From positions 1,308,241 through 1,372,240 of the forward strand of contig NZ_CP110854.1 of assembly GCF_027594745.1 (NCBI RefSeq): DNA of 64,000 nucleotides, given 5' to 3'. Both the position numbers and the translations under genes were made by a program. This DNA comes from Saprospira grandis. Lineage in GTDB: Bacteria; Bacteroidota; Bacteroidia; Chitinophagales; Saprospiraceae. The notes below the pieces were generated by a model that worked only from the letters and a program-made list of their open reading frames with translations, ran no database searches and was not told the DNA's origin. Below, one piece after another: positions 1-64,000 of this stretch (the first letter of the stretch is position 1; every line of letters starts with the position of its first letter).

Positions 1-50
1 TTGGGGCGTTACTCCTTACAGTTGTCGAACTGCGGCCTAAAGGCCTTGTT
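1..50 (+). repeat. Partial copy of the intergenic repeat family (module C: ...ACTCCTTACAGTTGTCGAACTGCGGCCTAAAGGCCTTGTTGT...), truncated by the window edge
   Basis: Same ~45-nt motif (TTACTCCCTTCGGTCGTCGAACTGCGGACTAAAGTCCTTGTTGTCG) recurs at 21095-21125 (rc), 36020-36060 and 41375-41420. Confidence 0.6.
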
Positions 51-61
51 GTGGCCAAAAA

Positions 62-100
62 AGAGAGCCCCCAGCTAGCTGCGCTGGCTGGGGGCTCTTG
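62..100 (-). terminator. Rho-independent terminator downstream of the PfkB kinase gene
   Basis: Perfect hairpin AGAGCCCCCAGCyAGC...GCTGGCTGGGGGCTCT followed on the minus strand by a T-run. Confidence 0.5.
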
Positions 101-116
101 TGTAATAGAGCAAAGT

Positions 117-1031
117 CTAGAGCTTCACTTCCATCAAGTTTTGGAAAGCTTTCTTACGAGCGTCCAAAGCAGCCTCATCAATTTCTTTGAGGCGGTTAGG
201 ACCAAAAGCTTCTACACAGAAAGAAGCGACTACAGAACCGTAGACCAAAGCACGCTTCATGCTCTCCAAAGAGTGGTCATCTTCCTGAGCCAAATAGCCC
301 ATAAAGCCACCGGCAAAGCTATCGCCAGCTCCAGTAGGATCAAATACTTCTTCCAAAGGCAAAGCAGGAACAAAGAAAGTAGATTCGCCATGGAACAACA
401 AAGCGCCATGCTCTCCCTTCTTAATCACCAAATATTTGGGGCCCATCTCACGGATTACACGAGCAGCCTTTACTAGAGAGTACTCCCCAGACAACTGACG
501 AGCTTCCTCATCATTGATAATTAAAATATCTACCTGTTTCAATACCGCCTTGAGCTCCTCCATGGCAATATCCATCCAGAAGTTCATGGTATCCATAGCA
601 ACCAATTTAGGGCGCTTTTCTAGTTGCTCCAACACCTGCATTTGTACAGCAGGCGCAAAGTTACCCAACAAAAGGTATTCAGGGTTTTTATAGCCTTCGG
701 GCAATTTGGGGCTATAGTTCTCCAATACATTGAGCTCTGTGGCCAAAGTATCCCGAGCATTCATATTCATGTGATAGCGACCGGCCCAAAAGAAAGACTT
801 TTCGCCTTCGCGCTTCTCCAATCCATCCAAATTAACGCCTCTGGCTTCCAAAGCAGCCAACTCCTCTGCAGGAAAATCCTCGCCAATTACAGATAGCAAT
901 TGTAAGTCTTTGTGAAAATGAGAAGCCGCCCAAGCAATATAAGTACCAGCACCACCAATGATGCGGTCTGCCTTGCCAAAAGGAGTTTCAATGGTATCAA
1001 AGGCAACAGTGCCCAATGTCAATAAGCTCAT
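117..1031 (-). CDS. PfkB-family carbohydrate kinase (ribokinase/fructokinase-like)
   Basis: GAGD...AGG motifs of the PfkB C-terminal region (DPTGAGDSFAGGF) and a ribokinase-like N-terminus. The six-frame ORF extends to 1058 with a GTG start; ATG at 1031 is preferred. Confidence 0.8.
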   Translation of the reverse strand: MSLLTLGTVAFDTIETPFGKADRIIGGAGTYIAWAASHFHKDLQLLSVIGEDFPAEELAALEARGVNLDGLEKREGEKSFFWAGRYHMNMNARDTLATELNVLENYSPKLPEGYKNPEYLLLGNFAPAVQMQVLEQLEKRPKLVAMDTMNFWMDIAMEELKAVLKQVDILIINDEEARQLSGEYSLVKAARVIREMGPKYLVIKKGEHGALLFHGESTFFVPALPLEEVFDPTGAGDSFAGGFMGYLAQEDDHSLESMKRALVYGSVVASFCVEAFGPNRLKEIDEAALDARKKAFQNLMEVKL

Positions 1032-1156
1032 AGTAAAATTGATTTTTTTTCTGGGCACAAAAAAACAGAAAAAGGCCGAAAAAACGGCAGCCTAGCCCCC
1101 TTTTTTGTCTAGTCCAAAAGAAACTCCATTTTTTTTATGTCTTTTTTTGCAAAAAG

Positions 1157-1188
1157 TTTGGCAAAACCAAAAAGGGCTCCTATATTTG
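1157..1188 (+). promoter_or_regulatory. Bacteroidetes sigma-A-type promoter (TTTG -33, TAtaTTTG -7) driving the tRNA-Asn pair
   Basis: TTTG at 1157-1160 and TATATTTG at 1181-1188, spaced about 20 bp apart, about 40 nt upstream of the first tRNA. Confidence 0.45.
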
Positions 1189-1228
1189 CATACGCAAAGA
1201 GGGAACAGCCCTCTAAAAGCAAACATAC

Positions 1229-1302
1229 GCTTCCATAGCTCAGTTGGTTAGAGCATCTGACTGTTAATCAGAGGGTCCCTGGTTCGAGCCCAGGTGGGAG
1301 CG
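1229..1302 (+). tRNA. tRNA-Asn (anticodon GTT)
   Basis: Cloverleaf folded by hand: 7-bp acceptor stem (GCTTCCA/TGGGAGC with one G-T wobble), D-arm GCTC/GAGC, anticodon stem TCTGA/TCAGA with loop CTGTTAA, T-arm GGTTCGAGCCC. CCA is not encoded. Confidence 0.85.
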
Positions 1303-1327
1303 CTACTCATACACAACAATATATTTT

Positions 1328-1401
1328 GCTTCCATAGCTCAGTTGGTTAGAGCATCTGACTGTTAATCAGAGGGTCCCTGGTTCGAGCCCAGGTGGGAGC
1401 G
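1328..1401 (+). tRNA. tRNA-Asn (anticodon GTT), identical second copy
   Basis: 74/74 nt identical to the first copy, 25 bp downstream. Confidence 0.85.
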
Positions 1402-1402
1402 C

Positions 1403-1439
1403 AAAAGCCCGACTTCATTTGAAGTTGGGCTTTTTTTTA
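1403..1439. terminator. Bidirectional rho-independent terminator after the tRNA pair
   Basis: AAGCCCGACTTC-ATTT-GAAGTTGGGCTT hairpin followed by an 8-T run; it overlaps the stop of the convergent minus-strand gene. Confidence 0.65.
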
Positions 1440-2285
1440 TTCCTGCAAGCGCTTTAAGGCCTTAGGCCGCAAGCGCCACAGCTTGGCCCCCGATAAAATT
1501 GAGCGCTCTGTGGTTAAATACAGCTGCGCATCTGGTCCAAAACAAAGGGCCTCTTGCTGCCGCAAAGGCAGGCGTATGCGCTGCTCTAATGGACCAAAAC
1601 GGCCCCGCTCAAAAGAAAAGCGGTACAAATGCCGCATACTTAATAAATAAAGGCTTTGCTCTTCTTCTCGATAAGCCGCGGCCGTAACCGATTGCCATAA
1701 CCCTCCCTTTTTTAGCTGTACGCTATCGCAGAGGCGGGCCGCCTGCGGCCCCGCCTCTTTGCCCAAGGCATAGAGATAATGCCAGCCATCATGCGGACGA
1801 TGGCGGTTTTTGGTCACTATATATAAGCTGTCGCCTTGGGTAAAAAGGGCCTCGGCATCAAAGTGGCGCTGCCAAGAGGCGGCGGGAAAAGCAATTTGCT
1901 CTGGATAATAAAAGCTAATTTTTTGAGGCTGAATTTCCTTTTGGTCCAAAGCCGATTTTGGAAAAAAATAGATGCAAAGATCTTGGCGCTGATTTAAATT
2001 ATTGCCCATATCGGCCAAGTAAATAAATGCGCTATCAGTAGCAAGCGCCTCCCAATCTACATTGGGCGCTAAAATGTTGATGCTGCGCTGCAAACGCCCT
2101 TTTTGGTCCAATTCATAGAGCAAAGGAGAGTTTCCACCATCATTATGGGTATAAAAACTGCCGCTGCTGTCGATCCAAAGACCAGAACTTTCCGAAATAG
2201 GCAGGCGGCCCAAAGAACTCAAGCGACAAGCCGACAAACTTAGGCAAAGGAGCAAAATGCCAATACAACTTTTCATGGGCAGCAA
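1437..2285 (-). CDS. Hypothetical lipoprotein, secreted
   Basis: N-terminal signal peptide with a lipobox (LLLCLSLSAC); no recognizable catalytic motif. Confidence 0.5.
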   Translation of the reverse strand: MLPMKSCIGILLLCLSLSACRLSSLGRLPISESSGLWIDSSGSFYTHNDGGNSPLLYELDQKGRLQRSINILAPNVDWEALATDSAFIYLADMGNNLNQRQDLCIYFFPKSALDQKEIQPQKISFYYPEQIAFPAASWQRHFDAEALFTQGDSLYIVTKNRHRPHDGWHYLYALGKEAGPQAARLCDSVQLKKGGLWQSVTAAAYREEEQSLYLLSMRHLYRFSFERGRFGPLEQRIRLPLRQQEALCFGPDAQLYLTTERSILSGAKLWRLRPKALKRLQE

Positions 2286-2291
2286 TTTTTG

Positions 2292-2437
2292 CGGTGGACA
2301 GGCGGCGAAGCCGCCGCAGGCCTAGCGATGTGGAGCAGTGGCCGTTAGGCCAGACCGAAGCCCAAAGGGCTGAAGGGCCGAGCGAATAGCGAGCTGCGAA
2401 ACGTAGCGCCTGCCGAAGGCAGGAGGCCCCAAATAAA
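2292..2437 (-). repeat. Intergenic GC-rich hairpin repeat, module A, reverse orientation
   Basis: rc of ...CTCGCAGcTcGCTaTTCGCTCGGCCCT...GGTCTGGCC...CATCGCTAGGCC plus the terminal GGCGGCGAAGCCGCC hairpin; ends GGAGGCCCCAAA. Confidence 0.8.
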
Positions 2438-2471
2438 AAGGCATCTAGCCTAAGCCAAATGCCTTTATCTC

Positions 2472-3614
2472 TTAATCGACAATCATGGTATTTTTATCCA
2501 ATTCTTGTTGACGAATATTTTCGGGTAGTTCTAAATACTCATATTCCTGATTGCGCAATTGCGGACGGAAACCCGCCTCGCGGATGGCGTCTTGAATCCC
2601 TTGGGCCGTAAATCGGAAGGCAGCACCAGCGGCAGAAACCACATTTTCCTCAATCATGATGCTTCCAAAATCGTTGGCGCCAGCATGTAGGCAAGCCTGG
2701 GCCACCTGTTTGCCAACGGTCAGCCAAGAGGCCTGAATATTGGTCACATTGGGCAACATAATGCGGCTGAGGGCAATCATGCGGATATATTCATCGCCGC
2801 TCACATCTCGGCGTTTGATTTTCAGGCGAGACAAAATGGTGTCTTCATCCATAAATGGCCAAGGAATAAAGGCCAAAAAGCCCTTGGCATCCTTGGGTTT
2901 TTCGTTTTGCACCTCTCTCAACCAAACCAAATGCTCCATGCGCTCATAATTGGTCTCGATATGGCCAAACATCATGGTGGCGCTGGTCGTCAGATGCAAT
3001 TGATGCGCAGCCCGCATCACATCTAGCCACTCTTGGCCCCCGCATTTTCCGCGAGAAATACGGCGACGCACCCGATCATTGAGAATTTCGGCACCCGCCC
3101 CAGGCAAAGAATCTAGGCCCGCTTCTTTGAGGCGGCTGAGCACTTCTGTATGCGAAAGCTGATCAATTTTGGCGATATGCGCGATTTCGGGTGGGCCCAA
3201 AGCATGCAATTTGAGCGTAGGATAAAGCGATTTGAGCTCCTTAAACAGATCACAATAGTAATCAATGCCCAAATCGGGATGGTGTCCACCTTGCAAAAGC
3301 AACTGCTGGCCGCCATACTCCATCAACTCATCAATTTTGCGCTTGTAAGTGTCTATAGAGGTAATATATGACTCCTCATGGCCAGGGCGGCGGAAGAAAT
3401 TACAGAACTTACAGTTGGCAATACAGACGTTGGTGGTGTTCGAGTTGCGGTCGATAATCCAAGTCACCACATCATTAGGGACATGATGTTGGCGCAGGCG
3501 GTTGCCCACATACATCAACTCGGCGGTGCTTGCCTCTTCGAGCAAAAAAACACCCTCCTCAATACTGAGCTCTTCTAGTTGCAGGGCTCTATGCAATAAA
3601 TCGCTTACATTCAT
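2472..3614 (-). CDS. Radical-SAM enzyme of the futalosine menaquinone pathway (MqnC/MqnE family)
   Basis: CIANCKFCNF (CxxxCxxC) radical-SAM cluster motif, GGQQLLLQGGHHPDLGIDYY, and a size of about 380 aa typical of MqnC/MqnE/CofH-like enzymes. Confidence 0.65.
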   Translation of the reverse strand: MNVSDLLHRALQLEELSIEEGVFLLEEASTAELMYVGNRLRQHHVPNDVVTWIIDRNSNTTNVCIANCKFCNFFRRPGHEESYITSIDTYKRKIDELMEYGGQQLLLQGGHHPDLGIDYYCDLFKELKSLYPTLKLHALGPPEIAHIAKIDQLSHTEVLSRLKEAGLDSLPGAGAEILNDRVRRRISRGKCGGQEWLDVMRAAHQLHLTTSATMMFGHIETNYERMEHLVWLREVQNEKPKDAKGFLAFIPWPFMDEDTILSRLKIKRRDVSGDEYIRMIALSRIMLPNVTNIQASWLTVGKQVAQACLHAGANDFGSIMIEENVVSAAGAAFRFTAQGIQDAIREAGFRPQLRNQEYEYLELPENIRQQELDKNTMIVD

Positions 3615-3711
3615 AGCTTTTTGTTTCCAGATTCTCTCTTTTAACAGCCCTTTGGGCCTATGGTTGCCTCAAAGATACAACTTTTTTCATCTGTTATTGA
3701 AAGTAGGCATA

Positions 3712-3875
3712 TTTTGGGGCTTCCCCTGCGGCCTTCGGCCTTGGGTCGGGCTGTGTCGCAGCTCGCAGGCTTGCTCGGCCCTGCAGCGCTTCGCGCTTTG
3801 GTCTGGCCCTTCGGGCCACTGCTATCCATCCCTAAGCCAAGTCGCTTCGCTCCTTTCTACTGCTTGGAGCAGAGG
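3712..3875 (+). repeat. Intergenic repeat module A, forward
   Basis: TTTTGGGGCTTCCCCTGCGGCCTTCGGCC...CTCGCAGGCTTGCTCGGCCCTGC...GGTCTGGCCCTTCGGGCCACTGCTATCCATCCCTAAGCC. Confidence 0.85.
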
Positions 3876-4062
3876 GCTAGGCACAAAAAAATGAGCAGCT
3901 ACTTTCCCCAAAGTAGCTGCTCTGTAATCCCCATGATTTACCCCAAACTTAATTGAAGTTAGAGCAAGTATTTCCTTTTGCTCTATTGCAAATTTAAGGG
4001 AGAGAGTAATTAGTTTTCTAGGCCATTTAGGCAAAACTAAAAATTAGGTATTTCACTTAGAC

Positions 4063-7000
4063 TTAATTTTGCTCTAGTTTTTGGAGATAAGCGACCACCT
4101 CCATGGCCATATTGTCTAGTTCGGGCTGCTGGGCCTCTACAGCATTGCGCTCTTCTAGCCAAGCAAAGTATTTCTCCTCAAAAGCCTTCATCTCGTTAAT
4201 GTCCAAATAATAGAAGTTGATATTGATATGCGCCGGAGCATTGATGCTAAAGACCGCATGCATAAGATCCTGGAAATCTTCATTTTGGAAACGAGAGGGC
4301 CAAGAGGGCAAAATGATACTCATATCCAGAGAGTAGAAGTCATGGCGAACGTCTAGATTGGGGCGTTCCTCCAAAAAGAACTGAATATTGCTTTGCAAAG
4401 GAATAGCTCCTGATTTAAAGCTATAGACATAGGCCACAATATCGTCAATTTGTTCTTTGGCTCCTTCTCGAGTATAAAAGATTTCTGGACAGCGGGCAAT
4501 CTTACGATCATACTCCTGCAACACCACTTGATAGCTTTCGCCATCCTCTAGGGTTTCAATAATGAAGTTGTCCTTTTTGCTGGCCAATAAATCTAGTTGG
4601 TTACTGAGGTTGCGTTGCTCTTCAAAAGCACCAAACTCATAGCTTTCTAGCAAAGGACGATCTTGGTCATTAACTAGACGGAAAGCGTGGCGATCTTGGG
4701 CCTGCGGACGAAGCAAAATATGCTCTACCACATGCATTCCCTCCGTTTGGTGGTTAATGCGGGCAAAAAACTTAATCAGCTTTTCCAACTCTACCTGAGC
4801 AGCCAAAATACTGCTATATTCTCTAATCTTCACGCAACCCAAATCGGGATTCCCCTTATAGTAAACACTATAGATTTCCTCCCCATCACGCTCTTCCAAA
4901 AGGGCCAAATAGTTATAGCTAAATATACCATTGGCCAAAAGGTCTTGCATGAGCTCGTCCAAATCCTGCCCTCTAAAGATAAACTTAGAACGGTAGTCTA
5001 GGGTTTCTGGCAAACGCTCAGGAGCGGGACCAGGATCTTCTCCCTTCTCAATTTTCTCCAAACGCTCTAGCTCTGCATCTAAATCTATGTAACCCTCAGG
5101 CAACATAGGCGACTCTAGCTGAATGAGGTCGTGAAAATTATCCACTCCTTCTATATGCGCATCTTCATTAAAGATGCGGACCAAAGATTCATTACCTCCC
5201 TGATTGAGATTAAGCAACAAACAAACCCGACGTTCTAGACCTGCCACCTCCGTTTCTAAAAGCTCCAACATCTTTTTGGTAAACTTGATGTTGGTTTCGG
5301 CAATGGCTTCAGTCAAGGTTTCGGGCAAATCCAGGTCCTTCAGCATTTTTTTCGTCTGCTCCTTGGCCACATCCTCCGGATCACGGTAATTGAGGGCCAT
5401 AGAAAAGGCATCTCTCTGATGCTGACGAAGGCTGTAATTCTCCCGCAATTGCTTGTACTGCTGGCGAATCAAATCTCTTTCTACCTCTTCTTTATATTGC
5501 TTAATGAGCGGCTCAAATAGCTCGGCCCACTCTAGCTCTTGCTCATAAATGACATTATAAAGGGCCATGTAGTTGAATCCACGGCTACGGTTTCGACTAA
5601 TGTCGACATAGTTGCGCAAAAACTCCAATTTGGCATTGACTAGCTCATGCTCTGGGCTCTTGGCCTCCCCTTCCGACATATCATAGCCCACATACTGGCT
5701 TACTTTCAATAAAAAGTCGGTGGTAAAACGCTCGCCAAAACGAGCCAGTAAATGGTCCAGTAAACGGTTGCGGCGCTCCACAAAAGGGTCAAATTCCTCT
5801 ACCGTTTCTTCTAGCTTTTTCAAGCGAGCCTCATTGTCCTTGCCCTTCAAGATGTATTGCATCTCGGGCATGTTCTCTGGCAACTGAGAGAAATAACTAC
5901 GGTCCAAATCGCTATCCAATGAAAAGAATTTCTTCACATTGCCCAATTGGGCCAAGTAGTTGGCCATCAGCTGCTCAAAAAAGGATAAATACCCTCTGAG
6001 CTGCTTAATCATGCCCAAACGCTCCCGTGTAGGACGCACACTATTGGGCAAACCAAATGGACTCAAACCATAGGTGGCCGGAAAAGTATTTTGTACCGAG
6101 TAGTAACGCTTAATATCATCTTCCTTCAATACCGAGGGATAATCCTTCTCATTATAGAGCATCTTCATCTGATAGCCCTTCTTATACCGAGCATAAAGCG
6201 AGTACAACAACTGACTAGCCGTGTTGAGGTCCAAATCATAGTTCAAACTCCCCCGCTGAAAACGGATCGGATAAGCATCGGTTTTCCAACGCGCATCAAT
6301 AGTGTCCATATCCAAAACAGGATAGGTCTTTTCCGCAATCCGAATCACATCGCCCTCTACGGGAAAACCATCTTTTTCTACCCGAAAATAATTGATGCGG
6401 CGAACGCCCTCAATATCCGAGATGATTTCAATAATCTTAGAAATATAAACCTCCCGCTTCATCGCTCTGAGGTCCTCTTTCTTAATGATACCATGCACCG
6501 GCACGGGCCCATCAAAAATCTCTTCAATGGCATAGCCCTCTTCCAAAAGTTCATCAATGGTATGGTACTGAATAGAAGGCGTGAGATGCTCCTCCAACTT
6601 GAAGAGAATTTCAGCCAATACTTCTTCTGCCACCACATCCGAACTAATGTCCAAATCGGTATAAATAATAATCTTATCTACATCCAAGACCTCAATGGCC
6701 TCCAAATCTTCACAAAGGTTGCGATGCGCAGCAAATAAAGCATACACCTCTCGCTTAATCTCTTGCAAACGCTGCGGCTGACGAGCACTATCACTCACCT
6801 GCAACAAAATTCGATACAAGCCCTTAATGCCTTGCAAATGATCCCGCACAGGCTCCACCCAAGCATTCTTCACGCCATTCACCCGATCAATAATCAAGCG
6901 GCGATAGTCCTCTATGGTTACCGGATTTGTCGGCAATATCTCCGAGGCATCATAAAAGGTGTTGTTCAAAGCCTGCCGACGGCCCTTCCCTCTAGCATTC

Positions 7001-7221
7001 AATAAATCCTGAATGCTAAAATCCGTGCGAAAGCCCAAATCGGCCAAAGCATAACAAAGCTGTTCCAAAATGGTCACCCCAGGATCATGGGTGTTGTAAT
7101 CGGTCCAAACTTTACCCGATAGTTCTTGCACCATCTGCAAGCCCTCCTCCTTCAAAAAGAAGAAGTCCATACTCTTGTGCGGCGGGGTTTCGCGGAAAAT
7201 CTGAATTGGTTTCTGCGCCAT
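4063..7221 (-). CDS. Large (about 1052 aa) acidic cytoplasmic hypothetical protein with no recognizable domain
   Basis: Long uninterrupted ORF with coding-like composition; no signal peptide, no Walker/TM motifs, E/D/L-rich with coiled-coil-like stretches. Candidate ATG start at 7221 (7233 is TTG). Confidence 0.6.
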   Translation of the reverse strand: MAQKPIQIFRETPPHKSMDFFFLKEEGLQMVQELSGKVWTDYNTHDPGVTILEQLCYALADLGFRTDFSIQDLLNARGKGRRQALNNTFYDASEILPTNPVTIEDYRRLIIDRVNGVKNAWVEPVRDHLQGIKGLYRILLQVSDSARQPQRLQEIKREVYALFAAHRNLCEDLEAIEVLDVDKIIIYTDLDISSDVVAEEVLAEILFKLEEHLTPSIQYHTIDELLEEGYAIEEIFDGPVPVHGIIKKEDLRAMKREVYISKIIEIISDIEGVRRINYFRVEKDGFPVEGDVIRIAEKTYPVLDMDTIDARWKTDAYPIRFQRGSLNYDLDLNTASQLLYSLYARYKKGYQMKMLYNEKDYPSVLKEDDIKRYYSVQNTFPATYGLSPFGLPNSVRPTRERLGMIKQLRGYLSFFEQLMANYLAQLGNVKKFFSLDSDLDRSYFSQLPENMPEMQYILKGKDNEARLKKLEETVEEFDPFVERRNRLLDHLLARFGERFTTDFLLKVSQYVGYDMSEGEAKSPEHELVNAKLEFLRNYVDISRNRSRGFNYMALYNVIYEQELEWAELFEPLIKQYKEEVERDLIRQQYKQLRENYSLRQHQRDAFSMALNYRDPEDVAKEQTKKMLKDLDLPETLTEAIAETNIKFTKKMLELLETEVAGLERRVCLLLNLNQGGNESLVRIFNEDAHIEGVDNFHDLIQLESPMLPEGYIDLDAELERLEKIEKGEDPGPAPERLPETLDYRSKFIFRGQDLDELMQDLLANGIFSYNYLALLEERDGEEIYSVYYKGNPDLGCVKIREYSSILAAQVELEKLIKFFARINHQTEGMHVVEHILLRPQAQDRHAFRLVNDQDRPLLESYEFGAFEEQRNLSNQLDLLASKKDNFIIETLEDGESYQVVLQEYDRKIARCPEIFYTREGAKEQIDDIVAYVYSFKSGAIPLQSNIQFFLEERPNLDVRHDFYSLDMSIILPSWPSRFQNEDFQDLMHAVFSINAPAHININFYYLDINEMKAFEEKYFAWLEERNAVEAQQPELDNMAMEVVAYLQKLEQN

Positions 7222-7303
7222 AGGTCTTATCAATCTAAATAGGGCTCTGCCCTTGGGGTTCTGTTCCGTTCTAAAATATCTTGCGGTAGTGTGTGCTTGT
7301 CTC

Positions 7304-7486
7304 CTATTTGTCTAGTTGCTGCGGGGGGCTCTCTGCATGCATTTGGGCATTGGCCTGCTCATGAATCTTTCCAATCAACTCATATACTTCATTAAATGGC
7401 CGCTGGCCCAAGGCCTGCAAAATCTTATTGATTTCTTGCATATCTAGCTGCAATAGCAGGGGTTTTTCTTCTTTTGTCTTGCCCAT
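7304..7486 (-). CDS. Small (about 60 aa) hypothetical protein immediately upstream of, and co-oriented with, the 1052-aa gene
   Basis: ORF 7304-7552; internal ATG (MGKTKEEK...) at 7486 preferred because an AT-rich promoter-like sequence lies upstream. Confidence 0.3.
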   Translation of the reverse strand: MGKTKEEKPLLLQLDMQEINKILQALGQRPFNEVYELIGKIHEQANAQMHAESPPQQLDK

Positions 7487-7591
7487 CAGTCTCTTTTTTT
7501 GTAAAAGCCTAGCGAATTTAAGAAAAAAAGCGCTTTGTGCCAATTTATACAAATTTGATTACAGATGTAGGGATTCTTTTCACCTTTTTAT

Positions 7592-7750
7592 TTTTTTGGG
7601 GCTGCCCCGCCTTGCAGGCGGGTCGGGCTGTCTCAGGGCTCGCAGGTCTGCTCGGCCCTTCGCAAAAAAGCTGCGCTTTTTTGCTCGGTCTGGCCCTGCG
7701 GGCCACCCTTGCCCATCCCTCAGCCATTAAAAGCTGGCTGCGCCAGCCCC
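7592..7750 (+). repeat. Intergenic repeat module A, forward
   Basis: TTTTTTTGGGGCTGCCCCGCCTTGCAGGCGGGTCGGGCTGTCTCAGGGCTCGCAGGTCTGCTCGGCCCT...GCCCATCCCTCAGCC plus a GCTGGCTGCGCCAGCC hairpin. Confidence 0.85.
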
Positions 7751-7755
7751 GCCCC

Positions 7756-7790
7756 AACAAAAAAGAGCCGCAGTTGAATACTCAACTGCG
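7756..7790 (-). terminator. Rho-independent terminator of the Fe-S oxidoreductase gene
   Basis: GAGCCGCAGTTGA-ATACTCAACTGCGGCTC hairpin with a T-run on the minus strand. Confidence 0.55.
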
Positions 7791-7814
7791 GCTCTTCGCG
7801 CTTATCCACTCCGC

Positions 7815-9182
7815 TTATTCTGCATTGTTGATCTCCATGGCCCATTTGTCCCGATCATCAGGAGAAAAGGCCCAAGGCGCTCCATTGTTTTCAATGGTGT
7901 TAAACATACCGTTCCACTCTTCCGGAGAATCAGATTGCTCCAAAATGAGGTTGCGACGTAGCTCTACAATAATATCTAAGGGGTTAATCAAAACCGGACA
8001 AGCTTCTACACAAGCATTACATGAGGTACATGCCCGCAGCTCTTCTGTACTGATGTAGTCAAAAAGCGTTTTGCCATCATCGTAGTTCTCTGCCGTCAAT
8101 TTAGAGGTTTCCGATTTCTGCTCCTCATTGATGAACTCGGTCTTGTTGAGGTCCAAATTATGCCCTACCTCATCTGCACGATCCCGAACATCCATCATGA
8201 TTTTACGAGGCGATAATTTCTTGCCCGTCAAGTTGGCCGGACACATAGAAGTGCATCGACCACATTCCGTACAAGTATATGCACTCATAATTTGCTGACG
8301 CTTGAGGTCAAAGACATCACTTACCCCAAATTTGGGAATCTCCTCCGATACTGGCGCATCAAAGGCAGCATTGGGGTCCATCATAGAAGCTACTTCTTCC
8401 TGAACCTCTTTCATGTTGGCCATCTCCCCCTTTTTGTTCAATCTGGCCCAAAAGGTATTGGGAAAGGCAAAGATGATGTGCAAATGCTTAGAATAAGGTA
8501 GGTAACCCAAAAAGACAAAGACCATCAAGATGTGGCCCCACCAACCAATGCGCTCCAAAATATGTAGGGTCTCATTGCTTACGCCCTCCCAAAGCGGAGA
8601 AATTAAGCTGCTGACCAAAAAGCCATATTCGTTATGATGAATGGCCATGTCTGTACTGTTCATCAAAAAGATGCAGAACACCAAGATGATCTCGGCAAAG
8701 AGAATGAGGTTTGCATCCAATTTGGGCCAACCATTCATCTCCGACTTAACAAAACGAGGCAGCTTGAGCAAGTTACGTCTAGATAAAAAGGCAAAGGTAG
8801 CCACCAAAGCTAATACCGACAATACCTCAATGAAGCTCACCAGAAAAGTATAGAAGCCGCGAAGGAAGTCGCTGCCTTCCCACCAAGACCAAAATAGACG
8901 GTGCTGCCCCGTCAAGCCATCAATGACAATCTCAATGAGCTCGATTTGCGTAACTAAGAAGGCTACATATACACAAAGGTGTAAGAAGGCCGCCAAGGGC
9001 CGCTTAAACATTTTTTGCTGGCCCAAAGCTACCATAATGGTATTGCGCCAACGCTCCGGACTAGGCTTGGCTTCCTCATCTACTTTACCCAGCTGTATGT
9101 TGCGAATCACAAAGCTGTATTTTTTGTAGGAAAAGGCCGCCGTCCCTAGCAATACTAAGGCAAAAAGGATAGGTCCTATCAT
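7815..9182 (-). CDS. Membrane-anchored (Fe-S)-binding oxidoreductase (two CxxCxxCxxxCP 4Fe-4S motifs; GlpC/HdrD-like)
   Basis: CTECGRCTSMCP and CTSCNACVEACP ferredoxin-type motifs; N-terminal TM helices. Confidence 0.65.
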   Translation of the reverse strand: MIGPILFALVLLGTAAFSYKKYSFVIRNIQLGKVDEEAKPSPERWRNTIMVALGQQKMFKRPLAAFLHLCVYVAFLVTQIELIEIVIDGLTGQHRLFWSWWEGSDFLRGFYTFLVSFIEVLSVLALVATFAFLSRRNLLKLPRFVKSEMNGWPKLDANLILFAEIILVFCIFLMNSTDMAIHHNEYGFLVSSLISPLWEGVSNETLHILERIGWWGHILMVFVFLGYLPYSKHLHIIFAFPNTFWARLNKKGEMANMKEVQEEVASMMDPNAAFDAPVSEEIPKFGVSDVFDLKRQQIMSAYTCTECGRCTSMCPANLTGKKLSPRKIMMDVRDRADEVGHNLDLNKTEFINEEQKSETSKLTAENYDDGKTLFDYISTEELRACTSCNACVEACPVLINPLDIIVELRRNLILEQSDSPEEWNGMFNTIENNGAPWAFSPDDRDKWAMEINNAE

Positions 9183-9397
9183 GTTAAACTATTATTTTAA
9201 TTGATTAATGGTGTCAGTGATTTATAGACAATAACTAAAGTCAAATCTTGACTCTAGGCAGTCTAGTCCAAAGACAAAATTAAATTTTTTATGCTAATTT
9301 TATAATTCCCCTCTCAGAACTTTCTTCCGATTTGCTTATTTCTCCCCTGCCATTTGGGCCAAAAGCGCCCTTTTCCCCTCTCTTTTGGCCCAGCAGT

Positions 9398-9537
9398 ATT
9401 GGCCCAGCGCTGCGAAGGGGGGGCCGCAAGGCCAGACCCAGGCGCTGAAAGCGCCGCAGGGCCGAGCAGACCTGCGAGCCCCGCAGCATAGCGGCGGCCG
9501 ACCTAGGCGAAGCCTAGCCGGCCGCGGGCCCCAAAAT
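9398..9537 (-). repeat. Intergenic repeat module A, reverse, truncated
   Basis: ...GCCGCAGGGCCGAGCAGACCTGCGAGCCCCGCAG...GGGCCCCAAAATC. Confidence 0.8.
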
Positions 9538-9546
9538 CATCTAATT

Positions 9547-11733
9547 ATGAAAGCCATCTATTTCCTTATTTTTCTGCTGCCTAGCGGCCTCTACGCTCAA
9601 AATACTAAGCTGAATATCGACCTTTTTCGCCTTTGGCAAGAGGGCGGAACGCAAAGCGTGGAGCTGATCGTTCAGGGCGAGCCGCAAGCGATAAAAAAAC
9701 TGGCCCAACAAACCGATAGCCAGTATAAATATGGCCTAAATGATTTGGCCGCCCTCTCTATTCCCTTGCAAAAACTGCCCATTTGGTGGGAACATCCCGC
9801 TATTCAGGGCCTACAAGCCCAGCGCCTTAGCCCCCAATATTTTTTTGAACAAGATAGCCTGATGCTGGCCAATAATAACGCCCGAGCCGCTCATGAAGGC
9901 TGGGGTTTGCCCCAATCTTTTGAGGGCGAAGGCGTGCTTGTCGGTATTATTGACGACGGCTACGAATGGCAGCATCCCGACTTCTGGCAGCCCAATGATA
10001 GCAGTAGCCGATTTCTTAGCATCTGGGACCAAGACTATTTTTCGCCCAACTTTTTTATGGGCCAATATGGCTATGGCAGCTATTGGAATAAAGCCCAAAT
10101 TGATTCGGGCCTGATCGCTCAGCCCCCAGGCGAACATGGCTCGCATGTGCTAGGCACCGCCGCCGGAAATGGACTGGCCGCCCAAAAATATAAGGGCATT
10201 GCCCCCAAAGCCGAGCTCTTGGCCGTGGCCCTAAGCGAAGATGGACAGTTTTTGCCCCGCTTTGTGGATGCCGTCCACCATATTTTTCAAGAAGCTAAGC
10301 GATTGGGAAAAGCCTGCGCCATTAACTCTAGTGTGGGGGCCTATTATGGCTCGCATGATGGCCAAGACTTGTATACGGCTATGATTGAAGCGATGCTAGA
10401 GGAGGAAAACGGCCGAGCATTGATTCAAGCAGGCGGCAATGCTCGGCAGGCAAAAATGCACTGGCAAAAGGCCCCAGCAGATAGCGGCTGTCTGGCCTTT
10501 TTGCCCCTCAATGGCCAACTATTTCGCAGCTCGGCCTTTATTGATACAAGCGACTGGTCGCAGCTACATTGGCAATTTGAGCTCAAGGGGAGTCAGGGGC
10601 AAAGGCTGGTTCTTAGTCGCCCCTTTTCCCCTGCCGACCTGCCGCCGCATAGCCCCCTACCCGCCCAAAGAATAGACACTATATATGTAGGTCCGCAAGG
10701 CCCCCTGATTTTAGTGCAATATTTGGCCGAATGGCAGGGCTGCCTAGAGTGGTCCTTTCAGTTGCAGGGAAACAATCTGCAAAATCAACAGCTTTTTTTG
10801 CATTGGAGCGGGGCAGGCAAGGTGGATATTTGGAGCCATGAGCGCAATATGGGCCTTTCTGATATTGTTCTGCAGGCCAATGTTCCTCATTATATTTCGC
10901 CCGACAACCAACAAACCCTAGCCGCTTATTGGACCTGCTCACCCAAGGTCATCACAGTGGCGGCCTACCAAAACCGAGACCAACTGCATAATTATGCTGG
11001 CGATACGGTGTCTTTGGCCTATGCAGGCTTTCCGATCTTTGGCATTGCCGATTTTTCTAGCCTCGGCCCTAGTCGAACGGGCCTACAAAAGCCCGATTTA
11101 ACAGCCCCAGGGGGGCAGGTCCTTTCGGCAGGCAGTCTGGCCGCCCTACAAAATGCCAGAGCCAACAACTACCCTTATTTGGACCAAGGCGGCTGGCATG
11201 TTTCGGCCAAAGGGACCTCTATGGCGGCGCCTATGGTTACGGGGGCCGCTGCCCTCTATTTTCAATGCCAACCCCAGGCCGATTGGGCCGAGCTCAAGGC
11301 CGCCCTGCTACAATCGGCCCACAAAGATGCTTGGGTATATAGCGCTGGCGCTCCGCCCAATATAGATTGGGGAGCGGGCAAACTAGATGTGCAGGCGCTT
11401 TTGCAAAACTGCCTAAAGCCCGGCTGTCTAGACAGCAACGCCCTCAACTTTATGCCCAACGCTTGGGTAGAAGATGGCTCTTGCTACTACCCTAGTTCCA
11501 CAGATTACTTGGGCGAACAAGGGCCAAAGCTCTGGCCCAATCCCTTTAGCGCCCAACTGCAAATAGAATTGCCTCAGGCGGGCCAGCTTTGCTTTTATAA
11601 TGTGTTGGGCCAAGAAGTGGCTCGCTATATTTTGCCTGCTGGCCCAAAAACAATTCCTACCGAAGATTGGCCCAAGGGCAGCTACTTCTGGAAATGGGAA
11701 AATGGACAGAGCGGAAAGCTCATTAAGCAATAA
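9547..11733 (+). CDS. Secreted subtilisin-like serine peptidase (S8 family) with a T9SS C-terminal sorting domain
   Basis: Asp/His/Ser triad motifs (GIIDDG, HGSHVLGTAAG, GTSMAAPMVTGAAAL), signal peptide MKAIYFLIFLLPSGLYAQ, and a C-terminal WPNPF...QLQIEL...beta-sandwich typical of Por/T9SS CTDs. The ORF track starts at 9385 inside a repeat; ATG at 9547 is chosen. Confidence 0.85.
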   Translation: MKAIYFLIFLLPSGLYAQNTKLNIDLFRLWQEGGTQSVELIVQGEPQAIKKLAQQTDSQYKYGLNDLAALSIPLQKLPIWWEHPAIQGLQAQRLSPQYFFEQDSLMLANNNARAAHEGWGLPQSFEGEGVLVGIIDDGYEWQHPDFWQPNDSSSRFLSIWDQDYFSPNFFMGQYGYGSYWNKAQIDSGLIAQPPGEHGSHVLGTAAGNGLAAQKYKGIAPKAELLAVALSEDGQFLPRFVDAVHHIFQEAKRLGKACAINSSVGAYYGSHDGQDLYTAMIEAMLEEENGRALIQAGGNARQAKMHWQKAPADSGCLAFLPLNGQLFRSSAFIDTSDWSQLHWQFELKGSQGQRLVLSRPFSPADLPPHSPLPAQRIDTIYVGPQGPLILVQYLAEWQGCLEWSFQLQGNNLQNQQLFLHWSGAGKVDIWSHERNMGLSDIVLQANVPHYISPDNQQTLAAYWTCSPKVITVAAYQNRDQLHNYAGDTVSLAYAGFPIFGIADFSSLGPSRTGLQKPDLTAPGGQVLSAGSLAALQNARANNYPYLDQGGWHVSAKGTSMAAPMVTGAAALYFQCQPQADWAELKAALLQSAHKDAWVYSAGAPPNIDWGAGKLDVQALLQNCLKPGCLDSNALNFMPNAWVEDGSCYYPSSTDYLGEQGPKLWPNPFSAQLQIELPQAGQLCFYNVLGQEVARYILPAGPKTIPTEDWPKGSYFWKWENGQSGKLIKQ

Positions 11734-11744
11734 ACAACCCTCAA

Positions 11745-11778
11745 AAAGGGGCAAAACTTAGGTTTTGCCCCTTTTTTT
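11745..11778 (+). terminator. Rho-independent terminator after the S8 peptidase gene
   Basis: AAAGGGGCAAAAC-TTAG-GTTTTGCCCCTTTTTTT. Confidence 0.65.
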
Positions 11779-11890
11779 AGGCCCTAAAATCAACAGACCG
11801 CTAAATTTCGCCGCTAAGCGAGCCTAGCTAATCTCTAGTAGGGTCAGCCCAGAAAAAAAAGATAGGACCTTATAGATACGCCCGGAGGAG

Positions 11891-12200
11891 TTTGTAAACT
11901 GCAAATTAGCTCTGGCGTCACGCCAGAGGCGTTTTGCAACTGCAGATTAGCTCCGGCGCCACGCCAGAGGCATTTTGCAAATGCAGATTAGCTCTGGCGC
12001 CACGCCAGAGGCGTTTTGCAAATGCAGATTAGCTCTGGCGCCACGCCAGAGGCGTTTTGCAAATGCAGATTAGCTCCGGCGTCACGCCAGAGACGTTTTG
12101 CAAATGCAGATTAGCGCTGAACAGCTGTATAAAGCTGTTTTGCAAATGCAAATAAAGGCTAGCGCCAAGCCAGAGGCATTTGTAAACTGAAGATAGGTCC
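11891..12200. repeat. Tandem array of a 41-bp unit (about 7 copies, degenerate at the ends), each carrying a perfect 8-bp-stem hairpin CTCTGGCGyCACGCCAGAG
   Basis: Units GTTTTGCAAATGCAGATTAGCTCTGGCGCCACGCCAGAGGC repeat head-to-tail with 0-3 mismatches and no intervening unique spacers. Confidence 0.9.
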
Positions 12201-12219
12201 CAAACGCTTGTTTAGGGGC

Positions 12220-12258
12220 ATAAAAAAGGCCGCAGTTCCTAAAAAGGAACTGCGGCCG
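12220..12258 (-). terminator. Rho-independent terminator of the racemase-like gene
   Basis: GGCCGCAGTTCCT-AAAAA-GGAACTGCGGCC hairpin followed (minus strand) by TTTTTTAT. Confidence 0.6.
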
Positions 12259-12276
12259 AGGCATTGGCCCAAGGAT

Positions 12277-13353
12277 TTAGGCGGGGGCCAAGCGTTTTTC
12301 AATATATTTAGAATTCATGATGCGGAGGATCGCCATATAATCGAGTTTAAACTCGATCAGGTCGCCAACGCCCAGTCCTTCCTCATTACTTCCTAGGTCG
12401 ATAACCACCATATCGGAGGAGGCGCCCAGCATTTTCTGTTTGGGGTCGGCCAATTGCAGATGGGCTTCATCTACATCCAGCAGGCCGAGGTCGATAATGG
12501 CGCGGACCGCCGTTTTTTGTCGAAGTTCATCTTTAAAAGTCACGGCTTCGCCCTTAAGATTAAGGCCCATATTGCCATCGGGCACCAGGGGTTTTTCGTT
12601 CAGCTCGATGATTTGGGCATAAAGCTTAAAGACATCTTGGTGCATCCGTTCGTAGGTCCGATTATTATAGACATCGGTCCCTAAATAAAGGGTCTCTCCT
12701 ACTCTAAAGTGATTGATTCCCTCGGGCAATAGATTCTGAAAAATGAGGGGGATCGTCACAGAGGAGCCGCCAGACACCAGCGGAATTTCTCGGTTAAATT
12801 TGGCCTCTACCAGTTGTTCATAGAGGCAAAGTTGGATCAATTTATCTTGGCTGGGCAAAACGCCATACATACAAGTCAGGTTAGTTCCGATACCCACCAC
12901 TTGAATATTGGGCAATTTGAAGACCTGCTCATAAAAGTCCATAAATTCCTCTCGCATTACGCCTTCTCGCAGCTCGCCCATTTCGATCATAATAATCACT
13001 TTATGCAATTTATTTTGGCGGGCGGCCTCTTCGGAGAGCAGGCGGATGCTTTCGATCTCCGTATTAAAAGAGATATCGGCATATTGGACAATTTCGGGAA
13101 TAATTTCTTGGGGGGGCGGCTTAATATAGATCGTCTCCACCTCTTCCGAGATAGATTTGATCATTTTGAGGTTGCTCAGGCGGGAGTCGCAAAGTTGTTT
13201 GGCGCCTAATTTAATGAGTTCCTCTAGGTAGAGGCGGTGTCCACAAAGCATTTTAGAGACCACGGCCCATTGGATATTTTTTTCTTGAAAAAGCTCGTCT
13301 AAGCGTTGGTAATTTTCGGCTAGTTTTTGACTATCTAAGGTGATAAATGCCAT
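12277..13353 (-). CDS. PLP-dependent amino-acid racemase-family enzyme (alanine racemase N-terminal fold; YhfX/ornithine-racemase-like)
   Basis: N-terminal WAVVSKMLCGH (PLP-lysine context of alanine-racemase-fold enzymes); about 358 aa. Confidence 0.55.
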   Translation of the reverse strand: MAFITLDSQKLAENYQRLDELFQEKNIQWAVVSKMLCGHRLYLEELIKLGAKQLCDSRLSNLKMIKSISEEVETIYIKPPPQEIIPEIVQYADISFNTEIESIRLLSEEAARQNKLHKVIIMIEMGELREGVMREEFMDFYEQVFKLPNIQVVGIGTNLTCMYGVLPSQDKLIQLCLYEQLVEAKFNREIPLVSGGSSVTIPLIFQNLLPEGINHFRVGETLYLGTDVYNNRTYERMHQDVFKLYAQIIELNEKPLVPDGNMGLNLKGEAVTFKDELRQKTAVRAIIDLGLLDVDEAHLQLADPKQKMLGASSDMVVIDLGSNEEGLGVGDLIEFKLDYMAILRIMNSKYIEKRLAPA

Positions 13354-13399
13354 TACAAATGGTTTACTGAAAAAATAGGTATGTATTTATCTAGGAGGG

Positions 13400-13572
13400 T
13401 TTTGGGGCTGCCCCTGCGGCCTTCGGCCTTGGGTCGGGCTGTGTCGCAGCTCGCAGGTCTGCTCGGCCCTGCGGCGGCTTTGCCGCCTGGGTCTGGCCTG
13501 CGGCCACTGCTGTCCATCCCTCAGCCGCGTCGCTACGCTCCTTTGCGGCCCTTCGGGCCTGTAGGAGGCAGA
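13400..13572 (+). repeat. Intergenic repeat module A, forward
   Basis: TTTTGGGGCTGCCCCTGCGGCCTTCGGCC...CTCGCAGGTCTGCTCGGCCCTGCGGCGGCTTTGCCGCC...CATCCCTCAGCCGCGTCGCTACGCTCCTTTGCGGCCCTTCGGGCC. Confidence 0.85.
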
Positions 13573-13577
13573 GGGGT

Positions 13578-14021
13578 TTATTTTTTCAGTCGCATTTCGA
13601 GATAAGGATTAGTAAATCCTAATTTTTCATAAAGCTGCTTAGCGGGATTATCTTTTTCTACATGCAGGGCGATATCTCCGGGGGTTTGCTCAATTGCTGC
13701 CTGCATTAGTTGTTTTCCTAGGCCTTTTCCTCTAAATTGCGCATCTACGGCAATATAGACCAGGATATTTTCGGGGATATAGCCCGTCATGCCTGTGCGG
13801 TTAAGTACAGTAGCGCCGGCCAATTGTCCTTGATGATAGATGCTAAAAATCTGGCCTCCAGCGGCTTGTTTTGTCTGGCCCAGGGAGTAGTCCATAGCGG
13901 CAAGAATTTGCTCTTTGGGGTCTCCGTATTGTTCTAGATGTTTAAATAAAAAGTTGGCTATTTCTTCTTTCTCTGTTTCAGTTGGCTGATTTTCAGGAGA
14001 GTAAGATTTGATCGTTGCCAT
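13578..14021 (-). CDS. GNAT-family N-acetyltransferase
   Basis: Acetyl-CoA binding motif QFRGKGLGKQLM (Q/RxxGxG/A); about 147 aa. Confidence 0.8.
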   Translation of the reverse strand: MATIKSYSPENQPTETEKEEIANFLFKHLEQYGDPKEQILAAMDYSLGQTKQAAGGQIFSIYHQGQLAGATVLNRTGMTGYIPENILVYIAVDAQFRGKGLGKQLMQAAIEQTPGDIALHVEKDNPAKQLYEKLGFTNPYLEMRLKK

Positions 14022-14267
14022 TTTAAAAATAGGTATTTTAAGATTAGAAAATTCAAAAAGAACAACCCTAGAGGTTATACTTTGTTTTCTGCAAAGGTAG
14101 GCTTTTCTGTCTGCAAAGCCAGTGAGCTAAAATACAGGGGCAGAAAAACAGTTGTCTTGAGGGGAGTTAAACTAAATTATTGTTCAAGAAATAACTAATT
14201 GTCAAACAGACTGTTAAGCAAATATGGAAAAGCTTAAAATATAATTTGGGTTAAATTTTCTTAAGTT

Positions 14268-14440
14268 TTGCAGGGCCGAAGGCCCGCAAAGGAGCGTAGC
14301 GACGCGGCTGAGGGATGGACAGCAGTGGCCGAAGGCCAGACCCAGGCAGCTTTGCTGCCGCAGGGCCGAGCGAACAGCGAGCTGCGACACAGCCCGACCC
14401 AAGGCCGCAGGCCGCAGGGGCAGCCCCAACAAAAAATAAA
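14268..14440 (-). repeat. Intergenic repeat module A, reverse
   Basis: GGGCCGAAGGCCCGCAAAGGAGCGTAGCGACGCGGCTGAGGGATGG...GGCAGCCCCAACAAAAAA. Confidence 0.85.
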
Positions 14441-14443
14441 AAG

Positions 14444-15541
14444 ATGAAAGCAGGAGAAATTATACGATTTATCTATTCGGGTCAGCGGGCCGAGATTTTG
14501 GAAGATTATTTAGATGGCAGCTACCGGGTGTGGTTGTTGGAGGAAGATGAGGAGAGCATTGCCTTTGGGGATGATGTGGTGCCGGAGGCCCATTATACGG
14601 GCCCGCAGATTTCTGATATTCAGCGGGAGTTTGGCAAAAAGAAGCCCAAAAAAGCGCCTAAGGGCTTATCTACGGAAGAGTTATTTTATACTAAGGAAGA
14701 GATAGATGCGCGGAAAGCGGGTCGGCCATTGCCAAAAAAAGAGGCTCCTATTCCGGTTTATCAGGCCCCAAAAATTGAGGGCAAGGCGGCAGAGAACAAG
14801 GGCGTTTATTTAGCCTTTTACCCTTATGCGCAGGGGCAGTACAGCATCTATTTGGTCAATGATACGCCCTATGGATTTAACTTTGAGTTTGAGTTGCGGA
14901 TTTTGCAGGAGCGGGCGCAGGAGCTCAAGCAGCATATTGGGCCACATGACTACTTTCCAATTGCGGAATTTGCGCATGCCAACTTGAATGATTCGCCTCA
15001 GCTTATTTTGCGTTTGCCTATATTTGAGTTGGAGCACAGCTTTAAGCTCAAGTACAAAAAATGGATCAAATTGCAGCAGGCCATTCCCTTATTGGGTTTG
15101 GAGCTAGAGGGCTATCCTTGCTTTAGTTTGGCAGAATTGGAGGCTCGCAAGGCGCAGCCCAAAACCAACTTAAAAAAGTACACCTTGGCGCAGCGCAAAA
15201 AGCAGATGCACAAGGAAATTCATCGCAGGTATTACAACAAGCAAGATGCGCAGCGACTGGCTCATTTTGAGTCTTGTTTAGATTTGCACATTGAGCTCAT
15301 TTTTCCGGAAGACTACAAAGACCTACAGCCCTTTGAGTGTTTAGAATTTCAGATAGAAGCCTTAGAAGACTACCTCAATCAGGCCTTAGAGATTGGCTTT
15401 TCGGGGCAGTTAGAGATCATACATGGTGTGGGCAAAGGTCGTTTGATGAAAGAAACGCATCGGCGTTTGGACCTTTTGAAGCGCAAAAAGATGATTCGGG
15501 GCTATCAGTGCGAGGGGGGCAACACCTTTGTAAAATTCTAG
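14444..15541 (+). CDS. Smr-domain protein (DUF2027 + C-terminal Smr nuclease-like domain)
   Basis: C-terminal LEIIHGVGKGRLMKETHRRL is the Smr/MutS2 C-terminal domain signature. The track ORF starts at 14315 inside a repeat; ATG at 14444 is chosen. Confidence 0.65.
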   Translation: MKAGEIIRFIYSGQRAEILEDYLDGSYRVWLLEEDEESIAFGDDVVPEAHYTGPQISDIQREFGKKKPKKAPKGLSTEELFYTKEEIDARKAGRPLPKKEAPIPVYQAPKIEGKAAENKGVYLAFYPYAQGQYSIYLVNDTPYGFNFEFELRILQERAQELKQHIGPHDYFPIAEFAHANLNDSPQLILRLPIFELEHSFKLKYKKWIKLQQAIPLLGLELEGYPCFSLAELEARKAQPKTNLKKYTLAQRKKQMHKEIHRRYYNKQDAQRLAHFESCLDLHIELIFPEDYKDLQPFECLEFQIEALEDYLNQALEIGFSGQLEIIHGVGKGRLMKETHRRLDLLKRKKMIRGYQCEGGNTFVKF

Positions 15542-15576
15542 GCAATTTAGAATCAGGAAATTGGGGCAGAAAAGTT

Positions 15577-15606
15577 TTTGATATTAGAAAAATAAGCTTA
15601 AGTTTG
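15577..15606 (+). promoter_or_regulatory. Bacteroidetes-type promoter (TTTG ... TAAGTTTG) for rpmI-rplT
   Basis: TTTTTG ending at 15580 and TAAGTTTG at 15599-15606, 19-bp spacing, about 40 nt upstream of the rpmI ATG. Confidence 0.4.
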
Positions 15607-15646
15607 CAGTCGATTTTCAAAAATCTGTTTAAAAAAACGTATTACC

Positions 15647-15841
15647 ATGCCTAAAGTAAAAACGCATTCAGGTGCTAAAAAACGCTTTTCGGTGACGGGT
15701 AGCGGCAAGATCAAGCGTCGTCGTAGTGGAAAAAGCCACATTTTGACAAAAATGTCAAAGAAGCGTAAGCTTCGTCTACGTCACGCAGGTCTTTGTGCTC
15801 CTGGCGATGCCAAGCGCGTGAAGAAGATGCTTAACATCTAG
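15647..15841 (+). CDS. rpmI: 50S ribosomal protein L35
   Basis: [14 protein letters not shown]...highly conserved L35 sequence, 64 aa. Confidence 0.92.
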
Positions 15842-15950
15842 TATTAGCATCTCGAAACAATTAAGAGGCGCCTTAGTGGACAAGTTGTGGGTCCCTTCTC
15901 ACCTGCACCCCAGGCCCTTATTTTATCTATCTATTTTAAACTATTAAGCT

Positions 15951-16298
15951 ATGCCACGTTCGGTAAATTCTGTAGCTTCAAGAAGAAGAAAGAAGAAAAT
16001 TTTGAAGCAGGCCCGCGGTTACTTTGGAGCGAGATCTAAAGTTTATACCGTTGCCAAAAATGCGGTTGAGAAAGGTATGCAGTATGCATACATCGGCCGT
16101 AAATTGAAAAAGCGCAGCTATCGTGCTCTTTGGATTCAGCGTATCAACGCTGCTGTTCGTCAAGAGGGCCTCAGCTACTCTCGCTTTATGCACCTTTTGT
16201 CTCAGAGCGGTATCGAGCTCAACCGTAAAGTGTTGGCCGATCTAGCGATGAACGAGCCTGCTGCTTTCAAAGCTATCGTGAATGCGGTAAAGAAATAG
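15951..16298 (+). CDS. rplT: 50S ribosomal protein L20
   Basis: Conserved L20 sequence ([13 protein letters not shown]...ADLAM..), 115 aa, directly after rpmI. Confidence 0.95.
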
Positions 16299-16343
16299 GC
16301 AATATTTCTTTGAGATGAATACTTCGGTATTCTGCAGAAAAAA

Positions 16344-16377
16344 AGACCTCTACGCTAAGCGTAGAGGTCTTTTTTTG
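16344..16377 (+). terminator. Rho-independent terminator after rplT
   Basis: AGACCTCTACGC-TAA-GCGTAGAGGTCT followed by TTTTTTT. Confidence 0.75.
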
Positions 16378-16492
16378 TTGGTTTGTTCAGATTATTATTA
16401 TCTGAATAAGTTTAGGGAAGTAGAATTTAGCCAATAGTCGCCTAGGGACAAGCCCCTAGGCAGCTACAACTTTTAAACAGGTCTTTTTGTGT

Positions 16493-17425
16493 TTAGCTCA
16501 GCACCATATCCTCATAGCGGATAAACTGCTCAAAGCCTTTTTTGGCAAAATAGGCTTTGGTTTCGGCTTCGCTGCGTTGGCTACTGACGAGGACGAAATC
16601 GCCGCCCCAGGCGCCTAGGGGTTTAACGGTTCCCCAGAAATCCTCAAAGAACTGGGCTTTGGGTCCTTCTTGGCCCAGGATGGGTTGCAAAAGGGCCTGA
16701 TGTTCTTCGAGCAACTCCTCAAAATCTTCCAAATCCTTACAGTATTGGGCCACATTATGCGTAATCTGGCTAATTCTGGGAATGGGGGCTTCTCTTTCTT
16801 CTGCGGGCTTTACTTTATAGTGGACCAAAGCTTCGCGGCTGCTCTGCTTCTTATTGAGGTGCACAAAATAAAGCTGATCTTTAAACTTCGGGGCAAAGGG
16901 AGCGGGATGAGCCTGTGGTTGTCCATTAAACAAACGGTAGAGAATAGGTCCCTGGGCCTTGGCTGCGGCCAAATCATAGCCTGAGCCGCCAAAGCTTTCG
17001 GCCAGAAGTTGGTGGGCATCTACCTGCGCCCAATCGGCTAATAAACTGACTAAGGTAGAAGAAGAGCCTAGTCCCCAATCTCTAGGAAACTCTAGTTTTG
17101 TGGTTACTTCTAGTCCTTGGCCATCTGCTAAAAAGTTTGGATTATGTTCTTGAGCAATTTGGAGCAAGATGAGCAGGCGTTCGGCCTCTTCGGCCTCGCC
17201 TTCAAACTTAATCAGTTCCAAATCGGATAGGCTGACCCAAATCTCTAGCCAGCAATGGCCATTTTCTTCTAGGCTGCGCCAATGCAATTGGCCGGCCTTT
17301 TCGCCTTTTTCAACCTGCATACTTTGGCCCTTTTTGGTGGGCAATGCCAGAGCGGTAGCGCCCTCGGTCACAAAATACTCGGCCGTAAGCAAGAGCTTGC
17401 CTTTGGCATGTTGTGAAAAAATCAT
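16493..17425 (-). CDS. GHMP-family kinase (possible mevalonate-pathway kinase)
   Basis: GHMP motif PRDWGLGSSSTLVSLL; about 310 aa. Confidence 0.6.
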   Translation of the reverse strand: MIFSQHAKGKLLLTAEYFVTEGATALALPTKKGQSMQVEKGEKAGQLHWRSLEENGHCWLEIWVSLSDLELIKFEGEAEEAERLLILLQIAQEHNPNFLADGQGLEVTTKLEFPRDWGLGSSSTLVSLLADWAQVDAHQLLAESFGGSGYDLAAAKAQGPILYRLFNGQPQAHPAPFAPKFKDQLYFVHLNKKQSSREALVHYKVKPAEEREAPIPRISQITHNVAQYCKDLEDFEELLEEHQALLQPILGQEGPKAQFFEDFWGTVKPLGAWGGDFVLVSSQRSEAETKAYFAKKGFEQFIRYEDMVLS

Positions 17426-17447
17426 AGAGTTTAATTTATTTAGTGTA

Positions 17448-18257
17448 CTATTTTTCTGTCTTCAATTCGGCCTTGCTATAATAGCTTTGGCCTCTACTAT
17501 AATACTGCTCTTCCCAAGAGCGGATAGAATGCGGGAATTTGGTTTCAAACTGAATTTTCAGGCTGCCTTTTCCCTGCGCATAAGTCAGCTGATAGCTGGC
17601 CAGTTCTCCTTCTTCGCTGAGGCTTGCCTCTGCCGTTTTAGGGACCAAAAGGCTATGATACAATTGTGACAACAAACTAGATGGCAAAAACTCAAAGCGG
17701 CCCAAAGGCAGCTTTTCTGGAGAAATGCGAATGAGCGCAAACAACTCATCTTGCAAAAGCACTTTAGGGAGATCTCGCTGCTGATCGCCCTCCTTAGTCG
17801 CATAAGAAAACTGCTGCTGCCGGTAGTTATAGGCCCTGAGGTTAATCTGGTCAAAACGATGTCCCTCCCAGTTTTGTAAGCTATTGCTCACTTTATAACA
17901 AAAAGGCTCTGCCACCAAATCAATGGGGCGAAAAACAGACTGCATCAAACGATATTCCCCCTCCTTAAAACTCCGCAATTGATTGAGCTCCAAAACGGGG
18001 ATGGCTCCCTCATCCTCGGCCTGCACTTCATGTTGTTTGGAGCGAGAAAAATACTCCGCCTTGAAAATAAGCTGGGTTTGGCCTTCATATTTTTGCCCAT
18101 CTAGCTCCTGGACCAAATCATAATGATTGACCTCCCGTTTGCCTGTTAACCAATAAGCCTTAAATTCTTTAGACGGCTGCCAATTAGGCCCAGCCAAAAA
18201 GGCAAAGCCCAAACAACTAGATAATAAGAAAACGGCTAAAACGGAAAACTGTCTCAT
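17448..18257 (-). CDS. Hypothetical secreted protein
   Basis: Signal peptide MRQFSVLAVFLLSSCLGFAFLAG; no known motif. Confidence 0.45.
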   Translation of the reverse strand: MRQFSVLAVFLLSSCLGFAFLAGPNWQPSKEFKAYWLTGKREVNHYDLVQELDGQKYEGQTQLIFKAEYFSRSKQHEVQAEDEGAIPVLELNQLRSFKEGEYRLMQSVFRPIDLVAEPFCYKVSNSLQNWEGHRFDQINLRAYNYRQQQFSYATKEGDQQRDLPKVLLQDELFALIRISPEKLPLGRFEFLPSSLLSQLYHSLLVPKTAEASLSEEGELASYQLTYAQGKGSLKIQFETKFPHSIRSWEEQYYSRGQSYYSKAELKTEK

Positions 18258-18336
18258 ATTTTGTGCTTGAAAAAGGATGAGCGAGCAAAAAAAGCAGAAT
18301 ATCTCTTATCTTCCCTTTAGTATGAAGTAGATTAGG

Positions 18337-18906
18337 ATGTTAAGACTCTCTAAATATAGCAAAAAATCAAAACTTATGGCGAATTTCTCTTGGCTTCTTC
18401 TCTTGGGCTTTCTGACTTTTTCTCTATCCTATGCCAGTGCTCAAGAACTCATTAGCGACCCGGTCAGCTACGATGTTTTAGTTTTTGAACATTTTGAAAA
18501 AGGCAAAACTTACTTTATCCGAAAAGGCGGACGCATTAAGTACCGCCTCTACAACAGCCCCAAAACCACCTATAAAGGAGAGCTCCAAAAGGTCAATCGA
18601 GAAAGCATGATTATAGATGGCCGAGAAATTCCCCTTAAAGACTGTAGCCTCATTGCTGGCCGAGTACGCAGCCCCAAAGAGTTTCAGGGCGCTATTCTCC
18701 TGGGTATGGGCGCTGGTATCATCCCCCTATCCGCTGCCCTCTTGGGCGTCAACAGCATTGCTGGCCCTATTGTTATTGTGGGGGGCGTAGTGATACTTAC
18801 GGTGGGAATCATCCGATCTATGTCGGCCCGAAAGTTTAAAATGACTAAGGGCTGGGCCGTCTATGGCGGGCAACTACAATTTGACAGAAGTTATCAAAAA
18901 CAATAA
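18337..18906 (+). CDS. Hypothetical membrane-anchored protein
   Basis: N-terminal signal sequence and two C-terminal TM helices (GAILLGMGAGIIPLSAALLG / IVIVGGVVILTVGII). Confidence 0.45.
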   Translation: MLRLSKYSKKSKLMANFSWLLLLGFLTFSLSYASAQELISDPVSYDVLVFEHFEKGKTYFIRKGGRIKYRLYNSPKTTYKGELQKVNRESMIIDGREIPLKDCSLIAGRVRSPKEFQGAILLGMGAGIIPLSAALLGVNSIAGPIVIVGGVVILTVGIIRSMSARKFKMTKGWAVYGGQLQFDRSYQKQ

Positions 18907-18907
18907 A

Positions 18908-19723
18908 ATGCTAAAATCCTGGACCTATAAAGAGCAAGGCCTCGATGCCAAAGTAGAACTCTTTCATGATCATGTTCTCTGGACCAAAACGACCGAACAA
19001 CTTTATTTTTCATTGGAAGAGGCCCTTTGTCGCCCAGTTCCCATTGGACCCAACTGGATCGATGCCGAGCTGATCGACTACCTACAGTTGCTACTAGGCG
19101 AAGTAGAACTATCCGAGGCGGGCCAACTTATTTTTGCCTTCTACAAGGGCTTGCAAAGCCATAAACTAGTAGAACAAAGCTTCTTTTGGCCCAAACTGGA
19201 GGAAAAACAACTGCAGGCCCATTTTTCGGCCCAAGGGCTACAGCTCCTAGAAGAAAGCCCCTACCAAATTCTGCCCCTGCAAGCACAAAGACTTTGGCAT
19301 TTTTATCTGCAAGGAAGCAATATCCCCGGCCTGCCCTTTAAGGAAAGAAGACTTTGGAGCGACCAAATTAAACAACATCTTCGCTGGCCCCAACTCGCCC
19401 CTCCTTTTGCCTTGCTCGACTATAGCCGCCTGCCCCAAAAACGCTATGAGGCCCAAGACGAAAATAATGAGCTGCATTTCCTTTGGCTAGAAGAGGATTT
19501 TGCCCGAATTGGACAGGGCCGAGGCAGCCAAAGCCGTAGCGAAAAACGAAGCTACGAACAGTTGCTCCGAGAAGGCGAAAAAGGCCTGCCCAACTGCCTA
19601 GCTGCCTATTGGCCCATGCTCTACAAACTCCTCCAAAGGATGTATATTCGAGGCCAAATGCCCCAGCATCAGGAAAAGCCCAGCTATGAAGGGCCCGCCC
19701 CCGGACAAGCCCCTCCTGCCTAG
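18908..19723 (+). CDS. Hypothetical protein (start adjusted to MLKSWTYKE to avoid overlap)
   Basis: ORF 18863-19723 with coding-like composition; abuts the preceding gene. Confidence 0.4.
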   Translation: MLKSWTYKEQGLDAKVELFHDHVLWTKTTEQLYFSLEEALCRPVPIGPNWIDAELIDYLQLLLGEVELSEAGQLIFAFYKGLQSHKLVEQSFFWPKLEEKQLQAHFSAQGLQLLEESPYQILPLQAQRLWHFYLQGSNIPGLPFKERRLWSDQIKQHLRWPQLAPPFALLDYSRLPQKRYEAQDENNELHFLWLEEDFARIGQGRGSQSRSEKRSYEQLLREGEKGLPNCLAAYWPMLYKLLQRMYIRGQMPQHQEKPSYEGPAPGQAPPA

Positions 19724-19743
19724 TTATTGATCTTTTCTATTTC

Positions 19744-19906
19744 TTTTTTTTGGGGCTGCCCCTGCGGCCTGCGGCCTTGGGTCGGGCCATTGCGCAGCTC
19801 GCAGGTCTGCTCGGCCCTGCACAGGCTGCGCCTGTTTGGTCTGCCGCCTGCGGCGGCCCTGCTACAGCCCCTCAGCCGATAGGCTGGGGCTGCGCCCCAG
19901 CCCCAT
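19744..19906 (+). repeat. Intergenic repeat module A, forward
   Basis: TTTTTTTTGGGGCTGCCCCTGCGGCCTGCGGCCTTGGGTCGGGCCATTGCGCAGCTCGCAGGTCTGCTCGGCCCTGC...CCCTCAGCC plus a GGCTGGGGCTGCGCCCCAGCC hairpin. Confidence 0.85.
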
Positions 19907-19986
19907 AAGGTATATGGCTGCGCCATATATTTAGTAAAAAAATTGTCCGCCCCAAGATAAGCCCCCAATCAAATTTATTTGCCAAC

Positions 19987-21054
19987 ATGAAATGGTTCCA
20001 ACGTATCCGAAAAGCCTTTGAGGCCCTTCTAGAAGAAGATATCGAAAACGATTATGTAGATGATGGCCGCCCTTTCCGAATCTTGAGCCAAGAACGCTCC
20101 TTTCTGCCCAATTCGGCCAAAGGAGACTTTAGACTCTACCGCCTCCACCAAAGCTTTTGCGCCTGCTGGTACGAACTACTGGTCGTCCGCTCCGATGATG
20201 GCAACCTCCGCTATGAATTGCCCGGCTGGGGCCGTGCCGTAGCTATTAGCCCCGATAAAAGCAAACTCCTAGCTGCCCGAAATAAACAGCTGGCCATATT
20301 TAATGCCGCTACGGGCCAAATGATTGGCCAAGAAAAAACCCTAGACGCTTTTATCGATTTCCTGCTCTGGCTCCCCAATGAACAAATTGCCGCCACCGAT
20401 GGAGAAAAAATCTATCTGCTCGACCAAGAGCTAGAACTTAAGGCCATTATTCATGACCCCATAGATAAAGGAGGCTTTATTGCAGGGATGCAGCTGGGCC
20501 AACAGCCCCATGAAGTCATTATCCTTGATTTTAATCATCAACAACTGCGAAAAATAGACCTGCGATCGGGGGCCATCCTCAAAGAATCAACGGCCCAATA
20601 TGCCGAACAACTGTTTCGACAAGATGACCGCCTCTGGACCGCCCTGGTCAATGGGACCCAACTCCAAGAAATTCGCTTCTATAGCCTAGAAAAATTAGAA
20701 GAAAAGTATGCCCTGCCCTTTAGAGGCAAAAAGGGCATCCGCTTCGCCAACCAGCCCCCTTCCGATATTAGTTATCATCATTGGACCTCTTTGCCAGTTC
20801 TTTCTCCAGAAGAACAATTCTTGCTGGTGAATGATAATGCCGGCCTGCTCTGGCTGCTCGATGCCCATACCGGCGACCACCGCCGAACCTTCTCGCCAAA
20901 ATTGTTGCCCTATGTCTATGCCTGCCTCTGGCTCAATGAAGAAGAATTTGTGGCCCTTTTAGAAGACGGATTTGTGGCCAAGATGAATATCCGATCTAAA
21001 TCCCTTATGTTTAAACAACAAGATTTTGACCCTCAGCAAAATCGCTTCTTTTAG
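19987..21054 (+). CDS. Hypothetical cytoplasmic protein (possible beta-propeller-like repeats)
   Basis: 355-aa ORF with no signal peptide and no catalytic motif recognised. Confidence 0.4.
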   Translation: MKWFQRIRKAFEALLEEDIENDYVDDGRPFRILSQERSFLPNSAKGDFRLYRLHQSFCACWYELLVVRSDDGNLRYELPGWGRAVAISPDKSKLLAARNKQLAIFNAATGQMIGQEKTLDAFIDFLLWLPNEQIAATDGEKIYLLDQELELKAIIHDPIDKGGFIAGMQLGQQPHEVIILDFNHQQLRKIDLRSGAILKESTAQYAEQLFRQDDRLWTALVNGTQLQEIRFYSLEKLEEKYALPFRGKKGIRFANQPPSDISYHHWTSLPVLSPEEQFLLVNDNAGLLWLLDAHTGDHRRTFSPKLLPYVYACLWLNEEEFVALLEDGFVAKMNIRSKSLMFKQQDFDPQQNRFF

Positions 21055-21055
21055 A

Positions 21056-21290
21056 GGCGCAAAGCGCCTGGCCACAACAAGCCCTTTAGGGCGTAGTTCG
21101 ACGACCAAAGGGAGTAACCGATGCGCAGCAGAGGCGCGAAGCGCCTGGCCTAGCGATGCGGCGGGGTGGCCGAAGGCCAGACCAAGCAGGCTTTGCCTGC
21201 GAAGGGCCGAGCAGACCTGCGAGCCCCAAAGTGTAGCGCCGACGAGCGAAGCGAGGCGGAGGCCCCAAAACAGACAGACAAAAAAACCTA
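21056..21290 (-). repeat. Intergenic repeat, long variant (module C + module A), reverse
   Basis: Contains rc of CGGTTACTCCCTTTGGTCGTCGAACTACGCCCTAAAGGGCTTGTTGT (module C) followed by GGCCTAGCGATGCGGCGGGGTGGCC...GGCCGAGCAGACCTGCGAGCCCC...GGAGGCCCCAAAA. Confidence 0.85.
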
Positions 21291-21309
21291 ACCCAACAAT
21301 TATATTTTT

Positions 21310-24300
21310 ATGCAAAAAAAAGCAACAGAAGCGCAGTTCTTCTTTTCTCAACTGCTCAAGCTACAGCAAGTAGAGCAACCTTTGGGGGCCAAATATCAGG
21401 CATTAGATGCCCTTTTGGTCCAGCTATTTTTACAATTGACCGAAAAAGAGCGCCTACATTTTAGTGATCGCTCGGCACGGATTGCCTTTTTATCTCATAA
21501 GGAGGACCTCAGTCGCTCGGTTCAATGGCGCATTTACCAAATTATTAAGCGGGCCAAATGGATCCGCAGAAAAGAGCTGGAGCCTACGGCTGGCCAATAC
21601 GCCTCGGCCCTAAAGACCGTGGCCTTTGCCATTGCAGCCCTTTGTCATGTTCCTTTGCCCGAAGAATTGCGGGCCTATTTGCCCAGCGATGAGGAAGAAG
21701 AGCAGGAAGACCGCAACCCCTTCCCTATTAAAGAAGGCATTATTGAGGAGCTCAAAGTGGTGGTTTTGCAAATAGATGCCGAGCAAGAGCTCATCATCTG
21801 CCAACCTTATGGAGAGGACTATACCGACCAGCTCAGGCTGCGTTATAATGTGCCCGAAATCAATGCGCAGTTTAACTCGACCATTGAGCTGATGCAAGAT
21901 CATTTTCCCGCTGGGGCCATTTTGCAATTGCTGCAAGTCTTGGTAGAAGAATCGGGAATTTTGCTGCCCAAGCGCATCATCTTAGAGCCCGACTACCTGG
22001 TTGATGTGACCAGCATTGCCGAATGTTTTCAGCCACAGGGCGCTTCGCCCTACCTCTTTTTGCTCAAAAAGTTTTCGGCCTATGAAAATAGCCTACCTTT
22101 GATGCTGGGAAATATTGCCAACCGCTTTTTGGACCTCTTGAGCAAGAACCCCAAGCTGAGCTTTCAGGAAGAATTTAAGAAGCTCTTTAGCCTTAATCCC
22201 TTGGGCTTTGCCGACTTTAAGGATACCGATATTCGCAAGACCTATCATGAGGCCAAAAACCACTTTATCAACCTTCAGCATATTATCCTCAATGAGTTTC
22301 CCAAGCAGGGCATCGAGCGAGAGCGCATTTTGTTAGAGCCCTCTTTTTACTCTGCCCTTTATGGGATTCAGGGACGTTTGGACCTTTGGCAGCCGCCAGC
22401 AGAAGGCGATGATAAGGCATTGATTGTGGAATTGAAGAGTGGCAAAACCTTTATGCCCAATAAGTACAACCTCAATCATAATCACTATGTACAGACCTTG
22501 CTCTATGGATTGCTGACCAAATCGGTTTATCCTAGCTATAAGAGTTTGGCCCACATTCTTTACTCCAAATTGCAAGAAAAACCGCTGCGTCTAGCCCCTA
22601 GCACGCAGTTTAAGGAGGATGAAGCCTTGGCCCTTCGCAACCAGATGGTGATGATGGAGCGACAGCTGGCCCAATTGGACCAAAAATCACTGGAAGAATA
22701 TGGCCTTTTGCATCAGTTAGGGCCTGCCATTATGCCCAAAGCTAGCGGCTATACCGCCAGAGGATTGGAAGAATTTGAGGCCTGCTTTTCTAAGCTAAGC
22801 GAGCTAGAACGCCGCTACTTTATTGCCTTTTGTAGCTTTATTGCCAAAGAACAAATTTTGGCCAAAACAGGAGTAGAAGGAAATGAACGCGCCAATGGAC
22901 AAGCGGGGCTATGGCTAAGCGAAAGAGCCGATAAAGACGAACATTTTGAGCTTTTGGCGGGACTAGAACTACTAGAAAACAATAGCGAGCAAGAACCCCC
23001 TATTCTCCGCTTTAAGCGAACGGAAAATACCAACCCCTTGGCCAATTTCAGACAGGGCGATATTGCTATTTTGTATCCCGAAATGGGCCAGGATGACAAT
23101 GTCTTGAAGCATCAGATTTTTAAGGGCTCTATTTCTCAAATCAATGCCGAAGAGCTTTGTTTCAAGCTTTACTCTCCCCAATGTAGCGGCAGCGTTTTTG
23201 AGGCGGCCAAAAGCTGGAGCTTAGAACACGATATGCTCGATAAGGGCTTTACGGTTCAGTATCAATCGCTCTTCAAATTCATGAATTTCCATCCGGCCAA
23301 GCGACAGCTTTTATTGGGCCAAAGGGCCCCGCAAAAAAGCAGCGCTCCCCAAAATCGGAGCTTTATGCAGCCCTATTTGGGCGAAGACCAAAAGAGGATC
23401 CTCAACAAGGCCTTGGATGCCCAAGACTACTTTTTGTTGGTAGGCCCTCCGGGCACGGGCAAAACCAAGTTCATGCTGGCCCAAATGGTCGAATATCTCC
23501 ACCGAAACAGCCAAGAAAACATCTTGCTTTTGGCCTATACCAACCGAGCTGTAGATGAAATTTGCGAAGCCATTGAGGAAGTGGGTATTGATGATTATCT
23601 GCGGATGGGCAGCCGCTATTCTTGCGATCCTCGCTTTGAACATCGGATGTTTTCGGTGCAAACAGAAGCCCTAGCTAGCCGCAAAGATCTGCGAGCGACC
23701 ATCGACAAGCATCGGGTATTTGTCTCTACGGTTTCTAGCATGCTCAACCGTCCGCTTTTGCTCAAGCTCAAGCAATTTAATACCGTCATTATTGATGAGG
23801 CATCACAGATTTTGGAGCCCATGTTGCTCGGTTTGCTTCCGCATTTTCAGCGCTTTGTGCTTATTGGCGACCATAAGCAGTTGCCGGCGGTAGTTTTGCA
23901 GGACAAAGAGCAGTCGGCGGTTAAAGATGAGTTGCTCCAAAGCATTGGCTTGCGCAATCGCCGCAACTCCCTCTTTGAGCGCTTGTTTGAGCAGGCCCAA
24001 AAAGAAGGCTGGACCCATTGCTACGATCAATTGCAGCATCAGGGGCGGATGCATGCCGAAATTGCCCGCTTTCCCAGCCAATTTTTCTATGATAATAAGT
24101 TGTTGGAACTACCAGAAGACAATCCGATTGGCGACTGGCAGCAGCAGCCCCTACCCTTCCGTCCGATGCCCCAGGCCTCTGCTTTGGAGCAGCTTTTGGC
24201 CCAACATCGTCTGCTCTTTATTCCTAGTCAATCGGATTATCAGGGCAACAGCAAAACCAATGAGGAAGAAGCCATTCGGGTGGGCGAATTGGTCCATGCT

Positions 24301-24693
24301 TTTCGGAATTTATACGAGCAGCAGGGCGGCGGTTTTGCCCCAGAGGACCTTGGCATCATCACGCCTTTTCGGGCGCAGATTGCCCAGATTCGCCATGTTT
24401 TGGCCCAATATAATATGGGTTATGAGCAGTGTACCATTGATACGGTGGAGCGGTATCAGGGCGGGGCGCGCAAAATCATTCTCTTGTCTTTGGCCATCAA
24501 TATGAGTTATCAATTGCCGGCCATTGTTTCTCTTTCCGATGATGAGCAGGTAGACCGCAAGCTCAATGTGGCCCTTACTCGAGCTCGGCAGCAGCTGGTG
24601 GTTTTGGGCAATCCCAAGCTATTGGCCAATGATCCTCGTTATGCGGCCCTAATGGCCTGGATTAAGGAGCGGGGCGGCTATTTTACGCCTTAG
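21310..24693 (+). CDS. Nuclease-helicase fusion: N-terminal RecB/Cas4-like PD-(D/E)xK nuclease plus C-terminal SF1 Upf1/Dna2-family helicase (Dna2-like / Nhi-like architecture)
   Basis: Nuclease motifs GRLDLW ... IVELKSGK ... YVQTLLY (D, ExK, QxxxY). Helicase motifs: Walker A LVGPPGTGKT, motif II VIIDEASQ, ITPFRAQ, TIDTVERYQGGARKIILLSLA and ALTRARQQLVVLG (Upf1-like motifs V/VI). Confidence 0.75.
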   Translation: MQKKATEAQFFFSQLLKLQQVEQPLGAKYQALDALLVQLFLQLTEKERLHFSDRSARIAFLSHKEDLSRSVQWRIYQIIKRAKWIRRKELEPTAGQYASALKTVAFAIAALCHVPLPEELRAYLPSDEEEEQEDRNPFPIKEGIIEELKVVVLQIDAEQELIICQPYGEDYTDQLRLRYNVPEINAQFNSTIELMQDHFPAGAILQLLQVLVEESGILLPKRIILEPDYLVDVTSIAECFQPQGASPYLFLLKKFSAYENSLPLMLGNIANRFLDLLSKNPKLSFQEEFKKLFSLNPLGFADFKDTDIRKTYHEAKNHFINLQHIILNEFPKQGIERERILLEPSFYSALYGIQGRLDLWQPPAEGDDKALIVELKSGKTFMPNKYNLNHNHYVQTLLYGLLTKSVYPSYKSLAHILYSKLQEKPLRLAPSTQFKEDEALALRNQMVMMERQLAQLDQKSLEEYGLLHQLGPAIMPKASGYTARGLEEFEACFSKLSELERRYFIAFCSFIAKEQILAKTGVEGNERANGQAGLWLSERADKDEHFELLAGLELLENNSEQEPPILRFKRTENTNPLANFRQGDIAILYPEMGQDDNVLKHQIFKGSISQINAEELCFKLYSPQCSGSVFEAAKSWSLEHDMLDKGFTVQYQSLFKFMNFHPAKRQLLLGQRAPQKSSAPQNRSFMQPYLGEDQKRILNKALDAQDYFLLVGPPGTGKTKFMLAQMVEYLHRNSQENILLLAYTNRAVDEICEAIEEVGIDDYLRMGSRYSCDPRFEHRMFSVQTEALASRKDLRATIDKHRVFVSTVSSMLNRPLLLKLKQFNTVIIDEASQILEPMLLGLLPHFQRFVLIGDHKQLPAVVLQDKEQSAVKDELLQSIGLRNRRNSLFERLFEQAQKEGWTHCYDQLQHQGRMHAEIARFPSQFFYDNKLLELPEDNPIGDWQQQPLPFRPMPQASALEQLLAQHRLLFIPSQSDYQGNSKTNEEEAIRVGELVHAFRNLYEQQGGGFAPEDLGIITPFRAQIAQIRHVLAQYNMGYEQCTIDTVERYQGGARKIILLSLAINMSYQLPAIVSLSDDEQVDRKLNVALTRARQQLVVLGNPKLLANDPRYAALMAWIKERGGYFTP

Positions 24694-24747
24694 TTTTCTC
24701 CTTTTTGATCTTAATTTATCCCGCTAGTCATCATGACTAGGGGGATA

Positions 24748-24978
24748 TTTTTTTGGGGCCTGCCGCCTTTGGCGGCCGGGCCCTTGCAGGGCTCGCAGGT
24801 CTGCTCGGCCCTGCGTCGCCTTCGGCTCCTTGGTCTGGCCTGCGGCCACCCTTTCAGGCCCCTAGGCCTGCGGCCCTTCGGGCCTGTTTACTGTAGGTTG
24901 AAACCTACAGCAACAACGGTATTGCTTCGCAATGAAGCATAAATGAGGGTTAAAACCCTCATGAAGTTAACTTCTCGG
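24748..24978 (+). repeat. Composite repeat: module A (forward) fused to module B (three consecutive palindromic hairpins)
   Basis: Module A TTTTTTTGGGGCCTGCCGCCTTTGGCGGCC...CTCGCAGGTCTGCTCGGCCCTGC...GGCCCTTCGGGCC followed by CTGTAGGTTGAAACCTACAG / TATTGCTTCGCAATGA / ATGAGGGTTAAAACCCTCAT. Confidence 0.85.
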
Positions 24979-25041
24979 CCATCTTTTGATAAAAATTTCA
25001 GGCTAGTCAAGGCATATCCCCAAAGCGGCTTCTTTTGGTCC

Positions 25042-26982
25042 CTAACGGTTGAGGATGATGATCTCTACCTTTCGTTTTTGATGCTTGGCCATATTACTTT
25101 CTATTACGCCTCGGCCATCAGTTGTAATTTGGGCGCTTGTGATGCCCAGCTCCTTCATAAACTTGGTGACATAACCCGCCCGCTTCTGCGAAAGGGGTAG
25201 ATTGAACTCCTTATCCCCCACATCATCGGCAAAGCCTGTTACCTGAATTTTTAGACTTTCTGGATCTTCAAATTGCTCTAGTAGTTTTTGTATTTGCTCT
25301 TTTTGCAACTCGCTCAAATCATATTTTCCGGTCTCAAAGTAGACCGATAAGTTTTTGCGCAAACGAGGCTTGGGCGGCTCGGCCATTACGGGCTCTTCTT
25401 CAGGGATTTTTCCGTTGGGAGTCAGTTGCACATCTATTCGCTTGATGGCCTCCCCTGCCGCTCGCTCAAAGTAATCGGCCCCAATAAAGTTATCATAGCC
25501 CTCTTTAGAAATAATATAGGAGTAAGAAGCTCCACTAGGCAAACAAAGGAAAAATCGGCCCGCCTTATCCGTTTCAAAAACCCCAATGTTTTCGCCTTCA
25601 TTTCTCAGGCGAACTCTAGCCCCAGCCAAAGGTTCGGCGGTGGCCTCATCATAGAGGTAGCCATCCAAAAATACATGCTCTACAGCAGGAGCCATAGCAG
25701 CGGGAATATGGCAGCTATAAAGGTCCAAGCCCCCTTTTCCTTCTGGTCGGTCAGAAGAAAAGTAGGCATACTCGCCATCAGGAGAGACCACAATGCCGGC
25801 CTCACGGAAAGGAGAATTGACGCCCTCGCCCATATTTACTGGTCTAGACCACTCACCATTTTCTAATAATAAGGTCCGAAAAGCATCGGCTTCGCCCAAT
25901 CCCGGATGTCCATCAGACACAAAGTAGAGGGTTTGGCCATCTGGAGCAATAAAAGGGGCTTCTTCATCTCCTTCGGTATTGATTTTTGGTCCAAGGTTTT
26001 CGGGAACGCCCCAGCGGCCATCGGCCATTAGCTCGGCCATCCAGATATCGCTACCGCCAAAGCCCCCCTCTCGAGTAGAGACAAAGTACATTTTATAGCC
26101 ATCGCAACTAATAGAGGGCTGAGAGTCCCAGGCTTCGCTATTTAGGCCTACTGCTGGCCCCACGCTATCTACAATTTCATTTTCGCTATCATATTCGGCC
26201 ACATAAATATCGCAGCCGCCCTGCACATTTTCCCAGGCACAGGCGGCAAAGAAAATCCGTCGACCACAAACTGTAAACTTGGCCATGCCTTCATTATAAG
26301 GTGTATTGATGGCTGGCCCAATAGATTTTGGCGATTTCCATTCGCCCTTCTCGTTTTTGCGCAGCATCAAAATATCTTCATCTCCCGAGCGGTTGGAGGT
26401 ATAAAGGAGCATATCGCCATTGGCCCGCAAGGTGGGTAAAAACTCATCAAATTTGGAGTTGGCCATGCCGGGCAAAAGCTCGGCCTTGCCCGTAGAGCCC
26501 GTATATTCCATTTCTATAGCATATTCGCAGCTCTTAATGTTTCGGTCCAAATACGCATCATAGTTGCGGGCAGCCCCCTCTTCTTTGATGCTATAGTTTT
26601 TGGGGTCTGCATATTTGTAGAGCTCAAAGTACTCTAAGGCTTTACTATAATTATAGGCCTTCATCTGTAGTTCGGCGGCCTCAAAATAGGCAGATCTAGA
26701 CAAAAGCGGATTTTGCTTAAAGAGCCGCTCATAGGCCATTCTTGCCGTTTCATAATCGCCTGTTTCTTTGGCCACCACCCCCAACAAGCGCTGAGCCGCA
26801 GCAAAGTTGGGCTTTTGCTTAATCGCTTGCTTTAGACTAGCTGCAGCCGCCTCATATTTGGCATTATTAAAATAGTATTCGGCATCTTCCATATGTTCTT
26901 TGGCCGATTTGCTCAGGGGCTGGGCCCTAAGACTGAGGCTACAGAAGAGCAGCAAAAAAAAGAAGTATGTAGCTTTCATCAT
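25042..26982 (-). CDS. Envelope protein with N-terminal TPR repeats, TolB-like PD40 beta-propeller repeats and a C-terminal OmpA peptidoglycan-binding domain
   Basis: Signal peptide; TPR-like helices; repeated ...LYFVSDR / PDGQTLYFVSD PD40 motifs; C-terminal OmpA motif (NLPLSQKRAGYV...RKVEIII). Confidence 0.8.
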   Translation of the reverse strand: MMKATYFFFLLLFCSLSLRAQPLSKSAKEHMEDAEYYFNNAKYEAAAASLKQAIKQKPNFAAAQRLLGVVAKETGDYETARMAYERLFKQNPLLSRSAYFEAAELQMKAYNYSKALEYFELYKYADPKNYSIKEEGAARNYDAYLDRNIKSCEYAIEMEYTGSTGKAELLPGMANSKFDEFLPTLRANGDMLLYTSNRSGDEDILMLRKNEKGEWKSPKSIGPAINTPYNEGMAKFTVCGRRIFFAACAWENVQGGCDIYVAEYDSENEIVDSVGPAVGLNSEAWDSQPSISCDGYKMYFVSTREGGFGGSDIWMAELMADGRWGVPENLGPKINTEGDEEAPFIAPDGQTLYFVSDGHPGLGEADAFRTLLLENGEWSRPVNMGEGVNSPFREAGIVVSPDGEYAYFSSDRPEGKGGLDLYSCHIPAAMAPAVEHVFLDGYLYDEATAEPLAGARVRLRNEGENIGVFETDKAGRFFLCLPSGASYSYIISKEGYDNFIGADYFERAAGEAIKRIDVQLTPNGKIPEEEPVMAEPPKPRLRKNLSVYFETGKYDLSELQKEQIQKLLEQFEDPESLKIQVTGFADDVGDKEFNLPLSQKRAGYVTKFMKELGITSAQITTDGRGVIESNMAKHQKRKVEIIILNR

Positions 26983-27013
26983 GATTATTGTTTGCCTTAG
27001 TTTGTTTGGCTGT

Positions 27014-27160
27014 CAGAGCGGGCCGAAGGCCCGCCGGCCTAGCGATGTGCAGCAGTGCGGCGCAGCCGCAGACCCAGGCCGTCAGGCCGCAGGGCCGAGC
27101 AGACCTGCGAGCTGCGAAACGTAGCGCCGCAAGGCAAAGCCGCAGCGGAGGCCCCAAAAC
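27014..27160 (-). repeat. Intergenic repeat module A, reverse
   Basis: GGGCCGAAGGCCCGCCGGCCTAGCGATGTGCAGCAGTG...GGCCGAGCAGACCTGCGAGCTGCGAAACGTAGCGCC...GGAGGCCCCAAAA. Confidence 0.85.
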
Positions 27161-27232
27161 TCCTTAGACTTTCCTATATAAACGCTTCTGCCATAAAAAA
27201 AAGGGCCAAAAGGCCCTAAAGTTCTCTTAAAA

Positions 27233-27790
27233 TCAGCCTCTTGGCTTCCAAAGTACTTCTTCCGCCTGATGGCAATGGGCGGCAAAGCGGCCAAAAATAA
27301 AGAGGTAATCGGATAGGCGATTGAGGTATTGCAAGACCACCGCAGGCAGGGCTTGTTCTTCATTTAGGGCCACGGCTAGGCGCTCGGCACGGCGGCAAAC
27401 GGTGCGGGCAATATTGGCCCGAGACACCTGTGGGTGCCCGCCTGGCAAAACAAAATTTTTGAGGGGCGCCAAATGTTCATCCATGGCATCCATCCAGTTT
27501 TCGAGCTGCAAAACATCCTCGGGCAAAACATCGGGCTGCTTGACCTTCTCGGCCTTTTCGGGGGCGGTGGCCATGATGGTCCCTAGGCTAAACAAACGCT
27601 CCTGAATCTTCAAAAGCTGCTGCCGCTGTTCTTCCTGCTCGCAAAAATCTCTTAACAATCCTAAGTTCGCATTCAGCTCGTCTAGGCTGCCATAGGCCTC
27701 AATTCTCAAATGGTATTTGGGTAGGCGGCCCCCGCCCCAAAGTGCGGTGGTGCCTTTATCTCCAGTTTTGGTATAAATCTTAAACGACAT
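27233..27790 (-). CDS. ATP:cob(I)alamin adenosyltransferase, PduO/MMAB type
   Basis: Conserved N-terminus MSFKIYTKTGDKGTTALWGGGR and about 185 aa, typical of PduO-type adenosyltransferases. Confidence 0.85.
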   Translation of the reverse strand: MSFKIYTKTGDKGTTALWGGGRLPKYHLRIEAYGSLDELNANLGLLRDFCEQEEQRQQLLKIQERLFSLGTIMATAPEKAEKVKQPDVLPEDVLQLENWMDAMDEHLAPLKNFVLPGGHPQVSRANIARTVCRRAERLAVALNEEQALPAVVLQYLNRLSDYLFIFGRFAAHCHQAEEVLWKPRG

Positions 27791-27796
27791 AATTTA

Positions 27797-28363
27797 CTAT
27801 ACTTCTCCCTTTTGCTCTCGATAGCGCTTATAGGCCTTAATGCCTATCATCAGGCTTATTCCAAAGGCAATCAAACTCAAAAAGGCAATCAAAAAATCAG
27901 TTCTACTTTTATAAACGGCCAACAAAACAATGGCCAAGAGCAAGAGGGTGGCAATCTCATTGTACATCCTAAATTTGGCCGAACTCATCACAAATTCATT
28001 GCGGGCCAAACGCTGCATAATGCCCTTGCTGTAATAATGATAGCCAAGCAAAAGCACAATAAATCCCAGCTTCCAGTGCATCCAGATATTGGCCACAAAC
28101 CAATCCCAACCATAATAAATGAGCATCATGCTGCCCCCCAAAAAGGTAATAAACATGGCCGGCGTCATAATAATATGATACAATCGGCGCTGCATAATGG
28201 CGTATTGCTCCGTCAAAATTCCCCGCTCTGCCTCGGGCCGCTCCAAAGCCTCGGTATGATAAATAAATAGACGAGGCAGGTAAAATAGGGCCGCAAACCA
28301 GCTAATGAGCCCAATAAAGTGAATAACTTTACCCAAGTTATAGAGCCATGGCGTATCAAACAT
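27797..28363 (-). CDS. hemJ: HemJ-family membrane protein (protoporphyrinogen IX oxidase, UPF0093/CopD-like)
   Basis: About 188 aa, four TM helices, conserved HxxGxxxWxGxLFYLPRLFVYH-like N-terminal motif (HFIGLISWFAALFYLPRLFIYH). Confidence 0.65.
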   Translation of the reverse strand: MFDTPWLYNLGKVIHFIGLISWFAALFYLPRLFIYHTEALERPEAERGILTEQYAIMQRRLYHIIMTPAMFITFLGGSMMLIYYGWDWFVANIWMHWKLGFIVLLLGYHYYSKGIMQRLARNEFVMSSAKFRMYNEIATLLLLAIVLLAVYKSRTDFLIAFLSLIAFGISLMIGIKAYKRYREQKGEV

Positions 28364-28428
28364 ATTGCTTAGTTATTTTTTTACAGGGCGAAGATAAGGA
28401 TTATTAGCGCTCAAAATTGTGATTTTCT

Positions 28429-28842
28429 ATGTCTATTCAACATCATTCTATTGCTCTTCGGGCCAAAAGCCGAGGCTTCCACCTCATTACCACAGAGGTT
28501 TTGCAACAATTGCCTGCCCTGCCCCAAAACGGACTGCTACAGCTTTTTATTCAACATACTTCGGCTGGCCTGACCATTAACGAGAATGCCGATCCCGATG
28601 TTCGTATGGATTTTGAAACGATTTTTAATCGCCTGGTCCCCGAAAACCAAAAGGGCCTTTTGCATACCCTAGAAGGCCCCGACGATATGCCCGCCCACAT
28701 TAAAACCGCTTTTACGGGCACAAGTTTAAGTATTCCCATTATTTAAGGCCAACTCGCCCTAGGTACTTGGCAGGGCCTCTATCTTTGCGAGTTCAGAAAC
28801 CAAGGCGGCCGCCGAAAACTAGTCGCTACGATTATAGATTAG
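28429..28842 (+). pseudogene. yjbQ: yjbQ-family (UPF0047, secondary thiamine-phosphate synthase-like) gene interrupted by a single in-frame TAA at 28744-28746
   Basis: The 105-aa ORF ends ...TGTSLSIPII*. The same frame continues GQLALGTWQGLYLCEFRNQGGRRKLVATIID*, the invariant YjbQ C-terminus (GTWQGIYLxExR...R.V.VT). The stop replaces the residue of the conserved (E/D)NG motif. Confidence 0.7.
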
Positions 28843-28929
28843 GATTTGGGAAATCTGTTTATTATCTCTGTAGGTTAGAACCTCATAAAGCTAATCCTTT
28901 GAATACACAGTATACTGAATAGTTGGGGA

Positions 28930-29072
28930 TTTTGGGGCCTCCTGCCTGCGGCAGGCGCTACGTTCCGCAGCTCGCTATTCGCTCGGCCCTGCGGCAGCAA
29001 AGCTGCCTGGGTCTGGCCCTTCGGGCCACTGCTGCACATCGCTAGGCCAGGCTGGCCTTCGGCCAGCCTTCT
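28930..29072 (+). repeat. Intergenic repeat module A, forward
   Basis: TTTTGGGGCCTCCTGCCTGCGGCAGGCGCTACGTTCCGCAGCTCGCTATTCGCTCGGCCCTGCGGCAGCAAAGCTGCC...GGCCCTTCGGGCCACTGCTGCACATCGCTAGGCCAGGCTGGCCTTCGGCCAGCC. Confidence 0.85.
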
Positions 29073-29198
29073 AGATCCAAACAGATTTGGCCCTTTCTAC
29101 AGACTTTTGTAATTTTTTAGGCCCTTAGGGCTAACCATCAGCCCCTTTGGGGTATTACTCATTGAGCCCACAAGCTTACCCCCAGAAACCTCTTTTTT

Positions 29199-29771
29199 AT
29201 GGATATTTCAATTGCGGCCCTTCGGGCTGGAGACCAAAGGGCCTATAAAGCCCTCTATGAACAGGCCTATTGGTATTGTGCTAGTTATTTGCTCCAACAG
29301 GGCGCCCAAGAAGCCGATGCCAAAGCTACTTTTAATCGTGCCCTAGAGATTTTTTGGACCAAAATGCAAACGCCCGATTTCGAGCTCAGTTGCCAACCCA
29401 AAACCTATCTCTATGCCGTTTGTCGAAACCTCTGGCTCAAACAGCTCCGCAAACAAAAGAAAAAACCCATCCTCCAAGATGAGGAACGCCTGCTGCAAGA
29501 GCCCCTCCCCCATTTGGTCCAAGAAGAGGTCTACTTTTTAGAAGAAGAAGAGGCCGACCCCCTACTCATGACCGCCATGAAAGCCCTAAGCAGCATGAAG
29601 AATACCGATTGCCAAAAAGTGCTGGAGCTCTACTATTTTGAGAAGAAGTCGCATCGAGAAATTGAGCAAATTATGGGCTTTGCCGATAATTACTCTAAGG
29701 TGAAGAAAAATAGCTGTATCAAACAGCTCAAAAAACAATTGCTGCGCCTGCTGGGCCAGCCCAAAGCCTAA
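29199..29771 (+). CDS. RNA polymerase sigma factor, ECF (sigma-70 region 2/4) family
   Basis: Region-2-like YxxAYxY...LxxxxxQE (FNRALEIFW), region-4 helix-turn-helix (LELYYFEKKSHREIEQIMGFADNYSKVKK); about 190 aa. Confidence 0.75.
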   Translation: MDISIAALRAGDQRAYKALYEQAYWYCASYLLQQGAQEADAKATFNRALEIFWTKMQTPDFELSCQPKTYLYAVCRNLWLKQLRKQKKKPILQDEERLLQEPLPHLVQEEVYFLEEEEADPLLMTAMKALSSMKNTDCQKVLELYYFEKKSHREIEQIMGFADNYSKVKKNSCIKQLKKQLLRLLGQPKA

Positions 29772-29775
29772 ATTT

Positions 29776-30666
29776 ATGGATTTTCATAGCCCCGAATGGC
29801 TGGATGCTTTCCAGCAAAACCAACTCTCTGCCGAAGAGCGAGCCGCTACCCTTGCCTTGGCCCAAAAAGATGCCGCCTATGCCGCCGAGCTGCAGGCCCA
29901 TGGCATCGCTATCCAAGCTATTCAGGCTTTTGGCCGCCAAACTGCCGTAGAAAAAATGGCCCAAGAACTTGAGGAGAAAGGCCTTTTTGAGCGACCTATC
30001 GAACAAGCCCTACAGACTCAAGCCGCCCAAAAACAAATTGGCCAAATTGCCCAAGAATTAGAAGCAGAAGGCTTTTTTGCCCAAGAGGAAGAAAAGGAAG
30101 AAGAGATTAAGGTGCGCCCCCTCCCCCGCTGGCGCCCAATTATGGGTATTGCCGCTAGCCTCATTCTATTGGTGAGTCTGGGCTATTGGTGGCAGAAGTC
30201 GCAAAGCCTGCCCGGCTGGTCTCAAGAATACACTATTGCTAGCGCAGAGTCTACCCAAAAAGAATTACAACTGCTTTTAGGCGCCCAAGGCTTTGGCCAA
30301 AATGAAGAAGCCCTCAGACAGTTGCAGCTTGGCCTCGATGCCTATGAAAAAAAGGATTGGACCAAAGCCAAAACAGAGTTGCTGGCCTACCAAAAGGCCA
30401 ATTCTATCTTTGCCCAAGAAGAAACCCAGTTTTATCTGGGCCATATCGCTTTTGAGCAAGGAGAACTAGACAGCGCAAAGTCCTACTGGCAAGAGCTGGC
30501 CCAATTGCCTAGCCTGCCCCCCCATATTTCCGAAAAACTCAGTTGGTATCAGGCCCTCTTGGCCCTACGCGAAAACCAAAAAGAACTGGCCAAAAGCTAC
30601 CTGAAAAAGGTGCCCCAAGGCCCCTATCAAGAAAAAGCCAAAGAGCTGTTGCAAACGCTAGAGTAA
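29776..30666 (+). CDS. Putative anti-sigma factor (single TM, C-terminal TPR-like periplasmic domain), translationally coupled to the ECF sigma gene
   Basis: Starts 5 nt after the sigma gene stop; central TM helix IMGIAASLILLVSLGYWW; C-terminal TPR-like repeats. Confidence 0.55.
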   Translation: MDFHSPEWLDAFQQNQLSAEERAATLALAQKDAAYAAELQAHGIAIQAIQAFGRQTAVEKMAQELEEKGLFERPIEQALQTQAAQKQIGQIAQELEAEGFFAQEEEKEEEIKVRPLPRWRPIMGIAASLILLVSLGYWWQKSQSLPGWSQEYTIASAESTQKELQLLLGAQGFGQNEEALRQLQLGLDAYEKKDWTKAKTELLAYQKANSIFAQEETQFYLGHIAFEQGELDSAKSYWQELAQLPSLPPHISEKLSWYQALLALRENQKELAKSYLKKVPQGPYQEKAKELLQTLE

Positions 30667-30700
30667 TACAAGGCCTTGCACCTTAGTAGAATATTAGACG

Positions 30701-30728
30701 ATCCCCTCCTCGGAGGGGATTTTTTTTG
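30701..30728 (+). terminator. Rho-independent terminator after the sigma/anti-sigma operon
   Basis: ATCCCCTCC-TCGG-AGGGGAT followed by TTTTTTT. Confidence 0.7.
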
Positions 30729-30791
30729 TCCCCTATTCGATAGAGATCAAATACCTCATCAAAGGCTTGATGCCCTAGTTGGTCCAAAACA

Positions 30792-30826
30792 AAAGGGGCT
30801 GCTCGATATCGAGCAGCCCCTTTGCG
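30792..30826 (-). terminator. Rho-independent terminator of the outer-membrane protein gene
   Basis: AAAGGGGCTGCTCGATATCGAGCAGCCCCTTT palindrome followed (minus strand) by TTTTGTTTTGG. Confidence 0.65.
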
Positions 30827-30843
30827 GCAGGTCCTAAGTCATC

Positions 30844-32526
30844 TTAGAACTTAGCGATTACACCAATTTTTCCATTGATGCCCAATTGCTGATAGAGGTA
30901 CCAACGTTGGTATTTATTATTGAGCAAATTATTGCCTTCTACAAAGAAAGCAAAGCGTTGTTGCTCTCCTTTTCCGAGCCAATAAGTAGCATTGAGGTTA
31001 AGATCAAACAAGCCGCCAAGGGTTTCGCTTTCGGTAGCCAAAGCGGGAAGATAAGGCACGCCCGCATTGACAAAGAGATCGGCCCCAACTTCTAGATTAC
31101 CTTTTTTGTAGGTCAGGCCAAAGCTAGACTCCAAAACAGGCAGATGATAAGCTACTTCAGCTGTTCCGCCGCTATAATTATTGAAGGCCAAAGCGCCCTT
31201 AAAGTAGAGTTCCTCCATAATTTGAAGCTCCACATCTGCGGCCACAGTTAGGCGGCTGAGCGTATCATAGGCCAGACCAAATTTCAGATAATTACTTTCT
31301 GCGGTATTATAGAAAAGGGGTTGTTGGCTCAAATTGGCATAAGAGACATTAAAGTCGTAGCCTAGGCGCTTAATCTTCCCTTTGAGGCCCCCATAAAAGC
31401 GGCTTTCTTGGGTATGTTCCCAATGCAGGCGCTCTGTATCCAAGAAAGGATTATAAGTAGAAAGCTGCATAAGCGTATTTTCACGGATACTGCCCGACCA
31501 ACCTGCATAGGGAATAAATTGGCCCCCTAAAACGGCATAGCTAAGCTCGATATCGGGCAAAACGAAGAACTGTCCGGCATTGCTTCCTAAGCGGGCGCCC
31601 AAACGGCTCTTAAAGTTGCCAAAATTGAGGTCGGCTCCAGCATGCAATTGGGCCAGGCTGCGGCTTTGGCTGCTATCGGTGGTGGTATAGCGGCTATACA
31701 GCAGCTCGGCATTGGCAAAGAGGCGATGTTGGGGGCTGCGGCTATTGCCCAACCATTTTTCAAAAACAAGGCGGGGACGGATATTGAGCTCGCCAACGCC
31801 ATGATAAGAAGTAGTATTATAGAGGTCCAGATCGGCTCTATAGTTCATCTCTTGTTTATTGCTTTTGGCATTGAAGAGATGAATATTGGCCCCTACCGTA
31901 AGGTAGCGCTGTTTGAGGCTATCTTCGGCTAGGCCAGAGCTATCTTGAGCGAAGGGATAAAGGCTATCGCCTAGATTTTCGAGCAGTTGGTGGTAGCCAT
32001 AATAGCGATAATTATTGAGGTCCATATTTAGGGCGCCGCCAACAGCAAGGCCATTAGACAGAAAATAATCGCCCTGTAGATTTAGCGAAGTTTCGCCAAA
32101 AACTTGGTCCTCTAAGTTACCTTGGCTGCTATGGTGTTTGGCTGTAGCCCCAAAGCGAAGTTTATCGCTATTGCTATTGTGGTAAGAGAGTTCTAGCAAG
32201 GGGGAAAGTGGGAAACCAATGCCTGCCTTTGTATAAAAGTTGAGACTTTTGGGGGGCTTAGGCACGGGCATAGCCAGTGGGCGGATATTGGGTTCTGGAT
32301 AATTAACCGAGACGATCCGTTCGGGGACCAAATAAGTCAATTTTTGGCCAGCGGTAGTATCCAAATTGGGTAAAAGAGGCTGAGCCTCCTGCTTTTTACT
32401 TTCGGCCAATTGGGCCTTAAAGGGTTTGACTAGCTCGGTCCCTACATCATTGATTTGGGCCTTTAGGCTGGGGGCAAACAGCCCAACAGCCAAAGCTAAA
32501 CAAAGAGATTTACTATATTTTATCAT
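30844..32526 (-). CDS. Putative outer-membrane beta-barrel protein
   Basis: Signal peptide MIKYSKSLCLALAVGLFAPSLKAQ, alternating amphipathic beta-strand pattern, C-terminal ...GKIGVIAKF ending in Phe. The track ORF extends to 32739 through a repeat; ATG at 32526 is chosen. Confidence 0.5.
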   Translation of the reverse strand: MIKYSKSLCLALAVGLFAPSLKAQINDVGTELVKPFKAQLAESKKQEAQPLLPNLDTTAGQKLTYLVPERIVSVNYPEPNIRPLAMPVPKPPKSLNFYTKAGIGFPLSPLLELSYHNSNSDKLRFGATAKHHSSQGNLEDQVFGETSLNLQGDYFLSNGLAVGGALNMDLNNYRYYGYHQLLENLGDSLYPFAQDSSGLAEDSLKQRYLTVGANIHLFNAKSNKQEMNYRADLDLYNTTSYHGVGELNIRPRLVFEKWLGNSRSPQHRLFANAELLYSRYTTTDSSQSRSLAQLHAGADLNFGNFKSRLGARLGSNAGQFFVLPDIELSYAVLGGQFIPYAGWSGSIRENTLMQLSTYNPFLDTERLHWEHTQESRFYGGLKGKIKRLGYDFNVSYANLSQQPLFYNTAESNYLKFGLAYDTLSRLTVAADVELQIMEELYFKGALAFNNYSGGTAEVAYHLPVLESSFGLTYKKGNLEVGADLFVNAGVPYLPALATESETLGGLFDLNLNATYWLGKGEQQRFAFFVEGNNLLNNKYQRWYLYQQLGINGKIGVIAKF

Positions 32527-32555
32527 TTGATTTTTCTTTAGACGATCTATTTTGG

Positions 32556-32726
32556 AGAGGACAGGCGGCGAAGCCGCCGCAAAGGAGCGCAGCGACGCGG
32601 CTGAGGGATGGATAGCAGTGGCCCGCAGGGCCAGACCGAAGCGCTTTAGCGCTGAAGGGCCGAGCAGACCTGCGAGCTGCGGCACAGCCCGACCCGCCCG
32701 CAGGGCGGGGCAGCCCCAAAAAAAGA
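32556..32726 (-). repeat. Intergenic repeat module A, reverse, lying between the TPR gene stop and the OMP gene start
   Basis: GGCGGCGAAGCCGCCGCAAAGGAGCGCAGCGACGCGGCTGAGGGATGGATAGCAGTGGCC...GGCCGAGCAGACCTGCGAGCTGCG...GGGCAGCCCCAAAAAAAG. Confidence 0.85.
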
Positions 32727-32731
32727 AAGAT

Positions 32732-35700
32732 TTAATCAATCATTTCTAGTTCGCCATTGCCATCATTTCGGCGCAGGCGGCTATTAGAAGAAATGGCTTG
32801 CTTGACTTGGGCCAATTTATCTTGGGCCTCCTTCACAATTTCGGCTTCTCCGCTGAAGTTGCCCAAAAGGCTTTCTAGGGTACCTTTGGCTGCATCTAGT
32901 TTGCCTTGTTCAGCATAGATATCGGCGATGAGGATAAAGTTGCGCGCCAACCAATTGAGGTGTTGGCCCAGCAGCTTATTGTTTTGGAAAGCCAGCTCTA
33001 GAGCGCCATCCAAATCGCGTTGGATATAAGTAATTTTGGCAATTTGGTAATGGGCTTCAGAGGCGTTAATATCGTCATCGACCAGCTTGAGGCTCTCCTT
33101 ATAAGACTGCATCGCCTTGGCATTATCGCCAGCGGCTTGTTGGGCCTTAGCCAGATAAAAATGGGCCTCGGCCTTATTGGCAGCGCTAGCATTGGGTTCT
33201 TTGAGAAAGTTGGTGGCCAGTCCCTTTAGCGCCTGATAATTTTGGCTATAATAGGCTGAGCGCATACCGAATAGGCGAGCTTCCGAGCGGTTTTCGGGGC
33301 TAGAAGCAAACTGTTCTAGGCCTTGAAAATAAGTGAGGGCCTTGGCATAATCCTCCGTAATATGGTAACAAATTCGGCCTGCCAAAAGGTTGGCTTCCTC
33401 TGCCATAGCGGGGGGCGCTTTGGGGTCCTTGGCCTCGGCCACATAAGCAAAATCGCCTAGGGCCTTGGGATACTCCTTGAGATTATAGTAGGCAATTCCT
33501 CGGTTGAGGTGGGCCGACATACTATTGAGGCCTTTTGGAAAGCGATCGAGATATTTGCTGTAATTATCGGCAGCGGCGGGCCAGTTTTCCTGATCGAAAG
33601 AAGAGGCGGCTGATTCATAAAGGAGCGAATCTGCGGCCATATCGGAGAAATTATAGCCCTGCAAAGTAGAGGCATAAGCCATAAAGCCGTCGGGATCGCC
33701 TTGATCGATATAGATTTTTCGGATAAAGTTGAGGGCCGCTTTGGCTTCCTCTGTTTGGACATTATTGCTCACCACCGTCTTAAAATAATCGAGGGCTTCG
33801 CGGTTCATATCGCGGCTATAAGAGAGCACGCCCAACTTATAGAGGGCTTTGGCGGTATACTCGCTATCGGGATACTTCACGATCAATTGGTCAAAACTTC
33901 CTTTGGCCTGATCGAATTCATTTTGGTTAATCTGCGTGCTCCCCATGGCATAAAGCGCATCATCTGCATAGATAGAACTGGGATGTTGGCCCACCAAATC
34001 GGCTAGGGTGCGCAGCTGCTTTTGGGCTTGATTGGTCAAGCTATAGATCAGGCTCAGCTGATACATGGCATAATCCTCATTGGGAAAATTATTGGCCACA
34101 ATGCGTTCATAATAGCCAGCAGCAGCAGTATAATTATTCGTTCCGCCCAAATAGAGGTAGCAGTCGCCAGCCCGGCCGAGGGCATCGGGATAGACAAAAT
34201 TGGAGACATGTCGATCATTGATTTTGCTCAGGCGGGGCTCAATATACTTGACCGCCTTCACGAACTCGCCCACGGCATTATCATAGCTATTTTTGCGAAG
34301 ATAATTGTAGCCTAGGCCATAATGGGCCGTTCCTTTAGAGGAATTGGCGGGTAATTGGGGAGCGGCAGCCGCTACGGTCGTAAAGCGGTTATACTCATCA
34401 ATACTTTTATCAAATTGGTCCAATTGGAAAAGCGCCTCGGCTTTCCAGAAATGGGCCAGGGCCGTGGTTTCGGTATGCACGGCAGAGCCCAGAGACTCAT
34501 TAAAGCGCTCTACGGCCTTGGTAAAATTGCTGGCCTTATAATGCTGCACGCCACGGAAATAAGCCACCTTTTGGAAAGCCTCTTTGAGAGAGGGCTCACT
34601 GCGGTCGATAGTTCTTAGGATGCTCAGGGCTTTTTCATAATCGCGAGTATTGAGGAAGAGCTGGCTCATCAAGTTTTGCGACTCGTTGCTGTATTTTGTA
34701 TTGAGTAGCTCCATAAAAGCCGAAATAGCGTCATTGTCTAGGCCCAACTCATAAGACAATTTGGCATAATTCATTTTAGCGTCAATCTGCAGTTCTTTGT
34801 CCTGCTTCATTTCTGCGGCCTGCTTAAACGAAAGGCGGGCCTCCTCTTTACGGCCTAATTTGAGTTGGCAATCGGCTAGATTGTAGCGGGCATTTTGGCC
34901 CAACTTATTATCTAATCGAGCAATTTGCTCAAAGTTACCGGCGGCATCCTCATATTTTCCAGCTCGATATTGGGTATAAGCCAATTGATAGAAGATATCT
35001 TCTGTCATTTTTGGCGTCTTGCTGGCGTATTCCTCCATATAAGGAAGCGCTTTTTTATAATTCTTCTTTTCGTAATAGGCTTGGCCCACCGCCTGTACAA
35101 TCGTCATACGTTCCCGCACCGTATTGCTTTTGGTGTAGGGTTCTCCGTAGGCAATTGTTTTATCATAATCCTTTTTCATGAAATGGATCTGCGTGATATA
35201 GGTAGGGACCACCTTTTCGTAGCGGCTCGACTTATTGGCAATTTCAAAGCTGGCCAAGGCGGCATCAAAGTCTTTGAGGAAGAAAGAGCAGAGGCCATAA
35301 TAGTAATTGGCGGAAAAAGTATACTCGCTTTTGGTCCCTTTGATTTGGGCAAAAACGGGTTGGGCTTTCTTAAAGTCCTTAGACACAAAATAGCAATAGG
35401 CCAACTGGAACTTGGCCTCAATCAGCTCCTCATTGCTCAGGTCATTGAGGTCTTTAAAATTGATGCTACTGAGGTATTTAATCGCCTTTTTATAATCTCT
35501 TTGGGCATAATAATAACGGCCCACCTCCAATTTGGCCTGAGCGGCCACCGACATAGGCTCATATTTCTTAATCAGGACCAAAAGTTTATTTTCGGCATCG
35601 GGCCGTTCCAAGCGCAGGGCGGCCAGAGCGGCATAAAGTTCTGCTTTGGGGCGGTAGGATTCGGGCAACTCCCAATCATCATAAAGGGCTTGATCGGGGG

Positions 35701-35881
35701 CGAGCAATTGGCCCAATTCATCTTCGGCCTTGCCATAAAGGGCTTGTTCATAAAATTCGATGGCGGCATGATATGCGGCCTGGGGGTCTTTATAGACGGC
35801 TGTTTGCTGCGCTTGTATGCCCTGCAAACTTGCAAGACTCAGCAGTCCGCCATAGACCAGTTTTTTCAGCTTTGGTTGCAT
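32732..35881 (-). CDS. Large secreted tetratricopeptide-repeat (TPR) protein, about 1049 aa
   Basis: Signal peptide LLSLASLQGIQAQQ; tens of 34-residue TPR-like helical repeats (AxxYxxxG/A patterns) throughout. Confidence 0.7.
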   Translation of the reverse strand: MQPKLKKLVYGGLLSLASLQGIQAQQTAVYKDPQAAYHAAIEFYEQALYGKAEDELGQLLAPDQALYDDWELPESYRPKAELYAALAALRLERPDAENKLLVLIKKYEPMSVAAQAKLEVGRYYYAQRDYKKAIKYLSSINFKDLNDLSNEELIEAKFQLAYCYFVSKDFKKAQPVFAQIKGTKSEYTFSANYYYGLCSFFLKDFDAALASFEIANKSSRYEKVVPTYITQIHFMKKDYDKTIAYGEPYTKSNTVRERMTIVQAVGQAYYEKKNYKKALPYMEEYASKTPKMTEDIFYQLAYTQYRAGKYEDAAGNFEQIARLDNKLGQNARYNLADCQLKLGRKEEARLSFKQAAEMKQDKELQIDAKMNYAKLSYELGLDNDAISAFMELLNTKYSNESQNLMSQLFLNTRDYEKALSILRTIDRSEPSLKEAFQKVAYFRGVQHYKASNFTKAVERFNESLGSAVHTETTALAHFWKAEALFQLDQFDKSIDEYNRFTTVAAAAPQLPANSSKGTAHYGLGYNYLRKNSYDNAVGEFVKAVKYIEPRLSKINDRHVSNFVYPDALGRAGDCYLYLGGTNNYTAAAGYYERIVANNFPNEDYAMYQLSLIYSLTNQAQKQLRTLADLVGQHPSSIYADDALYAMGSTQINQNEFDQAKGSFDQLIVKYPDSEYTAKALYKLGVLSYSRDMNREALDYFKTVVSNNVQTEEAKAALNFIRKIYIDQGDPDGFMAYASTLQGYNFSDMAADSLLYESAASSFDQENWPAAADNYSKYLDRFPKGLNSMSAHLNRGIAYYNLKEYPKALGDFAYVAEAKDPKAPPAMAEEANLLAGRICYHITEDYAKALTYFQGLEQFASSPENRSEARLFGMRSAYYSQNYQALKGLATNFLKEPNASAANKAEAHFYLAKAQQAAGDNAKAMQSYKESLKLVDDDINASEAHYQIAKITYIQRDLDGALELAFQNNKLLGQHLNWLARNFILIADIYAEQGKLDAAKGTLESLLGNFSGEAEIVKEAQDKLAQVKQAISSNSRLRRNDGNGELEMID

Positions 35882-35981
35882 GAAGTTCTATTTAATTTTA
35901 AAGGAGTCTTTCCTAGAGAATCATTCTAATAAGTTCTTAGCTCAAGATACAGTTTTTTAACTGTTTTATGATTTTGGGGCC

Positions 35982-36228
35982 TCCGCTGCGGCTTCGCCTT
36001 GCGGCGGTTACTCCCTTCGGTCGTCGAACTGCGGACTAAAGTCCTTGTTGTCGCAGCTCGCTGCTGTTTTTGTGGGGCCTCCGCCTCCCTTTGGTCGTCG
36101 GCGCTACGTTTCGCAGCTCGCTATTCGCTCGGCCCTGCGCCAGCAAGCCGGCTAGGTCTGGCCTGCGGCCACTGCTGCACATCGCTAGGCCAAGGCGGCT
36201 TTGCCGCCTTCTGCTCCAAGAAAGTAAT
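35982..36228 (+). repeat. Intergenic repeat, long/dimeric variant (module C + module A), forward
   Basis: TTTTGGGGCCTCCGCTGCGGCTTCGCC...GGTTACTCCCTTCGGTCGTCGAACTGCGGACTAAAGTCCTTGTTGTCGCAGCTCGC, then a second TTTTTGTGGGGCCTCCGCCTCCC...CTCGCTATTCGCTCGGCCCTGC...CATCGCTAGGCCAAGGCGGCTTTGCCGCC. Confidence 0.85.
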
Positions 36229-36268
36229 TTGTGGAGACTAGGCCCAAAAATAATGCCTTGAGCGCATA

Positions 36269-36312
36269 AAAAAAGCGGCCCGACGAATAATCGTCGGCCC
36301 GCTTTGATGAAT
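36269..36312 (-). terminator. Rho-independent terminator of tsaB
   Basis: GCGGCCCGACGAATAATCGTCGGCCCGC hairpin followed (minus strand) by TTTTTTT. Confidence 0.65.
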
Positions 36313-36382
36313 CTTTTTCATTAGCCCTAGCTATTAAAAGTTTTCTATGGCAGAGCTTTTTGGCAGTTCAGAGAAAGTCAGG

Positions 36383-37099
36383 CTATTTTTTGCTAAAAAA
36401 CTTATTATTTTTTGGCTTAGTCAGCTGTGGGGCCCTTAAATAGAAGGGTTCGGAGTAGGCGAGTTCGGCAAAGGCTTGTTTTTCGTAGGCATTTTGGGCC
36501 AATTGTTCAAAAAAGCGGGCGGAGGGCGCCTTGATGGGCAATAAATCTATTTCTATTTTATTTTGTGACATCAGTTCCTGGTAATTCATAGCCGCAGAGC
36601 CTAGTACATACAGTCTATGCTCTTGTTGATAAATAGTCAGGTCTAATTCTTTGAGTGACACAAAAAAGGGCGATTTAATAACTTCTAGTTGGCTATTATA
36701 GATAGCGGCATAGGCATTTCCTCTTCGGGCATCTTCTAGGCAGATCAGCAAGCTATTTTTGGGCAGGCTTTGGTTCCATTTTGCGCCATAGGCCAAGGCG
36801 GCTAGGGTATCGAGGGCCAAGAGGGGGCGTTGCCAGGCAAAGGCCAAGCCTTTGGCGGTAGAATAGGCAATGCGCAGGCCGGTATAAGAGCCGGGGCCTT
36901 TGCTCAGGGCAATGGCGGCCAGATCTGTTCCTTTGAGTTTGGCTCGCTGCAAGATTTTTTGGACAAAAAGCGTAAGTTCTGCGGCGGGGTCACCAGTATC
37001 AAGAGCACTTTCTTCTACTAGCCAGCAGTGGCCATTTTTAATCAGTGCCACCGAAGTTTTTCGGCTGCTACTTTCTAAAACGAGTATCAATTGGTCCAT
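36383..37099 (-). CDS. tsaB: tRNA threonylcarbamoyladenosine biosynthesis protein TsaB (YeaZ)
   Basis: N-terminal ILVLESSSRKTSVAL...GPGSYTGLRIAYSTAKGLA, typical inactive Kae1/YgjD paralog; about 238 aa from the ATG at 37099. Confidence 0.8.
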   Translation of the reverse strand: MDQLILVLESSSRKTSVALIKNGHCWLVEESALDTGDPAAELTLFVQKILQRAKLKGTDLAAIALSKGPGSYTGLRIAYSTAKGLAFAWQRPLLALDTLAALAYGAKWNQSLPKNSLLICLEDARRGNAYAAIYNSQLEVIKSPFFVSLKELDLTIYQQEHRLYVLGSAAMNYQELMSQNKIEIDLLPIKAPSARFFEQLAQNAYEKQAFAELAYSEPFYLRAPQLTKPKNNKFFSKK

Positions 37100-37149
37100 A
37101 ACAAATAAGTATTCTAGCGTGGTGGGCAAAAATAAGGGCTGGGTTGGGG

Positions 37150-37274
37150 CGCCAATGGCCTAGCGATGCGAAAGGGTGGCCGTCAGGCCAGACCGAGGCG
37201 CTTTGCGCCGAAGGGCCGAGCAGACCTGCGAGCCCTGTAGCGTAGCGCCTGCCGAAGGCAGGAGGCCCCAAAAA
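37150..37274 (-). repeat. Intergenic repeat module A, reverse
   Basis: GGCCTAGCGATGCGAAAGGGTGGCCGTCAGGCCAGACC...GGCCGAGCAGACCTGCGAGCCCTGTAGCGTAGCGCCTGCCGAAGGCAGGAGGCCCCAAAAA. Confidence 0.85.
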
Positions 37275-37300
37275 TAACAGCAGTAAGTTAAAAAACAAAA

Positions 37301-37336
37301 TAGCCCCTCAATTTGCATTGAGAGGCTAGGGGCTTT
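37301..37336 (-). terminator. Putative rho-independent terminator of rpsA
   Basis: AGCCCCTCAATTTGCATTGAGAGGCTAGGGGCT nested hairpin followed (minus strand) by ATTTTGTTTTTT. Confidence 0.45.
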
Positions 37337-37364
37337 ATTATGAATCGGAATGAGGAGTTAGATC

Positions 37365-39212
37365 TTACTCTTCGTCCTGATTATCTTTCTCTTGATTTTC
37401 GATTTGCTCACGCAATTGGGCAAAAACGTTGAGGTCACCCATAGTGCTACGCTCTACTTTATCTTGCTGTTTGCGGAGTTCATCTTGTGCTTCGCGGTTT
37501 TGGCGACGTTTGTCATCGCGTTCTTGGCGGTCAGCATCTTTCTTGCTATCGTTGTAGTAGCGAGAGTGAGACACGAGGATACGCTTATCATCGCGGTTAA
37601 ACTCGATTACTTTGAATAGCAAAGTTTCCTCTACTTCTGCGAGGCTACCATCTTCTTTCTTCACATGGCGGAGAGGAGCGAAAGCCTCTAGGCCGTAAGG
37701 AAGTTGAACGATAGCACCACGGTCGTCACGGCGGAGGACAGTGGCTTCATGCACAGAGCCTACAGGGAAAACATTCTCGAAAGTATCCCAAGGGTTTTCT
37801 TCGAGTTGTTTGTGGCCCAAAGAAAGTTTGCGATTTTCTACATCGATGTCAAGGATCATGATATCTAGAGTCTCCCCTACTTTGGTAAACTCGGCAGGGT
37901 GGCCATAGCGCTTAGTCCAAGAAAGGTCAGAGATATGGATCATACCGCCGATACCTTCTTCGAGTTCCAAGAATACGCCATAAGGAGTAAGGTTTTTGAC
38001 CTCACCTTTGTGCGTGCTATTTTTGGGATAGCGCTCTTCGATAGTTGCCCAAGGATCATCGCTAAGCTGCTTAAGGCTTAGAGACATCTTGCGCTCTTCG
38101 CGGTCGATAGTCACCACTTTAGCTTCGTGGATAGTCCCTTCTTTGAAGTAATCGCGAGAGTTGATAGGCTGGCTGCTCCAAGATACCTCAGAAACGTGGA
38201 TAAGCCCTTCAACACCGGGAGTGATTTCTAGGAAAGCACCATAATCCTCGATGTTTACGATACGGCCTTTAACGGTAGAACCGGGCTGCACGTCTTCAGG
38301 CAATACGTCCCATGGGTGGGGCTGTAGTTGCTTAAGGCCCAAAGAGATACGTTTTTTGTCATCATTGAAGTCAAGAACAACAACGTTGAGCTTCTGGCCA
38401 TTCTCTAGTACATCGCTGGGGTGCTTGATACGGCCCCAAGAGATGTCCGTGATATAAAGAAGACCATCTACACCACCCAAATCGAGGAATGCACCAAAGT
38501 CCGTAAGGTTCTTTACCGTACCTTCTAGGACCTGACCGCGCTCCAATTTAGAGATGATTTCTTGACGTTGAGCTTCCAAGTCGCTTTCGATAAGCGCTTT
38601 GTGAGAAACAACAGCGTTTTTGATCGCTTCGTTGATTTTCACTACCTTGAACTCCATAGTTTTACCTACGTATGCATCATAATCAACGATAGGCTTGATG
38701 TCGATTTGAGAACCGGGCAAGAAAGTTTCTAGACCCTGAACGTCTACGATCATACCACCTTTCGTCTTGCTGATGATATGTCCTTTAACGACAGTACCTT
38801 CGTTGTAAGCGTTAACGATGCTTTCCCAAGCGCGAAGCAATTTCGCTTTGCGGCGAGACAAAACAAGCTGTCCACGCTTATCCTCTTGAGTTTCTACGTA
38901 TACCTCAACAACATCGCCTACAGCGAGTTCGGGCATATCGCGGAATTCTGAAGTAGGGACCAATCCGTCAGACTTGTAGTTCAAGTCGATAACTACATCG
39001 CCATCTTGGATAGCTACTACACGACCACCAACGATTTCGTACTCTTTTACAGAGCTCAAAGTTTCGTCGTACTCGGCAGTTAGTTTGGCCATTTCTTCAG
39101 CAGAGTAAGCTGATTCACCAGACTTGCTAGAGTTCCAATCAAAATCGTCGTGAGCAACTACTACTTGCTCTTGCTGGTTCTCCAGCTCCTGATTATTAGT
39201 TTCGTTTTCCAT
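37365..39212 (-). CDS. rpsA: 30S ribosomal protein S1
   Basis: Six S1 domains with characteristic G.V.G.V..I...GAFV.L..G..GL.H.S motifs; about 615 aa with an acidic C-terminal tail. Confidence 0.95.
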   Translation of the reverse strand: MENETNNQELENQQEQVVVAHDDFDWNSSKSGESAYSAEEMAKLTAEYDETLSSVKEYEIVGGRVVAIQDGDVVIDLNYKSDGLVPTSEFRDMPELAVGDVVEVYVETQEDKRGQLVLSRRKAKLLRAWESIVNAYNEGTVVKGHIISKTKGGMIVDVQGLETFLPGSQIDIKPIVDYDAYVGKTMEFKVVKINEAIKNAVVSHKALIESDLEAQRQEIISKLERGQVLEGTVKNLTDFGAFLDLGGVDGLLYITDISWGRIKHPSDVLENGQKLNVVVLDFNDDKKRISLGLKQLQPHPWDVLPEDVQPGSTVKGRIVNIEDYGAFLEITPGVEGLIHVSEVSWSSQPINSRDYFKEGTIHEAKVVTIDREERKMSLSLKQLSDDPWATIEERYPKNSTHKGEVKNLTPYGVFLELEEGIGGMIHISDLSWTKRYGHPAEFTKVGETLDIMILDIDVENRKLSLGHKQLEENPWDTFENVFPVGSVHEATVLRRDDRGAIVQLPYGLEAFAPLRHVKKEDGSLAEVEETLLFKVIEFNRDDKRILVSHSRYYNDSKKDADRQERDDKRRQNREAQDELRKQQDKVERSTMGDLNVFAQLREQIENQEKDNQDEE

Positions 39213-39341
39213 AATTATGGAAGTTTCCCTTCCGGGACGGTTTAAAAATGTGAATAAATTAATTTACAGTTCCTCTAAAAGGAAAATGCCTGCAAAAATA
39301 AGCTTTTCAAGCTTCTTTTACAAGCTATTATAGGTTTATTT

Positions 39342-41282
39342 TTAGTCCTCTTCCCAAAAGGCTTCTAGGGCCAATTCGGCGGCTTCCCATTTTTCCATGG
39401 CCTCTTCTGTAGCCGCTTCATTTTCTTGATGTTTGGCTAGGGCCTTTTCATAGTCGGGGGTTCCAAATTTGCTGCTATCGCCCAATATTTTTTCCAGCTT
39501 ATTTTTCTCTTCTTCTAGGCGCTGAAGTTGCCGCTCTGCATTCTGGATATTTCTTTTGAGTTGTTTGAGGGCCTGCTTGACCGCAGGATCGTTTTCGTCT
39601 TTTTTGGGCTTGGCCTTTTTGCTGCTGCCGCTGCTGTTGGCCGTTTTGCCCAAAGAGACATCTCGAAGGCTGCCGTATTGGCGTTTTTCTAGGAAGTATT
39701 CAGAGTCGCCCAAATAGGTTTTGAGCTTCTTTTGGTCAAATTCAATGACTTTATCGGTCAAGCCATCCAAAAAGTCTCTATCGTGAGAAACCACCACCAA
39801 GGTCCCATCATAATGCAAAAGGGCCTCTTTCAAAATGGCCTTAGAAAGCATATCGAGGTGGTTGGTGGGTTCATCCAGCACCAATAAGTTGATGGGGTGC
39901 AAAAGCAAGCAGGCCATGGCTAGACGCGCCCGTTCTCCTCCCGATAAAACCGATACTTTTTTGTCTACATCCTCCCCCTTAAAGAGAAAGGAGCCCAAAA
40001 TAGCCCGTAGGCGGGGACGCAACTCAAAGGGGGCATCTTGTTCTATGGTTTCTAAAACGGTCTTTTTGGGGTCTAGGGCTTCGGCCTGATTCTGTGCATA
40101 ATAGCCCAAATGGACATTATGGCCCAATTCGCTTGTTCCGCCCGTGGGCAGTTGCTGGCCCACCATTATTTTTACCAAGGTCGATTTTCCCTCTCCGTTT
40201 TTGCCCATAAAGGCCAGGCGTTCGCCTCGGATGATGGTCAAATCTACTTCATTCAAGATCAAATTATCGCCATAGCTTTTGCTTAGGCCCTTTACAATGG
40301 CCACTCTTTCGCCAGAACGAGGTGCGGGCGGAAACTGCAGGCGCATCCGGCTGCTATCCCCATCTTCTAGCTCGATCCGCTGCATGCGGTCCAATTCCTT
40401 GATGAGCGATTGGGCCATTTTGGCCTTATTGGCCTTGGCTCTAAATTTATCGACTAAGGCCTCTTTGCGGGCAATTTCTTTTTGCTGCTGCTGAAAAGCC
40501 GACTGCATTTGGGCCTGTCGCTCTTCTCGCAATTCTAAATATCGAGAGTAGTTGGCTTTATAATCATGCACTTTGCCCAACTCAATCTCAATGGTGCGCT
40601 GCGTCACCTTATCCAAAAAGGCTTTATCGTGAGAAATCACAATCACGGCCCCTTCATAAGGCTGCAAAAACTGTTCGAGCCAAATGATAGATTCAATATC
40701 CAAGTGGTTGGTCGGCTCATCCAAAAGCAAGAGCTGTGGCCGCTGCAACAGAATTTTGGCCAGCTCAATTCGCATTTGCCAGCCCCCGCTAAAGGTGGTG
40801 GTTTGTCGATCAAAATCAGTAACCGAAAAGCCCAAGCCCATCAAGATTTTCTCGGCTTCGGCTTGCAAACTTTGGCCGCCAATCAAGGCCAGACGGTCGT
40901 TTAATTCCGATAATTCATGAATCAGCTCCATATAGCCATCGCTGCTATAATCGGTCCGCTCCTCCATTTCTTGCTGAATCTCTTCTAGGCGTTTTTCCAT
41001 GGCCTGCGCCTTGGCAAAGGCCGTCATGGCCTCTTCCAACACCGTTTTGCCCTTGGGCAAGAGCATATCTTGATGCAAAAACCCGATGGTTAGATCTTTA
41101 GGAGCGGCAATATTGCCTTGCATGGGCGCAATTTGCCCAGCAATAATCTTAAGCATAGTCGATTTCCCCGCTCCATTTCGGCCCGTCAGACCAATGCGGT
41201 CTTTTTCTCGCACCGTAAAGGAAACCTGGTCCAACAATCGGCGATCGCCATATTGTACATATATATTCTGAAGGTTCAGCAT
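39342..41282 (-). CDS. ABC-F family ATPase (tandem ABC domains, no TM domain; translation-associated EttA/Uup/YbiT-like)
   Basis: Two Walker A motifs (GRNGAGKST, GKNGEGKST), two ABC signatures (FSGGWQMRIELAK, LSGGERARLAMA), and a C-terminal coiled-coil extension. Confidence 0.9.
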   Translation of the reverse strand: MLNLQNIYVQYGDRRLLDQVSFTVREKDRIGLTGRNGAGKSTMLKIIAGQIAPMQGNIAAPKDLTIGFLHQDMLLPKGKTVLEEAMTAFAKAQAMEKRLEEIQQEMEERTDYSSDGYMELIHELSELNDRLALIGGQSLQAEAEKILMGLGFSVTDFDRQTTTFSGGWQMRIELAKILLQRPQLLLLDEPTNHLDIESIIWLEQFLQPYEGAVIVISHDKAFLDKVTQRTIEIELGKVHDYKANYSRYLELREERQAQMQSAFQQQQKEIARKEALVDKFRAKANKAKMAQSLIKELDRMQRIELEDGDSSRMRLQFPPAPRSGERVAIVKGLSKSYGDNLILNEVDLTIIRGERLAFMGKNGEGKSTLVKIMVGQQLPTGGTSELGHNVHLGYYAQNQAEALDPKKTVLETIEQDAPFELRPRLRAILGSFLFKGEDVDKKVSVLSGGERARLAMACLLLHPINLLVLDEPTNHLDMLSKAILKEALLHYDGTLVVVSHDRDFLDGLTDKVIEFDQKKLKTYLGDSEYFLEKRQYGSLRDVSLGKTANSSGSSKKAKPKKDENDPAVKQALKQLKRNIQNAERQLQRLEEEKNKLEKILGDSSKFGTPDYEKALAKHQENEAATEEAMEKWEAAELALEAFWEED

Positions 41283-41335
41283 GATTCTTTTCTTTTAGTC
41301 GCCGCAAAAATAGCCTTTTTCTTTGGAATAATAAT

Positions 41336-41597
41336 TTTTTGGGGCCTCCGCTGCGGCCTGCGGCCTTGCGGCGGTTACTCCCTTTGGTCGTCGAACTGCG
41401 CCCTAAAGGGCTTGTTGTCGTTGCGCAGCTCGCTGCTATTTTGGGGCCTCCGCCTCCCTTCGGTCGTCGGCGCTACGTTTCGCAGCTCGCTGTTCGCTCG
41501 GCCCTGCGGCCTGACGGCCTGGGTCTGCGGCTTCGCCGCACTGCTGCACATCGCTAGGCCAAATGGAAGTCCTGCGCTTCGGCCATCCTTTGGTAAA
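41336..41597 (+). repeat. Intergenic repeat, long/dimeric variant (module C + module A), forward
   Basis: TTTTTTGGGGCCTCCGCTGCGGCCTGCGGCC...GGTTACTCCCTTTGGTCGTCGAACTGCGCCCTAAAGGGCTTGTTGTCG..., then a second TTTTGGGGCCTCCGCCTCCCTTCGG...CTCGCTGTTCGCTCGGCCCTGC...CATCGCTAGGCC. Confidence 0.85.
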
Positions 41598-41683
41598 AAT
41601 TTTAGTTCACTAGTTCACTCAAAAAGGAGTAAATAAACTATATATTACTTAGACATAAGCTAAAAACACAAAATCAAAATAAT

Positions 41684-43093
41684 ATGAAAGCATTAGCTAG
41701 CATCCTTATCCTCTTCATTGGGATACTTAATCCCAGTAAAATGCGAAGCAAAAAGGAAATTATTGCGGCAAAAAACAGTTACCAACAAGAGCAAGCTCTT
41801 TTTAACGAAAGCTATTTGCAGTATAAAAGCCTGAGCGAACTGCTCGCTCAACTCAGCCCTGAAGACCCAGAATATCAATCCTTTAAAGCAGCCCAAACAA
41901 AGGCCAAAAAAGTTTTGGGGCAGTATAAAAAACAGCTGGCCAAGGAAAAAACAGCCTTAGAGACTATTATTGCCAGTTTTCTAGGCGCTCAGCAGGAGGA
42001 TATTCCGAAGGAGCAGTATAGAAAATTATTAGCAGATTTCTTTAAGAATGCATCTGAAGTACTTAAATCAAGAATTGGTAAATCGCCTAAACTAGAGAGT
42101 ACGCCACTGAGTATTTTTCAAGCCCAATTAGCTCAATTCTTCAAACAGATTCCAGGTCCACTCAGTAAACAACTCAATAAGGAGGTTAAAGCGATTCCTA
42201 TTGATACCAATGTTGAAGACTTTCTAGCGGCCTTTTTGGCCATTTTAGAGAAATACAGCCAAGAAGATCAAATCAAGGCGAACTGGTTCAATACCTTTAG
42301 TATCAAAGAAAAGAATTTACTAAAGAAAATTAGCTATCAGCAACTAGAAAGCATTTTGGACCAAGCCCTAGCCAAGGATGACTTTTTGACGAAGGAGGAG
42401 CTGGAAGAGAAAAAGAATATAGTCCTTAAAATACAAGAGGAAAAAAATAGCATCAATAGATGGAAGGATGAGGAATATTTAACATGGAATGACAGCATTA
42501 ACCTTGCAGATTGTTTAGCCCCCAGCTATTTTCCTCAAGTAGTGGCCAATGATTATTATACAGACAAATATGTGAAAGTAGCGACCATCAAAAATTCTTT
42601 ACTTCAGTCTTTGGAACGCTTAGAGCAGGAAGGAAGCCTAGAGGAACTAAAAGCATTTATTTCCTGTGACTTTTTCTCCAACTGCAGAGTACAGTCCCTT
42701 AGAGAAATTTTTGAAGCAGTAGAAGCTAAACGGCTAAAGCAGTTAGATTTACTTCCTTATCTTGGCGAAGAGCCCAGAGGTACAAAAGTTGATATTCAAC
42801 TGTTGAAGTCTCTTTTGAGTGGAATGAATGCAGACCCTAATGATTTCTTGGGGCAACTGCTACTAACGCATATCAAGAACTTAAAATCTGAATCACTTAG
42901 TTTAAGTGAATTAAACGCTGAAGTAGCAGAAAGCCTAATCAATAATCCCGCACTATTAGCTATGATTCCCAAGGAATTCCCTAAAGAAAGTGCGGAAGCT
43001 TGGCTTTCTTTTGATGCCCAATTCAAAAGAGCCGTAGTTCCTGGGGCATTTGGCACTCACAATCATCCTCTTCAAAAAATCATACAAGAATAG
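41684..43093 (+). CDS. Hypothetical protein, low-GC gene (N-terminal hydrophobic anchor, Lys/Glu-rich helical body)
   Basis: 469-aa ORF visibly AT-richer than the neighbouring genes (Lys AAA/AAG-rich), bounded by repeat copies on both sides; no motif recognised. Confidence 0.5.
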   Translation: MKALASILILFIGILNPSKMRSKKEIIAAKNSYQQEQALFNESYLQYKSLSELLAQLSPEDPEYQSFKAAQTKAKKVLGQYKKQLAKEKTALETIIASFLGAQQEDIPKEQYRKLLADFFKNASEVLKSRIGKSPKLESTPLSIFQAQLAQFFKQIPGPLSKQLNKEVKAIPIDTNVEDFLAAFLAILEKYSQEDQIKANWFNTFSIKEKNLLKKISYQQLESILDQALAKDDFLTKEELEEKKNIVLKIQEEKNSINRWKDEEYLTWNDSINLADCLAPSYFPQVVANDYYTDKYVKVATIKNSLLQSLERLEQEGSLEELKAFISCDFFSNCRVQSLREIFEAVEAKRLKQLDLLPYLGEEPRGTKVDIQLLKSLLSGMNADPNDFLGQLLLTHIKNLKSESLSLSELNAEVAESLINNPALLAMIPKEFPKESAEAWLSFDAQFKRAVVPGAFGTHNHPLQKIIQE

Positions 43094-43167
43094 AGAGCGG
43101 AAGATCTAACTCCTTCTAATCAAATAAAAACAGCTAAGCTAAAGCCTCTTGCCAAATAAATTTTTTA

Positions 43168-43208
43168 AGCAAAGCCCCAAACTTCCCGTTTGGGGCTTTG
43201 CTCTTTTG
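43168..43208 (+). terminator. Rho-independent terminator after the low-GC hypothetical gene
   Basis: GCAAAGCCCCAAAC-TTCC-CGTTTGGGGCTTTGC followed by TCTTTT. Confidence 0.65.
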
Positions 43209-43360
43209 GACCTTCGGTCATTCCTACCCCCAAAAGCTGCTGGGCCTGAAAACAGCAGCCCGCCATAAAATTAGAAGCAGGGGCTTTTAAGCTCCTGCGG
43301 CAAGAAAAATGAGGACCAACAAGATTGGCTGCGGCCTTTAGGCTGCAGTAAGCTCATTTA

Positions 43361-43578
43361 TATATCATTGCGAAGCAATACCATTGTTGCTGTAGGTTTC
43401 AACCTAAGTTCAATCCATGAGGGTTTTAACCCTCATCCATATATCATTGCGAAGCAATACCATCTGGCTGTAGGTTTCAACCTAAGTTCAATTCATGAGG
43501 GTTTTAACCCTCATCCATATATCATTGCGAAGCAATACCATCTGGCTGTAGGTTTCAACCTACAGTTAAAAGGGCCGA
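43361..43578 (-). repeat. Tandem array (78 bp x about 2.7) of module B (three palindromic hairpins)
   Basis: Units ATATCATTGCGAAGCAATACCATCTGGCTGTAGGTTTCAACCTAAGTTCAATyCATGAGGGTTTTAACCCTCATCCAT repeated at 43363, 43441 and 43519. Confidence 0.9.
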
Positions 43579-43712
43579 AGGCCCGCGGCTGAGGGATGGA
43601 CAGCAGTGGCCGAAGGCCAGACCCAGCCGCTGAAGGCGGCGCAGGGCCGAGCGAACAGCGAGCTGCGAAACAGCCCGACCCAGCCAAAGGCTGGGGCAGC
43701 CCCAAAAAAAGA
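43579..43712 (-). repeat. Intergenic repeat module A, reverse, directly abutting the module-B array
   Basis: GGGCCGAAGGCCCGCGGCTGAGGGATGGACAGCAGTGGCC...GGCCGAGCGAACAGCGAGCTGCGAAACAGCCCGACCC...GGGGCAGCCCCAAAAAAAG. Confidence 0.85.
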
Positions 43713-43768
43713 AAAGGTCCAGCACCGAAGTACTGGACCTTTAAAGGGTTTAGCAAAAGCTAATTAAA

Positions 43769-46700
43769 CTATTTGGCCAAAACGAAAGGCAATTGTAGGC
43801 GGCCATCCTTACCTTCTAGTTGAAGGATATATTGGCCAGCGGGCAAATCGTTGAGGTTAAAGTTGTATTGTTGTTGGATGCTTGCGGTTTGCGTCCAAAC
43901 CACTTGGCCCAAAGCATTGAAGATGCGAATCTGCTGCTCGCCTTCTAGGGCTTGCTCCAATTGGAGTTGGAACTGACCGTTGTTGGGGTTGGGGAAGAGC
44001 TTAATGTTTTGCTCATTCCAAGTGGTAATGCTGGTGCTACAGTCAATGAAAGCAATGTTAATGCTAGCGCTGTTGCTACAAGCACCAGCTGTAGTATAAG
44101 TAACACTGTGGTTAGCATTGATTGGGCTATTATCAAAGTCAATTGTTCCAGTATTAGGATCAAGAACTAGGCCTGTACTACTACTGAAGGTTCCGCCTGA
44201 AACCATTGTAGTTGGCAAAGTGGTAGCTTGAGTTCCTAGGCAGAAAGTTGTGGTATCATAGACAAAGCTAGCATCATCACGAGCATTAAGTACGAGCATA
44301 ACGGTATCTACATCGGGGCAATTCCCTTGTGTAGTATAAGAAATCACATAAGCACCCGCTTGGCTATTGGCGAGGTCAATTGTACCGCCAAAGCTCTCGA
44401 TAGCGATACCAGGCGTAGAGCTAAACAAACCGTTATTGCTGGCATTGATTTGCGCAATGGGGTTTGTTCCATCTAGGCAGTAGCTGCTCATGGCATAGCT
44501 AATATCTGCGGTATCGGCCGCATCGATATTGATGACAAAAGTATCGAGATCGGCACAAGCGTTGGGCGTAGTATAGACGATAGCGTGAAGACCAGCACTA
44601 GAGTTATCTACATTGATTGCACCAGTAGTAGGATCGAGATCAACTACATTAGAGGGGCTGCTAAAGCTACCGCCTTGGGTAGCTGCGATAGTAGGCGTAA
44701 CAGTACCCGCACCAAAGCAATAATTAGCCATAGGGTAGCTAATGTCAGCGGTGTCGGCATCTGCAATAGCTACAGCAACAGTGTCATAATCCATACAGCT
44801 CATGTTTGGACCAACACCATAAATAACGCTATAGGCTCCAATTGCAGAAGCACCAGCAGAAATCTCACCAGTTAGGCTATCAATATTAAGGCCTGCAGTG
44901 CTCATATAAGTACCGCCAAGGTCACCATTGTTAGTCACAGCAACTTGTCCAGAGTTTTGGCAATAAGATGCAAAAGGATAGCTAATATCAGCGGAGGGGC
45001 TCTCCGCATTTTGAGTGATATTTAGGACATAAGCCCCTGTGTTTGTACTGTAACCTTCTACCATTACATAAATGGTGTCGAGGTAATTAACAGGCGTGCC
45101 CAAAATTTCTGAGCGCGTGCCACAGTTATCGTCATTGCCCGCAATCTGGCTGATTCCAGCATCATAGATACGGAGATAAGTATCGTAGCTAGAGCCACAA
45201 AGTGAGGCGTCAATAGTGGTCACACAAGGATCAGTGATAATCAGTTGATACCAAACATCGGCAGAAGAGTTGGCGATAAAGTCGGTATAACAGCTAGCGG
45301 TACTGCTTGTATCATTAAAAGTAGCCGTAGATACCATAATAGGATCTGTGGGCGTATCTCCATTGACCGCACAAAGGGTTGTAAAGCTAATCATGCTCCA
45401 GGCAGAAGTATCGCCAGGGGCACAAACTTCACGGACATAAGCCTCATAAGTTGTATTATCCATAAGACCCGTTTGGTTGCTACTGTTGGTATTGATTACG
45501 GCAGTAGTTCCTGTGGGGGTATTTCCAGCCATGACTACTTCTACTTGGAAGTTAGAGCCAGTTCCCGTCCAGTTCAAGTCGGCAGAAGTGGCGGTAATAT
45601 TGCTAGCGGCTAGGCCAGAAACGGCCAAACAAGTAGGCAAGTCATCAAAGGCTACATCATCAATTAGGATATCGTTGTAGAAAGCCGTTCCAGCATCTTC
45701 GACTACAGTAAAGCGGGCCTGTACAGGGCCAGTAATCGTAAAGACACTCAAGTCGACCATCACCTCATGCCAGTTTGGAAAATCTTGGCGGATAGTGTCT
45801 ACAGTGGTCCAGTTGGCCCCATCATAGATATCAATAATCAAAGTATTGTTATCGCCGGGGTTGGTGGTATTGTTAGAGTATACCCAAAAAATAAGGCCTG
45901 GGCGAGTCAAGGCCGTAATATCTACCTGAGGCGTCTCTAGAGTAGAGATTTGGCTAGCTCCAGTTGGAGTAGAACCATCAATCCAAGCATAATTTCCAGC
46001 ATTTCCAGTATGGTCGCCAGCATTTCCAGCGGCATAACCTGCAGCCGTACTATACTTCCAAGCCTCAGAACCACTCTCGGTCCAGCAGTTAGGCGTAGCA
46101 GAACCATCAAAGGTTTCTAGATAAGGAGCGACAAAGGTATTACAAGCTGTTGTAAAGCTCAAAGGAGCTGTATAAGCTGCAGTATCACCTACCCCACAGA
46201 ATGGGCGCACATAGACATCATAGTCCGTAGCAGCCATTAGTCCAGTTAGATTAAATGGAGTAGTTATGGCCGATACCATAGTTCCTGCACCTTGAGTAAA
46301 GCCCGTAGGGCCATACTCTACGATATAAGAACCTGCAGAAACCGCATTATTGTCGGTCCAATCCAAATCCACAGCAGTAGGCATAACATTAGAAGCAGTC
46401 ATATTGGCTGCAGTCAAACAAGTGGGCAAGTTGGCAAAGCTAATGTCATCTAGCAAGATGTCATTGTAAAAAGCATCAGTAGGACAATCTTCTACTACCG
46501 TAAAGCGTGCCTGTACATTACCCGTAATCGTATAAACAGAGAGGTCAACTTTAAACTCCACCCAGTCAATGCTATCCTGACGGAAAGTATCCACATTGTT
46601 CCAACTGGCCCCATCAAAAAAGTCAATGATCAAGGTGTTGTTATCTCCAGGGTTATTGGTATTATTACTAAAAACCCAATAAGTCAAAGTAGGGGTCGTT

Positions 46701-46996
46701 AGGCCCGAAATATCAACCAAAGGCGTCTCTAAAGTTGTTGCAACAGTGGGTCCACTAGTCCCAGAACCGTCAATCCAGGCGTAGTTCCCGCCATTTCCAG
46801 TATGGTCTAAGGTACCACCAGCCCCATAAGCAGCTCCTGTACTATACTTCCAGGTATCCGAGCCGCTTTCGGTCCAACAAGTAGGCGTTGTCGTCCCATC
46901 AAAGCTCTCCGAATAGGGAGCTACCTGGGTACACTGCGCCCTCAAGCCGGCAATGCTCAAAAAGAGACAGGCCGCAATTAGCGTATAAATTCTCAT
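43769..46996 (-). CDS. Very large T9SS-secreted surface protein/adhesin: two MAM-like domains, FN3-like domains, four tandem ~80-aa repeat domains, C-terminal T9SS sorting domain
   Basis: Signal peptide; internally duplicated CWTESGS..WKYST..Y.AG...DHTGN.GNYAWIDGS...FTVVED module (x2); repeated DTADISYP..YC modules (x4); C-terminal KLFPNPNNGQFQLQLE...ILQLE T9SS CTD. Confidence 0.75.
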   Translation of the reverse strand: MRIYTLIAACLFLSIAGLRAQCTQVAPYSESFDGTTTPTCWTESGSDTWKYSTGAAYGAGGTLDHTGNGGNYAWIDGSGTSGPTVATTLETPLVDISGLTTPTLTYWVFSNNTNNPGDNNTLIIDFFDGASWNNVDTFRQDSIDWVEFKVDLSVYTITGNVQARFTVVEDCPTDAFYNDILLDDISFANLPTCLTAANMTASNVMPTAVDLDWTDNNAVSAGSYIVEYGPTGFTQGAGTMVSAITTPFNLTGLMAATDYDVYVRPFCGVGDTAAYTAPLSFTTACNTFVAPYLETFDGSATPNCWTESGSEAWKYSTAAGYAAGNAGDHTGNAGNYAWIDGSTPTGASQISTLETPQVDITALTRPGLIFWVYSNNTTNPGDNNTLIIDIYDGANWTTVDTIRQDFPNWHEVMVDLSVFTITGPVQARFTVVEDAGTAFYNDILIDDVAFDDLPTCLAVSGLAASNITATSADLNWTGTGSNFQVEVVMAGNTPTGTTAVINTNSSNQTGLMDNTTYEAYVREVCAPGDTSAWSMISFTTLCAVNGDTPTDPIMVSTATFNDTSSTASCYTDFIANSSADVWYQLIITDPCVTTIDASLCGSSYDTYLRIYDAGISQIAGNDDNCGTRSEILGTPVNYLDTIYVMVEGYSTNTGAYVLNITQNAESPSADISYPFASYCQNSGQVAVTNNGDLGGTYMSTAGLNIDSLTGEISAGASAIGAYSVIYGVGPNMSCMDYDTVAVAIADADTADISYPMANYCFGAGTVTPTIAATQGGSFSSPSNVVDLDPTTGAINVDNSSAGLHAIVYTTPNACADLDTFVINIDAADTADISYAMSSYCLDGTNPIAQINASNNGLFSSTPGIAIESFGGTIDLANSQAGAYVISYTTQGNCPDVDTVMLVLNARDDASFVYDTTTFCLGTQATTLPTTMVSGGTFSSSTGLVLDPNTGTIDFDNSPINANHSVTYTTAGACSNSASINIAFIDCSTSITTWNEQNIKLFPNPNNGQFQLQLEQALEGEQQIRIFNALGQVVWTQTASIQQQYNFNLNDLPAGQYILQLEGKDGRLQLPFVLAK

Positions 46997-47235
46997 AAAG
47001 TGTATGATTTAATATGAATGAAAAAAGGCTTATCCAAACAAATGCTCAAAGCCTGCTATCGCTTTGAGGTCCTTACAAATTTAATCTTTTTTAGACAAAA
47101 AATTAAGCTTCTGCCCAATTAGCCCAAAACCAAAGATTTAGCAAAAGCTTAAGTCTTTTCTGGCTAAGTTGTTGCAACATTGTTGCATTTATATTTATCT
47201 TTGCCCTTATTAACAGTTGTTGAAATCCATTTATC

Positions 47236-47643
47236 ATGAACAAAACTTTATCTCTCTTGCTTTTGCTGGGCCTGTTTTTTTCTTTTTCGGCCTGTAGCAA
47301 GGAAGAGGAGGACATCCAAATCACAGAGTTTCAGGTCAGTTTTATTAGCCCCTCGGCCAATGAAACCCTAGCCGATCCCGCCAACGCCAATTTCCAACTA
47401 GAGGTCTCTACTCCAGAAAATATCCATGGGGTGCAGGTTTTTCTCTACCTAGACGGAGATAGCAGCTATATCGCTCCTTTTTCACCTTCTAGAACGCCCC
47501 GAGATGGCGACCTCCTAGAGATTAACGAGCAAATTGACCTTTCGGCCTTTCCCGCCGGTAGCCAATTTCGCCTAGAGGTAAAGGGCTGCCTAGAGCATGG
47601 CTGCCCCCAACCCATTATCCAAAGTATTCCTTTTAATATCTAA
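47236..47643 (+). CDS. Small lipoprotein, tandem paralog 1
   Basis: Lipobox LLLLGLFFSFSAC; shares SFISPSANETLADP...GDSSYIAPF...IDLSAFPAG...LEVKGC motifs with the downstream gene. Confidence 0.55.
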   Translation: MNKTLSLLLLLGLFFSFSACSKEEEDIQITEFQVSFISPSANETLADPANANFQLEVSTPENIHGVQVFLYLDGDSSYIAPFSPSRTPRDGDLLEINEQIDLSAFPAGSQFRLEVKGCLEHGCPQPIIQSIPFNI

Positions 47644-47656
47644 AATAGCATCAATC

Positions 47657-48076
47657 ATGAAACTTTCTTATTCTTGGCCCCTACTGCTTTTTGTCCTTCT
47701 TTTTGGCTTTTCTTCTTGCGAAAAGGAAGAAGAGGATGAGCATGATCACGATCATGCAGAAGTAAGCATCAGTTTCCTTTCTCCTGCCAATGAGGGGACC
47801 GTGGCCGACCCCAGCCAAACGCATATCCATGTTCAAGTTACTTCCGATGAGGACCTACACGATATTTATGTCTATCTCCAAGTCGAGGGCGACAGCAGTT
47901 ATATCGCTCCTTTTGGCCCCATGACGGTGCATGAGCATGCCACTACCGTAGACATCGAAGAGGATATCGACCTCTCTAGCTATCCCGCCGGTACCGAGTT
48001 TCACCTAGAGGTTGAAGCTTGTGAAGGCCATGATTGCAGCGAAAAAGAAACCCAAAGTATTCACTTTTCTATCTAG
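47657..48076 (+). CDS. Small His/Glu-rich lipoprotein, tandem paralog 2
   Basis: Lipobox LLFGFSSC followed by EEEDEHDHDHAE; same conserved motifs as paralog 1 (SFLSPANEGTVADP, GDSSYIAPF, IDLSSYPAG, LEVEAC). Confidence 0.55.
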   Translation: MKLSYSWPLLLFVLLFGFSSCEKEEEDEHDHDHAEVSISFLSPANEGTVADPSQTHIHVQVTSDEDLHDIYVYLQVEGDSSYIAPFGPMTVHEHATTVDIEEDIDLSSYPAGTEFHLEVEACEGHDCSEKETQSIHFSI

Positions 48077-48133
48077 GTTTTAGTCTAGCCTACTTTCTAC
48101 TAGGACAGCAGCTACTGATGCAGTGGTTGCTGT

Positions 48134-48292
48134 TTTTTTTGGGGCCTGCCGCCTGCGGCGGCCGGGCCCTTGCAGGGCTCGCAGGTCTGCTCGGCCCTTC
48201 AGCCCTTCGGGCTTCGGTCTGGCCTGCGGCCACCCTTTCAGGCCCCTAGGCCAGTCGCTGCGCTCCTTTGCGGCGGCTGCGCCGCCTGTCTA
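48134..48292 (+). repeat. Intergenic repeat module A, forward (left arm of an inverted pair)
   Basis: TTTTTTTGGGGCCTGCCGCCTGCGGCGGCC...CTCGCAGGTCTGCTCGGCCCTTC...GGTCTGGCCTGCGGCCACCCTTTCAGGCCCCTAGGCC... Confidence 0.85.
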
Positions 48293-48342
48293 CCGCAATT
48301 GGACCAATAAAAAAAGCGCTGCTAAACGAAGTTTAGTCAGCG

Positions 48343-48490
48343 CTAGGGCCGCAAGGCCCTAATTGGCTTAGGGATGGATAGCAGTGGCCCGAAGGGCCAG
48401 AGCCAGGCGCTGAAAGCGCCGCAGGGCCGAGCAGACCTGCGAGCTGCGCCACAGCCCGACCCGACCAAAGGGAGGGGAAGCCCCAAACCC
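48343..48490 (-). repeat. Intergenic repeat module A, reverse (right arm of an inverted pair)
   Basis: GGGCCGCAAGGCCC...GGCTTAGGGATGGATAGCAGTGGCCCGAAGGGCCAGAGCC...GGCCGAGCAGACCTGCGAGCTGCG...GGGGAAGCCCCAAA. Confidence 0.85.
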
Positions 48491-48492
48491 CC

Positions 48493-50526
48493 TTAATCTA
48501 ATTCCAATACCTTCAATTCAATTCGGCGATTAAAGGCACGGCCTTCTTCTGTTTCATTGCTGGCCGCAGGATCATTTTCCCCATAGCCTTTAGCCTTCAT
48601 GCGCTTAGCCGAAATCCCATGCTCTTGGAGGTAGTCCACTACGGCCTTTGCCCGATTATTAGAAAGCGTTTGGTTGGCGGCCAAGCTTCCTCGGCTGTCG
48701 GTATGTCCCCCAATTTCAATCTTCATTTCTGGATATTGGGCCATTAGGGCCAAGAGGCGGTCCAGTTCTTTTTGGCCCTCTTCCTTGAGGTTATACTTAT
48801 TGGTATCAAAGAAAATATTGTTGAGCCGAATCTTGGCCCCCTTCTGAATCGGGTGCAAATAGAGGTCTACCACCACTTCTTTATATTCTCCGCCCTTGGG
48901 CAAATCAATCGATTTACTTTCCGAGAGGAACTTCTCCTTTTGGGCCAAAAATCCGTAGTTGGTCCCTGAAGGCAAAACCAAGCTATAGGCCCCCGTTTGA
49001 GGATTGGAGCGGGCAATGCCAGAAGGCCCCTCTTTGCCCAAGCTTTCGTACTGCACCGAGGCCGCCAAAGGCGTGCTGTCTAGGGCATTAAATACTCGGC
49101 CACGGACCAATAATACGGCCTCTGGACGAGCCGACTCGGGCAATTGTACTTTCATGATATCGGTTTTGCCCAAAGAGTTTTCACTAGAAGAGAAAAAAGC
49201 GTACTCCCCAGAAGCAGGCAAAGAGTAATAGGCATCAAAATCAGAGGTATTGAGTTTGGGGCCCAGGTTGAGCGGCTCCGACCAATTGGTCCAGCTATCG
49301 TCCAAACGACGGCTCATAAACATATCCGCCTCCCCGTAGCCTGGCCGACCAGAAGTAGCAAAATAAAGGGTTTTGCCATCGGCCGCCAAATAAGGAGACA
49401 GCTCAGAAGCAGCGGTATTCAGGACCTCTCCCGTATGCAGGGGGGCAGTCCAGCTGCCATCTTCATTTCTAAAAGAAACATAAATATCCTTGGCCCCCTC
49501 CGAGTCATCTCGCTCGATGGCCAAGACCAAAGTTTTGCCATCATTGGCCAGACTATACTCGCCAAACTTATTGTGGTTGTAGTAGTCTTCAATTTCTAAG
49601 GCCTCGGGAAAAGACCAGCGGTCGGCCCCCTCCTTATGCGAAAAAGAAAGCCCCTTCTCCGAGCCCCCATCTTTTTTATAGACATTGAGTACCAAAAGGG
49701 TTTGGCCATCGGGCGTGACCGAACAGATCGAGTTATTGCGCTCATTATTGATGGGCGCACCAATATTTTCGGCGGGCAAAAACTGCCCATCTTCGCCCAG
49801 TTTTGCGCACCAAACATCCTGATTGCCTTTGTCGCCTAGATTATCGGGATGATTCTGACGGGTATAATAAAGCAATTGGCCATCAGGAGAAATCAAGGGG
49901 GCCAATTCATCGGTTGGGCTATTGATATTTGCCCCAAGATTGACCGGATCATCTACCTCATCCGCTCCAGCCACAGTTTGCACCTCTACCTGATAGTCAA
50001 CCTCCTCTTCAGAAATTCCAATGGCATCGATCTGATTATAGCCGTAAACCATACGGGTATTGAGATGGAGCTGAATGGCAGAGACCAGAAAATCCGTCTG
50101 TTCTTCCAATACAAATTTGGTCAATTTACCCTTGCGATCTTTATTTTCTTTGCTCAATTCGGGCGTTTGCTCAAAAATCAAGCGGACCTCTCCCTTGCTG
50201 CCATAGGCCACAATTTTTTCAATCGCACCAGGGTTGAAGGCCTCAGAAACCGTGATCTGCTTTACCTTTTGAGGCGTTTTATAGCCCACTTTAATAAACT
50301 CGCCATCTCCATTAGACTTTGACTTGGGCGTCCAAGCGCAAGGCGTTCCTTTACAGTTTTCTGCAATAACGGAAGGCGGGCCCACAACTTCTTTGGCCAC
50401 ATACTGCCCCTTATGTTTGGGCAAGGCCAGTTCAGAAGATTTGTCGAAAACCACAGCCGCCCATTGTATAGATTGGGCCGCTAGGAGCTGAGGGATAAAA
50501 CAACTGAGGATGATTAAATAACGCAT
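48493..50526 (-). CDS. OmpA-family envelope protein with PD40/TolB-like beta-propeller repeats (paralog of 25042-26982)
   Basis: Signal peptide; C-terminal OmpA domain (FDTNKYNL...GHTDSRGS...NQTLSNNRAKAV...RRIELKV); central PD40-type repeats. Confidence 0.85.
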   Translation of the reverse strand: MRYLIILSCFIPQLLAAQSIQWAAVVFDKSSELALPKHKGQYVAKEVVGPPSVIAENCKGTPCAWTPKSKSNGDGEFIKVGYKTPQKVKQITVSEAFNPGAIEKIVAYGSKGEVRLIFEQTPELSKENKDRKGKLTKFVLEEQTDFLVSAIQLHLNTRMVYGYNQIDAIGISEEEVDYQVEVQTVAGADEVDDPVNLGANINSPTDELAPLISPDGQLLYYTRQNHPDNLGDKGNQDVWCAKLGEDGQFLPAENIGAPINNERNNSICSVTPDGQTLLVLNVYKKDGGSEKGLSFSHKEGADRWSFPEALEIEDYYNHNKFGEYSLANDGKTLVLAIERDDSEGAKDIYVSFRNEDGSWTAPLHTGEVLNTAASELSPYLAADGKTLYFATSGRPGYGEADMFMSRRLDDSWTNWSEPLNLGPKLNTSDFDAYYSLPASGEYAFFSSSENSLGKTDIMKVQLPESARPEAVLLVRGRVFNALDSTPLAASVQYESLGKEGPSGIARSNPQTGAYSLVLPSGTNYGFLAQKEKFLSESKSIDLPKGGEYKEVVVDLYLHPIQKGAKIRLNNIFFDTNKYNLKEEGQKELDRLLALMAQYPEMKIEIGGHTDSRGSLAANQTLSNNRAKAVVDYLQEHGISAKRMKAKGYGENDPAASNETEEGRAFNRRIELKVLELD

Positions 50527-50628
50527 AAAATATTATAGATTTTGTGGAGAATTTGTCCGAAGATATAAACTCTATACAGAGTTCTATGCAATTTATACCC
50601 CAGAAAGCCAAAAGTTAGTTCCCTAACA

Positions 50629-50661
50629 AAAAAAAGGCCCAGCCTATGAATAGGCTGGGCC
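50629..50661 (-). terminator. Rho-independent terminator of the HtrA gene
   Basis: GGCCCAGCCTAT-GAA-TAGGCTGGGCC hairpin followed (minus strand) by TTTTTTTT. Confidence 0.7.
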
Positions 50662-50688
50662 AACTGTAATAACTTAAAAATAAGCTGT

Positions 50689-52146
50689 TTATTTATTAAA
50701 CAAGTAGCTATAATCACCACTAAAGTTCTCATAAAAACCATCTAACTTCACTTCATCCTCGGCCTGAATAATGGCCTGAATAAATTCCTCTTCAGTTTTT
50801 ACTTTTTCTCCATTTACGGTCTCAATGATGAAGTCGCGGTCCATATTGGTACTTTCCATTAGGCTGCCCGAACGGATTTTAGTCACAATCAAGCCCTTCT
50901 CCAGATCCAAGCGGCGACGCTCTTTGCTATTGAGGGGGCGAATATCAATACCCAACTCTTCCAATACAGTTTCCTCATTTCTGAAGCGCTCCGAACGAGG
51001 CTTGTCCTCAATGCTATTGCCATTAGAGGCATTCTTGAGCTCTACCTTTGTTTCATAAGATTTTCCATCTCGGAAATAGATGATGGCCACCTCTTGCCCA
51101 GGACGGAAAAGCCCCACCTGCTCTTGCAATTCTGGCGAGCTCTTCACCTTTACATTATTTACATGCGTAATAATATCGCCTGATTTTAGGCCGCCTTCTT
51201 CGGCTGCACTGCCCGCATTAACTCGGTCCAAATAGACCCCATCCAAGGAGTTAAGCGACATTTCTTTGGCCAATTCATTGCTCACATCTCGAATCGTTAC
51301 GCCCAAAAATCCTCTTTGGACCTCTCCATATTCAATCAGGTCTTTAGCCACTTTACGCGCCAAATTGACCGGCACCGCAAAAGAGTAACCCTCATATCGG
51401 CCCGAACGAGTAATAATAGCGGTGTTAATCCCCACCAAACGGCCCTCTGCATCAATCAAAGCGCCACCACTATTGCCCGGATTCACCGCCGCATCGGTCT
51501 GAATAAAAGACTCAATAGAGTAAGTCCCCTCCAAAATATCAATGTTACGGCCCTTGGCCGACACAATCCCCGCCGTTACCGTAGAGGTCAAATTAAAGGG
51601 ATTGCCCACGGCCAAAACCCATTCGCCCACCTGCAACTGATCCGAATTGGCAAAGCCCAAAACAGGCAACTCGCGGCCATCCAACTCCTCTTCTTCTACC
51701 TTAATCACGGCCAAATCCGTAGAAGGATCGGTCCCAATCACCTTCGCCTTGTATTTTCTGCGGTCATTCAAGGTCACCTCTACCTGCCGAGCCCCTTCCA
51801 CCACATGGTTGTTCGTCAGCATATAGCCGTCCTTACTAATAATCACCCCAGAACCCGAAGCCCCAGAACCAAAGTCAAATAACTCCTCATTGCCCCCATT
51901 AGACTGAATATGCACCACCGAAGGCCGAGCCAAATTGGCCGCCGCCTTAAAGTCTTTGGGCCGATCCGTCAACGGACTGCCATAAGGGCTATCATTATAA
52001 TAAGTCGCTTGGTATTTAGGCACAAATTCCCGCACAATCACTTCTTGGCCGGCAGGACGTTCTTTTTCTAGACAGGTTTTATAAACCCCTAAGGTCAATC
52101 CCGAACTCAAGATCGAAACCGCCAATAGGATAATTCCATTTCTCAT
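50689..52146 (-). CDS. htrA: Periplasmic serine endoprotease DegP/HtrA (trypsin-like domain plus two PDZ domains)
   Basis: Catalytic motifs TNNHVV (His), D.AV.K (Asp), GNSGGAL (Ser); two PDZ-like regions; signal anchor. Confidence 0.9.
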   Translation of the reverse strand: MRNGIILLAVSILSSGLTLGVYKTCLEKERPAGQEVIVREFVPKYQATYYNDSPYGSPLTDRPKDFKAAANLARPSVVHIQSNGGNEELFDFGSGASGSGVIISKDGYMLTNNHVVEGARQVEVTLNDRRKYKAKVIGTDPSTDLAVIKVEEEELDGRELPVLGFANSDQLQVGEWVLAVGNPFNLTSTVTAGIVSAKGRNIDILEGTYSIESFIQTDAAVNPGNSGGALIDAEGRLVGINTAIITRSGRYEGYSFAVPVNLARKVAKDLIEYGEVQRGFLGVTIRDVSNELAKEMSLNSLDGVYLDRVNAGSAAEEGGLKSGDIITHVNNVKVKSSPELQEQVGLFRPGQEVAIIYFRDGKSYETKVELKNASNGNSIEDKPRSERFRNEETVLEELGIDIRPLNSKERRRLDLEKGLIVTKIRSGSLMESTNMDRDFIIETVNGEKVKTEEEFIQAIIQAEDEVKLDGFYENFSGDYSYLFNK

Positions 52147-52276
52147 AGGCTATATATAGATTAGATGCTGATTTAGAAGATCTGATTTTAAACTTTAAAA
52201 TCCTAACTGAAGTTCATACTTTTGCAGCTTTGAAGAGAAAAACTGCCAGAAGTTTAGTGCAAAAGGTCTTTTCTGC

Positions 52277-52428
52277 TTTTTTTGGGGCCTCCCCTCGCCC
52301 TCAAGGGCTCAGGGCGCTACGTTCCGGGGCTCGCTACTCGCTCGGCCCTTCGCCAGCAAGCTGGCTCGGTCTGGCCCTGCGGGCCACCCCTACACATCGC
52401 TAGGCCATGATGGCCTTCGGCCATCCTT
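52277..52428 (+). repeat. Intergenic repeat module A, forward
   Basis: TTTTTTGGGGCCTCCCCTCGCCCTCAAGGGCTCAGGGCGCTACGTTCCGGGGCTCGCTACTCGCTCGGCCCTTC...CATCGCTAGGCCATGATGGCCTTCGGCCATCC. Confidence 0.85.
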
Positions 52429-52498
52429 TAAAAGCGGTTAAAGCCCAAACGCTAAACAACGCCCTTAGCTCCACCCAATTTAAAACGCCTACTTAGCT

Positions 52499-52780
52499 AT
52501 GAGAGAAAAACCAAACCCCTATGAGGGCATGAGCCGCAAAGAACGGCGAGAAGCAGCCTTGGACCAAGTCTTTGGCAAGAACAGAAAAGAATATATGGGC
52601 AATATTTGGGGCTGGAAGTTTACCTATTTCGGCCTTGTTTTCCTATTAGCCGTTTTTGCCTTTGCGGCCTATGGCGTTTGGACAGGTAAAATTGACCTCA
52701 AAAAACAACAGTTTGAGGCCACCCCCTCCCGACATATCCAACAAAATAGCTTGCACCATCAAAAAGATACAGCAAACTAG
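52499..52780 (+). CDS. Small membrane protein, hypothetical
   Basis: 93-aa ORF with one TM helix (FTYFGLVFLLAVFAFAAYGVW). Confidence 0.4.
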   Translation: MREKPNPYEGMSRKERREAALDQVFGKNRKEYMGNIWGWKFTYFGLVFLLAVFAFAAYGVWTGKIDLKKQQFEATPSRHIQQNSLHHQKDTAN

Positions 52781-52822
52781 CTAGGCCTTTCTTTTTTCAT
52801 CCTTTTTTAACATTGCTTTAAA

Positions 52823-53620
52823 ATGTCAGCCATTCCTTTCTATAAATATCAAGCAGCAGGCAATGATTTTGTCATTTTTGACAATCGAGATGGGCAGTTT
52901 TCTTTTTCGGCCCAAGAAATTGCCCGCATCTGCCACCGACAGTTTGGCATTGGGGCCGATGGCATTATGCTCTTAGAAACAGCTGCTTCTACAGACTTTA
53001 AGATGGTCTATTTTAATGCCGATGGCGCCCCCAGCAGTATGTGCGGCAATGGCGGAAGAGCTTTGGTCGCCTTTGCCCATCATTTGGGCCTCTTTGAAAA
53101 TAGCTGTAGCTTTATGGCCGTGGATGGTCTGCACCAGGCCAAGGTCTTAGGGCCTAATTATATTGCCCTAGAAATGCAGGATTATAAGGATTTGCTCCTG
53201 GCCGATACGCACTGCTTTTTAGATACGGGCTCTCCTCATCATATTGAGTTTGTCGCCCAATCCGAAGCCGTCGATGTGGTCCAAGAAGGCCGAAAAATTC
53301 GCTATGCCGCTCCCTATGGAGAAAAAGGCGCAAATGTCAATTTTGTAGAAGTCCTCGGCCCTAAACAACTCCAAATTGCCACCTACGAAAGAGGGGTGGA
53401 AAATGAAACTTTGGCCTGTGGCACCGGCGTTACCGCCGCCGCTATTGCTCATTTTCTACAACATGGCCCAAAAACAAAAGGCCATCAACGCATAGAGGTC
53501 CGAGCCAAAGGCGGAGAACTAGCCGTAGAGTTCGATTACCAAGAAGAAATTAAAAATATTTGGCTGTTGGGCCCCGCCCAAGCCGTTTTTCAAGGCCAGT
53601 ATTTCGGCCTCCAAAAATAA
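52823..53620 (+). CDS. dapF: Diaminopimelate epimerase
   Basis: N-terminal F.KY.A.GNDFV..D and catalytic-Cys motif MCGNGGRA; about 265 aa. Confidence 0.9.
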   Translation: MSAIPFYKYQAAGNDFVIFDNRDGQFSFSAQEIARICHRQFGIGADGIMLLETAASTDFKMVYFNADGAPSSMCGNGGRALVAFAHHLGLFENSCSFMAVDGLHQAKVLGPNYIALEMQDYKDLLLADTHCFLDTGSPHHIEFVAQSEAVDVVQEGRKIRYAAPYGEKGANVNFVEVLGPKQLQIATYERGVENETLACGTGVTAAAIAHFLQHGPKTKGHQRIEVRAKGGELAVEFDYQEEIKNIWLLGPAQAVFQGQYFGLQK

Positions 53621-53629
53621 AAGTGAATC

Positions 53630-53986
53630 ATGGGAAAAGATACCAACAAAGTGGTCCAAGAAAATAATATCCAATTGACTGTCGGCCTCAATGCCGATCG
53701 CACCCCCGTCAAAATTGAATGGGAAGCCTCCGATAGCCAAAACGGCCCCGAAGAATGCAAGGCCATGCTGGTCTCCCTCTTTGATAAGGCCCATAAAGAT
53801 ACCCTCAAAATTGATCTCTGGACCCTCGAGATGCAGGTCAATGAAATGGACCGCTTTATGTACCAAACCCTACGCGGCCTAGCCGATACTTATTATCGAG
53901 CCACCAATAACCAACAACTGAGCAACGACTTTATGCGCTTTGTCCAGTACTTTGGCGAAAAAACAGAAACCCTACCCAAAAAGTAG
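53630..53986 (+). CDS. gldC: Gliding-motility protein GldC
   Basis: About 118 aa; resembles Flavobacterium GldC (IQLTVGLNADRTPVKIEW.ASD...EC.AMLVSLFDK...L.IDLWT..M.V.EMD.F..QTL..L.DTY.RAT...). Confidence 0.7.
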   Translation: MGKDTNKVVQENNIQLTVGLNADRTPVKIEWEASDSQNGPEECKAMLVSLFDKAHKDTLKIDLWTLEMQVNEMDRFMYQTLRGLADTYYRATNNQQLSNDFMRFVQYFGEKTETLPKK

Positions 53987-54006
53987 GTCCGAATGCAAAG
54001 CCAAAG

Positions 54007-54039
54007 GCCCAACTCCAATAAGGAGTTGGGCCTTTTTTA
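54007..54039. terminator. Bidirectional rho-independent terminator between gldC and the convergent membrane-protein gene
   Basis: GGCCCAACTCC-AATAA-GGAGTTGGGCC followed by TTTTTTAT. Confidence 0.7.
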
Positions 54040-55173
54040 TTCCCGCCAATCTTCCACCCGCCAATGTTTTGCAGGCTGCAAAAGCGGTAGTTCCCTATAC
54101 ATTAAGGTATTGGCCCGCCAAGAAACCTCTTGCCCTCCCCATTCTCCAAATAGGAAGAGTTGGTCACTAGTTTGGCGATAATATAAACGAGCCCAAAGGC
54201 TATCGCTCTGCAAATCGTAGAGGGTAAGGCCCTCTTTGGGCAAATAGCGCAAGCGATAGCTCTTTTGCCTCCTCCCCTGCTGCATGATCCAGTAGCCCCG
54301 ACGATGGATATAAAATTGTTGGCCATCTTCTAGGGCATAGGCCCCATGCAAAGGCGGCCTAGGCTCCAAATCGTCGTTCCAATGCTGCCGATGCCGATAG
54401 GGCCAAGCAATATTCAGAAGGATCAATAGGAGGAGAGCTGTTTTGAGCACTCTTTTTTGCCCTTTGCGAAAACTAGGCCCTAAGGACTGTTTTACCGCCA
54501 AAGCCTGCCCGCTAGACCAAACCCAAAGCCCTTTTAATCTGGGCCAAAGAAGATATAAGGCCATCCATAAAAGCCCAGCCGAGTATATCTTGACATTAAT
54601 GTCAAAACTGATGTTGATGAGCAAAACCTGCCCCATAACCCCAGCCGCTAATAAAGCGCCCAATGCTCGACTAGGACGATAGAATAATGCTAATGCCGCT
54701 AAGAGTTCTACTATACCGGTCCAAAAACTATAGGTCCAAGAACTGCCCATGACCGACCAAAAGGCTAGATCTTTCTCAATATAGCCTAAAGGCTGATATA
54801 AGGTATTGGGCTCGGGCAAAAAGAACTGCTGTTTGAGCAGTTTGTCTAGACCATAACGCCCCAGTTGCATACCTAAGTAATAGGCGATACCCAATTGTAA
54901 ATAAGACTGAAACTGCTGACTCCAGTTTTTTTTGTCCCAAACTAATAGTAAAGCCGCCTCCGCAGCCAAAACAATGAGGTGCAAATAAAAGCCGGTACTA
55001 TCCGATGCTAAAACATAGTAGCCCCCTTCTATCCCTAAAAGCGCCCCGCAAGCCTTATAAAAGGGCTCAAATGCTTCGGCCCAAAATCTAGAGTAGGCAG
55101 GCCATAGCGGCTGTTCAATTGGAGCCGTTAGGGCAAAAAGAATTAAGTATATAGTCGTCCAACGATAAAGCAT
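54037..55173 (-). CDS. Polytopic membrane protein, hypothetical
   Basis: 378-aa ORF with at least 8 predicted TM helices in the N-terminal 250 aa and a Trp/Arg-rich soluble C-terminal domain. Confidence 0.45.
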   Translation of the reverse strand: MLYRWTTIYLILFALTAPIEQPLWPAYSRFWAEAFEPFYKACGALLGIEGGYYVLASDSTGFYLHLIVLAAEAALLLVWDKKNWSQQFQSYLQLGIAYYLGMQLGRYGLDKLLKQQFFLPEPNTLYQPLGYIEKDLAFWSVMGSSWTYSFWTGIVELLAALALFYRPSRALGALLAAGVMGQVLLINISFDINVKIYSAGLLWMALYLLWPRLKGLWVWSSGQALAVKQSLGPSFRKGQKRVLKTALLLLILLNIAWPYRHRQHWNDDLEPRPPLHGAYALEDGQQFYIHRRGYWIMQQGRRQKSYRLRYLPKEGLTLYDLQSDSLWARLYYRQTSDQLFLFGEWGGQEVSWRANTLMYRELPLLQPAKHWRVEDWRE

Positions 55174-55447
55174 CTGTATTTTTTTTAGCTGTTCTATCTA
55201 ATCCACGGAGCTAATCCGAGATGTCCGTAGACCTCCGTGGCGCATTCTAAGCTCCTCTTTTAATTTTCCTATACCCCTCCTAATTAAAAAATAAAAGGCG
55301 CTTAGGCCCTAAAATAAGCGATCCTTTATTTAGAAGGATAAAAAAAGGCCCCAAACTGTAGTTTGGGGCCTTTCTGAGCCATCAAATTATTGAGCATAAA
55401 AGCTTGAGCAAGGAATTAGGCCAGCCAATAATAGCGAAAGCGGCAAG

Positions 55448-55590
55448 AAGGCCCGAAGGGCCGCAGGCCTAGCGATGTGCAGCAGTGGCCGTCAGGCCAG
55501 ACCCAGCCGCTGAAAGCGGCGCAGGGCCGAGCGAATAGCGAGCTGCGGAACGTAGCGCCGACGAGCGAAGCGAGGCGGAGGCCCAAAAAA
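55448..55590 (-). repeat. Intergenic repeat module A, reverse
   Basis: GGCCCGAAGGGCCGCAGGCCTAGCGATGTGCAGCAGTGGCCGTCAGGCCAGACCC...GGCCGAGCGAATAGCGAGCTGCGGAACGTAGCGCC...GGAGGCCCAAAAAAA. Confidence 0.85.
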
Positions 55591-55627
55591 ATCGCCCTTA
55601 TCCTCGATCATTTTCTTCAGAAGTGCT

Positions 55628-57130
55628 CTAATTATTGGTTAATTGGGCAAGCGGGCTATCTTTTTTGGCAATAAAGTCAATAGCCTTGGCTAGATCTTGG
55701 GCAAACACCCGATCGCCTTCAATGGCGGGCACGACTTGGCGGAAAGCTTGGCGGCAATTTTCGATAGCGGCAGAGCTAGTTAGAGTTCTAAACTCTAGGC
55801 TTTGCATAGCCGCCATTAGTTCAATAGCCAAAAGGCGTTCTAGATTATGGACCAAGCGATAAAGTTTGGTGCCTGCATTGGCGGCCATACTCACATGGTC
55901 CTCTTGGCCATTGCAAGAGACCAGAGAATCTACAGAAGCGGGGGTACAGAGCTGTTTATTTTGGCTAGCAATAGAGGCCGCGGTATATTGGCCGATCATC
56001 AGGCCAGAGTGCAGGCCCGAATTGGGAGTAAGGAAAGCGGGCAGGCCTCTTTTTCCGCCAATGAGTTGATACAGACGGCGTTCCGAGATACTTCCAAGTT
56101 CGGAGAGGGCCAATGCCATAAAATCGAGCGTAAGGGCAAGCGGTTGGGCGTGGAAATTTCCGCCAGAGAGAATCGCATCTGTTTCGGGGAAGATATTGGG
56201 GTTGTCGGTGACGCTATTGAGCTCTGTAGTGAGTACCTTTTTGGCATATTGTAGGGCATCTTTGCTGGCCCCATGCACTTGAGGCACGCAGCGGAAAGAA
56301 TAGGGATCTTGCACCACCTCTTTTTCGGCCTTCATCAGGGGAGAATCGGCCAGTAGAGTTCTAATATTTTTGGCCGTTTGTAATTGGCCATTATGAGGGC
56401 GAATAAGATGCAGACGTTCATCAAAGGGGCTAAGTAAACCGCCAAAGCCATCAATAGAAATAGCGGCAATGCTATCGGCCCAAAGGCTAAGTTTTTCTGC
56501 CTTCCAGTAGCTATAAATCCCGTAGGCCAAAGAAAACTGCGTACCATTGAGCAGGGCTAGGCCCTCCTTCATTTCGAGAGCAAGAGGCTGCCAGCCCAAT
56601 TTTTCTAGGGCTTGGGCCGAGGGCATGCGTTCCCCTTTAAAATAGACCTCTCCCTCGCCTAAAATGGGAAGAGAAAGGTGGGCCAGGGGGGCCAAATCGC
56701 CAGAGGCGCCTAGGCTACCGAGTTGATAAATGACGGGAATGAGGTCTGCATTATAGCTATCAATGAGGCGTTGGAGCAAAATAGGGCGAACGCCAGAAAA
56801 CCCTTGGGCCAGATTCTGTATTTTGAGTAGTAGCATGAGGCGGGCCAGCTCTTGGGGCACCAAATCGCCCGTACCAAAAGCATGAGAGCGGACCAAATTA
56901 TGCTGCAGTTCGTTTAGGGCCTCCTTGCCAATTTTGACATCGCAAAGGGAGCCAAAGCCCGTATTGATGCCATAAAAAGAGTCTTCTGAGGCTGCCACCT
57001 TCTGCTCTAGAAAATCGCGGCAAGCCTTTACTTTGGTCCAAAGGGAGTCCGTTAATTCAATTTTTGTATGTTCAGCCCAAAGCTGATGCAATGCGGCTAA
57101 TGTTAGTTCTTTTTCGGTAAGCAAATGCAT
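55628..57130 (-). CDS. hutH: Histidine ammonia-lyase (MIO-containing aromatic amino-acid lyase family)
   Basis: MIO-forming GASGDLAPLAHL motif; substrate-selectivity residues RSHAFG (Ser-His, diagnostic for HAL rather than TAL/PAL); 500 aa. Confidence 0.8.
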   Translation of the reverse strand: MHLLTEKELTLAALHQLWAEHTKIELTDSLWTKVKACRDFLEQKVAASEDSFYGINTGFGSLCDVKIGKEALNELQHNLVRSHAFGTGDLVPQELARLMLLLKIQNLAQGFSGVRPILLQRLIDSYNADLIPVIYQLGSLGASGDLAPLAHLSLPILGEGEVYFKGERMPSAQALEKLGWQPLALEMKEGLALLNGTQFSLAYGIYSYWKAEKLSLWADSIAAISIDGFGGLLSPFDERLHLIRPHNGQLQTAKNIRTLLADSPLMKAEKEVVQDPYSFRCVPQVHGASKDALQYAKKVLTTELNSVTDNPNIFPETDAILSGGNFHAQPLALTLDFMALALSELGSISERRLYQLIGGKRGLPAFLTPNSGLHSGLMIGQYTAASIASQNKQLCTPASVDSLVSCNGQEDHVSMAANAGTKLYRLVHNLERLLAIELMAAMQSLEFRTLTSSAAIENCRQAFRQVVPAIEGDRVFAQDLAKAIDFIAKKDSPLAQLTNN

Positions 57131-57233
57131 AAATTGTTAGCTGTTGAGGCCCATTTTGGGCCATAAAAATCAATTATTTTCTGTTTGTCTGCGGAAAATA
57201 TACGGAAGAGAATTTATAAATAAATGAAGCAAT

Positions 57234-57911
57234 ATGAATAGCTCGAAAAATAAGGTCAAGTTCTTGGCCCGCGCCTACTTTTTCCTCCTTCCTTGGAGCC
57301 GTCCTAAGAGATTATGGGCTTTGGCGGCCCTATTGCTCTTAATTTTCCTGAGTTTTCAGTACCTCATTTCTCATTGGCAGGCTGCGCTGGGGCCATTGGC
57401 CTCTGGGGAGGAGATTCAGCTACTGGATGCTCAGTTTGGCCTCAAATCTCAAGAGATTATTCCTCTTTTAGCGCATCTGGGGCCTGTTTATCGGCAAGAT
57501 CAGAGCTACTTATACATGAGTTTAGACTTGATTTATCCCCTTGCTTACGGATTGTTTTTTTCGGCTTGGCTACTTTTTCTGCTCCAAAACTCATTTCCTC
57601 GTTATTTGGGCAGTCTTTACCAGCTCTGTTTTTTCCCTTTTTTGATCTCTATCACTGATCTTTTAGAAAATATATCTTTTATATTGTTGCTTTGGCGCTA
57701 TCCTCGGCTTCCCGCTTGGCTTTGGTCCTTGGCCTCCTTTTTTAATCAGGCAAAATGGATTGGAGTCAACTTGCTGCTCATCTTCCTCCTCTTAGGATAC
57801 ATTGCTCGTTGGATGAACCGAGTAGAAGTGGCCGAATTTAAGGCCATGCAAAAGCGCTTTGGCTCAAAGAACTACAATCATTACACTAAAAAACAAGATC
57901 AAGATGTCTAA
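57234..57911 (+). CDS. Membrane protein, hypothetical (5-6 TM helices)
   Basis: 225-aa hydrophobic ORF; its stop overlaps the start of the carbonic anhydrase gene by 8 nt. Confidence 0.45.
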   Translation: MNSSKNKVKFLARAYFFLLPWSRPKRLWALAALLLLIFLSFQYLISHWQAALGPLASGEEIQLLDAQFGLKSQEIIPLLAHLGPVYRQDQSYLYMSLDLIYPLAYGLFFSAWLLFLLQNSFPRYLGSLYQLCFFPFLISITDLLENISFILLLWRYPRLPAWLWSLASFFNQAKWIGVNLLLIFLLLGYIARWMNRVEVAEFKAMQKRFGSKNYNHYTKKQDQDV

Positions 57912-58494
57912 GAACTTATTATGGGATGCGGCCTTGGCCAAATTGAAAGCAGGAAACGACCGCTTTGTCAATGAACAAGCAGAAGGAAAAAAACAGGCCA
58001 TGGACCGCCGCCAAGAGCTTACTAAAGGGCAGGCGCCTTGGGCGATTATTTTGAGTTGTGCCGACTCTAGAGTGGTGCCCGAACTTGCCTTTGACACTGG
58101 CCTGGGCGAGCTCTTTGTGATTCGGGTAGCGGGCAATATTGCCAATACCTCTACCATTGCGAGTATTGAGTATGCCGTGGCCCACCTAGACGTTAATTTG
58201 ATTGTGGTCATGGGCCACGAAAGCTGCGGAGCAGTTACGGCCGCCATGGCCGAGGGCGATGCAGAAAGCAATAACCTCAAGCATTTGTTGGACTATATTC
58301 AGCCGGCGCTTTCGGCCTGCCCCAACTGCCAAGATGTGAACGAAGTGGTTAAGAAAAATGCCGAACTAACGGCAGAAGCCCTAGCGGCCAACTCCAGCAT
58401 CATCCAAAATGAAATCCAGAATGGGGAGCTCAAGGTCTTTTCGGCCTACTACAACCTCTCTGACGGACATGTAGACTTTTTTGAGGAGGCTTAG
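57904..58494 (+). CDS. Beta-class carbonic anhydrase
   Basis: Zinc-ligand motifs CADSRV and HESCGAV (C..D.R / H..CG) at canonical spacing; about 196 aa from the ATG at 57904. Confidence 0.85.
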   Translation: MSKNLLWDAALAKLKAGNDRFVNEQAEGKKQAMDRRQELTKGQAPWAIILSCADSRVVPELAFDTGLGELFVIRVAGNIANTSTIASIEYAVAHLDVNLIVVMGHESCGAVTAAMAEGDAESNNLKHLLDYIQPALSACPNCQDVNEVVKKNAELTAEALAANSSIIQNEIQNGELKVFSAYYNLSDGHVDFFEEA

Positions 58495-58514
58495 GCCAAA
58501 TTGAAAAGGGGAAT

Positions 58515-58550
58515 AAAAAACGCCAGCTCGATAAAAGCTGGCGTTTTTTT
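58515..58550 (+). terminator. Rho-independent terminator after the carbonic anhydrase gene
   Basis: AAAAAACGCCAGCT-CGATAA-AAGCTGGCGTTTTTTT. Confidence 0.75.
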
Positions 58551-58565
58551 GTGGGCCTATATTAT

Positions 58566-58628
58566 TTTTTTTTGGGGCCCGCGGCCAGCTTTGCTGGCCG
58601 CCGCTATGCTGCGGGGCTCACTGTGCCG
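58566..58628 (+). repeat. 5'-terminal 58-60 bp fragment of repeat module A; direct duplicate of the 5' end of the copy at 59723
   Basis: TTTTTTTTGGGGCCCGCGGCCAGCTTTGCTGGCCGCCGCTATGCTGCGGGGCTCAC matches 59723-59783 exactly, then diverges into AT-rich DNA. Confidence 0.85.
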
Positions 58629-58635
58629 CTAATAT

Positions 58636-59559
58636 CTAACATGGGAATATTATTTTCTTTAACCCTTTCTTTTTGGATATACAAGGGCCAAGAACTAGGG
58701 GGCTACAGTCATAAATCTCTAATCTTTCTAAATTTTCGCATTTTAAATTAGACAAATCTGTACTAGTCGTCCCATCTCTATTAACCGTCCCAAACAAACT
58801 TAAAGACTTCAAATTGAGTTTATCTAGCCTTATTAGAGATAAAGGTATATTATAACAGCTTAACTTTTTCAAAAATCTAAGGTGGTGTATTTCTCTACAA
58901 AAATCCAGATTTATTCTACCACCTCCACCTATAGATAAATCTATTTCTCTTAAATTAGGGAGGCGATCCAAAAAAGGTATACTATCTACATACATATAGC
59001 ATGAAGCTGAAAAACGCTCTAATGTGTCAGGGAGACAGATGTACCAATCTTTCAGAGATGGGATGGAGCGTAGTTCTAATTCTTTGAGTTTGTCTAATTC
59101 GATAATTTCTTCAAAATTTTTCACAGAAGAATTTAGAGACAAGCTTTCTATAGCGCTCTGCTGTATCGCTTTAAAATCTATTCTGCTAAAAGATAAATGT
59201 AGTTCTTTTAGTGTGCCTAGATCTTCTACGAAGCTAATATCTTCGGTTGTTGTCTCCAAACGGGATATATCTAAAGTACCTAATTCTGAAGGAAATGAGG
59301 CCCTACTTAAAGGTATTTCAGTAAAACCTGTAAGTATCAAATACTTTATTTGGGGCAGTCGATCTAATAGATATAGTATAGATTCATTTTCTTCATATAC
59401 GGTAAGTGAAATGGTTTCCAACCAATTCATTTTTGAAATTTTATCTAGTTGTTGCTCTGTTATTAGGTCTAACCACCCGCCTCCAAACTCCTCGCATAAA
59501 AAGAGACTTCCAGATCTTTCAATATTTTCCTCTTCGATTAAACCCTCGATATTGTCCAT
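58636..59559 (-). CDS. Leucine-rich-repeat (LRR) protein encoded on a low-GC cassette
   Basis: Repeated LxxLxLxxN/CxxL units (LKELHLSFSRID, LKELELRSIPSL, LREIDLSIGG, LKSLSLFGTV, LERLEIYDCSPL). Markedly AT-rich codon usage, unlike flanking genes; no signal peptide seen. Confidence 0.6.
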   Translation of the reverse strand: MDNIEGLIEEENIERSGSLFLCEEFGGGWLDLITEQQLDKISKMNWLETISLTVYEENESILYLLDRLPQIKYLILTGFTEIPLSRASFPSELGTLDISRLETTTEDISFVEDLGTLKELHLSFSRIDFKAIQQSAIESLSLNSSVKNFEEIIELDKLKELELRSIPSLKDWYICLPDTLERFSASCYMYVDSIPFLDRLPNLREIDLSIGGGGRINLDFCREIHHLRFLKKLSCYNIPLSLIRLDKLNLKSLSLFGTVNRDGTTSTDLSNLKCENLERLEIYDCSPLVLGPCISKKKGLKKIIFPC

Positions 59560-59722
59560 GCAAATATTTTTAGTTAGATAATCCCATAAAGCTAAAAAAA
59601 TAGTTTTTCATTTTTAATAAAAAAACTTTAAATCACAATTGCTCATGGCAAACAAAATTCTTGTTCTTAAATGAGTCGCGGACAGTAGTGGGAGCAGAAT
59701 TATTAAGCACCTATATTATTGT

Positions 59723-59915
59723 TTTTTGGGGCCCGCGGCCAGCTTTGCTGGCCGCCGCTATGCTGCGGGGCTCACAGGTCTGTTCGGCCCTTCGCTTTTT
59801 CGCTTTGCTCAAAAGCTCGGTCTGGCCTTCGGCCACCCCTCCGCAGCGCTGGGCCGCTCATCGGAGCGGTTTTGTTTGGGCGTTCTGCTTTGGCGGCTTG
59901 GCCTTTCCTTTTAAG
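59723..59915 (+). repeat. Intergenic repeat module A, forward (variant with GGCCAGCTTTGCTGGCC first hairpin)
   Basis: TTTTTTGGGGCCCGCGGCCAGCTTTGCTGGCCGCCGCTATGCTGCGGGGCTCACAGGTCTGTTCGGCCCTTCG...GGTCTGGCCTTCGGCCACCCCTCCGCAGCGCTGGGCCGCTCATCGGAGCGG. Confidence 0.85.
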
Positions 59916-60039
59916 CGGTATTCGTCGCTGCGCTCCTCATTCGCCAATATGTCCCCGCCCACCCAGCCCTCTGCGGGATTCCCTAAGGAATCCCTCAGGG
60001 AGGCGGGCAACAAGCTTGCTGCAGACTTGGTCCAAATTC

Positions 60040-60118
60040 AACGCATGAGGGTTGAAACCCTCATGCCTATAAGATGGCGAAGCAATACCGCTCTTGCTGT
60101 AGGTGTTCAGCTACAGCT
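60040..60118 (-). repeat. Module B (three hairpins, partly degenerate), reverse
   Basis: ATGAGGGTTGAAACCCTCAT / GGCGAAGCAATACC / CTGTAGGTGTTCAGCTACAG. Confidence 0.7.
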
Positions 60119-60275
60119 AAAAAGGGCCGAAGGCCCGCAGGCTGAGGGATGGATAGCAGTGGCCCAAAGGGCCAGACCCAGCCGCCTTTGGCGGCGCAGG
60201 GCCGAGCAGACCTGCGAGCTGCGACACAGCCCGACCCGAAGGCCCAAAGGGCCGAAGGGGCAGCCCCAAAAAAAG
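60119..60275 (-). repeat. Intergenic repeat module A, reverse; with 59723-59915 it forms an inverted pair bracketing module B
   Basis: GGGCCGAAGGCCCGCAGGCTGAGGGATGGATAGCAGTGGCCC...GGCCGAGCAGACCTGCGAGCTGCGACACAGCCCGACCC...GGGGCAGCCCCAAAAAAAG. Confidence 0.85.
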
Positions 60276-60278
60276 AAA

Positions 60279-61565
60279 CTACTCCCCCTCCCAGCGGGCA
60301 AAAAGCAAACAACTATTCACATCTCCAAAGCCAAAACTCGCCTTGGCCATATAGCGCAAATCTGCCGCCTCCATTTGCAGGGGAATACAGGCAGCAGAAA
60401 TCTGGGCCGCAATCTCGGGATGAAGATCTTCGGCATTTTTGCTGGGGTGCAAAAAGCCATGGACCAATTGCAAGACCACCGCCACCGACTCAATAGCTCC
60501 CGCCGCAGATAAACAATGACCAATCAAGGATTTTAGGCTATTAATCTTAGGGAAATCATCGGCAGAGCGGCCCAAAGCCCGCAGCCAAGCCCCAATTTCG
60601 GCAGGATCGCCCATGGTGGCCGTCAGATGGCCCGAAATAGCGTCTAGCTCCTGCGCAGCAATGCCCGCATCGGCCAAAGCCAAGCGAATACAGCGCTCTA
60701 TCGCCTTGATGTTGGGAGCCGTCATGCTGCCCCCCTGACGCTGACCGCCCGCATTTAAGTGCCCCCCTTTTAGCTCGGCATAAATGTGCGCGCCACGGGC
60801 TTGAGCCGAGGCCAAACTCTCTAAAACCAATGCGCCAGCGCCGCTGCCCGGCACAAAACCCGCCGCCTGCTCGCTCATTGGGCGAGAAGCCTGCTCTGGG
60901 CGGTCATTAAACTTGCGGCAAAGCACCCGCATCGAATCAAAACCCGCCCAAATATATGGACCAGAACTGTTGCAGCTACCGACCAGCATCCGCTCCGCTC
61001 GTCCCGACCGAATACGATCATAGCCCATTAATATGGCCTCACTGCCCGTGCTGCAAGCCGCCGAATTAGAACTCAACTGATTGCCAAGGCCCAAAAAACC
61101 GCCCAAATAAGCGCTGATGCTGCTCTCCATCGTCTGTTGAATCAAAGAAGAGCCAATGCGGCGGACCTTGCCCGCATCCACCTTATAAATTCCCTCTCGA
61201 ACCACCTCAATACTAGACTGCCCGCCGCCAAAAATGCAGCCCGCCTCCCAATCGGGTTCCTCTTCCTTTTCAGAAATTGGCAAGGCGGCATCCTGCCAAG
61301 CCTCTAGGCCCGCCAAACAGCCATACAAAAGGCCAGAGCCCTGAATATATCGCCTTTGTAAGGGCGTCAAGAAGCTATTAATGTACTCTTCGGTCAGCGG
61401 AGGGCTGCCTGCGACTCGACAAGCAAACTGTAGCTCCTCCAAATCTGGACGATAGCTAATTCCCGACTTTCCCGACTGCAAAGCGGCCAAAAAATCGGCC
61501 TTTCCCAAGGCGTTGGGAGCCACCACCCCCAAACCCGTAATCACGACTCTATTTTCCTGCATCAT
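60279..61565 (-). CDS. Beta-ketoacyl-ACP synthase (KAS I/II-type, Cys-His-His elongating ketosynthase)
   Basis: Active-site SAACSTG (Cys), GHLTATMGDPAE and SLIGHCLSAAG (His/His); 428 aa. Confidence 0.85.
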   Translation of the reverse strand: MMQENRVVITGLGVVAPNALGKADFLAALQSGKSGISYRPDLEELQFACRVAGSPPLTEEYINSFLTPLQRRYIQGSGLLYGCLAGLEAWQDAALPISEKEEEPDWEAGCIFGGGQSSIEVVREGIYKVDAGKVRRIGSSLIQQTMESSISAYLGGFLGLGNQLSSNSAACSTGSEAILMGYDRIRSGRAERMLVGSCNSSGPYIWAGFDSMRVLCRKFNDRPEQASRPMSEQAAGFVPGSGAGALVLESLASAQARGAHIYAELKGGHLNAGGQRQGGSMTAPNIKAIERCIRLALADAGIAAQELDAISGHLTATMGDPAEIGAWLRALGRSADDFPKINSLKSLIGHCLSAAGAIESVAVVLQLVHGFLHPSKNAEDLHPEIAAQISAACIPLQMEAADLRYMAKASFGFGDVNSCLLFARWEGE

Positions 61566-62010
61566 GGCTATTTTTTTTGGTCCACATTCCCGCTAATTCG
61601 GCCTTAGCGACCAAATCGCCAGCCTCATTATAGGCCGAGGCCGTCACTCGAAGCTGTTGGAGACGAAATAATTTCTTTTTGGCCTCTACCCGCAGCAGCT
61701 CTCCAGGGCGATGGAGCTGGTAGAAATTCACCTTAGAGCTACTAAAAGCAATTTTGGGCACCTCCTGCAGCTCCTCTTTCAATAAATAAATGCCTAGGCA
61801 AACCAGGCCAATTTGAGCCATGCACTCCAAGAGCAGCACCCCCGGCGTAATGGGGTCCTCGGGAAAATGGTCCGCATAAAAAGGGGCATCCTCTGCAAAG
61901 CGGTATTGGCCAATAACGCCCTCCTCGTTCAGCTCCAACAACTCATCTACAAAGCAGAAACTGGGACCATAGGGAAGCAAGGCCAAAATATCTTGATAAT
62001 TTTCTTTCAT
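61549..62010 (-). CDS. FabZ/FabA-like 3-hydroxyacyl-ACP dehydratase (hotdog fold)
   Basis: HFP.DPI.PGVL..E..AQ motif (HFPEDPITPGVLLLECMAQ); 153 aa; overlaps the KAS gene by 17 nt. Confidence 0.8.
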   Translation of the reverse strand: MKENYQDILALLPYGPSFCFVDELLELNEEGVIGQYRFAEDAPFYADHFPEDPITPGVLLLECMAQIGLVCLGIYLLKEELQEVPKIAFSSSKVNFYQLHRPGELLRVEAKKKLFRLQQLRVTASAYNEAGDLVAKAELAGMWTKKNSHDAGK

Positions 62011-62016
62011 CTTTTC

Positions 62017-62802
62017 TTAAATCAATCGTTCTCCCCCATCTACGGGGATAATAGCGCCATTAATCCAGGCCGATTCTGCTCGGCAAAGCAGCTCGATAAC
62101 TTTGGCCACATCTTCGGCCTTAGTCATTCGGCCCAAAGGGTTTCGACTTTTGGCAAATTGGGCCAAATCATCGCTGCCTGGAATCAGTTGAAAAGAGCGA
62201 GTATTCATCATGCCCGCCTGTACAATATTGGCTCGGATGCCCAGAGGCGCATACTCTAGGGCCATAGAACGGATGATGGCCTCTAGGGCCGTTTTGGCGG
62301 CAGATACAGCCGCATAATGGGACCAAGCCCGCTGGTTGCCGCCACTACTGAGGCCCAAAACTCGGGCATCTTCGGCAAAGCGGCCTAGAGCAATTAATCC
62401 CTGCGCCCAATCGACAATACTATAAGCCATATTTTGGGCCGTGAGCTGAAAATCAGTACTCGTCAAATTATTCTGCCCTAAAAAAGCCTTGAGATTTCCC
62501 TTGGCAATACTATGCAGCAACAGCCGAAAACGCGCCCCAGCAGGCAGGCGGTTCGAGAGCTCGGCCAAAGAGCGGGCAATTTGCTCCTTCTGCGTAGCAT
62601 CCACATTATAATGCAAAATGCTTACGCCCGTTTCTAGGGCCAAGGCCTGAAAACGAGCCTGGGCCTCTCGGGCATCGGCTCGCCTTTCTCGATAATAAAT
62701 GCAAAGCGACATGCCTTTTTTGGCCAGTACTTGGGCCGCAGCCCAACCTAATCCAGAAGAGCCCCCTAAAATGAGCCCCCAAAGTTCTTTTTCCTTATAC
62801 AT
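62017..62802 (-). CDS. SDR-family reductase with FabI-like Y-x6-K catalytic motif (putative enoyl-ACP reductase)
   Basis: N-terminal Rossmann GGSSGLG; catalytic YAAVSAAK (Y-x6-K, spacing characteristic of FabI rather than the classical YxxxK) followed by ANIVQAGMMNT, cf. E. coli FabI NAISAGPIRT. Confidence 0.65.
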   Translation of the reverse strand: MYKEKELWGLILGGSSGLGWAAAQVLAKKGMSLCIYYRERRADAREAQARFQALALETGVSILHYNVDATQKEQIARSLAELSNRLPAGARFRLLLHSIAKGNLKAFLGQNNLTSTDFQLTAQNMAYSIVDWAQGLIALGRFAEDARVLGLSSGGNQRAWSHYAAVSAAKTALEAIIRSMALEYAPLGIRANIVQAGMMNTRSFQLIPGSDDLAQFAKSRNPLGRMTKAEDVAKVIELLCRAESAWINGAIIPVDGGERLI

Positions 62803-62829
62803 GGGTTTACTAATTTTCTGGGGCGAAGC

Positions 62830-63888
62830 CTACTCCCAATTTAATAATAGCCGCTGAGCCGAAAAGCCTGGGCCAAAGCTGAGCATCAGGCCCTTTTCGC
62901 CTGCGGCAATCTCCTTTTCTAGATAGCGCTCGAGCACATAGAGCACCGTGGCCGAAGACATATTGCCATAAAGGCGCAAGACCTCCTTGGTCTCCTCGAT
63001 ATTTTTGCCCAAATCGGCAAAAAGGCCCTCTACCATCTGTACAATCTTTTTGCCGCCGGGATGAAAAATCAAATGCTCAATCTCTTCGATCGTCAAGCCA
63101 TTCTTTTCAATAAAAGGAAAAAGGACCGACTTAAAATGCCGCTCAATTTTATTGGGCACTTCCTTGTCCAAAATCATTTGAAGGCCCGTATTGCGCAGCT
63201 TGAAGCCCATCATATCAATTTCGTCATAAAAATGATACATTTCTCCTGCAATGATGGCGGGTTTTAGCTCCTCGGAGGGGCCCAGAATGGTACAAACCGC
63301 TCCATCGCCAAAAATGGCCGCACTGACCATATTGACCATGCTCATATCATCCTGCTGAAAAGTAGCCGTAGGCGACTCAAAAGCGACAATAGCCGCCCGC
63401 TTGCCCGGATTGGCCAAAAGCAGATTGTAGGCATAAATCAAAGCGGAGGTTCCCCCCGCACAGCCCATTTCTGTTACGGGCAAACGCATAATATCTTGAC
63501 GCATTCTCAGCGCATTAATTAAGTAGGCATCTATGGAGGGAATCATAATGCCCGTACAGCTCACACTAATGATTATATCGATATCGGTAGGCTGCAAATT
63601 GGCTTTTTTGAGGGCCCCTTCTACGGCTTGCTGCGTCAGTAGGGTATATTCCTCGGCATAACGGGCATTCTTTTCCTCAAAGGAGGTTTGCTGAAACACC
63701 TCTTCGATGTCCATAATGGAGTAGCGACGGTCTACCTGCGCATAGCGAAAAATACGCTCCACCTTACGGCGAAAGCGTTCGTCTTGGCCCTTGGCCTGCA
63801 GCCAAAGATCGATATAGGGTAAAATATCGGCTGTAGATCTAGAATAAGGCGGCAGAGCCTTATGTGTGGAAAGTATTTTTATAGACAA
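62830..63888 (-). CDS. Type III polyketide synthase (chalcone/stilbene synthase superfamily)
   Basis: Active-site Cys context MGCAGGTSAL; HPGGKKI; GNMSSATV (cf. CHS GNMSSACV); C-terminal SFGPGFS (GFGPG loop). These motifs match type III PKS, not FabH. Start codon appears to be TTG. Confidence 0.8.
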   Translation of the reverse strand: MSIKILSTHKALPPYSRSTADILPYIDLWLQAKGQDERFRRKVERIFRYAQVDRRYSIMDIEEVFQQTSFEEKNARYAEEYTLLTQQAVEGALKKANLQPTDIDIIISVSCTGIMIPSIDAYLINALRMRQDIMRLPVTEMGCAGGTSALIYAYNLLLANPGKRAAIVAFESPTATFQQDDMSMVNMVSAAIFGDGAVCTILGPSEELKPAIIAGEMYHFYDEIDMMGFKLRNTGLQMILDKEVPNKIERHFKSVLFPFIEKNGLTIEEIEHLIFHPGGKKIVQMVEGLFADLGKNIEETKEVLRLYGNMSSATVLYVLERYLEKEIAAGEKGLMLSFGPGFSAQRLLLNWE

Positions 63889-64000
63889 GAGAGTATATTT
63901 TAAGTTTTTTGGGGTAAGCGATTTTTAAAATACGAGAAAAAATAGGCTATGGAGTTATTTAGCTGCTTTTTTATCTTTCTCCAAATGGAATCACTTCCTT

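Follow-up and report, generated by a model that had tools for sequence, protein, structure and literature searches.

An integron cassette, for example one with a Vibrio VCR, consists of a single ORF of ~1 kb, often an orphan of atypical GC content, followed by an imperfect palindrome of 57-141 bp; in chromosomal integron arrays near-identical repeats bound the cassettes. In integron recombination the site is not duplicated as a whole. IS1397, IS621 and other members of the IS110 family carry their own transposase and insert in REP/BIME hairpins with duplications of 0-4 bp. The target duplications of insertion sequences are 2-14 bp long, and those of casposons 14-15 bp. Minimal mobile elements of Neisseria are described as small strain-specific blocks of 1-3 genes that lie between conserved genes, lack mobility genes and undergo exchange through recombination (PMC1797815; Saunders & Snyder 2002 as cited there). 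In the NIME/dRS3 arrangement, abundant intergenic repeats flank variable genes and are proposed recombination substrates (Bentley et al. 2007, PMC1797815), and filamentous prophages also integrate at dRS3 repeats (PMC1797815). SPDIR is a recombinase-independent, one-off route that needs no element-encoded functions and concerns short patches (microindels) (bioRxiv 10.1101/2023.11.22.568220).

Here we analyze a 64-kb stretch of DNA from Saprospira grandis WH-T (hereafter the window), in which an AT-rich cassette with one leucine-rich-repeat (LRR) gene interrupts an abundant structured repeat. The site was compared with that of S. grandis Lewin (CP002831), a complete genome with the filled site, and with two empty sites, those of S. 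grandis DSM 2844 (L004) and of the outgroup metagenome contig L086, a more distant relative with 82% identity and the same gene order as the window. The left neighbor is a beta-carbonic anhydrase gene (57904..58494, plus strand; Pfam Pro_CA, E = 3.7e-41), and its 196-aa ortholog keeps this position in Lewin, DSM 2844 and the outgroup. It is followed at 58515..58549 by a bidirectional intrinsic terminator hairpin, AAAAAACGCCAGCT...AGCTGGCGTTTTTT; this perfect 14-bp inverted repeat lies between an A-run and a T-run, and its only Rfam matches are of the terminator type. The hairpin terminates the carbonic anhydrase gene and probably serves the oppositely oriented LRR gene in the same way. The right neighbor is a beta-ketoacyl synthase (KAS) gene (60279..61565, minus strand; Pfam ketoacyl-synt N- and C-terminal domains), which is syntenic in Lewin and DSM 2844. 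Both flanks are conserved in the four genomes and enclose either the LRR cassette or nothing; an alternative cassette was not seen at this site in any of the four.

The interrupted repeat, which we call the arm, is ~145 nt long, starts with T-run-GGGGC and has 8 helices with long-range 5′-3′ pairing, and these helices covary strongly in alignment A3. The arm HMM detected 22 full copies in the window, which make up ~5% of its sequence at a density of about one per 2.9-3 kb, and ~38 further copies elsewhere, in Saprospira loci outside it and in plasmids, so that the survey, which sampled a small fraction of the genome, comprised ~60 copies in ~170 kb of DNA from Saprospira. The complete arm at the locus (59722..59866, plus strand; nhmmer E = 9e-22, model positions 1-129) is a member of A3 and of the subfamily starting GGGGCCCGC, and its 5′ domain is the duplicated target described below. 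Together with a 256-bp center and an inverted partner arm (60123..60274, minus strand; nhmmer E = 5e-30) it forms a 553-bp composite element ending 4 bp from the KAS stop codon; a paralogous composite lies at L002:3177-3713 (87% identity). A 48-nt domain of the arm is identical in all strains, at a second locus and in the outgroup, compared with 16-18% divergence of the flanks (p about 2e-4), and this identity suggests constraint as a site. Rfam contains no family for the arm or the duplicated segment, either at gathering thresholds or at E <= 5, and our literature search found no published description of Saprospira repeats; the family appears confined to Saprospira. REP, BIME and REPIN sequences are recognized by a single imperfect palindrome of 20-60 nt, a GTAG or CGTC head and a cognate RAYT gene amid the repeats, and assignment of the arm to them was rejected on its length, its 8 helices and its start.

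Self-comparison defined a 66-bp direct repeat with a left copy at 58556..58621 and a right copy at 59710..59775, both on the plus strand and identical at 65 of 66 positions, the sole mismatch being T/G at 58567/59721. The initial annotation had reported an identical 58-bp duplication starting at 58566 and 59723. The duplication is real, but it starts further left, is longer and is not perfectly identical. Each copy consists of 11 bp of unique flank, CCTATATTATT, which lies outside the repeat element, then the T-run and then the 48-nt 5′ domain of the arm. The right copy runs on into the complete arm. The left copy matches only positions 1-54 of the arm model (nhmmer) and is cut after GCTCAC, at column 73 of A3, ahead of the 3′ partners of helices 1, 3, 4 and 5, and is therefore a structurally incomplete arm fragment. 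The breakpoint falls between columns 73 and 74, within a hairpin loop; of the arm's mini-hairpins, this one is the most conserved. The cassette boundaries read CTCAC/TGTGCC and TTAAGCA/CCTATA. TGT (58622-58624), right after the left copy, is the ancestral arm sequence found in the outgroup; the left junction thus retains the ancestral TGT after CTCAC, and the duplicated length is given as 66-69 bp. The right copy is followed by AGGYCTG, compared with the ancestral TGTTCG.

Since arms are so frequent, with a copy every ~2.9 kb, the left fragment could have been an independent truncated repeat, or an assembly artefact, with no event to explain. This view is refuted and keeps next to no probability, because the 65/66 identity spans 11 non-repeat bases, and typical arm copies are only 80-90% alike, which excludes chance; the independent, mismatched left repeat that the initial annotation had raised as an alternative is ruled out on the same grounds. 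In addition, WH-T and Lewin, assembled independently as complete genomes, have the same cassette and duplication structure, and short-read unitigs from two runs agree with it. In ~147 kb of S. grandis DNA, self-BLAST found this pair to be the sole near-identical short-range direct repeat with an arm. CCTATATTATT is missing beside other copies of the arm subfamily (L002:3177, L004:15494) and beside the plasmid copies. Because the duplication carries this locus-specific flank, it is resident DNA of this locus that was duplicated in place, and the arrangement fits in-place target duplication better than it fits an att site that is portable.

The cassette between the two copies measures 1,088 bp (58622..59709). 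Its GC content is 33.3%, compared with 47.6% for the window, and is the lowest among all 1,087-bp windows (z = -4.4); the AT-rich segment noted at first is thus confirmed, with its boundaries corrected to these positions, at which homology with L004 and L086 breaks exactly. It contains the LRR ORF, 14 bp downstream of it and 150 bp of AT-rich DNA upstream (59560..59709, minus strand), presumed from its sequence to be a promoter or leader; a scan of this region, whose models do not cover Bacteroidota promoters, found no sigma-70-type site. The ORF is the sole gene, and neither a recombinase nor a transposase is encoded in the cassette. No terminal inverted repeats or internal repeats that would mark a transposon were found, nhmmer found no arm remnant inside, and the integron core sites (RYYYAAC...GTTRRRY) are absent from the boundaries, which have no GTT core. 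Genes within +/-10 kb in Lewin gave no recombinase or integrase Pfam match, the nearest mobility gene being an IS256-type transposase 9 kb away, and none of the databases searched held a further copy of the cassette. Other assignments were rejected. GGACAGTAGTGGG, at the right cassette end, resembles the 3′ part of the arm by eye, and nhmmer with the arm HMM gave nothing in 58623-59709 at E = 10. A phage origin received no IMG/VR match from the gene, the 66-mer core or the arm core, and the phage tblastn was empty. Plasmid matches spanned the arm part only, and an insertion sequence, MITE or transposon was rejected on the lack of terminal inverted repeats, the 66-bp duplication and the lack of a second cassette copy.

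The LRR gene (58636..59559, minus strand, ATG start) encodes 307 aa, as first annotated, and is intact in Lewin. Its GC3 is 0.28, compared with 0.51 +/- 0.045 in the 38 other ORFs, and its codon-usage distance is the largest of all, which bears out the codon usage described as unlike the rest of the window. Among 5.8 billion proteins the only close homolog is the Lewin ortholog (96% identity), and protein searches found no homolog in any other Saprospiraceae. Reading the translation by eye, we counted at least 8 LRR units with a period of ~22-25 residues, such as LKELHLSFS, IESLSLNSS, LKELELRSI, LREIDLSIG, LKKLSCYNI, LKSLSLFGT and LERLEIYDC; these are the tandem 20-30-residue units with an LxxLxLxxN/C-type core by which LRR proteins were recognized here. 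The Pfam gathering score was not reached for any of five LRR families (LRR_4 25.2 versus a cut-off of 27; LRR_14 23.5 versus 40). Phmmer gave 14 remote matches (E 1e-5 to 8e-4), six of which were examined for domains; every one of the six exceeded the threshold for LRR_4, LRR_8 or LRR_14. A single-sequence AF2 model is a curved beta/alpha solenoid of moderate confidence (pLDDT 70.5, pTM 0.72), for which the top 50 Foldseek matches in PDB consist entirely of LRR proteins, among them internalins, Roco LRR and LIC12759 (best E = 7e-5, TM 0.47-0.52). The protein has the fold of LRR proteins, and no further domain. The N-terminus, MDNIEGLIEEENIERSG, read from the translation, is acidic and has no hydrophobic segment.

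A host-interaction or defense role had been suggested for this protein, and the searches do not bear it out. The N-terminus reading and the domain search gave no signal peptide or T9SS C-terminal domain, the Pfam search found no Por_Secre_tail, NEL or any other non-LRR domain, and thus no N- or C-terminal effector domain, the XopL model scored 17.8 versus a cut-off of 500, and there was no PADLOC or PHROG match. Secreted LRR effectors or adhesins of the internalin, XopL/NEL or BspA type are recognized by an export signal (Sec or lipoprotein signal, T9SS C-terminal domain, T3SS N-terminus), an attached effector or anchor domain, or both, and on these results the protein was not assigned to them. 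The neighborhood consists of carbonic anhydrase and fatty-acid or polyketide-type genes and is no defense-gene setting. The LRR solenoid is predicted to be located in the cytoplasm.

DSM 2844 (L004:8700-8762) and the outgroup (L086:~5055-5125) have uninterrupted sites with a single 66-mer, and Lewin has the insertion as in WH-T. Because the two empty sites are intact, the cassette was gained and not lost elsewhere, so that the comparison with strains lacking the cassette, together with the foreign composition, upholds the insertion footprint at a repeat element. Alternatively, the LRR gene and both repeats could be ancestral, with DSM 2844 and the outgroup each having lost the cassette by recombination of the 66-bp copies. 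Deletion between such direct repeats is easy and leaves exactly the single-copy site observed, but this history is highly improbable: it takes two independent precise losses versus one gain, it is at odds with the GC3 and with the lack of a homolog in other Saprospiraceae or elsewhere, and it leaves the origin of the duplication unexplained. Moreover, the cassette divergence of the carriers is 3-4 times below the flank dS. Between WH-T and Lewin, cassette dS, that of the LRR gene, is 0.029 and pooled flank dS is 0.087 (Fisher p = 0.004-0.011), with 23 of 1,088 positions of the whole cassette differing; the dN/dS of the gene is 0.66, and by these substitutions it is under weak constraint. The lower divergence of the cassette fits its spread after the strain split. 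The region recombines between strains, with rooted informative sites of 44/32/12, and positions 57400-57599 form a hyper-divergent patch. A recent transfer that took in the flanks as part of a long tract was rejected, as Lewin differences reach both junctions (58532, 58555, 58566-7; 59695, 59702, 59721); no low-divergence flank tract lies beside the cassette in this strain pair.

The most likely mechanism, at a probability of about 0.45, is a single illegitimate break-repair insertion followed by spread through homologous recombination. In the lineage that led to WH-T and Lewin, a foreign AT-rich segment of ~1.09 kb entered the resident arm, on this reading once, immediately beyond the terminator of the carbonic anhydrase gene. 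Its insertion duplicated 66-69 bp of resident DNA in place, with one breakpoint in the mini-hairpin loop, and the cause would be illegitimate break-repair or microhomology annealing at a hairpin-rich, probably fragile arm instead of a dedicated cassette-integration system. Thereafter the filled allele may have been a presence/absence polymorphism moved between strains by homologous recombination, and the cassette could be lost by recombination between the two repeat copies. The one-off reading is supported by the lack of a recombinase, transposase, terminal inverted repeats or arm remnant and by the uniqueness of the event among the ~60 arms, which is provisional because of the small genome fraction sampled. 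Ectopic single-strand annealing at microhomologies during replication is a documented route of illegitimate integration in bacteria, demonstrated for short patches only (bioRxiv 10.1101/2023.11.22.568220). Because the right copy is followed by AGGYCTG and not TGTTCG, break-repair needs an extra gene-conversion step. To our knowledge, a clean 66-69-bp duplication around a kilobase insertion has not been documented for illegitimate recombination in bacteria, and the breakpoint exactly in the conserved hairpin loop could instead mark an enzyme recognition site.

The main rival, possible but on balance doubtful, is Campbell-type site-specific integration, in which a 1,154-bp circle with a 66-69-bp attP would recombine with the 5′ domain of the arm as attB, by a recombinase encoded elsewhere (on the chromosome or a 53-55-kb plasmid). 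Integration would yield attL and attR as direct repeats and permit excision, and the junction of the circle would read …TTAAGCA-66mer-TGTGCCGC…, i.e. …GAATTATTAAGCA-[66-mer]-TGTGCCGCTAAT…. Direct repeats around an insert with an intact single-copy site in relatives are its classic pattern, the structured 66-mer follows within 14 bp of the ORF as attC follows the ORF of integron cassettes, and the breakpoint lies within the conserved hairpin loop. The more recent coalescence of the cassette than of its flanks is compatible with cassette-specific mobility, and the identity of the 48-nt domain would again suggest a constrained site. However, neither the cassette nor the +/-10 kb around it yielded a recombinase, searches of viral contigs and phage records returned neither the att-like sequence nor the gene, and 11 bp of the identity segment exist at this locus only, so that a portable attP must have matched them beforehand. 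A Lewin plasmid does encode a small serine recombinase (WP_050981210.1; Pfam Resolvase, E = 4e-29) 130 bp from a near-identical arm 5′ domain, but the CCB-QB6 plasmid has the same arm without an adjoining recombinase; given this and the density of one arm per ~3 kb, the adjacency may be due to chance. Integration of this kind also has to account for the lack of any other split or duplicated arm among the ~60 copies (~170 kb), in which the left copy at 58556-58621 is the sole truncated and duplicated one. Among the candidates inspected, the partial arms at 41335-41438 and 35972-36066 are the recurrent extra 5′ module of one subfamily, not duplicates of a neighbor; a seemingly 5′-truncated arm in L084, a scaffold with N gaps, is a full arm with that extra module; and a 414-bp length difference between Lewin and WH-T (55203-55241), considered as a repeat-flanked insertion, is copy-number variation of a 41-bp tandem array.

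An arm-specific nuclease or integrase is an improbable cause. It would make staggered cuts flanking the first structural domain, and gap filling would duplicate the whole domain, in parallel to CRISPR repeat duplication at spacer integration or to casposon target duplication. The duplicated DNA is indeed the resident target including its unique flank, and the unit is one complete module (the T-run, the 5′ strands of helices 1, 3, 4 and 5 and the whole of hairpin 2) ending in the conserved loop. Against this, the left boundary is 11 bp outside the arm in unconserved DNA, there is a single instance only and no such enzyme was found here; we know of none of that sort, nor of any bacterial element that makes 66-69-bp duplications. 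In its widest form, the arm would be a new kind of structured recombinogenic element, with a hypothetical dedicated enzyme that cuts the first domain, the LRR cassette as captured cargo and arm-bounded, strain-variable AT-rich genes (island 2, see below) as products of that system, which we regard as a long shot. The proposal that the repeat is an integration hotspot or attachment site for cassettes in general finds no support in the survey, which turned up no further arm split by foreign DNA, nor at the locus, with its 11-bp specific flank and no recombinase, terminal inverted repeats or core site.

The locus is a clean, polarized case of an orphan gene entering a bacterial chromosome, with an empty site, a filled site, an outgroup and exact junctions, and the landing point is a defined position in an abundant structured repeat. 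If more such events occur genome-wide, the arm would serve this predatory marine bacteroidote as a platform where genes are gained by docking or recombination, and the domain-sized duplication of 66-69 bp would point to novel integration chemistry. If no others exist, the locus is an ordinary islet of certain strains, of value mainly as a marker. The arm family may outrank the insertion in importance, given its multi-helix covariation, its share of roughly 5% of the window and a 48-nt domain that has stayed unchanged while the genomes diverged by 18%.

Compared with the described systems, the cassette resembles those of integrons in its one ~1-kb orphan ORF, its atypical GC content and its near-identical bounding repeats, but it carries 150 bp of its own upstream DNA and has no GTTRRRY/RYYYAAC cores, nearby IntI or array. 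As with IS1397 and IS621, mobile DNA has landed within a structured repeat outside genes, in or close to a hairpin loop; unlike them, the cassette encodes no transposase and is flanked by 66-69 bp. Islands at tRNA and tmRNA genes, which use tyrosine or serine recombinases and have attL and attR, share the direct repeats of tens of bp, the foreign atypical DNA, the intact empty site and the structured conserved target, whereas here no integrase is in or near the element, which spans only 1.1 kb and a single gene, an interspersed repeat takes the place of the tRNA as target and the identity segment includes locus-specific flank. Of the features of an integrative element, the locus thus has the end repeats and the single-copy site of a relative and lacks an element-encoded recombinase. 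In contrast to the short patches of SPDIR, a 1.1-kb gene with a 66-bp flanking duplication is involved. The conserved flanking genes, the strain-variable content and the lack of mobility genes at the cassette site recall the minimal mobile elements. Island 2 (41567-43366) also behaves like one, and Lewin holds alternative cargo there. Natural transformation and a repeat-specific recombinase are only putative in Saprospira, in which the case differs from Neisseria. The repeats differ too, dRS3 being 20 bp and the arm a multi-helix element of ~145 nt, and in Saprospira the insertion is located inside one repeat copy and is bounded by the 66-69-bp duplication of that copy.

The AT-rich segment carrying the leucine-rich-repeat (LRR) gene is enclosed by a 66-bp direct repeat, 58556-58621 and 59710-59775, the two copies being identical at 65 of 66 positions. 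The initial annotation had placed a 58-bp duplication at 58566-58623; the alignment of the left and right copies showed that the duplication is real, and that it is actually 66 bp long and begins 10 bp further left. Between the copies lie 1,088 bp (58622-59709, hereafter the cassette) with a GC content of 33.3% versus 47.6% for the window, the lowest among all windows of that size across the 64 kb (z = -4.4). The sole substantial ORF of the cassette is the minus-strand gene encoding 307 aa (58636..59559), and its codon usage was the most deviant compared with 38 other ORFs (GC3 of 0.28 versus 0.51 ± 0.045). Thus the AT-richness, the single gene and its unusual codon usage described previously all hold. 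No terminal inverted repeats, arm remnant (arm denotes the ~145-nt structured intergenic repeat) or integron-type core sites were present in the cassette, and no recombinase was found within ±10 kb of it in S. grandis Lewin. That the arrangement is a coincidence or an artefact is very improbable.

The flanks of the cassette are 96% identical to Lewin and 94% to DSM 2844. In DSM 2844 the gene order carbonic anhydrase, terminator, repeat and KAS is the same as in WH-T, the S. grandis strain whose chromosome contains the window, with one 66-mer and no cassette. One metagenome scan, in which the pattern searched for was the carbonic anhydrase terminator, yielded a 5.5-kb contig (L086) with shared synteny and an uninterrupted site, from a relative whose identity to each of the three strains is only 82-83%. 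Because this outgroup also has the uninterrupted site, absence of the cassette is ancestral, and the cassette was gained in the common lineage of WH-T and Lewin, the best supported grouping. The informative sites were split 44/32/12 among the strain groupings, indicating that the strains recombine. The empty sites in the outgroup and in DSM 2844, relatives of the kind the annotation had proposed comparing, support its reading of the locus as the footprint of an insertion at a repeat, which can now be polarised. The converse, an ancestral cassette precisely lost twice, is unlikely.

The window contains 22 full arms of ~145 nt on both strands, GC-rich, intergenic and about one per 2.9 kb: 2299-2433(-), 3712-3857(+), 7591-7734(+), 9383-9536(-), 13400-13545(+), 14287-14429(-), 19744-19893(+), 21128-21270(-), 24748-24887(+), 27016-27159(-), 28930-29065(+), 32581-32724(-), 36067-36211(+), 37137-37274(-), 41439-41580(+), 43568-43710(-), 48133-48273(+), 48348-48487(-), 52277-52424(+), 55448-55591(-), 59722-59866(+) and 60123-60274(-). 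HMM search found ~38 further arms, spread over two Saprospira plasmids, the outgroup contig and S. grandis loci outside the window, and none in six loci of other Saprospiraceae; among the loci tested, the arm thus appears only in Saprospira. Rfam gave no match. The RNAalifold consensus of the 22 arms has 23 pairs in 8 helices; 96.8% of its cells were paired, versus 81% in shuffles and 30-63% with the partners slid. Double compensatory changes were found at 13 pairs, including the closing pairs of 5′ GGGGCYN with 3′ NRGCC ~140 nt apart. Inverted arm pairs around a variable centre are frequent, forming composites of 350-550 bp with the ends TTTTGGGGC...GCCCCAAAA (59722-60274 and 48133-48487; L087:6010-6548 on the Lewin plasmid; L088:6001-6433 on the CCB-QB6 plasmid), and the plasmid composites have AT-rich centres. 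Tandem units of 78 bp with two hairpins (CATGAGGGTTTTAACCCTCATC and CTGTAGGTTTCAACCTA) adjoin the inner end of minus-strand arms (43353-43567), and one related unit lies within the centre of the 59722-60274 composite (60017-60113).

The 66-mer consists of 11 bp of non-arm DNA (CCTATATTATT), a T-run and the arm's initial 48 nt, and ends at alignment column 73, inside the loop of the arm's most conserved mini-hairpin. In the left copy four helices have lost their 3′ partners, which makes it a dead fragment, while the right copy runs on into a complete arm. Upstream flanks differ at other copies of this arm subfamily, namely on both plasmids and, in Lewin as well as DSM 2844, at a second chromosomal locus. 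Since the 11-mer is present in both 66-bp copies and absent from those flanks, resident DNA of this locus was duplicated in place. After CTCAC, the arm reads TGTTCG in the outgroup and in the paralogous DSM 2844 arm at the second locus; the DSM 2844 empty site reads CTCAC-TCTTCG and the left junction CTCAC-TGT/GCCGC. With the TGT kept there, the duplication probably measured 69 bp at first. In the right copy CTCAC is now followed by AGGYCTG, the loop's other common allele, which implies that another arm later converted this copy; elsewhere in the same element, too, arms have visibly swapped modules.

Between WH-T and Lewin, dN/dS was 0.66 for the LRR gene and 0.02-0.14 for five flanking genes, and dS was 0.029 versus 0.06-0.12 (Fisher p = 0.004-0.011), with 23 differences over the 1,088 positions of the cassette. 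These values suggest, from small counts, weak constraint on the gene and a cassette ancestor seemingly more recent than that of the surroundings. No low-divergence tract reached from the cassette into the flanks. Separately, WH-T and Lewin show 37 differences in the 200-bp patch 57400-57599, within the gene for a 225-aa membrane protein, versus 1-9 in neighbouring bins; the patch is probably an imported recombination tract.

The simplest account would be a single illegitimate insertion of the cassette at a hairpin-rich repeat, the filled allele then spreading by homologous recombination (probability about 0.45). It is favoured because the DNA duplicated in place was locus-specific, because the cassette lacks mobility functions and because no second such event occurs in the sample: when 147 kb of S. 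grandis DNA was compared with itself by BLAST, no other near-identical short-range arm duplication emerged, and HMM search of the window, other Saprospira loci and plasmids gave no truncated arm besides the left copy. The suggestion that the arm is an integration hotspot or attachment site is not supported: the Saprospira loci sampled yielded no second copy split by foreign DNA. A serious rival, less probable, is Campbell-type integration in which the arm domain would serve as att site. The breakpoint within the conserved loop and the younger appearance of the cassette favour it, as does the 48-nt 5′ domain of this subfamily (GGGGCCCGC...GGGGCTCAC; 59738-59775, 58584-58621, L086 ~5078-5125, Lewin L002:3190-3236, DSM 2844 L004:15440-15489), which is 100% identical in the three strains, the second locus and the outgroup, while the outgroup flanks are only 82-84% identical (invariance across 18% genomic divergence, p ~2e-4). 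Moreover, the Lewin plasmid encodes a 221-aa serine recombinase (L087:5205-5870; NC_016936.1 49420-50085; Pfam Resolvase, E = 4e-29) ~130 bp away from an arm (L087:6010-6144) whose 5′ domain is near-identical, with a compensatory change that pairs GCGG with CCGC; the arm on the CCB-QB6 plasmid has no recombinase beside it. A domain-sized target duplication by an arm-specific enzyme is doubtful.

Pfam LRR matches to the 307-aa protein were all slightly under the cut-offs. Nevertheless, at least 8 LxxLxL units are readable, exhaustive phmmer search gave only LRR proteins as remote relatives, and the AF2 model, of moderate confidence (pLDDT 70.5, pTM 0.72), matched only LRR structures in the PDB, supporting the LRR assignment as a solenoid. 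Its closest relative among 5.8 billion proteins is the Lewin ortholog (96% identity), with no other close one. The suggested host-interaction or defence role gained no support, as no second domain, sequence-visible export signal or defence or phage family match was found.

An extra ~100-nt module (…TTACTCCCTTTGGTCGTCGAACTGCG…CTTGTTGTCG…) recurs in some arms, either ahead of the 5′ domain or inserted within it, and accounts for apparent further split arms at 35972-36066, 41335-41438 and L084:~7480-7560 (a further locus with arms). Tandem arrays of 41-bp units, each with a GC-rich palindrome, occur at 11841-12194 and at 55203-55241 versus L002:14321-14810; one array numbers ~10 units in Lewin and one unit in WH-T, and at that place a further 189 bp are missing from DSM 2844. 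The second insertion candidate, at 55203-55241, was therefore array length variation. Two identical tandem tRNA genes lie 99 bp apart (1229-1302, 1328-1401).

A second AT-rich island (41567-43366) lies between two inverted arms and carries a 469-aa gene (41684..43093, +; 38.5% GC) of a multi-copy family specific to Saprospira. Lewin has a 750-aa distant paralog in its place (L085:9912-12310), and homology between WH-T and Lewin stops at the inner arm ends; arms thus delimit variable AT-rich DNA by a second arrangement as well. The arm repeat family is worth a study of its own. The cassette insertion is a strain-specific islet at an intergenic repeat, and the arm-bounded second island is similar to the minimal mobile elements and repeat-array-promoted exchange of Neisseria (PMC1797815).

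What the first reader, a model, noticed from the sequence alone, without database searches (positions are those of the whole stretch)
60279..64000. Left edge of a biosynthetic cluster: type III PKS with its own KAS, FabZ-like dehydratase and FabI-like reductase (runs off the window)
Four tightly packed co-oriented genes, with overlaps or gaps under 30 bp: a chalcone-synthase-family type III PKS (Cys-His-Asn motifs MGCAGGTSAL/HPGG/GNMSSA/GFGPG), an SDR with FabI-type Y-x6-K, a FabZ-like dehydratase and a CHH ketosynthase. A dedicated KS/DH/ER set beside a type III PKS is the arrangement seen where a specialised fatty-acyl starter is built for alkylresorcinol/alkylpyrone-type lipids or pigment chains. 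The cluster starts upstream beyond coordinate 64000, so its ACP, KR and tailoring genes are not visible. It lies directly next to the composite repeat and the LRR cassette.
Basis: partly seen in the sequence, partly recalled or inferred. Interest (0 to 1): 0.55.

Follow-up and report, generated by a model that had tools for sequence, protein, structure and literature searches.

The report
Stripped-down Bacteroidota type III PKS operon
The four genes are real and form a complete, selectively maintained operon (a type III polyketide synthase plus a fatty-acid-synthase-like reductase, dehydratase and ketosynthase). It is a reduced Saprospira version of an uncharacterised phenolic-lipid gene cluster found across Bacteroidota, not the edge of a bigger cluster running off the window.

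Summary
Observation confirmed. Four co-oriented minus-strand genes (gaps 27 and 6 bp, overlap 17 bp) encode:
- a type III PKS with Cys143/His276/Asn309;
- a FabL-like SDR with Y-x6-K;
- a FabZ-like dehydratase with His48/Glu62;
- a Cys-His-His ketosynthase.

None is a housekeeping fab gene, since all score far below the NCBIfam equivalog cut-offs.

Contigs from the same and sister Saprospira grandis strains show that the PKS is the first gene of the operon. Beyond coordinate 64000 lie a divergent Ser/Thr-dehydratase-like gene and a bestrophin gene, which are not conserved partners.

In 85 other Bacteroidota loci the canonical cluster is FAD-oxidoreductase > methyltransferase > PKS > (reductase) > dehydratase > ketosynthase > ACP > PPTase. 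No ketoreductase is present in any locus.

Saprospira alone lacks the methyltransferase, oxidoreductase, ACP and PPTase. An abundant ~130-bp repeat sits where the ACP gene would be. All four retained genes are nevertheless under strong purifying selection (dN/dS 0.03-0.07).

Most likely function (inferred): the operon makes a long-chain alkylresorcinol or alkylpyrone-type lipid. The KS/DH/ER would shape the fatty-acyl starter on an ACP supplied in trans.

I found no paper characterising this cluster. I rate it a new variant of a known kind, of moderate interest.

The parts
62830..63888 (-). Type III polyketide synthase (352 aa, TTG start); first gene of the operon; catalytic Cys143/His276/Asn309
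   Evidence: Pfam Chal_sti_synt_N/C are above cut-off. Best PDB hit is PKS11 (4JAO, E 3.8e-48). Orthologues in Flavobacteriia, Chitinophagia and Saprospiria are 64-69% identical. The triad is invariant in 91/91 sequences. dN/dS vs L087 is 0.029.
62017..62802 (-). FabL-like SDR, probable enoyl-thioester reductase (261 aa; GGSSGLG nucleotide motif; Y163-x6-K170)
   Evidence: Top NCBIfam hit is FabL (133.5 bits, cut-off 328). Top PDB hit is B. subtilis FabL 3OIC. Y/K are conserved in 50/52 and 52/52 sequences. The gene is present in 53/83 related loci. dN/dS is 0.072.
61549..62010 (-). FabZ-like hot-dog 3-hydroxyacyl-thioester dehydratase (153 aa; His48/Glu62)
   Evidence: Pfam FabA-like scores 47.5 bits. 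NCBIfam FabZ scores 64.5 bits (cut-off 113). His/Glu are invariant in 76/76 sequences. The gene is present in 76/80 loci. dN/dS is 0.050.
60279..61565 (-). FabF/FabB-like elongating ketosynthase (428 aa; Cys171/His313/Lys345/His350); overlaps the dehydratase gene by 17 nt; last gene of the operon
   Evidence: NCBIfam fabF scores 255 bits (cut-off 494). Best PDB hit is the Brucella beta-ketoacyl synthase 3U0F (E 5.7e-55). Catalytic residues are invariant in 75/75 sequences. The gene is present in 71/74 loci. dN/dS is 0.048.
63889..64000 (.). First 112 bp of the 139-bp AT-rich intergenic region between the PKS and the divergent PALP gene (presumed divergent promoter region); this is the 5' boundary of the operon
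   Evidence: In L001 the PALP gene ends at position 9861 and the PKS starts at 10001. L002 is identical to the window and continues into PALP and bestrophin.
59700..60278 (.). 3' boundary: a composite of GC-rich ~130-bp repeat units lying immediately after the KS stop codon, in the position occupied by the ACP (and PPTase) genes in related clusters
   Evidence: More than 25 partial or complete copies occur in intergenic regions of the window. Metagenome contigs L002-L004 and L087 all end within a few bases of the KS stop. No ACP-like ORF is detectable here.

Best explanation
This is a complete four-gene operon, PKS-III > FabL-like enoyl reductase > FabZ-like dehydratase > FabF/B-like ketosynthase. 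It is a reduced Saprospira derivative of a phylum-wide Bacteroidota cluster: FAD oxidoreductase > SAM methyltransferase > PKS-III > (ER) > DH > KS > ACP > PPTase.

Proposed mechanism:
1. The KS condenses malonyl-ACP with a fatty-acyl thioester from primary metabolism.
2. A ketoreductase supplied in trans (housekeeping FabG) reduces the 3-oxo group. No cluster of this family encodes a KR.
3. The dehydratase and the FabL-like reductase complete the cycle. This gives an elongated or otherwise specialised acyl chain.
4. The type III PKS takes this acyl thioester as starter, adds malonyl-CoA units and cyclises the product to a long-chain alkylresorcinol or alkyl-alpha-pyrone head group.

Saprospira has no cluster ACP, PPTase, methyltransferase or flavoprotein at the locus. 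The chain must therefore ride on an ACP encoded elsewhere (most simply AcpP) or on CoA, and the phenolic head is expected to stay unmethylated and not further hydroxylated.

Shown: gene content, boundaries, intact catalytic residues, purifying selection, conserved synteny, and the absence of the four partner genes from 74 kb.
Inferred: substrates, order of steps, use of AcpP and FabG, and product class.
For: - Domains and catalytic residues.
- Operon boundaries from the same and sister strains.
- Conserved synteny in 80 genome loci plus 6 metagenome loci. Presence where contig room allows is MT 85/85, OR 77/81, ER 53/83, DH 76/80, KS 71/74, ACP 69/71, PPT 54/69.
- The 85-aa downstream gene is an ACP: profile vs PDB ACPs gives E 1.3e-13, with its Ser aligned to the DSL serine; NCBIfam ACP models score 48.6 bits. 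The 187-aa gene carries an ACPS-type PPTase domain.
- Purifying selection on all four Saprospira genes: dN/dS 0.029-0.072 at dS 0.37-1.19. The PKS shows 36-41 synonymous and 0 non-synonymous differences against three other strains.
- The OR-MT-PKS-III triad is the experimentally established alkylresorcinol/hierridin/alkylquinone operon type (srsABC, hidABC, planctomycete operons; PMC10896814 and PMC8086630).
- The nearest solved PKS is the long-chain alkylpyrone synthase PKS11.
- YceI-like lipid-binding genes (23 loci) and MMPL transporter genes (8 loci) flank the cluster in other Bacteroidota. This is consistent with a lipid product.
Against: - No product has been measured, and resorcinol versus pyrone cannot be told from sequence.
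- The operon has no KR, no acyltransferase and (here) no ACP, so three activities must be borrowed.
- The ER module and the DH-KS-ACP module vary independently. MT-PKS-ER clusters without DH/KS exist in the closest relatives. Flavobacterium and Polaribacter have DH-KS-ACP without ER. The three FAS-like enzymes therefore need not act as one cycle.
- Assignment of the SDR as an ER rests on the Y-x6-K motif and FabL similarity, both below the equivalog cut-off.
- Absence of ACP and MT elsewhere in the S. grandis genome is only a soft negative. None of the closest MT clusters, and none of the 120 best ACP hits by the contig length listed for its cluster representative (cluster members were not listed for ACP), lies on a contig of chromosome size.
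Confidence: 0.6

Rival explanations
1. Head-first order. The type III PKS first builds a small aromatic or pyrone acyl-CoA (DpgA-like, remaining thioester-bound). The KS/DH(/ER) module then extends it on an ACP into an omega-aryl fatty acid. Where the ER is absent the product would be an aryl-polyene-like chain.
For: - The top NCBIfam model for the PKS is DpgA (147.7 bits), an enzyme whose product stays CoA-bound.
- Precomputed Pfam hits on the dehydratase include ApeI-like and ApeP-like, the aryl-polyene dehydratases.
- ER presence or absence splits lineages. This would give saturated versus unsaturated chains.
Against: - The DpgA score is far below its cut-off of 425.
- The best solved relative is the long-chain-acyl enzyme PKS11.
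- The universal partners (MT 85/85, OR 77/81) are those of alkylresorcinol operons that use fatty-acyl starters (PMC10896814).
- My own Pfam scan found only the generic FabA-like domain on the dehydratase.
- There is no KS/CLF pair, no KR and no aryl-activating enzyme.
Confidence: 0.13
2. The SDR is a ketoreductase, not an enoyl reductase. KS-KR-DH would then give a 2-enoyl (unsaturated) starter, and the pathway would need no borrowed FabG.
For: - FabG-type models also hit the SDR (81-85 bits).
- No other KR is encoded in any of the clusters.
- SDR function is hard to call from sequence.
Against: - The active-site spacing is Y-x6-K, not the Y-x3-K of FabG-type KRs, and it is conserved in 50/52 orthologues.
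- FabL is the best hit in both NCBIfam (133.5 bits vs 85 for FabG) and PDB (3OIC, E 2.4e-22, against about 1e-15 for the next hits).
- Lineages with KS-DH-ACP but no SDR (Flavobacterium, Polaribacter) would then lack any KR as well.
Confidence: 0.15
3. One reading: the four genes are only the edge of a larger cluster that continues past coordinate 64000 with ACP, KR and tailoring genes.
For: In other Bacteroidota two tailoring genes (FAD oxidoreductase, methyltransferase) do lie directly upstream of the PKS.
Against: - In the same strain (L002, 100% identical) and in two other Saprospira genomes, the upstream genes are a divergent PALP dehydratase-like gene, bestrophin and trigger factor.
- These are absent from all 80 non-Saprospira loci examined.
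- HMM searches of all six frames of the window plus the 10 kb beyond it find no MT, OR, ACP or PPTase.
Confidence: 0.03
4. It is ordinary fatty-acid synthesis (a FabH-led fab operon), or a decaying remnant with no function.
For: - All four proteins belong to FAS-related superfamilies.
- Four of the eight canonical cluster genes are missing, and a mobile-looking repeat abuts the KS.
Against: - FabH, FabF, FabZ and FabL/FabI equivalog cut-offs are missed by a factor of about two or more, up to about fourfold.
- The PKS passes both CHS-family Pfam models.
- There are no frameshifts or stops, the catalytic residues are intact and dN/dS is 0.03-0.07.
Confidence: 0.03

Closest known systems
srsABC (Streptomyces griseus), hidABC (Cyanobium) and planctomycete methyltransferase-oxidoreductase-type III PKS operons, which make alkylresorcinols, hierridins and alkylquinones
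   Same: The Bacteroidota orthologues of this PKS sit in the same triad, FAD oxidoreductase + SAM methyltransferase + type III PKS. Those operons are shown to make C15-C17 alkylresorcinols from fatty-acyl starters (PMC10896814; PMC8086630). In 'S. ferox' the PKS operon also includes a lipid/isoprenoid-binding protein gene, which may parallel the YceI-like genes flanking the cluster in 23 Bacteroidota loci.
   Different: The window's operon has neither the methyltransferase nor the oxidoreductase. It carries KS, DH and ER genes that those operons lack.
Azotobacter vinelandii arsABCD (type I FAS ArsA/ArsD feeding type III PKSs ArsB/ArsC) and Dictyostelium Steely (FAS fused to a type III PKS)
   Same: A dedicated fatty-acid-synthase-like machinery is encoded next to a type III PKS. 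In the ars system it supplies a special C22-C26 acyl starter directly (PMC3098273; details from established knowledge of Funa/Miyanaga 2006-2008).
   Different: Here the FAS-like parts are discrete type II proteins and form an incomplete set (KS, DH, ER only). There is no KR or AT, and in Saprospira no ACP. No sequence-level orthology to ArsA/ArsD was tested.
Myxococcus xanthus ftp and cyanobacterial cyl pathways (a dedicated ACP delivers the acyl starter to a type III PKS)
   Same: In the canonical Bacteroidota cluster a dedicated ACP and PPTase accompany the PKS. This fits an acyl-ACP starter, as for FtpA and CylI. CylI is the fourth best solved relative.
   Different: Those systems load the ACP with a fatty acyl-AMP ligase. 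The Bacteroidota clusters have a KS/DH instead, and no FAAL was detected in the conserved core. Saprospira lacks the ACP.
Mycobacterium tuberculosis PKS11 (long-chain alkylpyrone synthase)
   Same: It is the closest solved structure, aligned end to end (query residues 7-351, E 3.8e-48), with the same Cys-His-Asn triad.
   Different: Its score is only 167.6 bits, against 514-759 bits for the Bacteroidota orthologues, so it is a distant relative. Its genomic context also differs.
Housekeeping type II FAS enzymes FabF/FabB, FabZ and FabL/FabI
   Same: Same folds and catalytic residues.
   Different: All score far below the NCBIfam equivalog cut-offs (255 vs 494; 64.5 vs 113; 133.5 vs 328). They are encoded with a type III PKS rather than with fabD-fabG-acpP.

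Membership tests
Type III PKS (chalcone/stilbene synthase superfamily) | Both CHS-family Pfam domains above gathering threshold | tested here: met
   Chal_sti_synt_N 67.5 bits and Chal_sti_synt_C 72.5 bits, cut-off 27.
Type III PKS (chalcone/stilbene synthase superfamily) | Cys-His-Asn catalytic triad | tested here: met
   C143, H276 and N309 are present and invariant in 91/91 family members. They align with PKS11.
   FabH models score 59.9-73.7 bits against cut-offs of 249-292. No fabD, fabG or acpP lies in the window or in the 10 kb beyond it.
srs/hid-type alkylresorcinol operon | Type III PKS adjacent to a SAM methyltransferase and an FAD oxidoreductase | tested here: not met
   Neither gene is found in the 74 kb of S. 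grandis sequence available. Orthologous PKSs elsewhere do meet the feature: MT 85/85 and OR 77/81.
srs/hid-type alkylresorcinol operon | The product is a 5-alkylresorcinol made from a fatty-acyl starter plus three malonyl-CoA | not testable with these tools
   Needs enzymology or metabolite analysis.
Canonical Bacteroidota T3PKS cluster (OR-MT-PKS-(ER)-DH-KS-ACP-PPT), defined here | Orthologous PKS (at least 64% identity) followed by DH and KS orthologues in the same order and strand | tested here: met
   In the loci that carry each gene, DH is 35-50% and KS 51-59% identical and in the same order (DH in 75 and KS in 74 of the 80 loci). Presence is DH 76/80 and KS 71/74.
Canonical Bacteroidota T3PKS cluster (OR-MT-PKS-(ER)-DH-KS-ACP-PPT), defined here | Dedicated ACP (and usually a PPTase) immediately downstream of the KS | tested here: not met
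   ACP is present in 69/71 other loci. In the window the KS is followed by a repeat and an LRR gene. There is no ACP or PPTase signal (E > 0.4).
Enoyl-ACP reductase FabL/FabI | Y-x6-K active-site spacing with a Rossmann glycine motif | tested here: met
   Y163-x6-K170 and GGSSGLG are present. The residues align with the Tyr and Lys of B. subtilis FabL 3OIC and are conserved.
Enoyl-ACP reductase FabL/FabI | Equivalog-level score | tested here: not met
   FabL scores 133.5 bits vs 328. FabI models score 70-78 bits vs 337-477.
FabZ dehydratase | Hot-dog fold with a His/Glu dyad; equivalog score | tested here: inconclusive
   The dyad is present and invariant and the protein is FabZ-like by PDB. 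The score of 64.5 bits is below the cut-off of 113. It is a relative, not the housekeeping enzyme.
Elongating KS (FabF/FabB class) | Cys-His-His triad plus the active-site Lys | tested here: met
   C171, H313, K345 and H350 align with 3U0F and are invariant in 75/75 sequences. The fabF equivalog cut-off is not reached (255 vs 494).
Flexirubin / aryl-polyene cluster | Tyrosine ammonia-lyase, KS/CLF pair, KR, DarA/DarB | tested here: not met
   The nearby ammonia-lyase is a true hutH (602 bits vs cut-off 539; FlxA model 328 vs 700). The StlD/DarB model scores 21.7 bits vs 450. No CLF or KR is present.

The most novel reading that the evidence does not exclude
The Bacteroidota cluster would be an undescribed hybrid. 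In it a discrete, KR-less type II FAS-like module (KS + DH, with or without ER, plus its own ACP and PPTase) works hand in hand with a type III PKS to make a lipid class not yet seen in this phylum.

The Saprospira operon would then be a natural minimal version. It would show that the KS/DH/ER can operate without their dedicated carrier protein, either on AcpP or directly on CoA thioesters. Alternatively the order could be head-first, giving omega-resorcinyl or pyronyl fatty acids rather than alkylresorcinols.
Probability: 0.2. Interest if true: 0.6.

Novelty: new variant of a known kind. Interest (0 to 1): 0.38.

Why it matters
Type III PKS clusters make up roughly 9-11% of the biosynthetic clusters predicted in Flavobacteriaceae (PMC7440613, PMC10734526). 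I found no report of their product or of their KS/DH/ACP partners.

This analysis defines the conserved eight-gene architecture. It links that architecture to the experimentally known alkylresorcinol triad. It also identifies Saprospira grandis as the one lineage that keeps the PKS, reductase, dehydratase and ketosynthase under strong selection while lacking the carrier protein and both tailoring enzymes.

That makes S. grandis a convenient natural 'minimal set'. It could be used to test which steps need the dedicated ACP and what the untailored product is. The result also corrects the idea that important genes lie just outside the window.

Tried and rejected
1. Flexirubin/TAL link. The ammonia-lyase at 55628-57130 looked suggestive. 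It passes the hutH cut-offs and fails the FlxA model, so I rejected the link.
2. PALP and bestrophin as cluster members. They are absent from all 80 non-Saprospira loci examined and the PALP protein looks like a Ser/Thr dehydratase. Rejected.
3. Hidden ACP, PPTase, MT or OR genes in the window or the flank. tblastn at E up to 10 and unfiltered profile-HMM searches of all six-frame ORFs of 35 aa or more found nothing.
4. Relocated MT or ACP elsewhere in S. grandis. Homologue searches seeded with the closest relatives' MT and ACP, plus a cluster-member listing for the MT, showed no hit on a contig of chromosome size. This is only a soft negative, because divergent copies and non-representative cluster members could be missed.
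5. Literature. Eight searches found no paper on this Bacteroidota cluster or on any Saprospira polyketide.
6. A 'second PKS' seen upstream in some Flavobacteriaceae loci. It is followed by accB/accC-like genes and is most likely FabH merged into the family by my loose clustering. I identified it by eye only and did not pursue it.
7. Promoter and terminator scans gave counts no higher than shuffled controls, so they are uninformative.
8. A phylogeny against SrsA, ArsB/C, HidC and FtpA could not be built.

Full report
**1. What is in the sequence**

Four minus-strand ORFs occupy 60279-63888:
- a 352-aa protein at 63888..62830 (TTG start);
- a 261-aa protein at 62802..62017;
- a 153-aa protein at 62010..61549;
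- a 428-aa protein at 61565..60279.

They are separated by 27 bp and 6 bp, and the last pair overlaps by 17 nt.

Domain and family evidence for each protein:
- **PKS.** It carries both chalcone/stilbene-synthase domains above threshold. NCBIfam FabH models reach only 60-74 bits against cut-offs of 249-292. The best solved relatives are type III PKSs: M. tuberculosis PKS11 (E 3.8e-48), then THNS, CylI and Steely1.
- **SDR.** Its best hit is FabL, both in NCBIfam (133.5 bits, cut-off 328) and in the PDB (B. subtilis FabL 3OIC). Its Tyr163 and Lys170 align with the FabL Y-x6-K pair.
- **Dehydratase.** It is FabZ-like with the HFPxxPxxPGVLxxE His/Glu dyad.
- **KS.** It is roughly equidistant from FabB and FabF and has the Cys-His-His triad and the active-site Lys.

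The motif reads SFGPG rather than GFGPG. The nearest reductase is FabL rather than FabI.

**2. Where the window comes from and what lies beyond 64000**

The exact PKS protein is encoded on the Saprospira grandis str. Lewin chromosome (CP002831.1; locus L001) and on several short metagenome contigs.

The window is 96% identical to Lewin. It is 100% identical over 3756 nt to contig L002, which continues 1.9 kb past the window end.

In L002, in L001 and in a more distant Saprospira contig (L087, 87% nt identity) the arrangement is the same. The PKS is preceded by a 139-bp AT-rich spacer. Beyond it, on the opposite strand, lie a PALP enzyme resembling Ser/Thr dehydratases and a bestrophin-family protein. 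Trigger factor and ArsR-type regulators follow.

The PKS is therefore the first gene of the operon. There is no ACP, KR or tailoring gene upstream.

Downstream, the KS stop codon is followed directly by a composite of a GC-rich ~130-bp repeat. More than 25 copies of this repeat occur in intergenic regions of the window. An LRR protein gene comes next. All short-read contigs break at this repeat.

**3. Comparative context**

The PKS is unusually conserved. The best 120 database hits are 65-97% identical. The best 80 are 64-69% identical and come from Flavobacteriaceae, Schleiferiaceae/Cryomorphaceae, Chitinophagaceae, Sphingobacteriales and Saprospiraceae.

I called ORFs in these loci and clustered them. 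Together with six loci from closer metagenomic relatives, this reveals one canonical co-directional cluster:
- an FAD-binding, geranylgeranyl-reductase/UbiH-like oxidoreductase;
- a SAM methyltransferase;
- the PKS;
- optionally the FabL-like SDR;
- the dehydratase;
- the KS;
- an 85-aa protein;
- a roughly 190-aa protein.

The 85-aa protein is an acyl carrier protein. A profile search against PDB ACPs gives E 1.3e-13, with an invariant Ser aligned to the phosphopantetheine serine, and NCBIfam agrees. The roughly 190-aa protein has an ACPS-type phosphopantetheinyl transferase domain.

| Gene | Loci with the gene / loci with enough contig room |
|---|---|
| MT | 85/85 |
| OR | 77/81 |
| ER | 53/83 |
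| DH | 76/80 |
| KS | 71/74 |
| ACP | 69/71 |
| PPTase | 54/69 |

No ketoreductase or acyltransferase is part of the conserved set. YceI-like lipid-binding proteins (23 loci) and MMPL transporters (8 loci) are frequent neighbours.

**4. Saprospira is the outlier**

It is the only lineage without the methyltransferase. It also lacks the oxidoreductase, ACP and PPTase.
- tblastn at E up to 10 and unfiltered HMM searches of every six-frame ORF find none of them in the window plus the 10 kb beyond it.
- Database searches seeded with the MT and ACP of the closest relatives gave no hit on a contig of chromosome size. For the ACP this rests on the contig length listed for each cluster representative. 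This is a soft negative.

On a neighbour-joining tree of the PKS, Saprospira is sister to a clade whose clusters are (OR-)MT-PKS-ER without DH, KS or ACP. The next outgroup (L091, L084) has the full set. Gene content is thus in flux in this part of the tree, and the Saprospira arrangement is best read as secondary loss.

The operon is not decaying. Against L087, dN/dS is 0.029 for the PKS, 0.072 for the SDR, 0.050 for the DH and 0.048 for the KS, at dS 0.37-1.19. Three other strains differ from the window's PKS by 36-41 synonymous and zero non-synonymous changes. All catalytic residues are intact and family-invariant.

**5. Mechanism**

The OR-MT-type III PKS triad is the signature of experimentally characterised alkylresorcinol, hierridin and alkylquinone operons. 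Examples are srsABC, hidABC and the planctomycete operons, which yield C15-C17 alkylresorcinols from fatty-acyl starters (PMC10896814, PMC8086630). Dedicated fatty-acid synthases feeding type III PKSs are known from Azotobacter ars (PMC3098273).

By analogy, I infer that the Bacteroidota KS/DH(/ER)/ACP module prepares or channels a specialised acyl starter. FabG and FabD would be borrowed from primary metabolism. The PKS would then convert the starter into an alkylresorcinol or alkylpyrone, which is methylated and hydroxylated in most lineages.

In Saprospira the product should be the untailored phenolic lipid. The acyl chain must be carried by an ACP encoded elsewhere (most simply AcpP) or by CoA. 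These steps are inference; only the gene content, residues, selection and synteny are shown.

Weak points of this model:
- The ER module and the DH-KS-ACP module vary independently.
- The KR is missing everywhere.
- The ring type cannot be predicted from sequence.

**6. Rivals**

- **Head-first order.** The PKS would make an aromatic acyl-CoA that the KS/DH/ER then elongate. This is not excluded, but it has little support. The DpgA hit is far below its cut-off, the context is that of an alkylresorcinol operon, and the best solved relative uses long-chain acyl starters.
- **The SDR as a KR.** This is disfavoured by the conserved Y-x6-K motif and the FabL similarity.
- **Ordinary fab operon or pseudogene remnant.** Both are contradicted.
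This is contradicted.

**7. Novelty and score**

Genome-mining papers routinely list 'T3PKS' clusters in Flavobacteriaceae without a product. Eight literature searches found nothing on this cluster's KS/DH/ACP extension or on Saprospira polyketides.

The finding is a new variant of a known kind: a phenolic-lipid type III PKS operon with discrete, incomplete FAS-like partners, here in a uniquely reduced form. It is a sound, moderately interesting lead for natural-product biochemistry. It is not a surprise at the level of principle. Interest: 0.38.

Noticed in passing
window 59700-60290, with copies at e.g. 3712-3838, 13400-13526, 14306-14434, 32599-32728, 43484-43714 and 48345-48487: A GC-rich repeat unit of about 130 bp, 70-87% identical between copies, occurs more than 25 times in intergenic regions of the 64-kb window on both strands. 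It looks like a REP/MITE-type element. Metagenome contigs L002-L004 and L087 all terminate at the copy next to the KS gene.
   Followed up: partly
window 54000-64000 versus L001 and L002: The window is not the Lewin reference strain. It is 96% identical in nucleotides to CP002831.1, with conserved gene order. It is 100% identical to a Logan assembly contig of run SRR23239775.
   Followed up: yes
window 55628-57130 (-): The aromatic amino-acid lyase near the operon is a bona fide histidine ammonia-lyase (hutH, 602-627 bits, above cut-off). It is not a flexirubin-type tyrosine ammonia-lyase, so it gives no link to aryl-polyene or flexirubin chemistry.
   Followed up: yes
L001 3358-5418 versus L087 2868-3559: In the Lewin strain a Transposase_mut/MULE gene (L001 3759-4955) sits between two ArsR/HTH_5 regulator genes. 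In the other Saprospira contig those two genes are adjacent, so this looks like a strain-specific IS insertion about 5 kb upstream of the operon.
   Followed up: no
L009-L081 (e.g. L040 5493-6011; L030 7914-10166): In other Bacteroidota the cluster is often flanked by a YceI-like lipid-binding protein gene (23 loci), a DAO-type FAD oxidoreductase gene (32 loci) and, in 8 loci, an MMPL-family transporter gene. None of these is near the Saprospira operon.
   Followed up: partly
L086 7217-10991; L088 6096-10515; L090 7282-10087: The closest non-Saprospira relatives of the PKS (73-79% identity) carry MT-PKS-SDR clusters with no dehydratase, KS or ACP, and L086 has a second methyltransferase. The FabL-like SDR therefore stays with the PKS even when the rest of the FAS-like module is gone, which the simple 'one FAS cycle' model does not explain.
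   Followed up: partly
window 57234-57911 (+) and 57859-58494 (+): A 225-aa hydrophobic ORF has no Pfam or NCBIfam match. It sits next to a beta-class carbonic anhydrase gene, and their longest ORFs overlap by about 50 nt. The database gene call for the anhydrase is shorter (196 aa).
   Followed up: no
L015, L017, L022, L026, L027 and others, about 6-7 kb upstream of the PKS: A 'second PKS' in my clustering is followed by genes that look by eye like biotin carboxyl carrier protein and biotin carboxylase. It is most likely the housekeeping fabH-accB-accC operon lying close to the T3PKS cluster in some Flavobacteriaceae.
   Followed up: no
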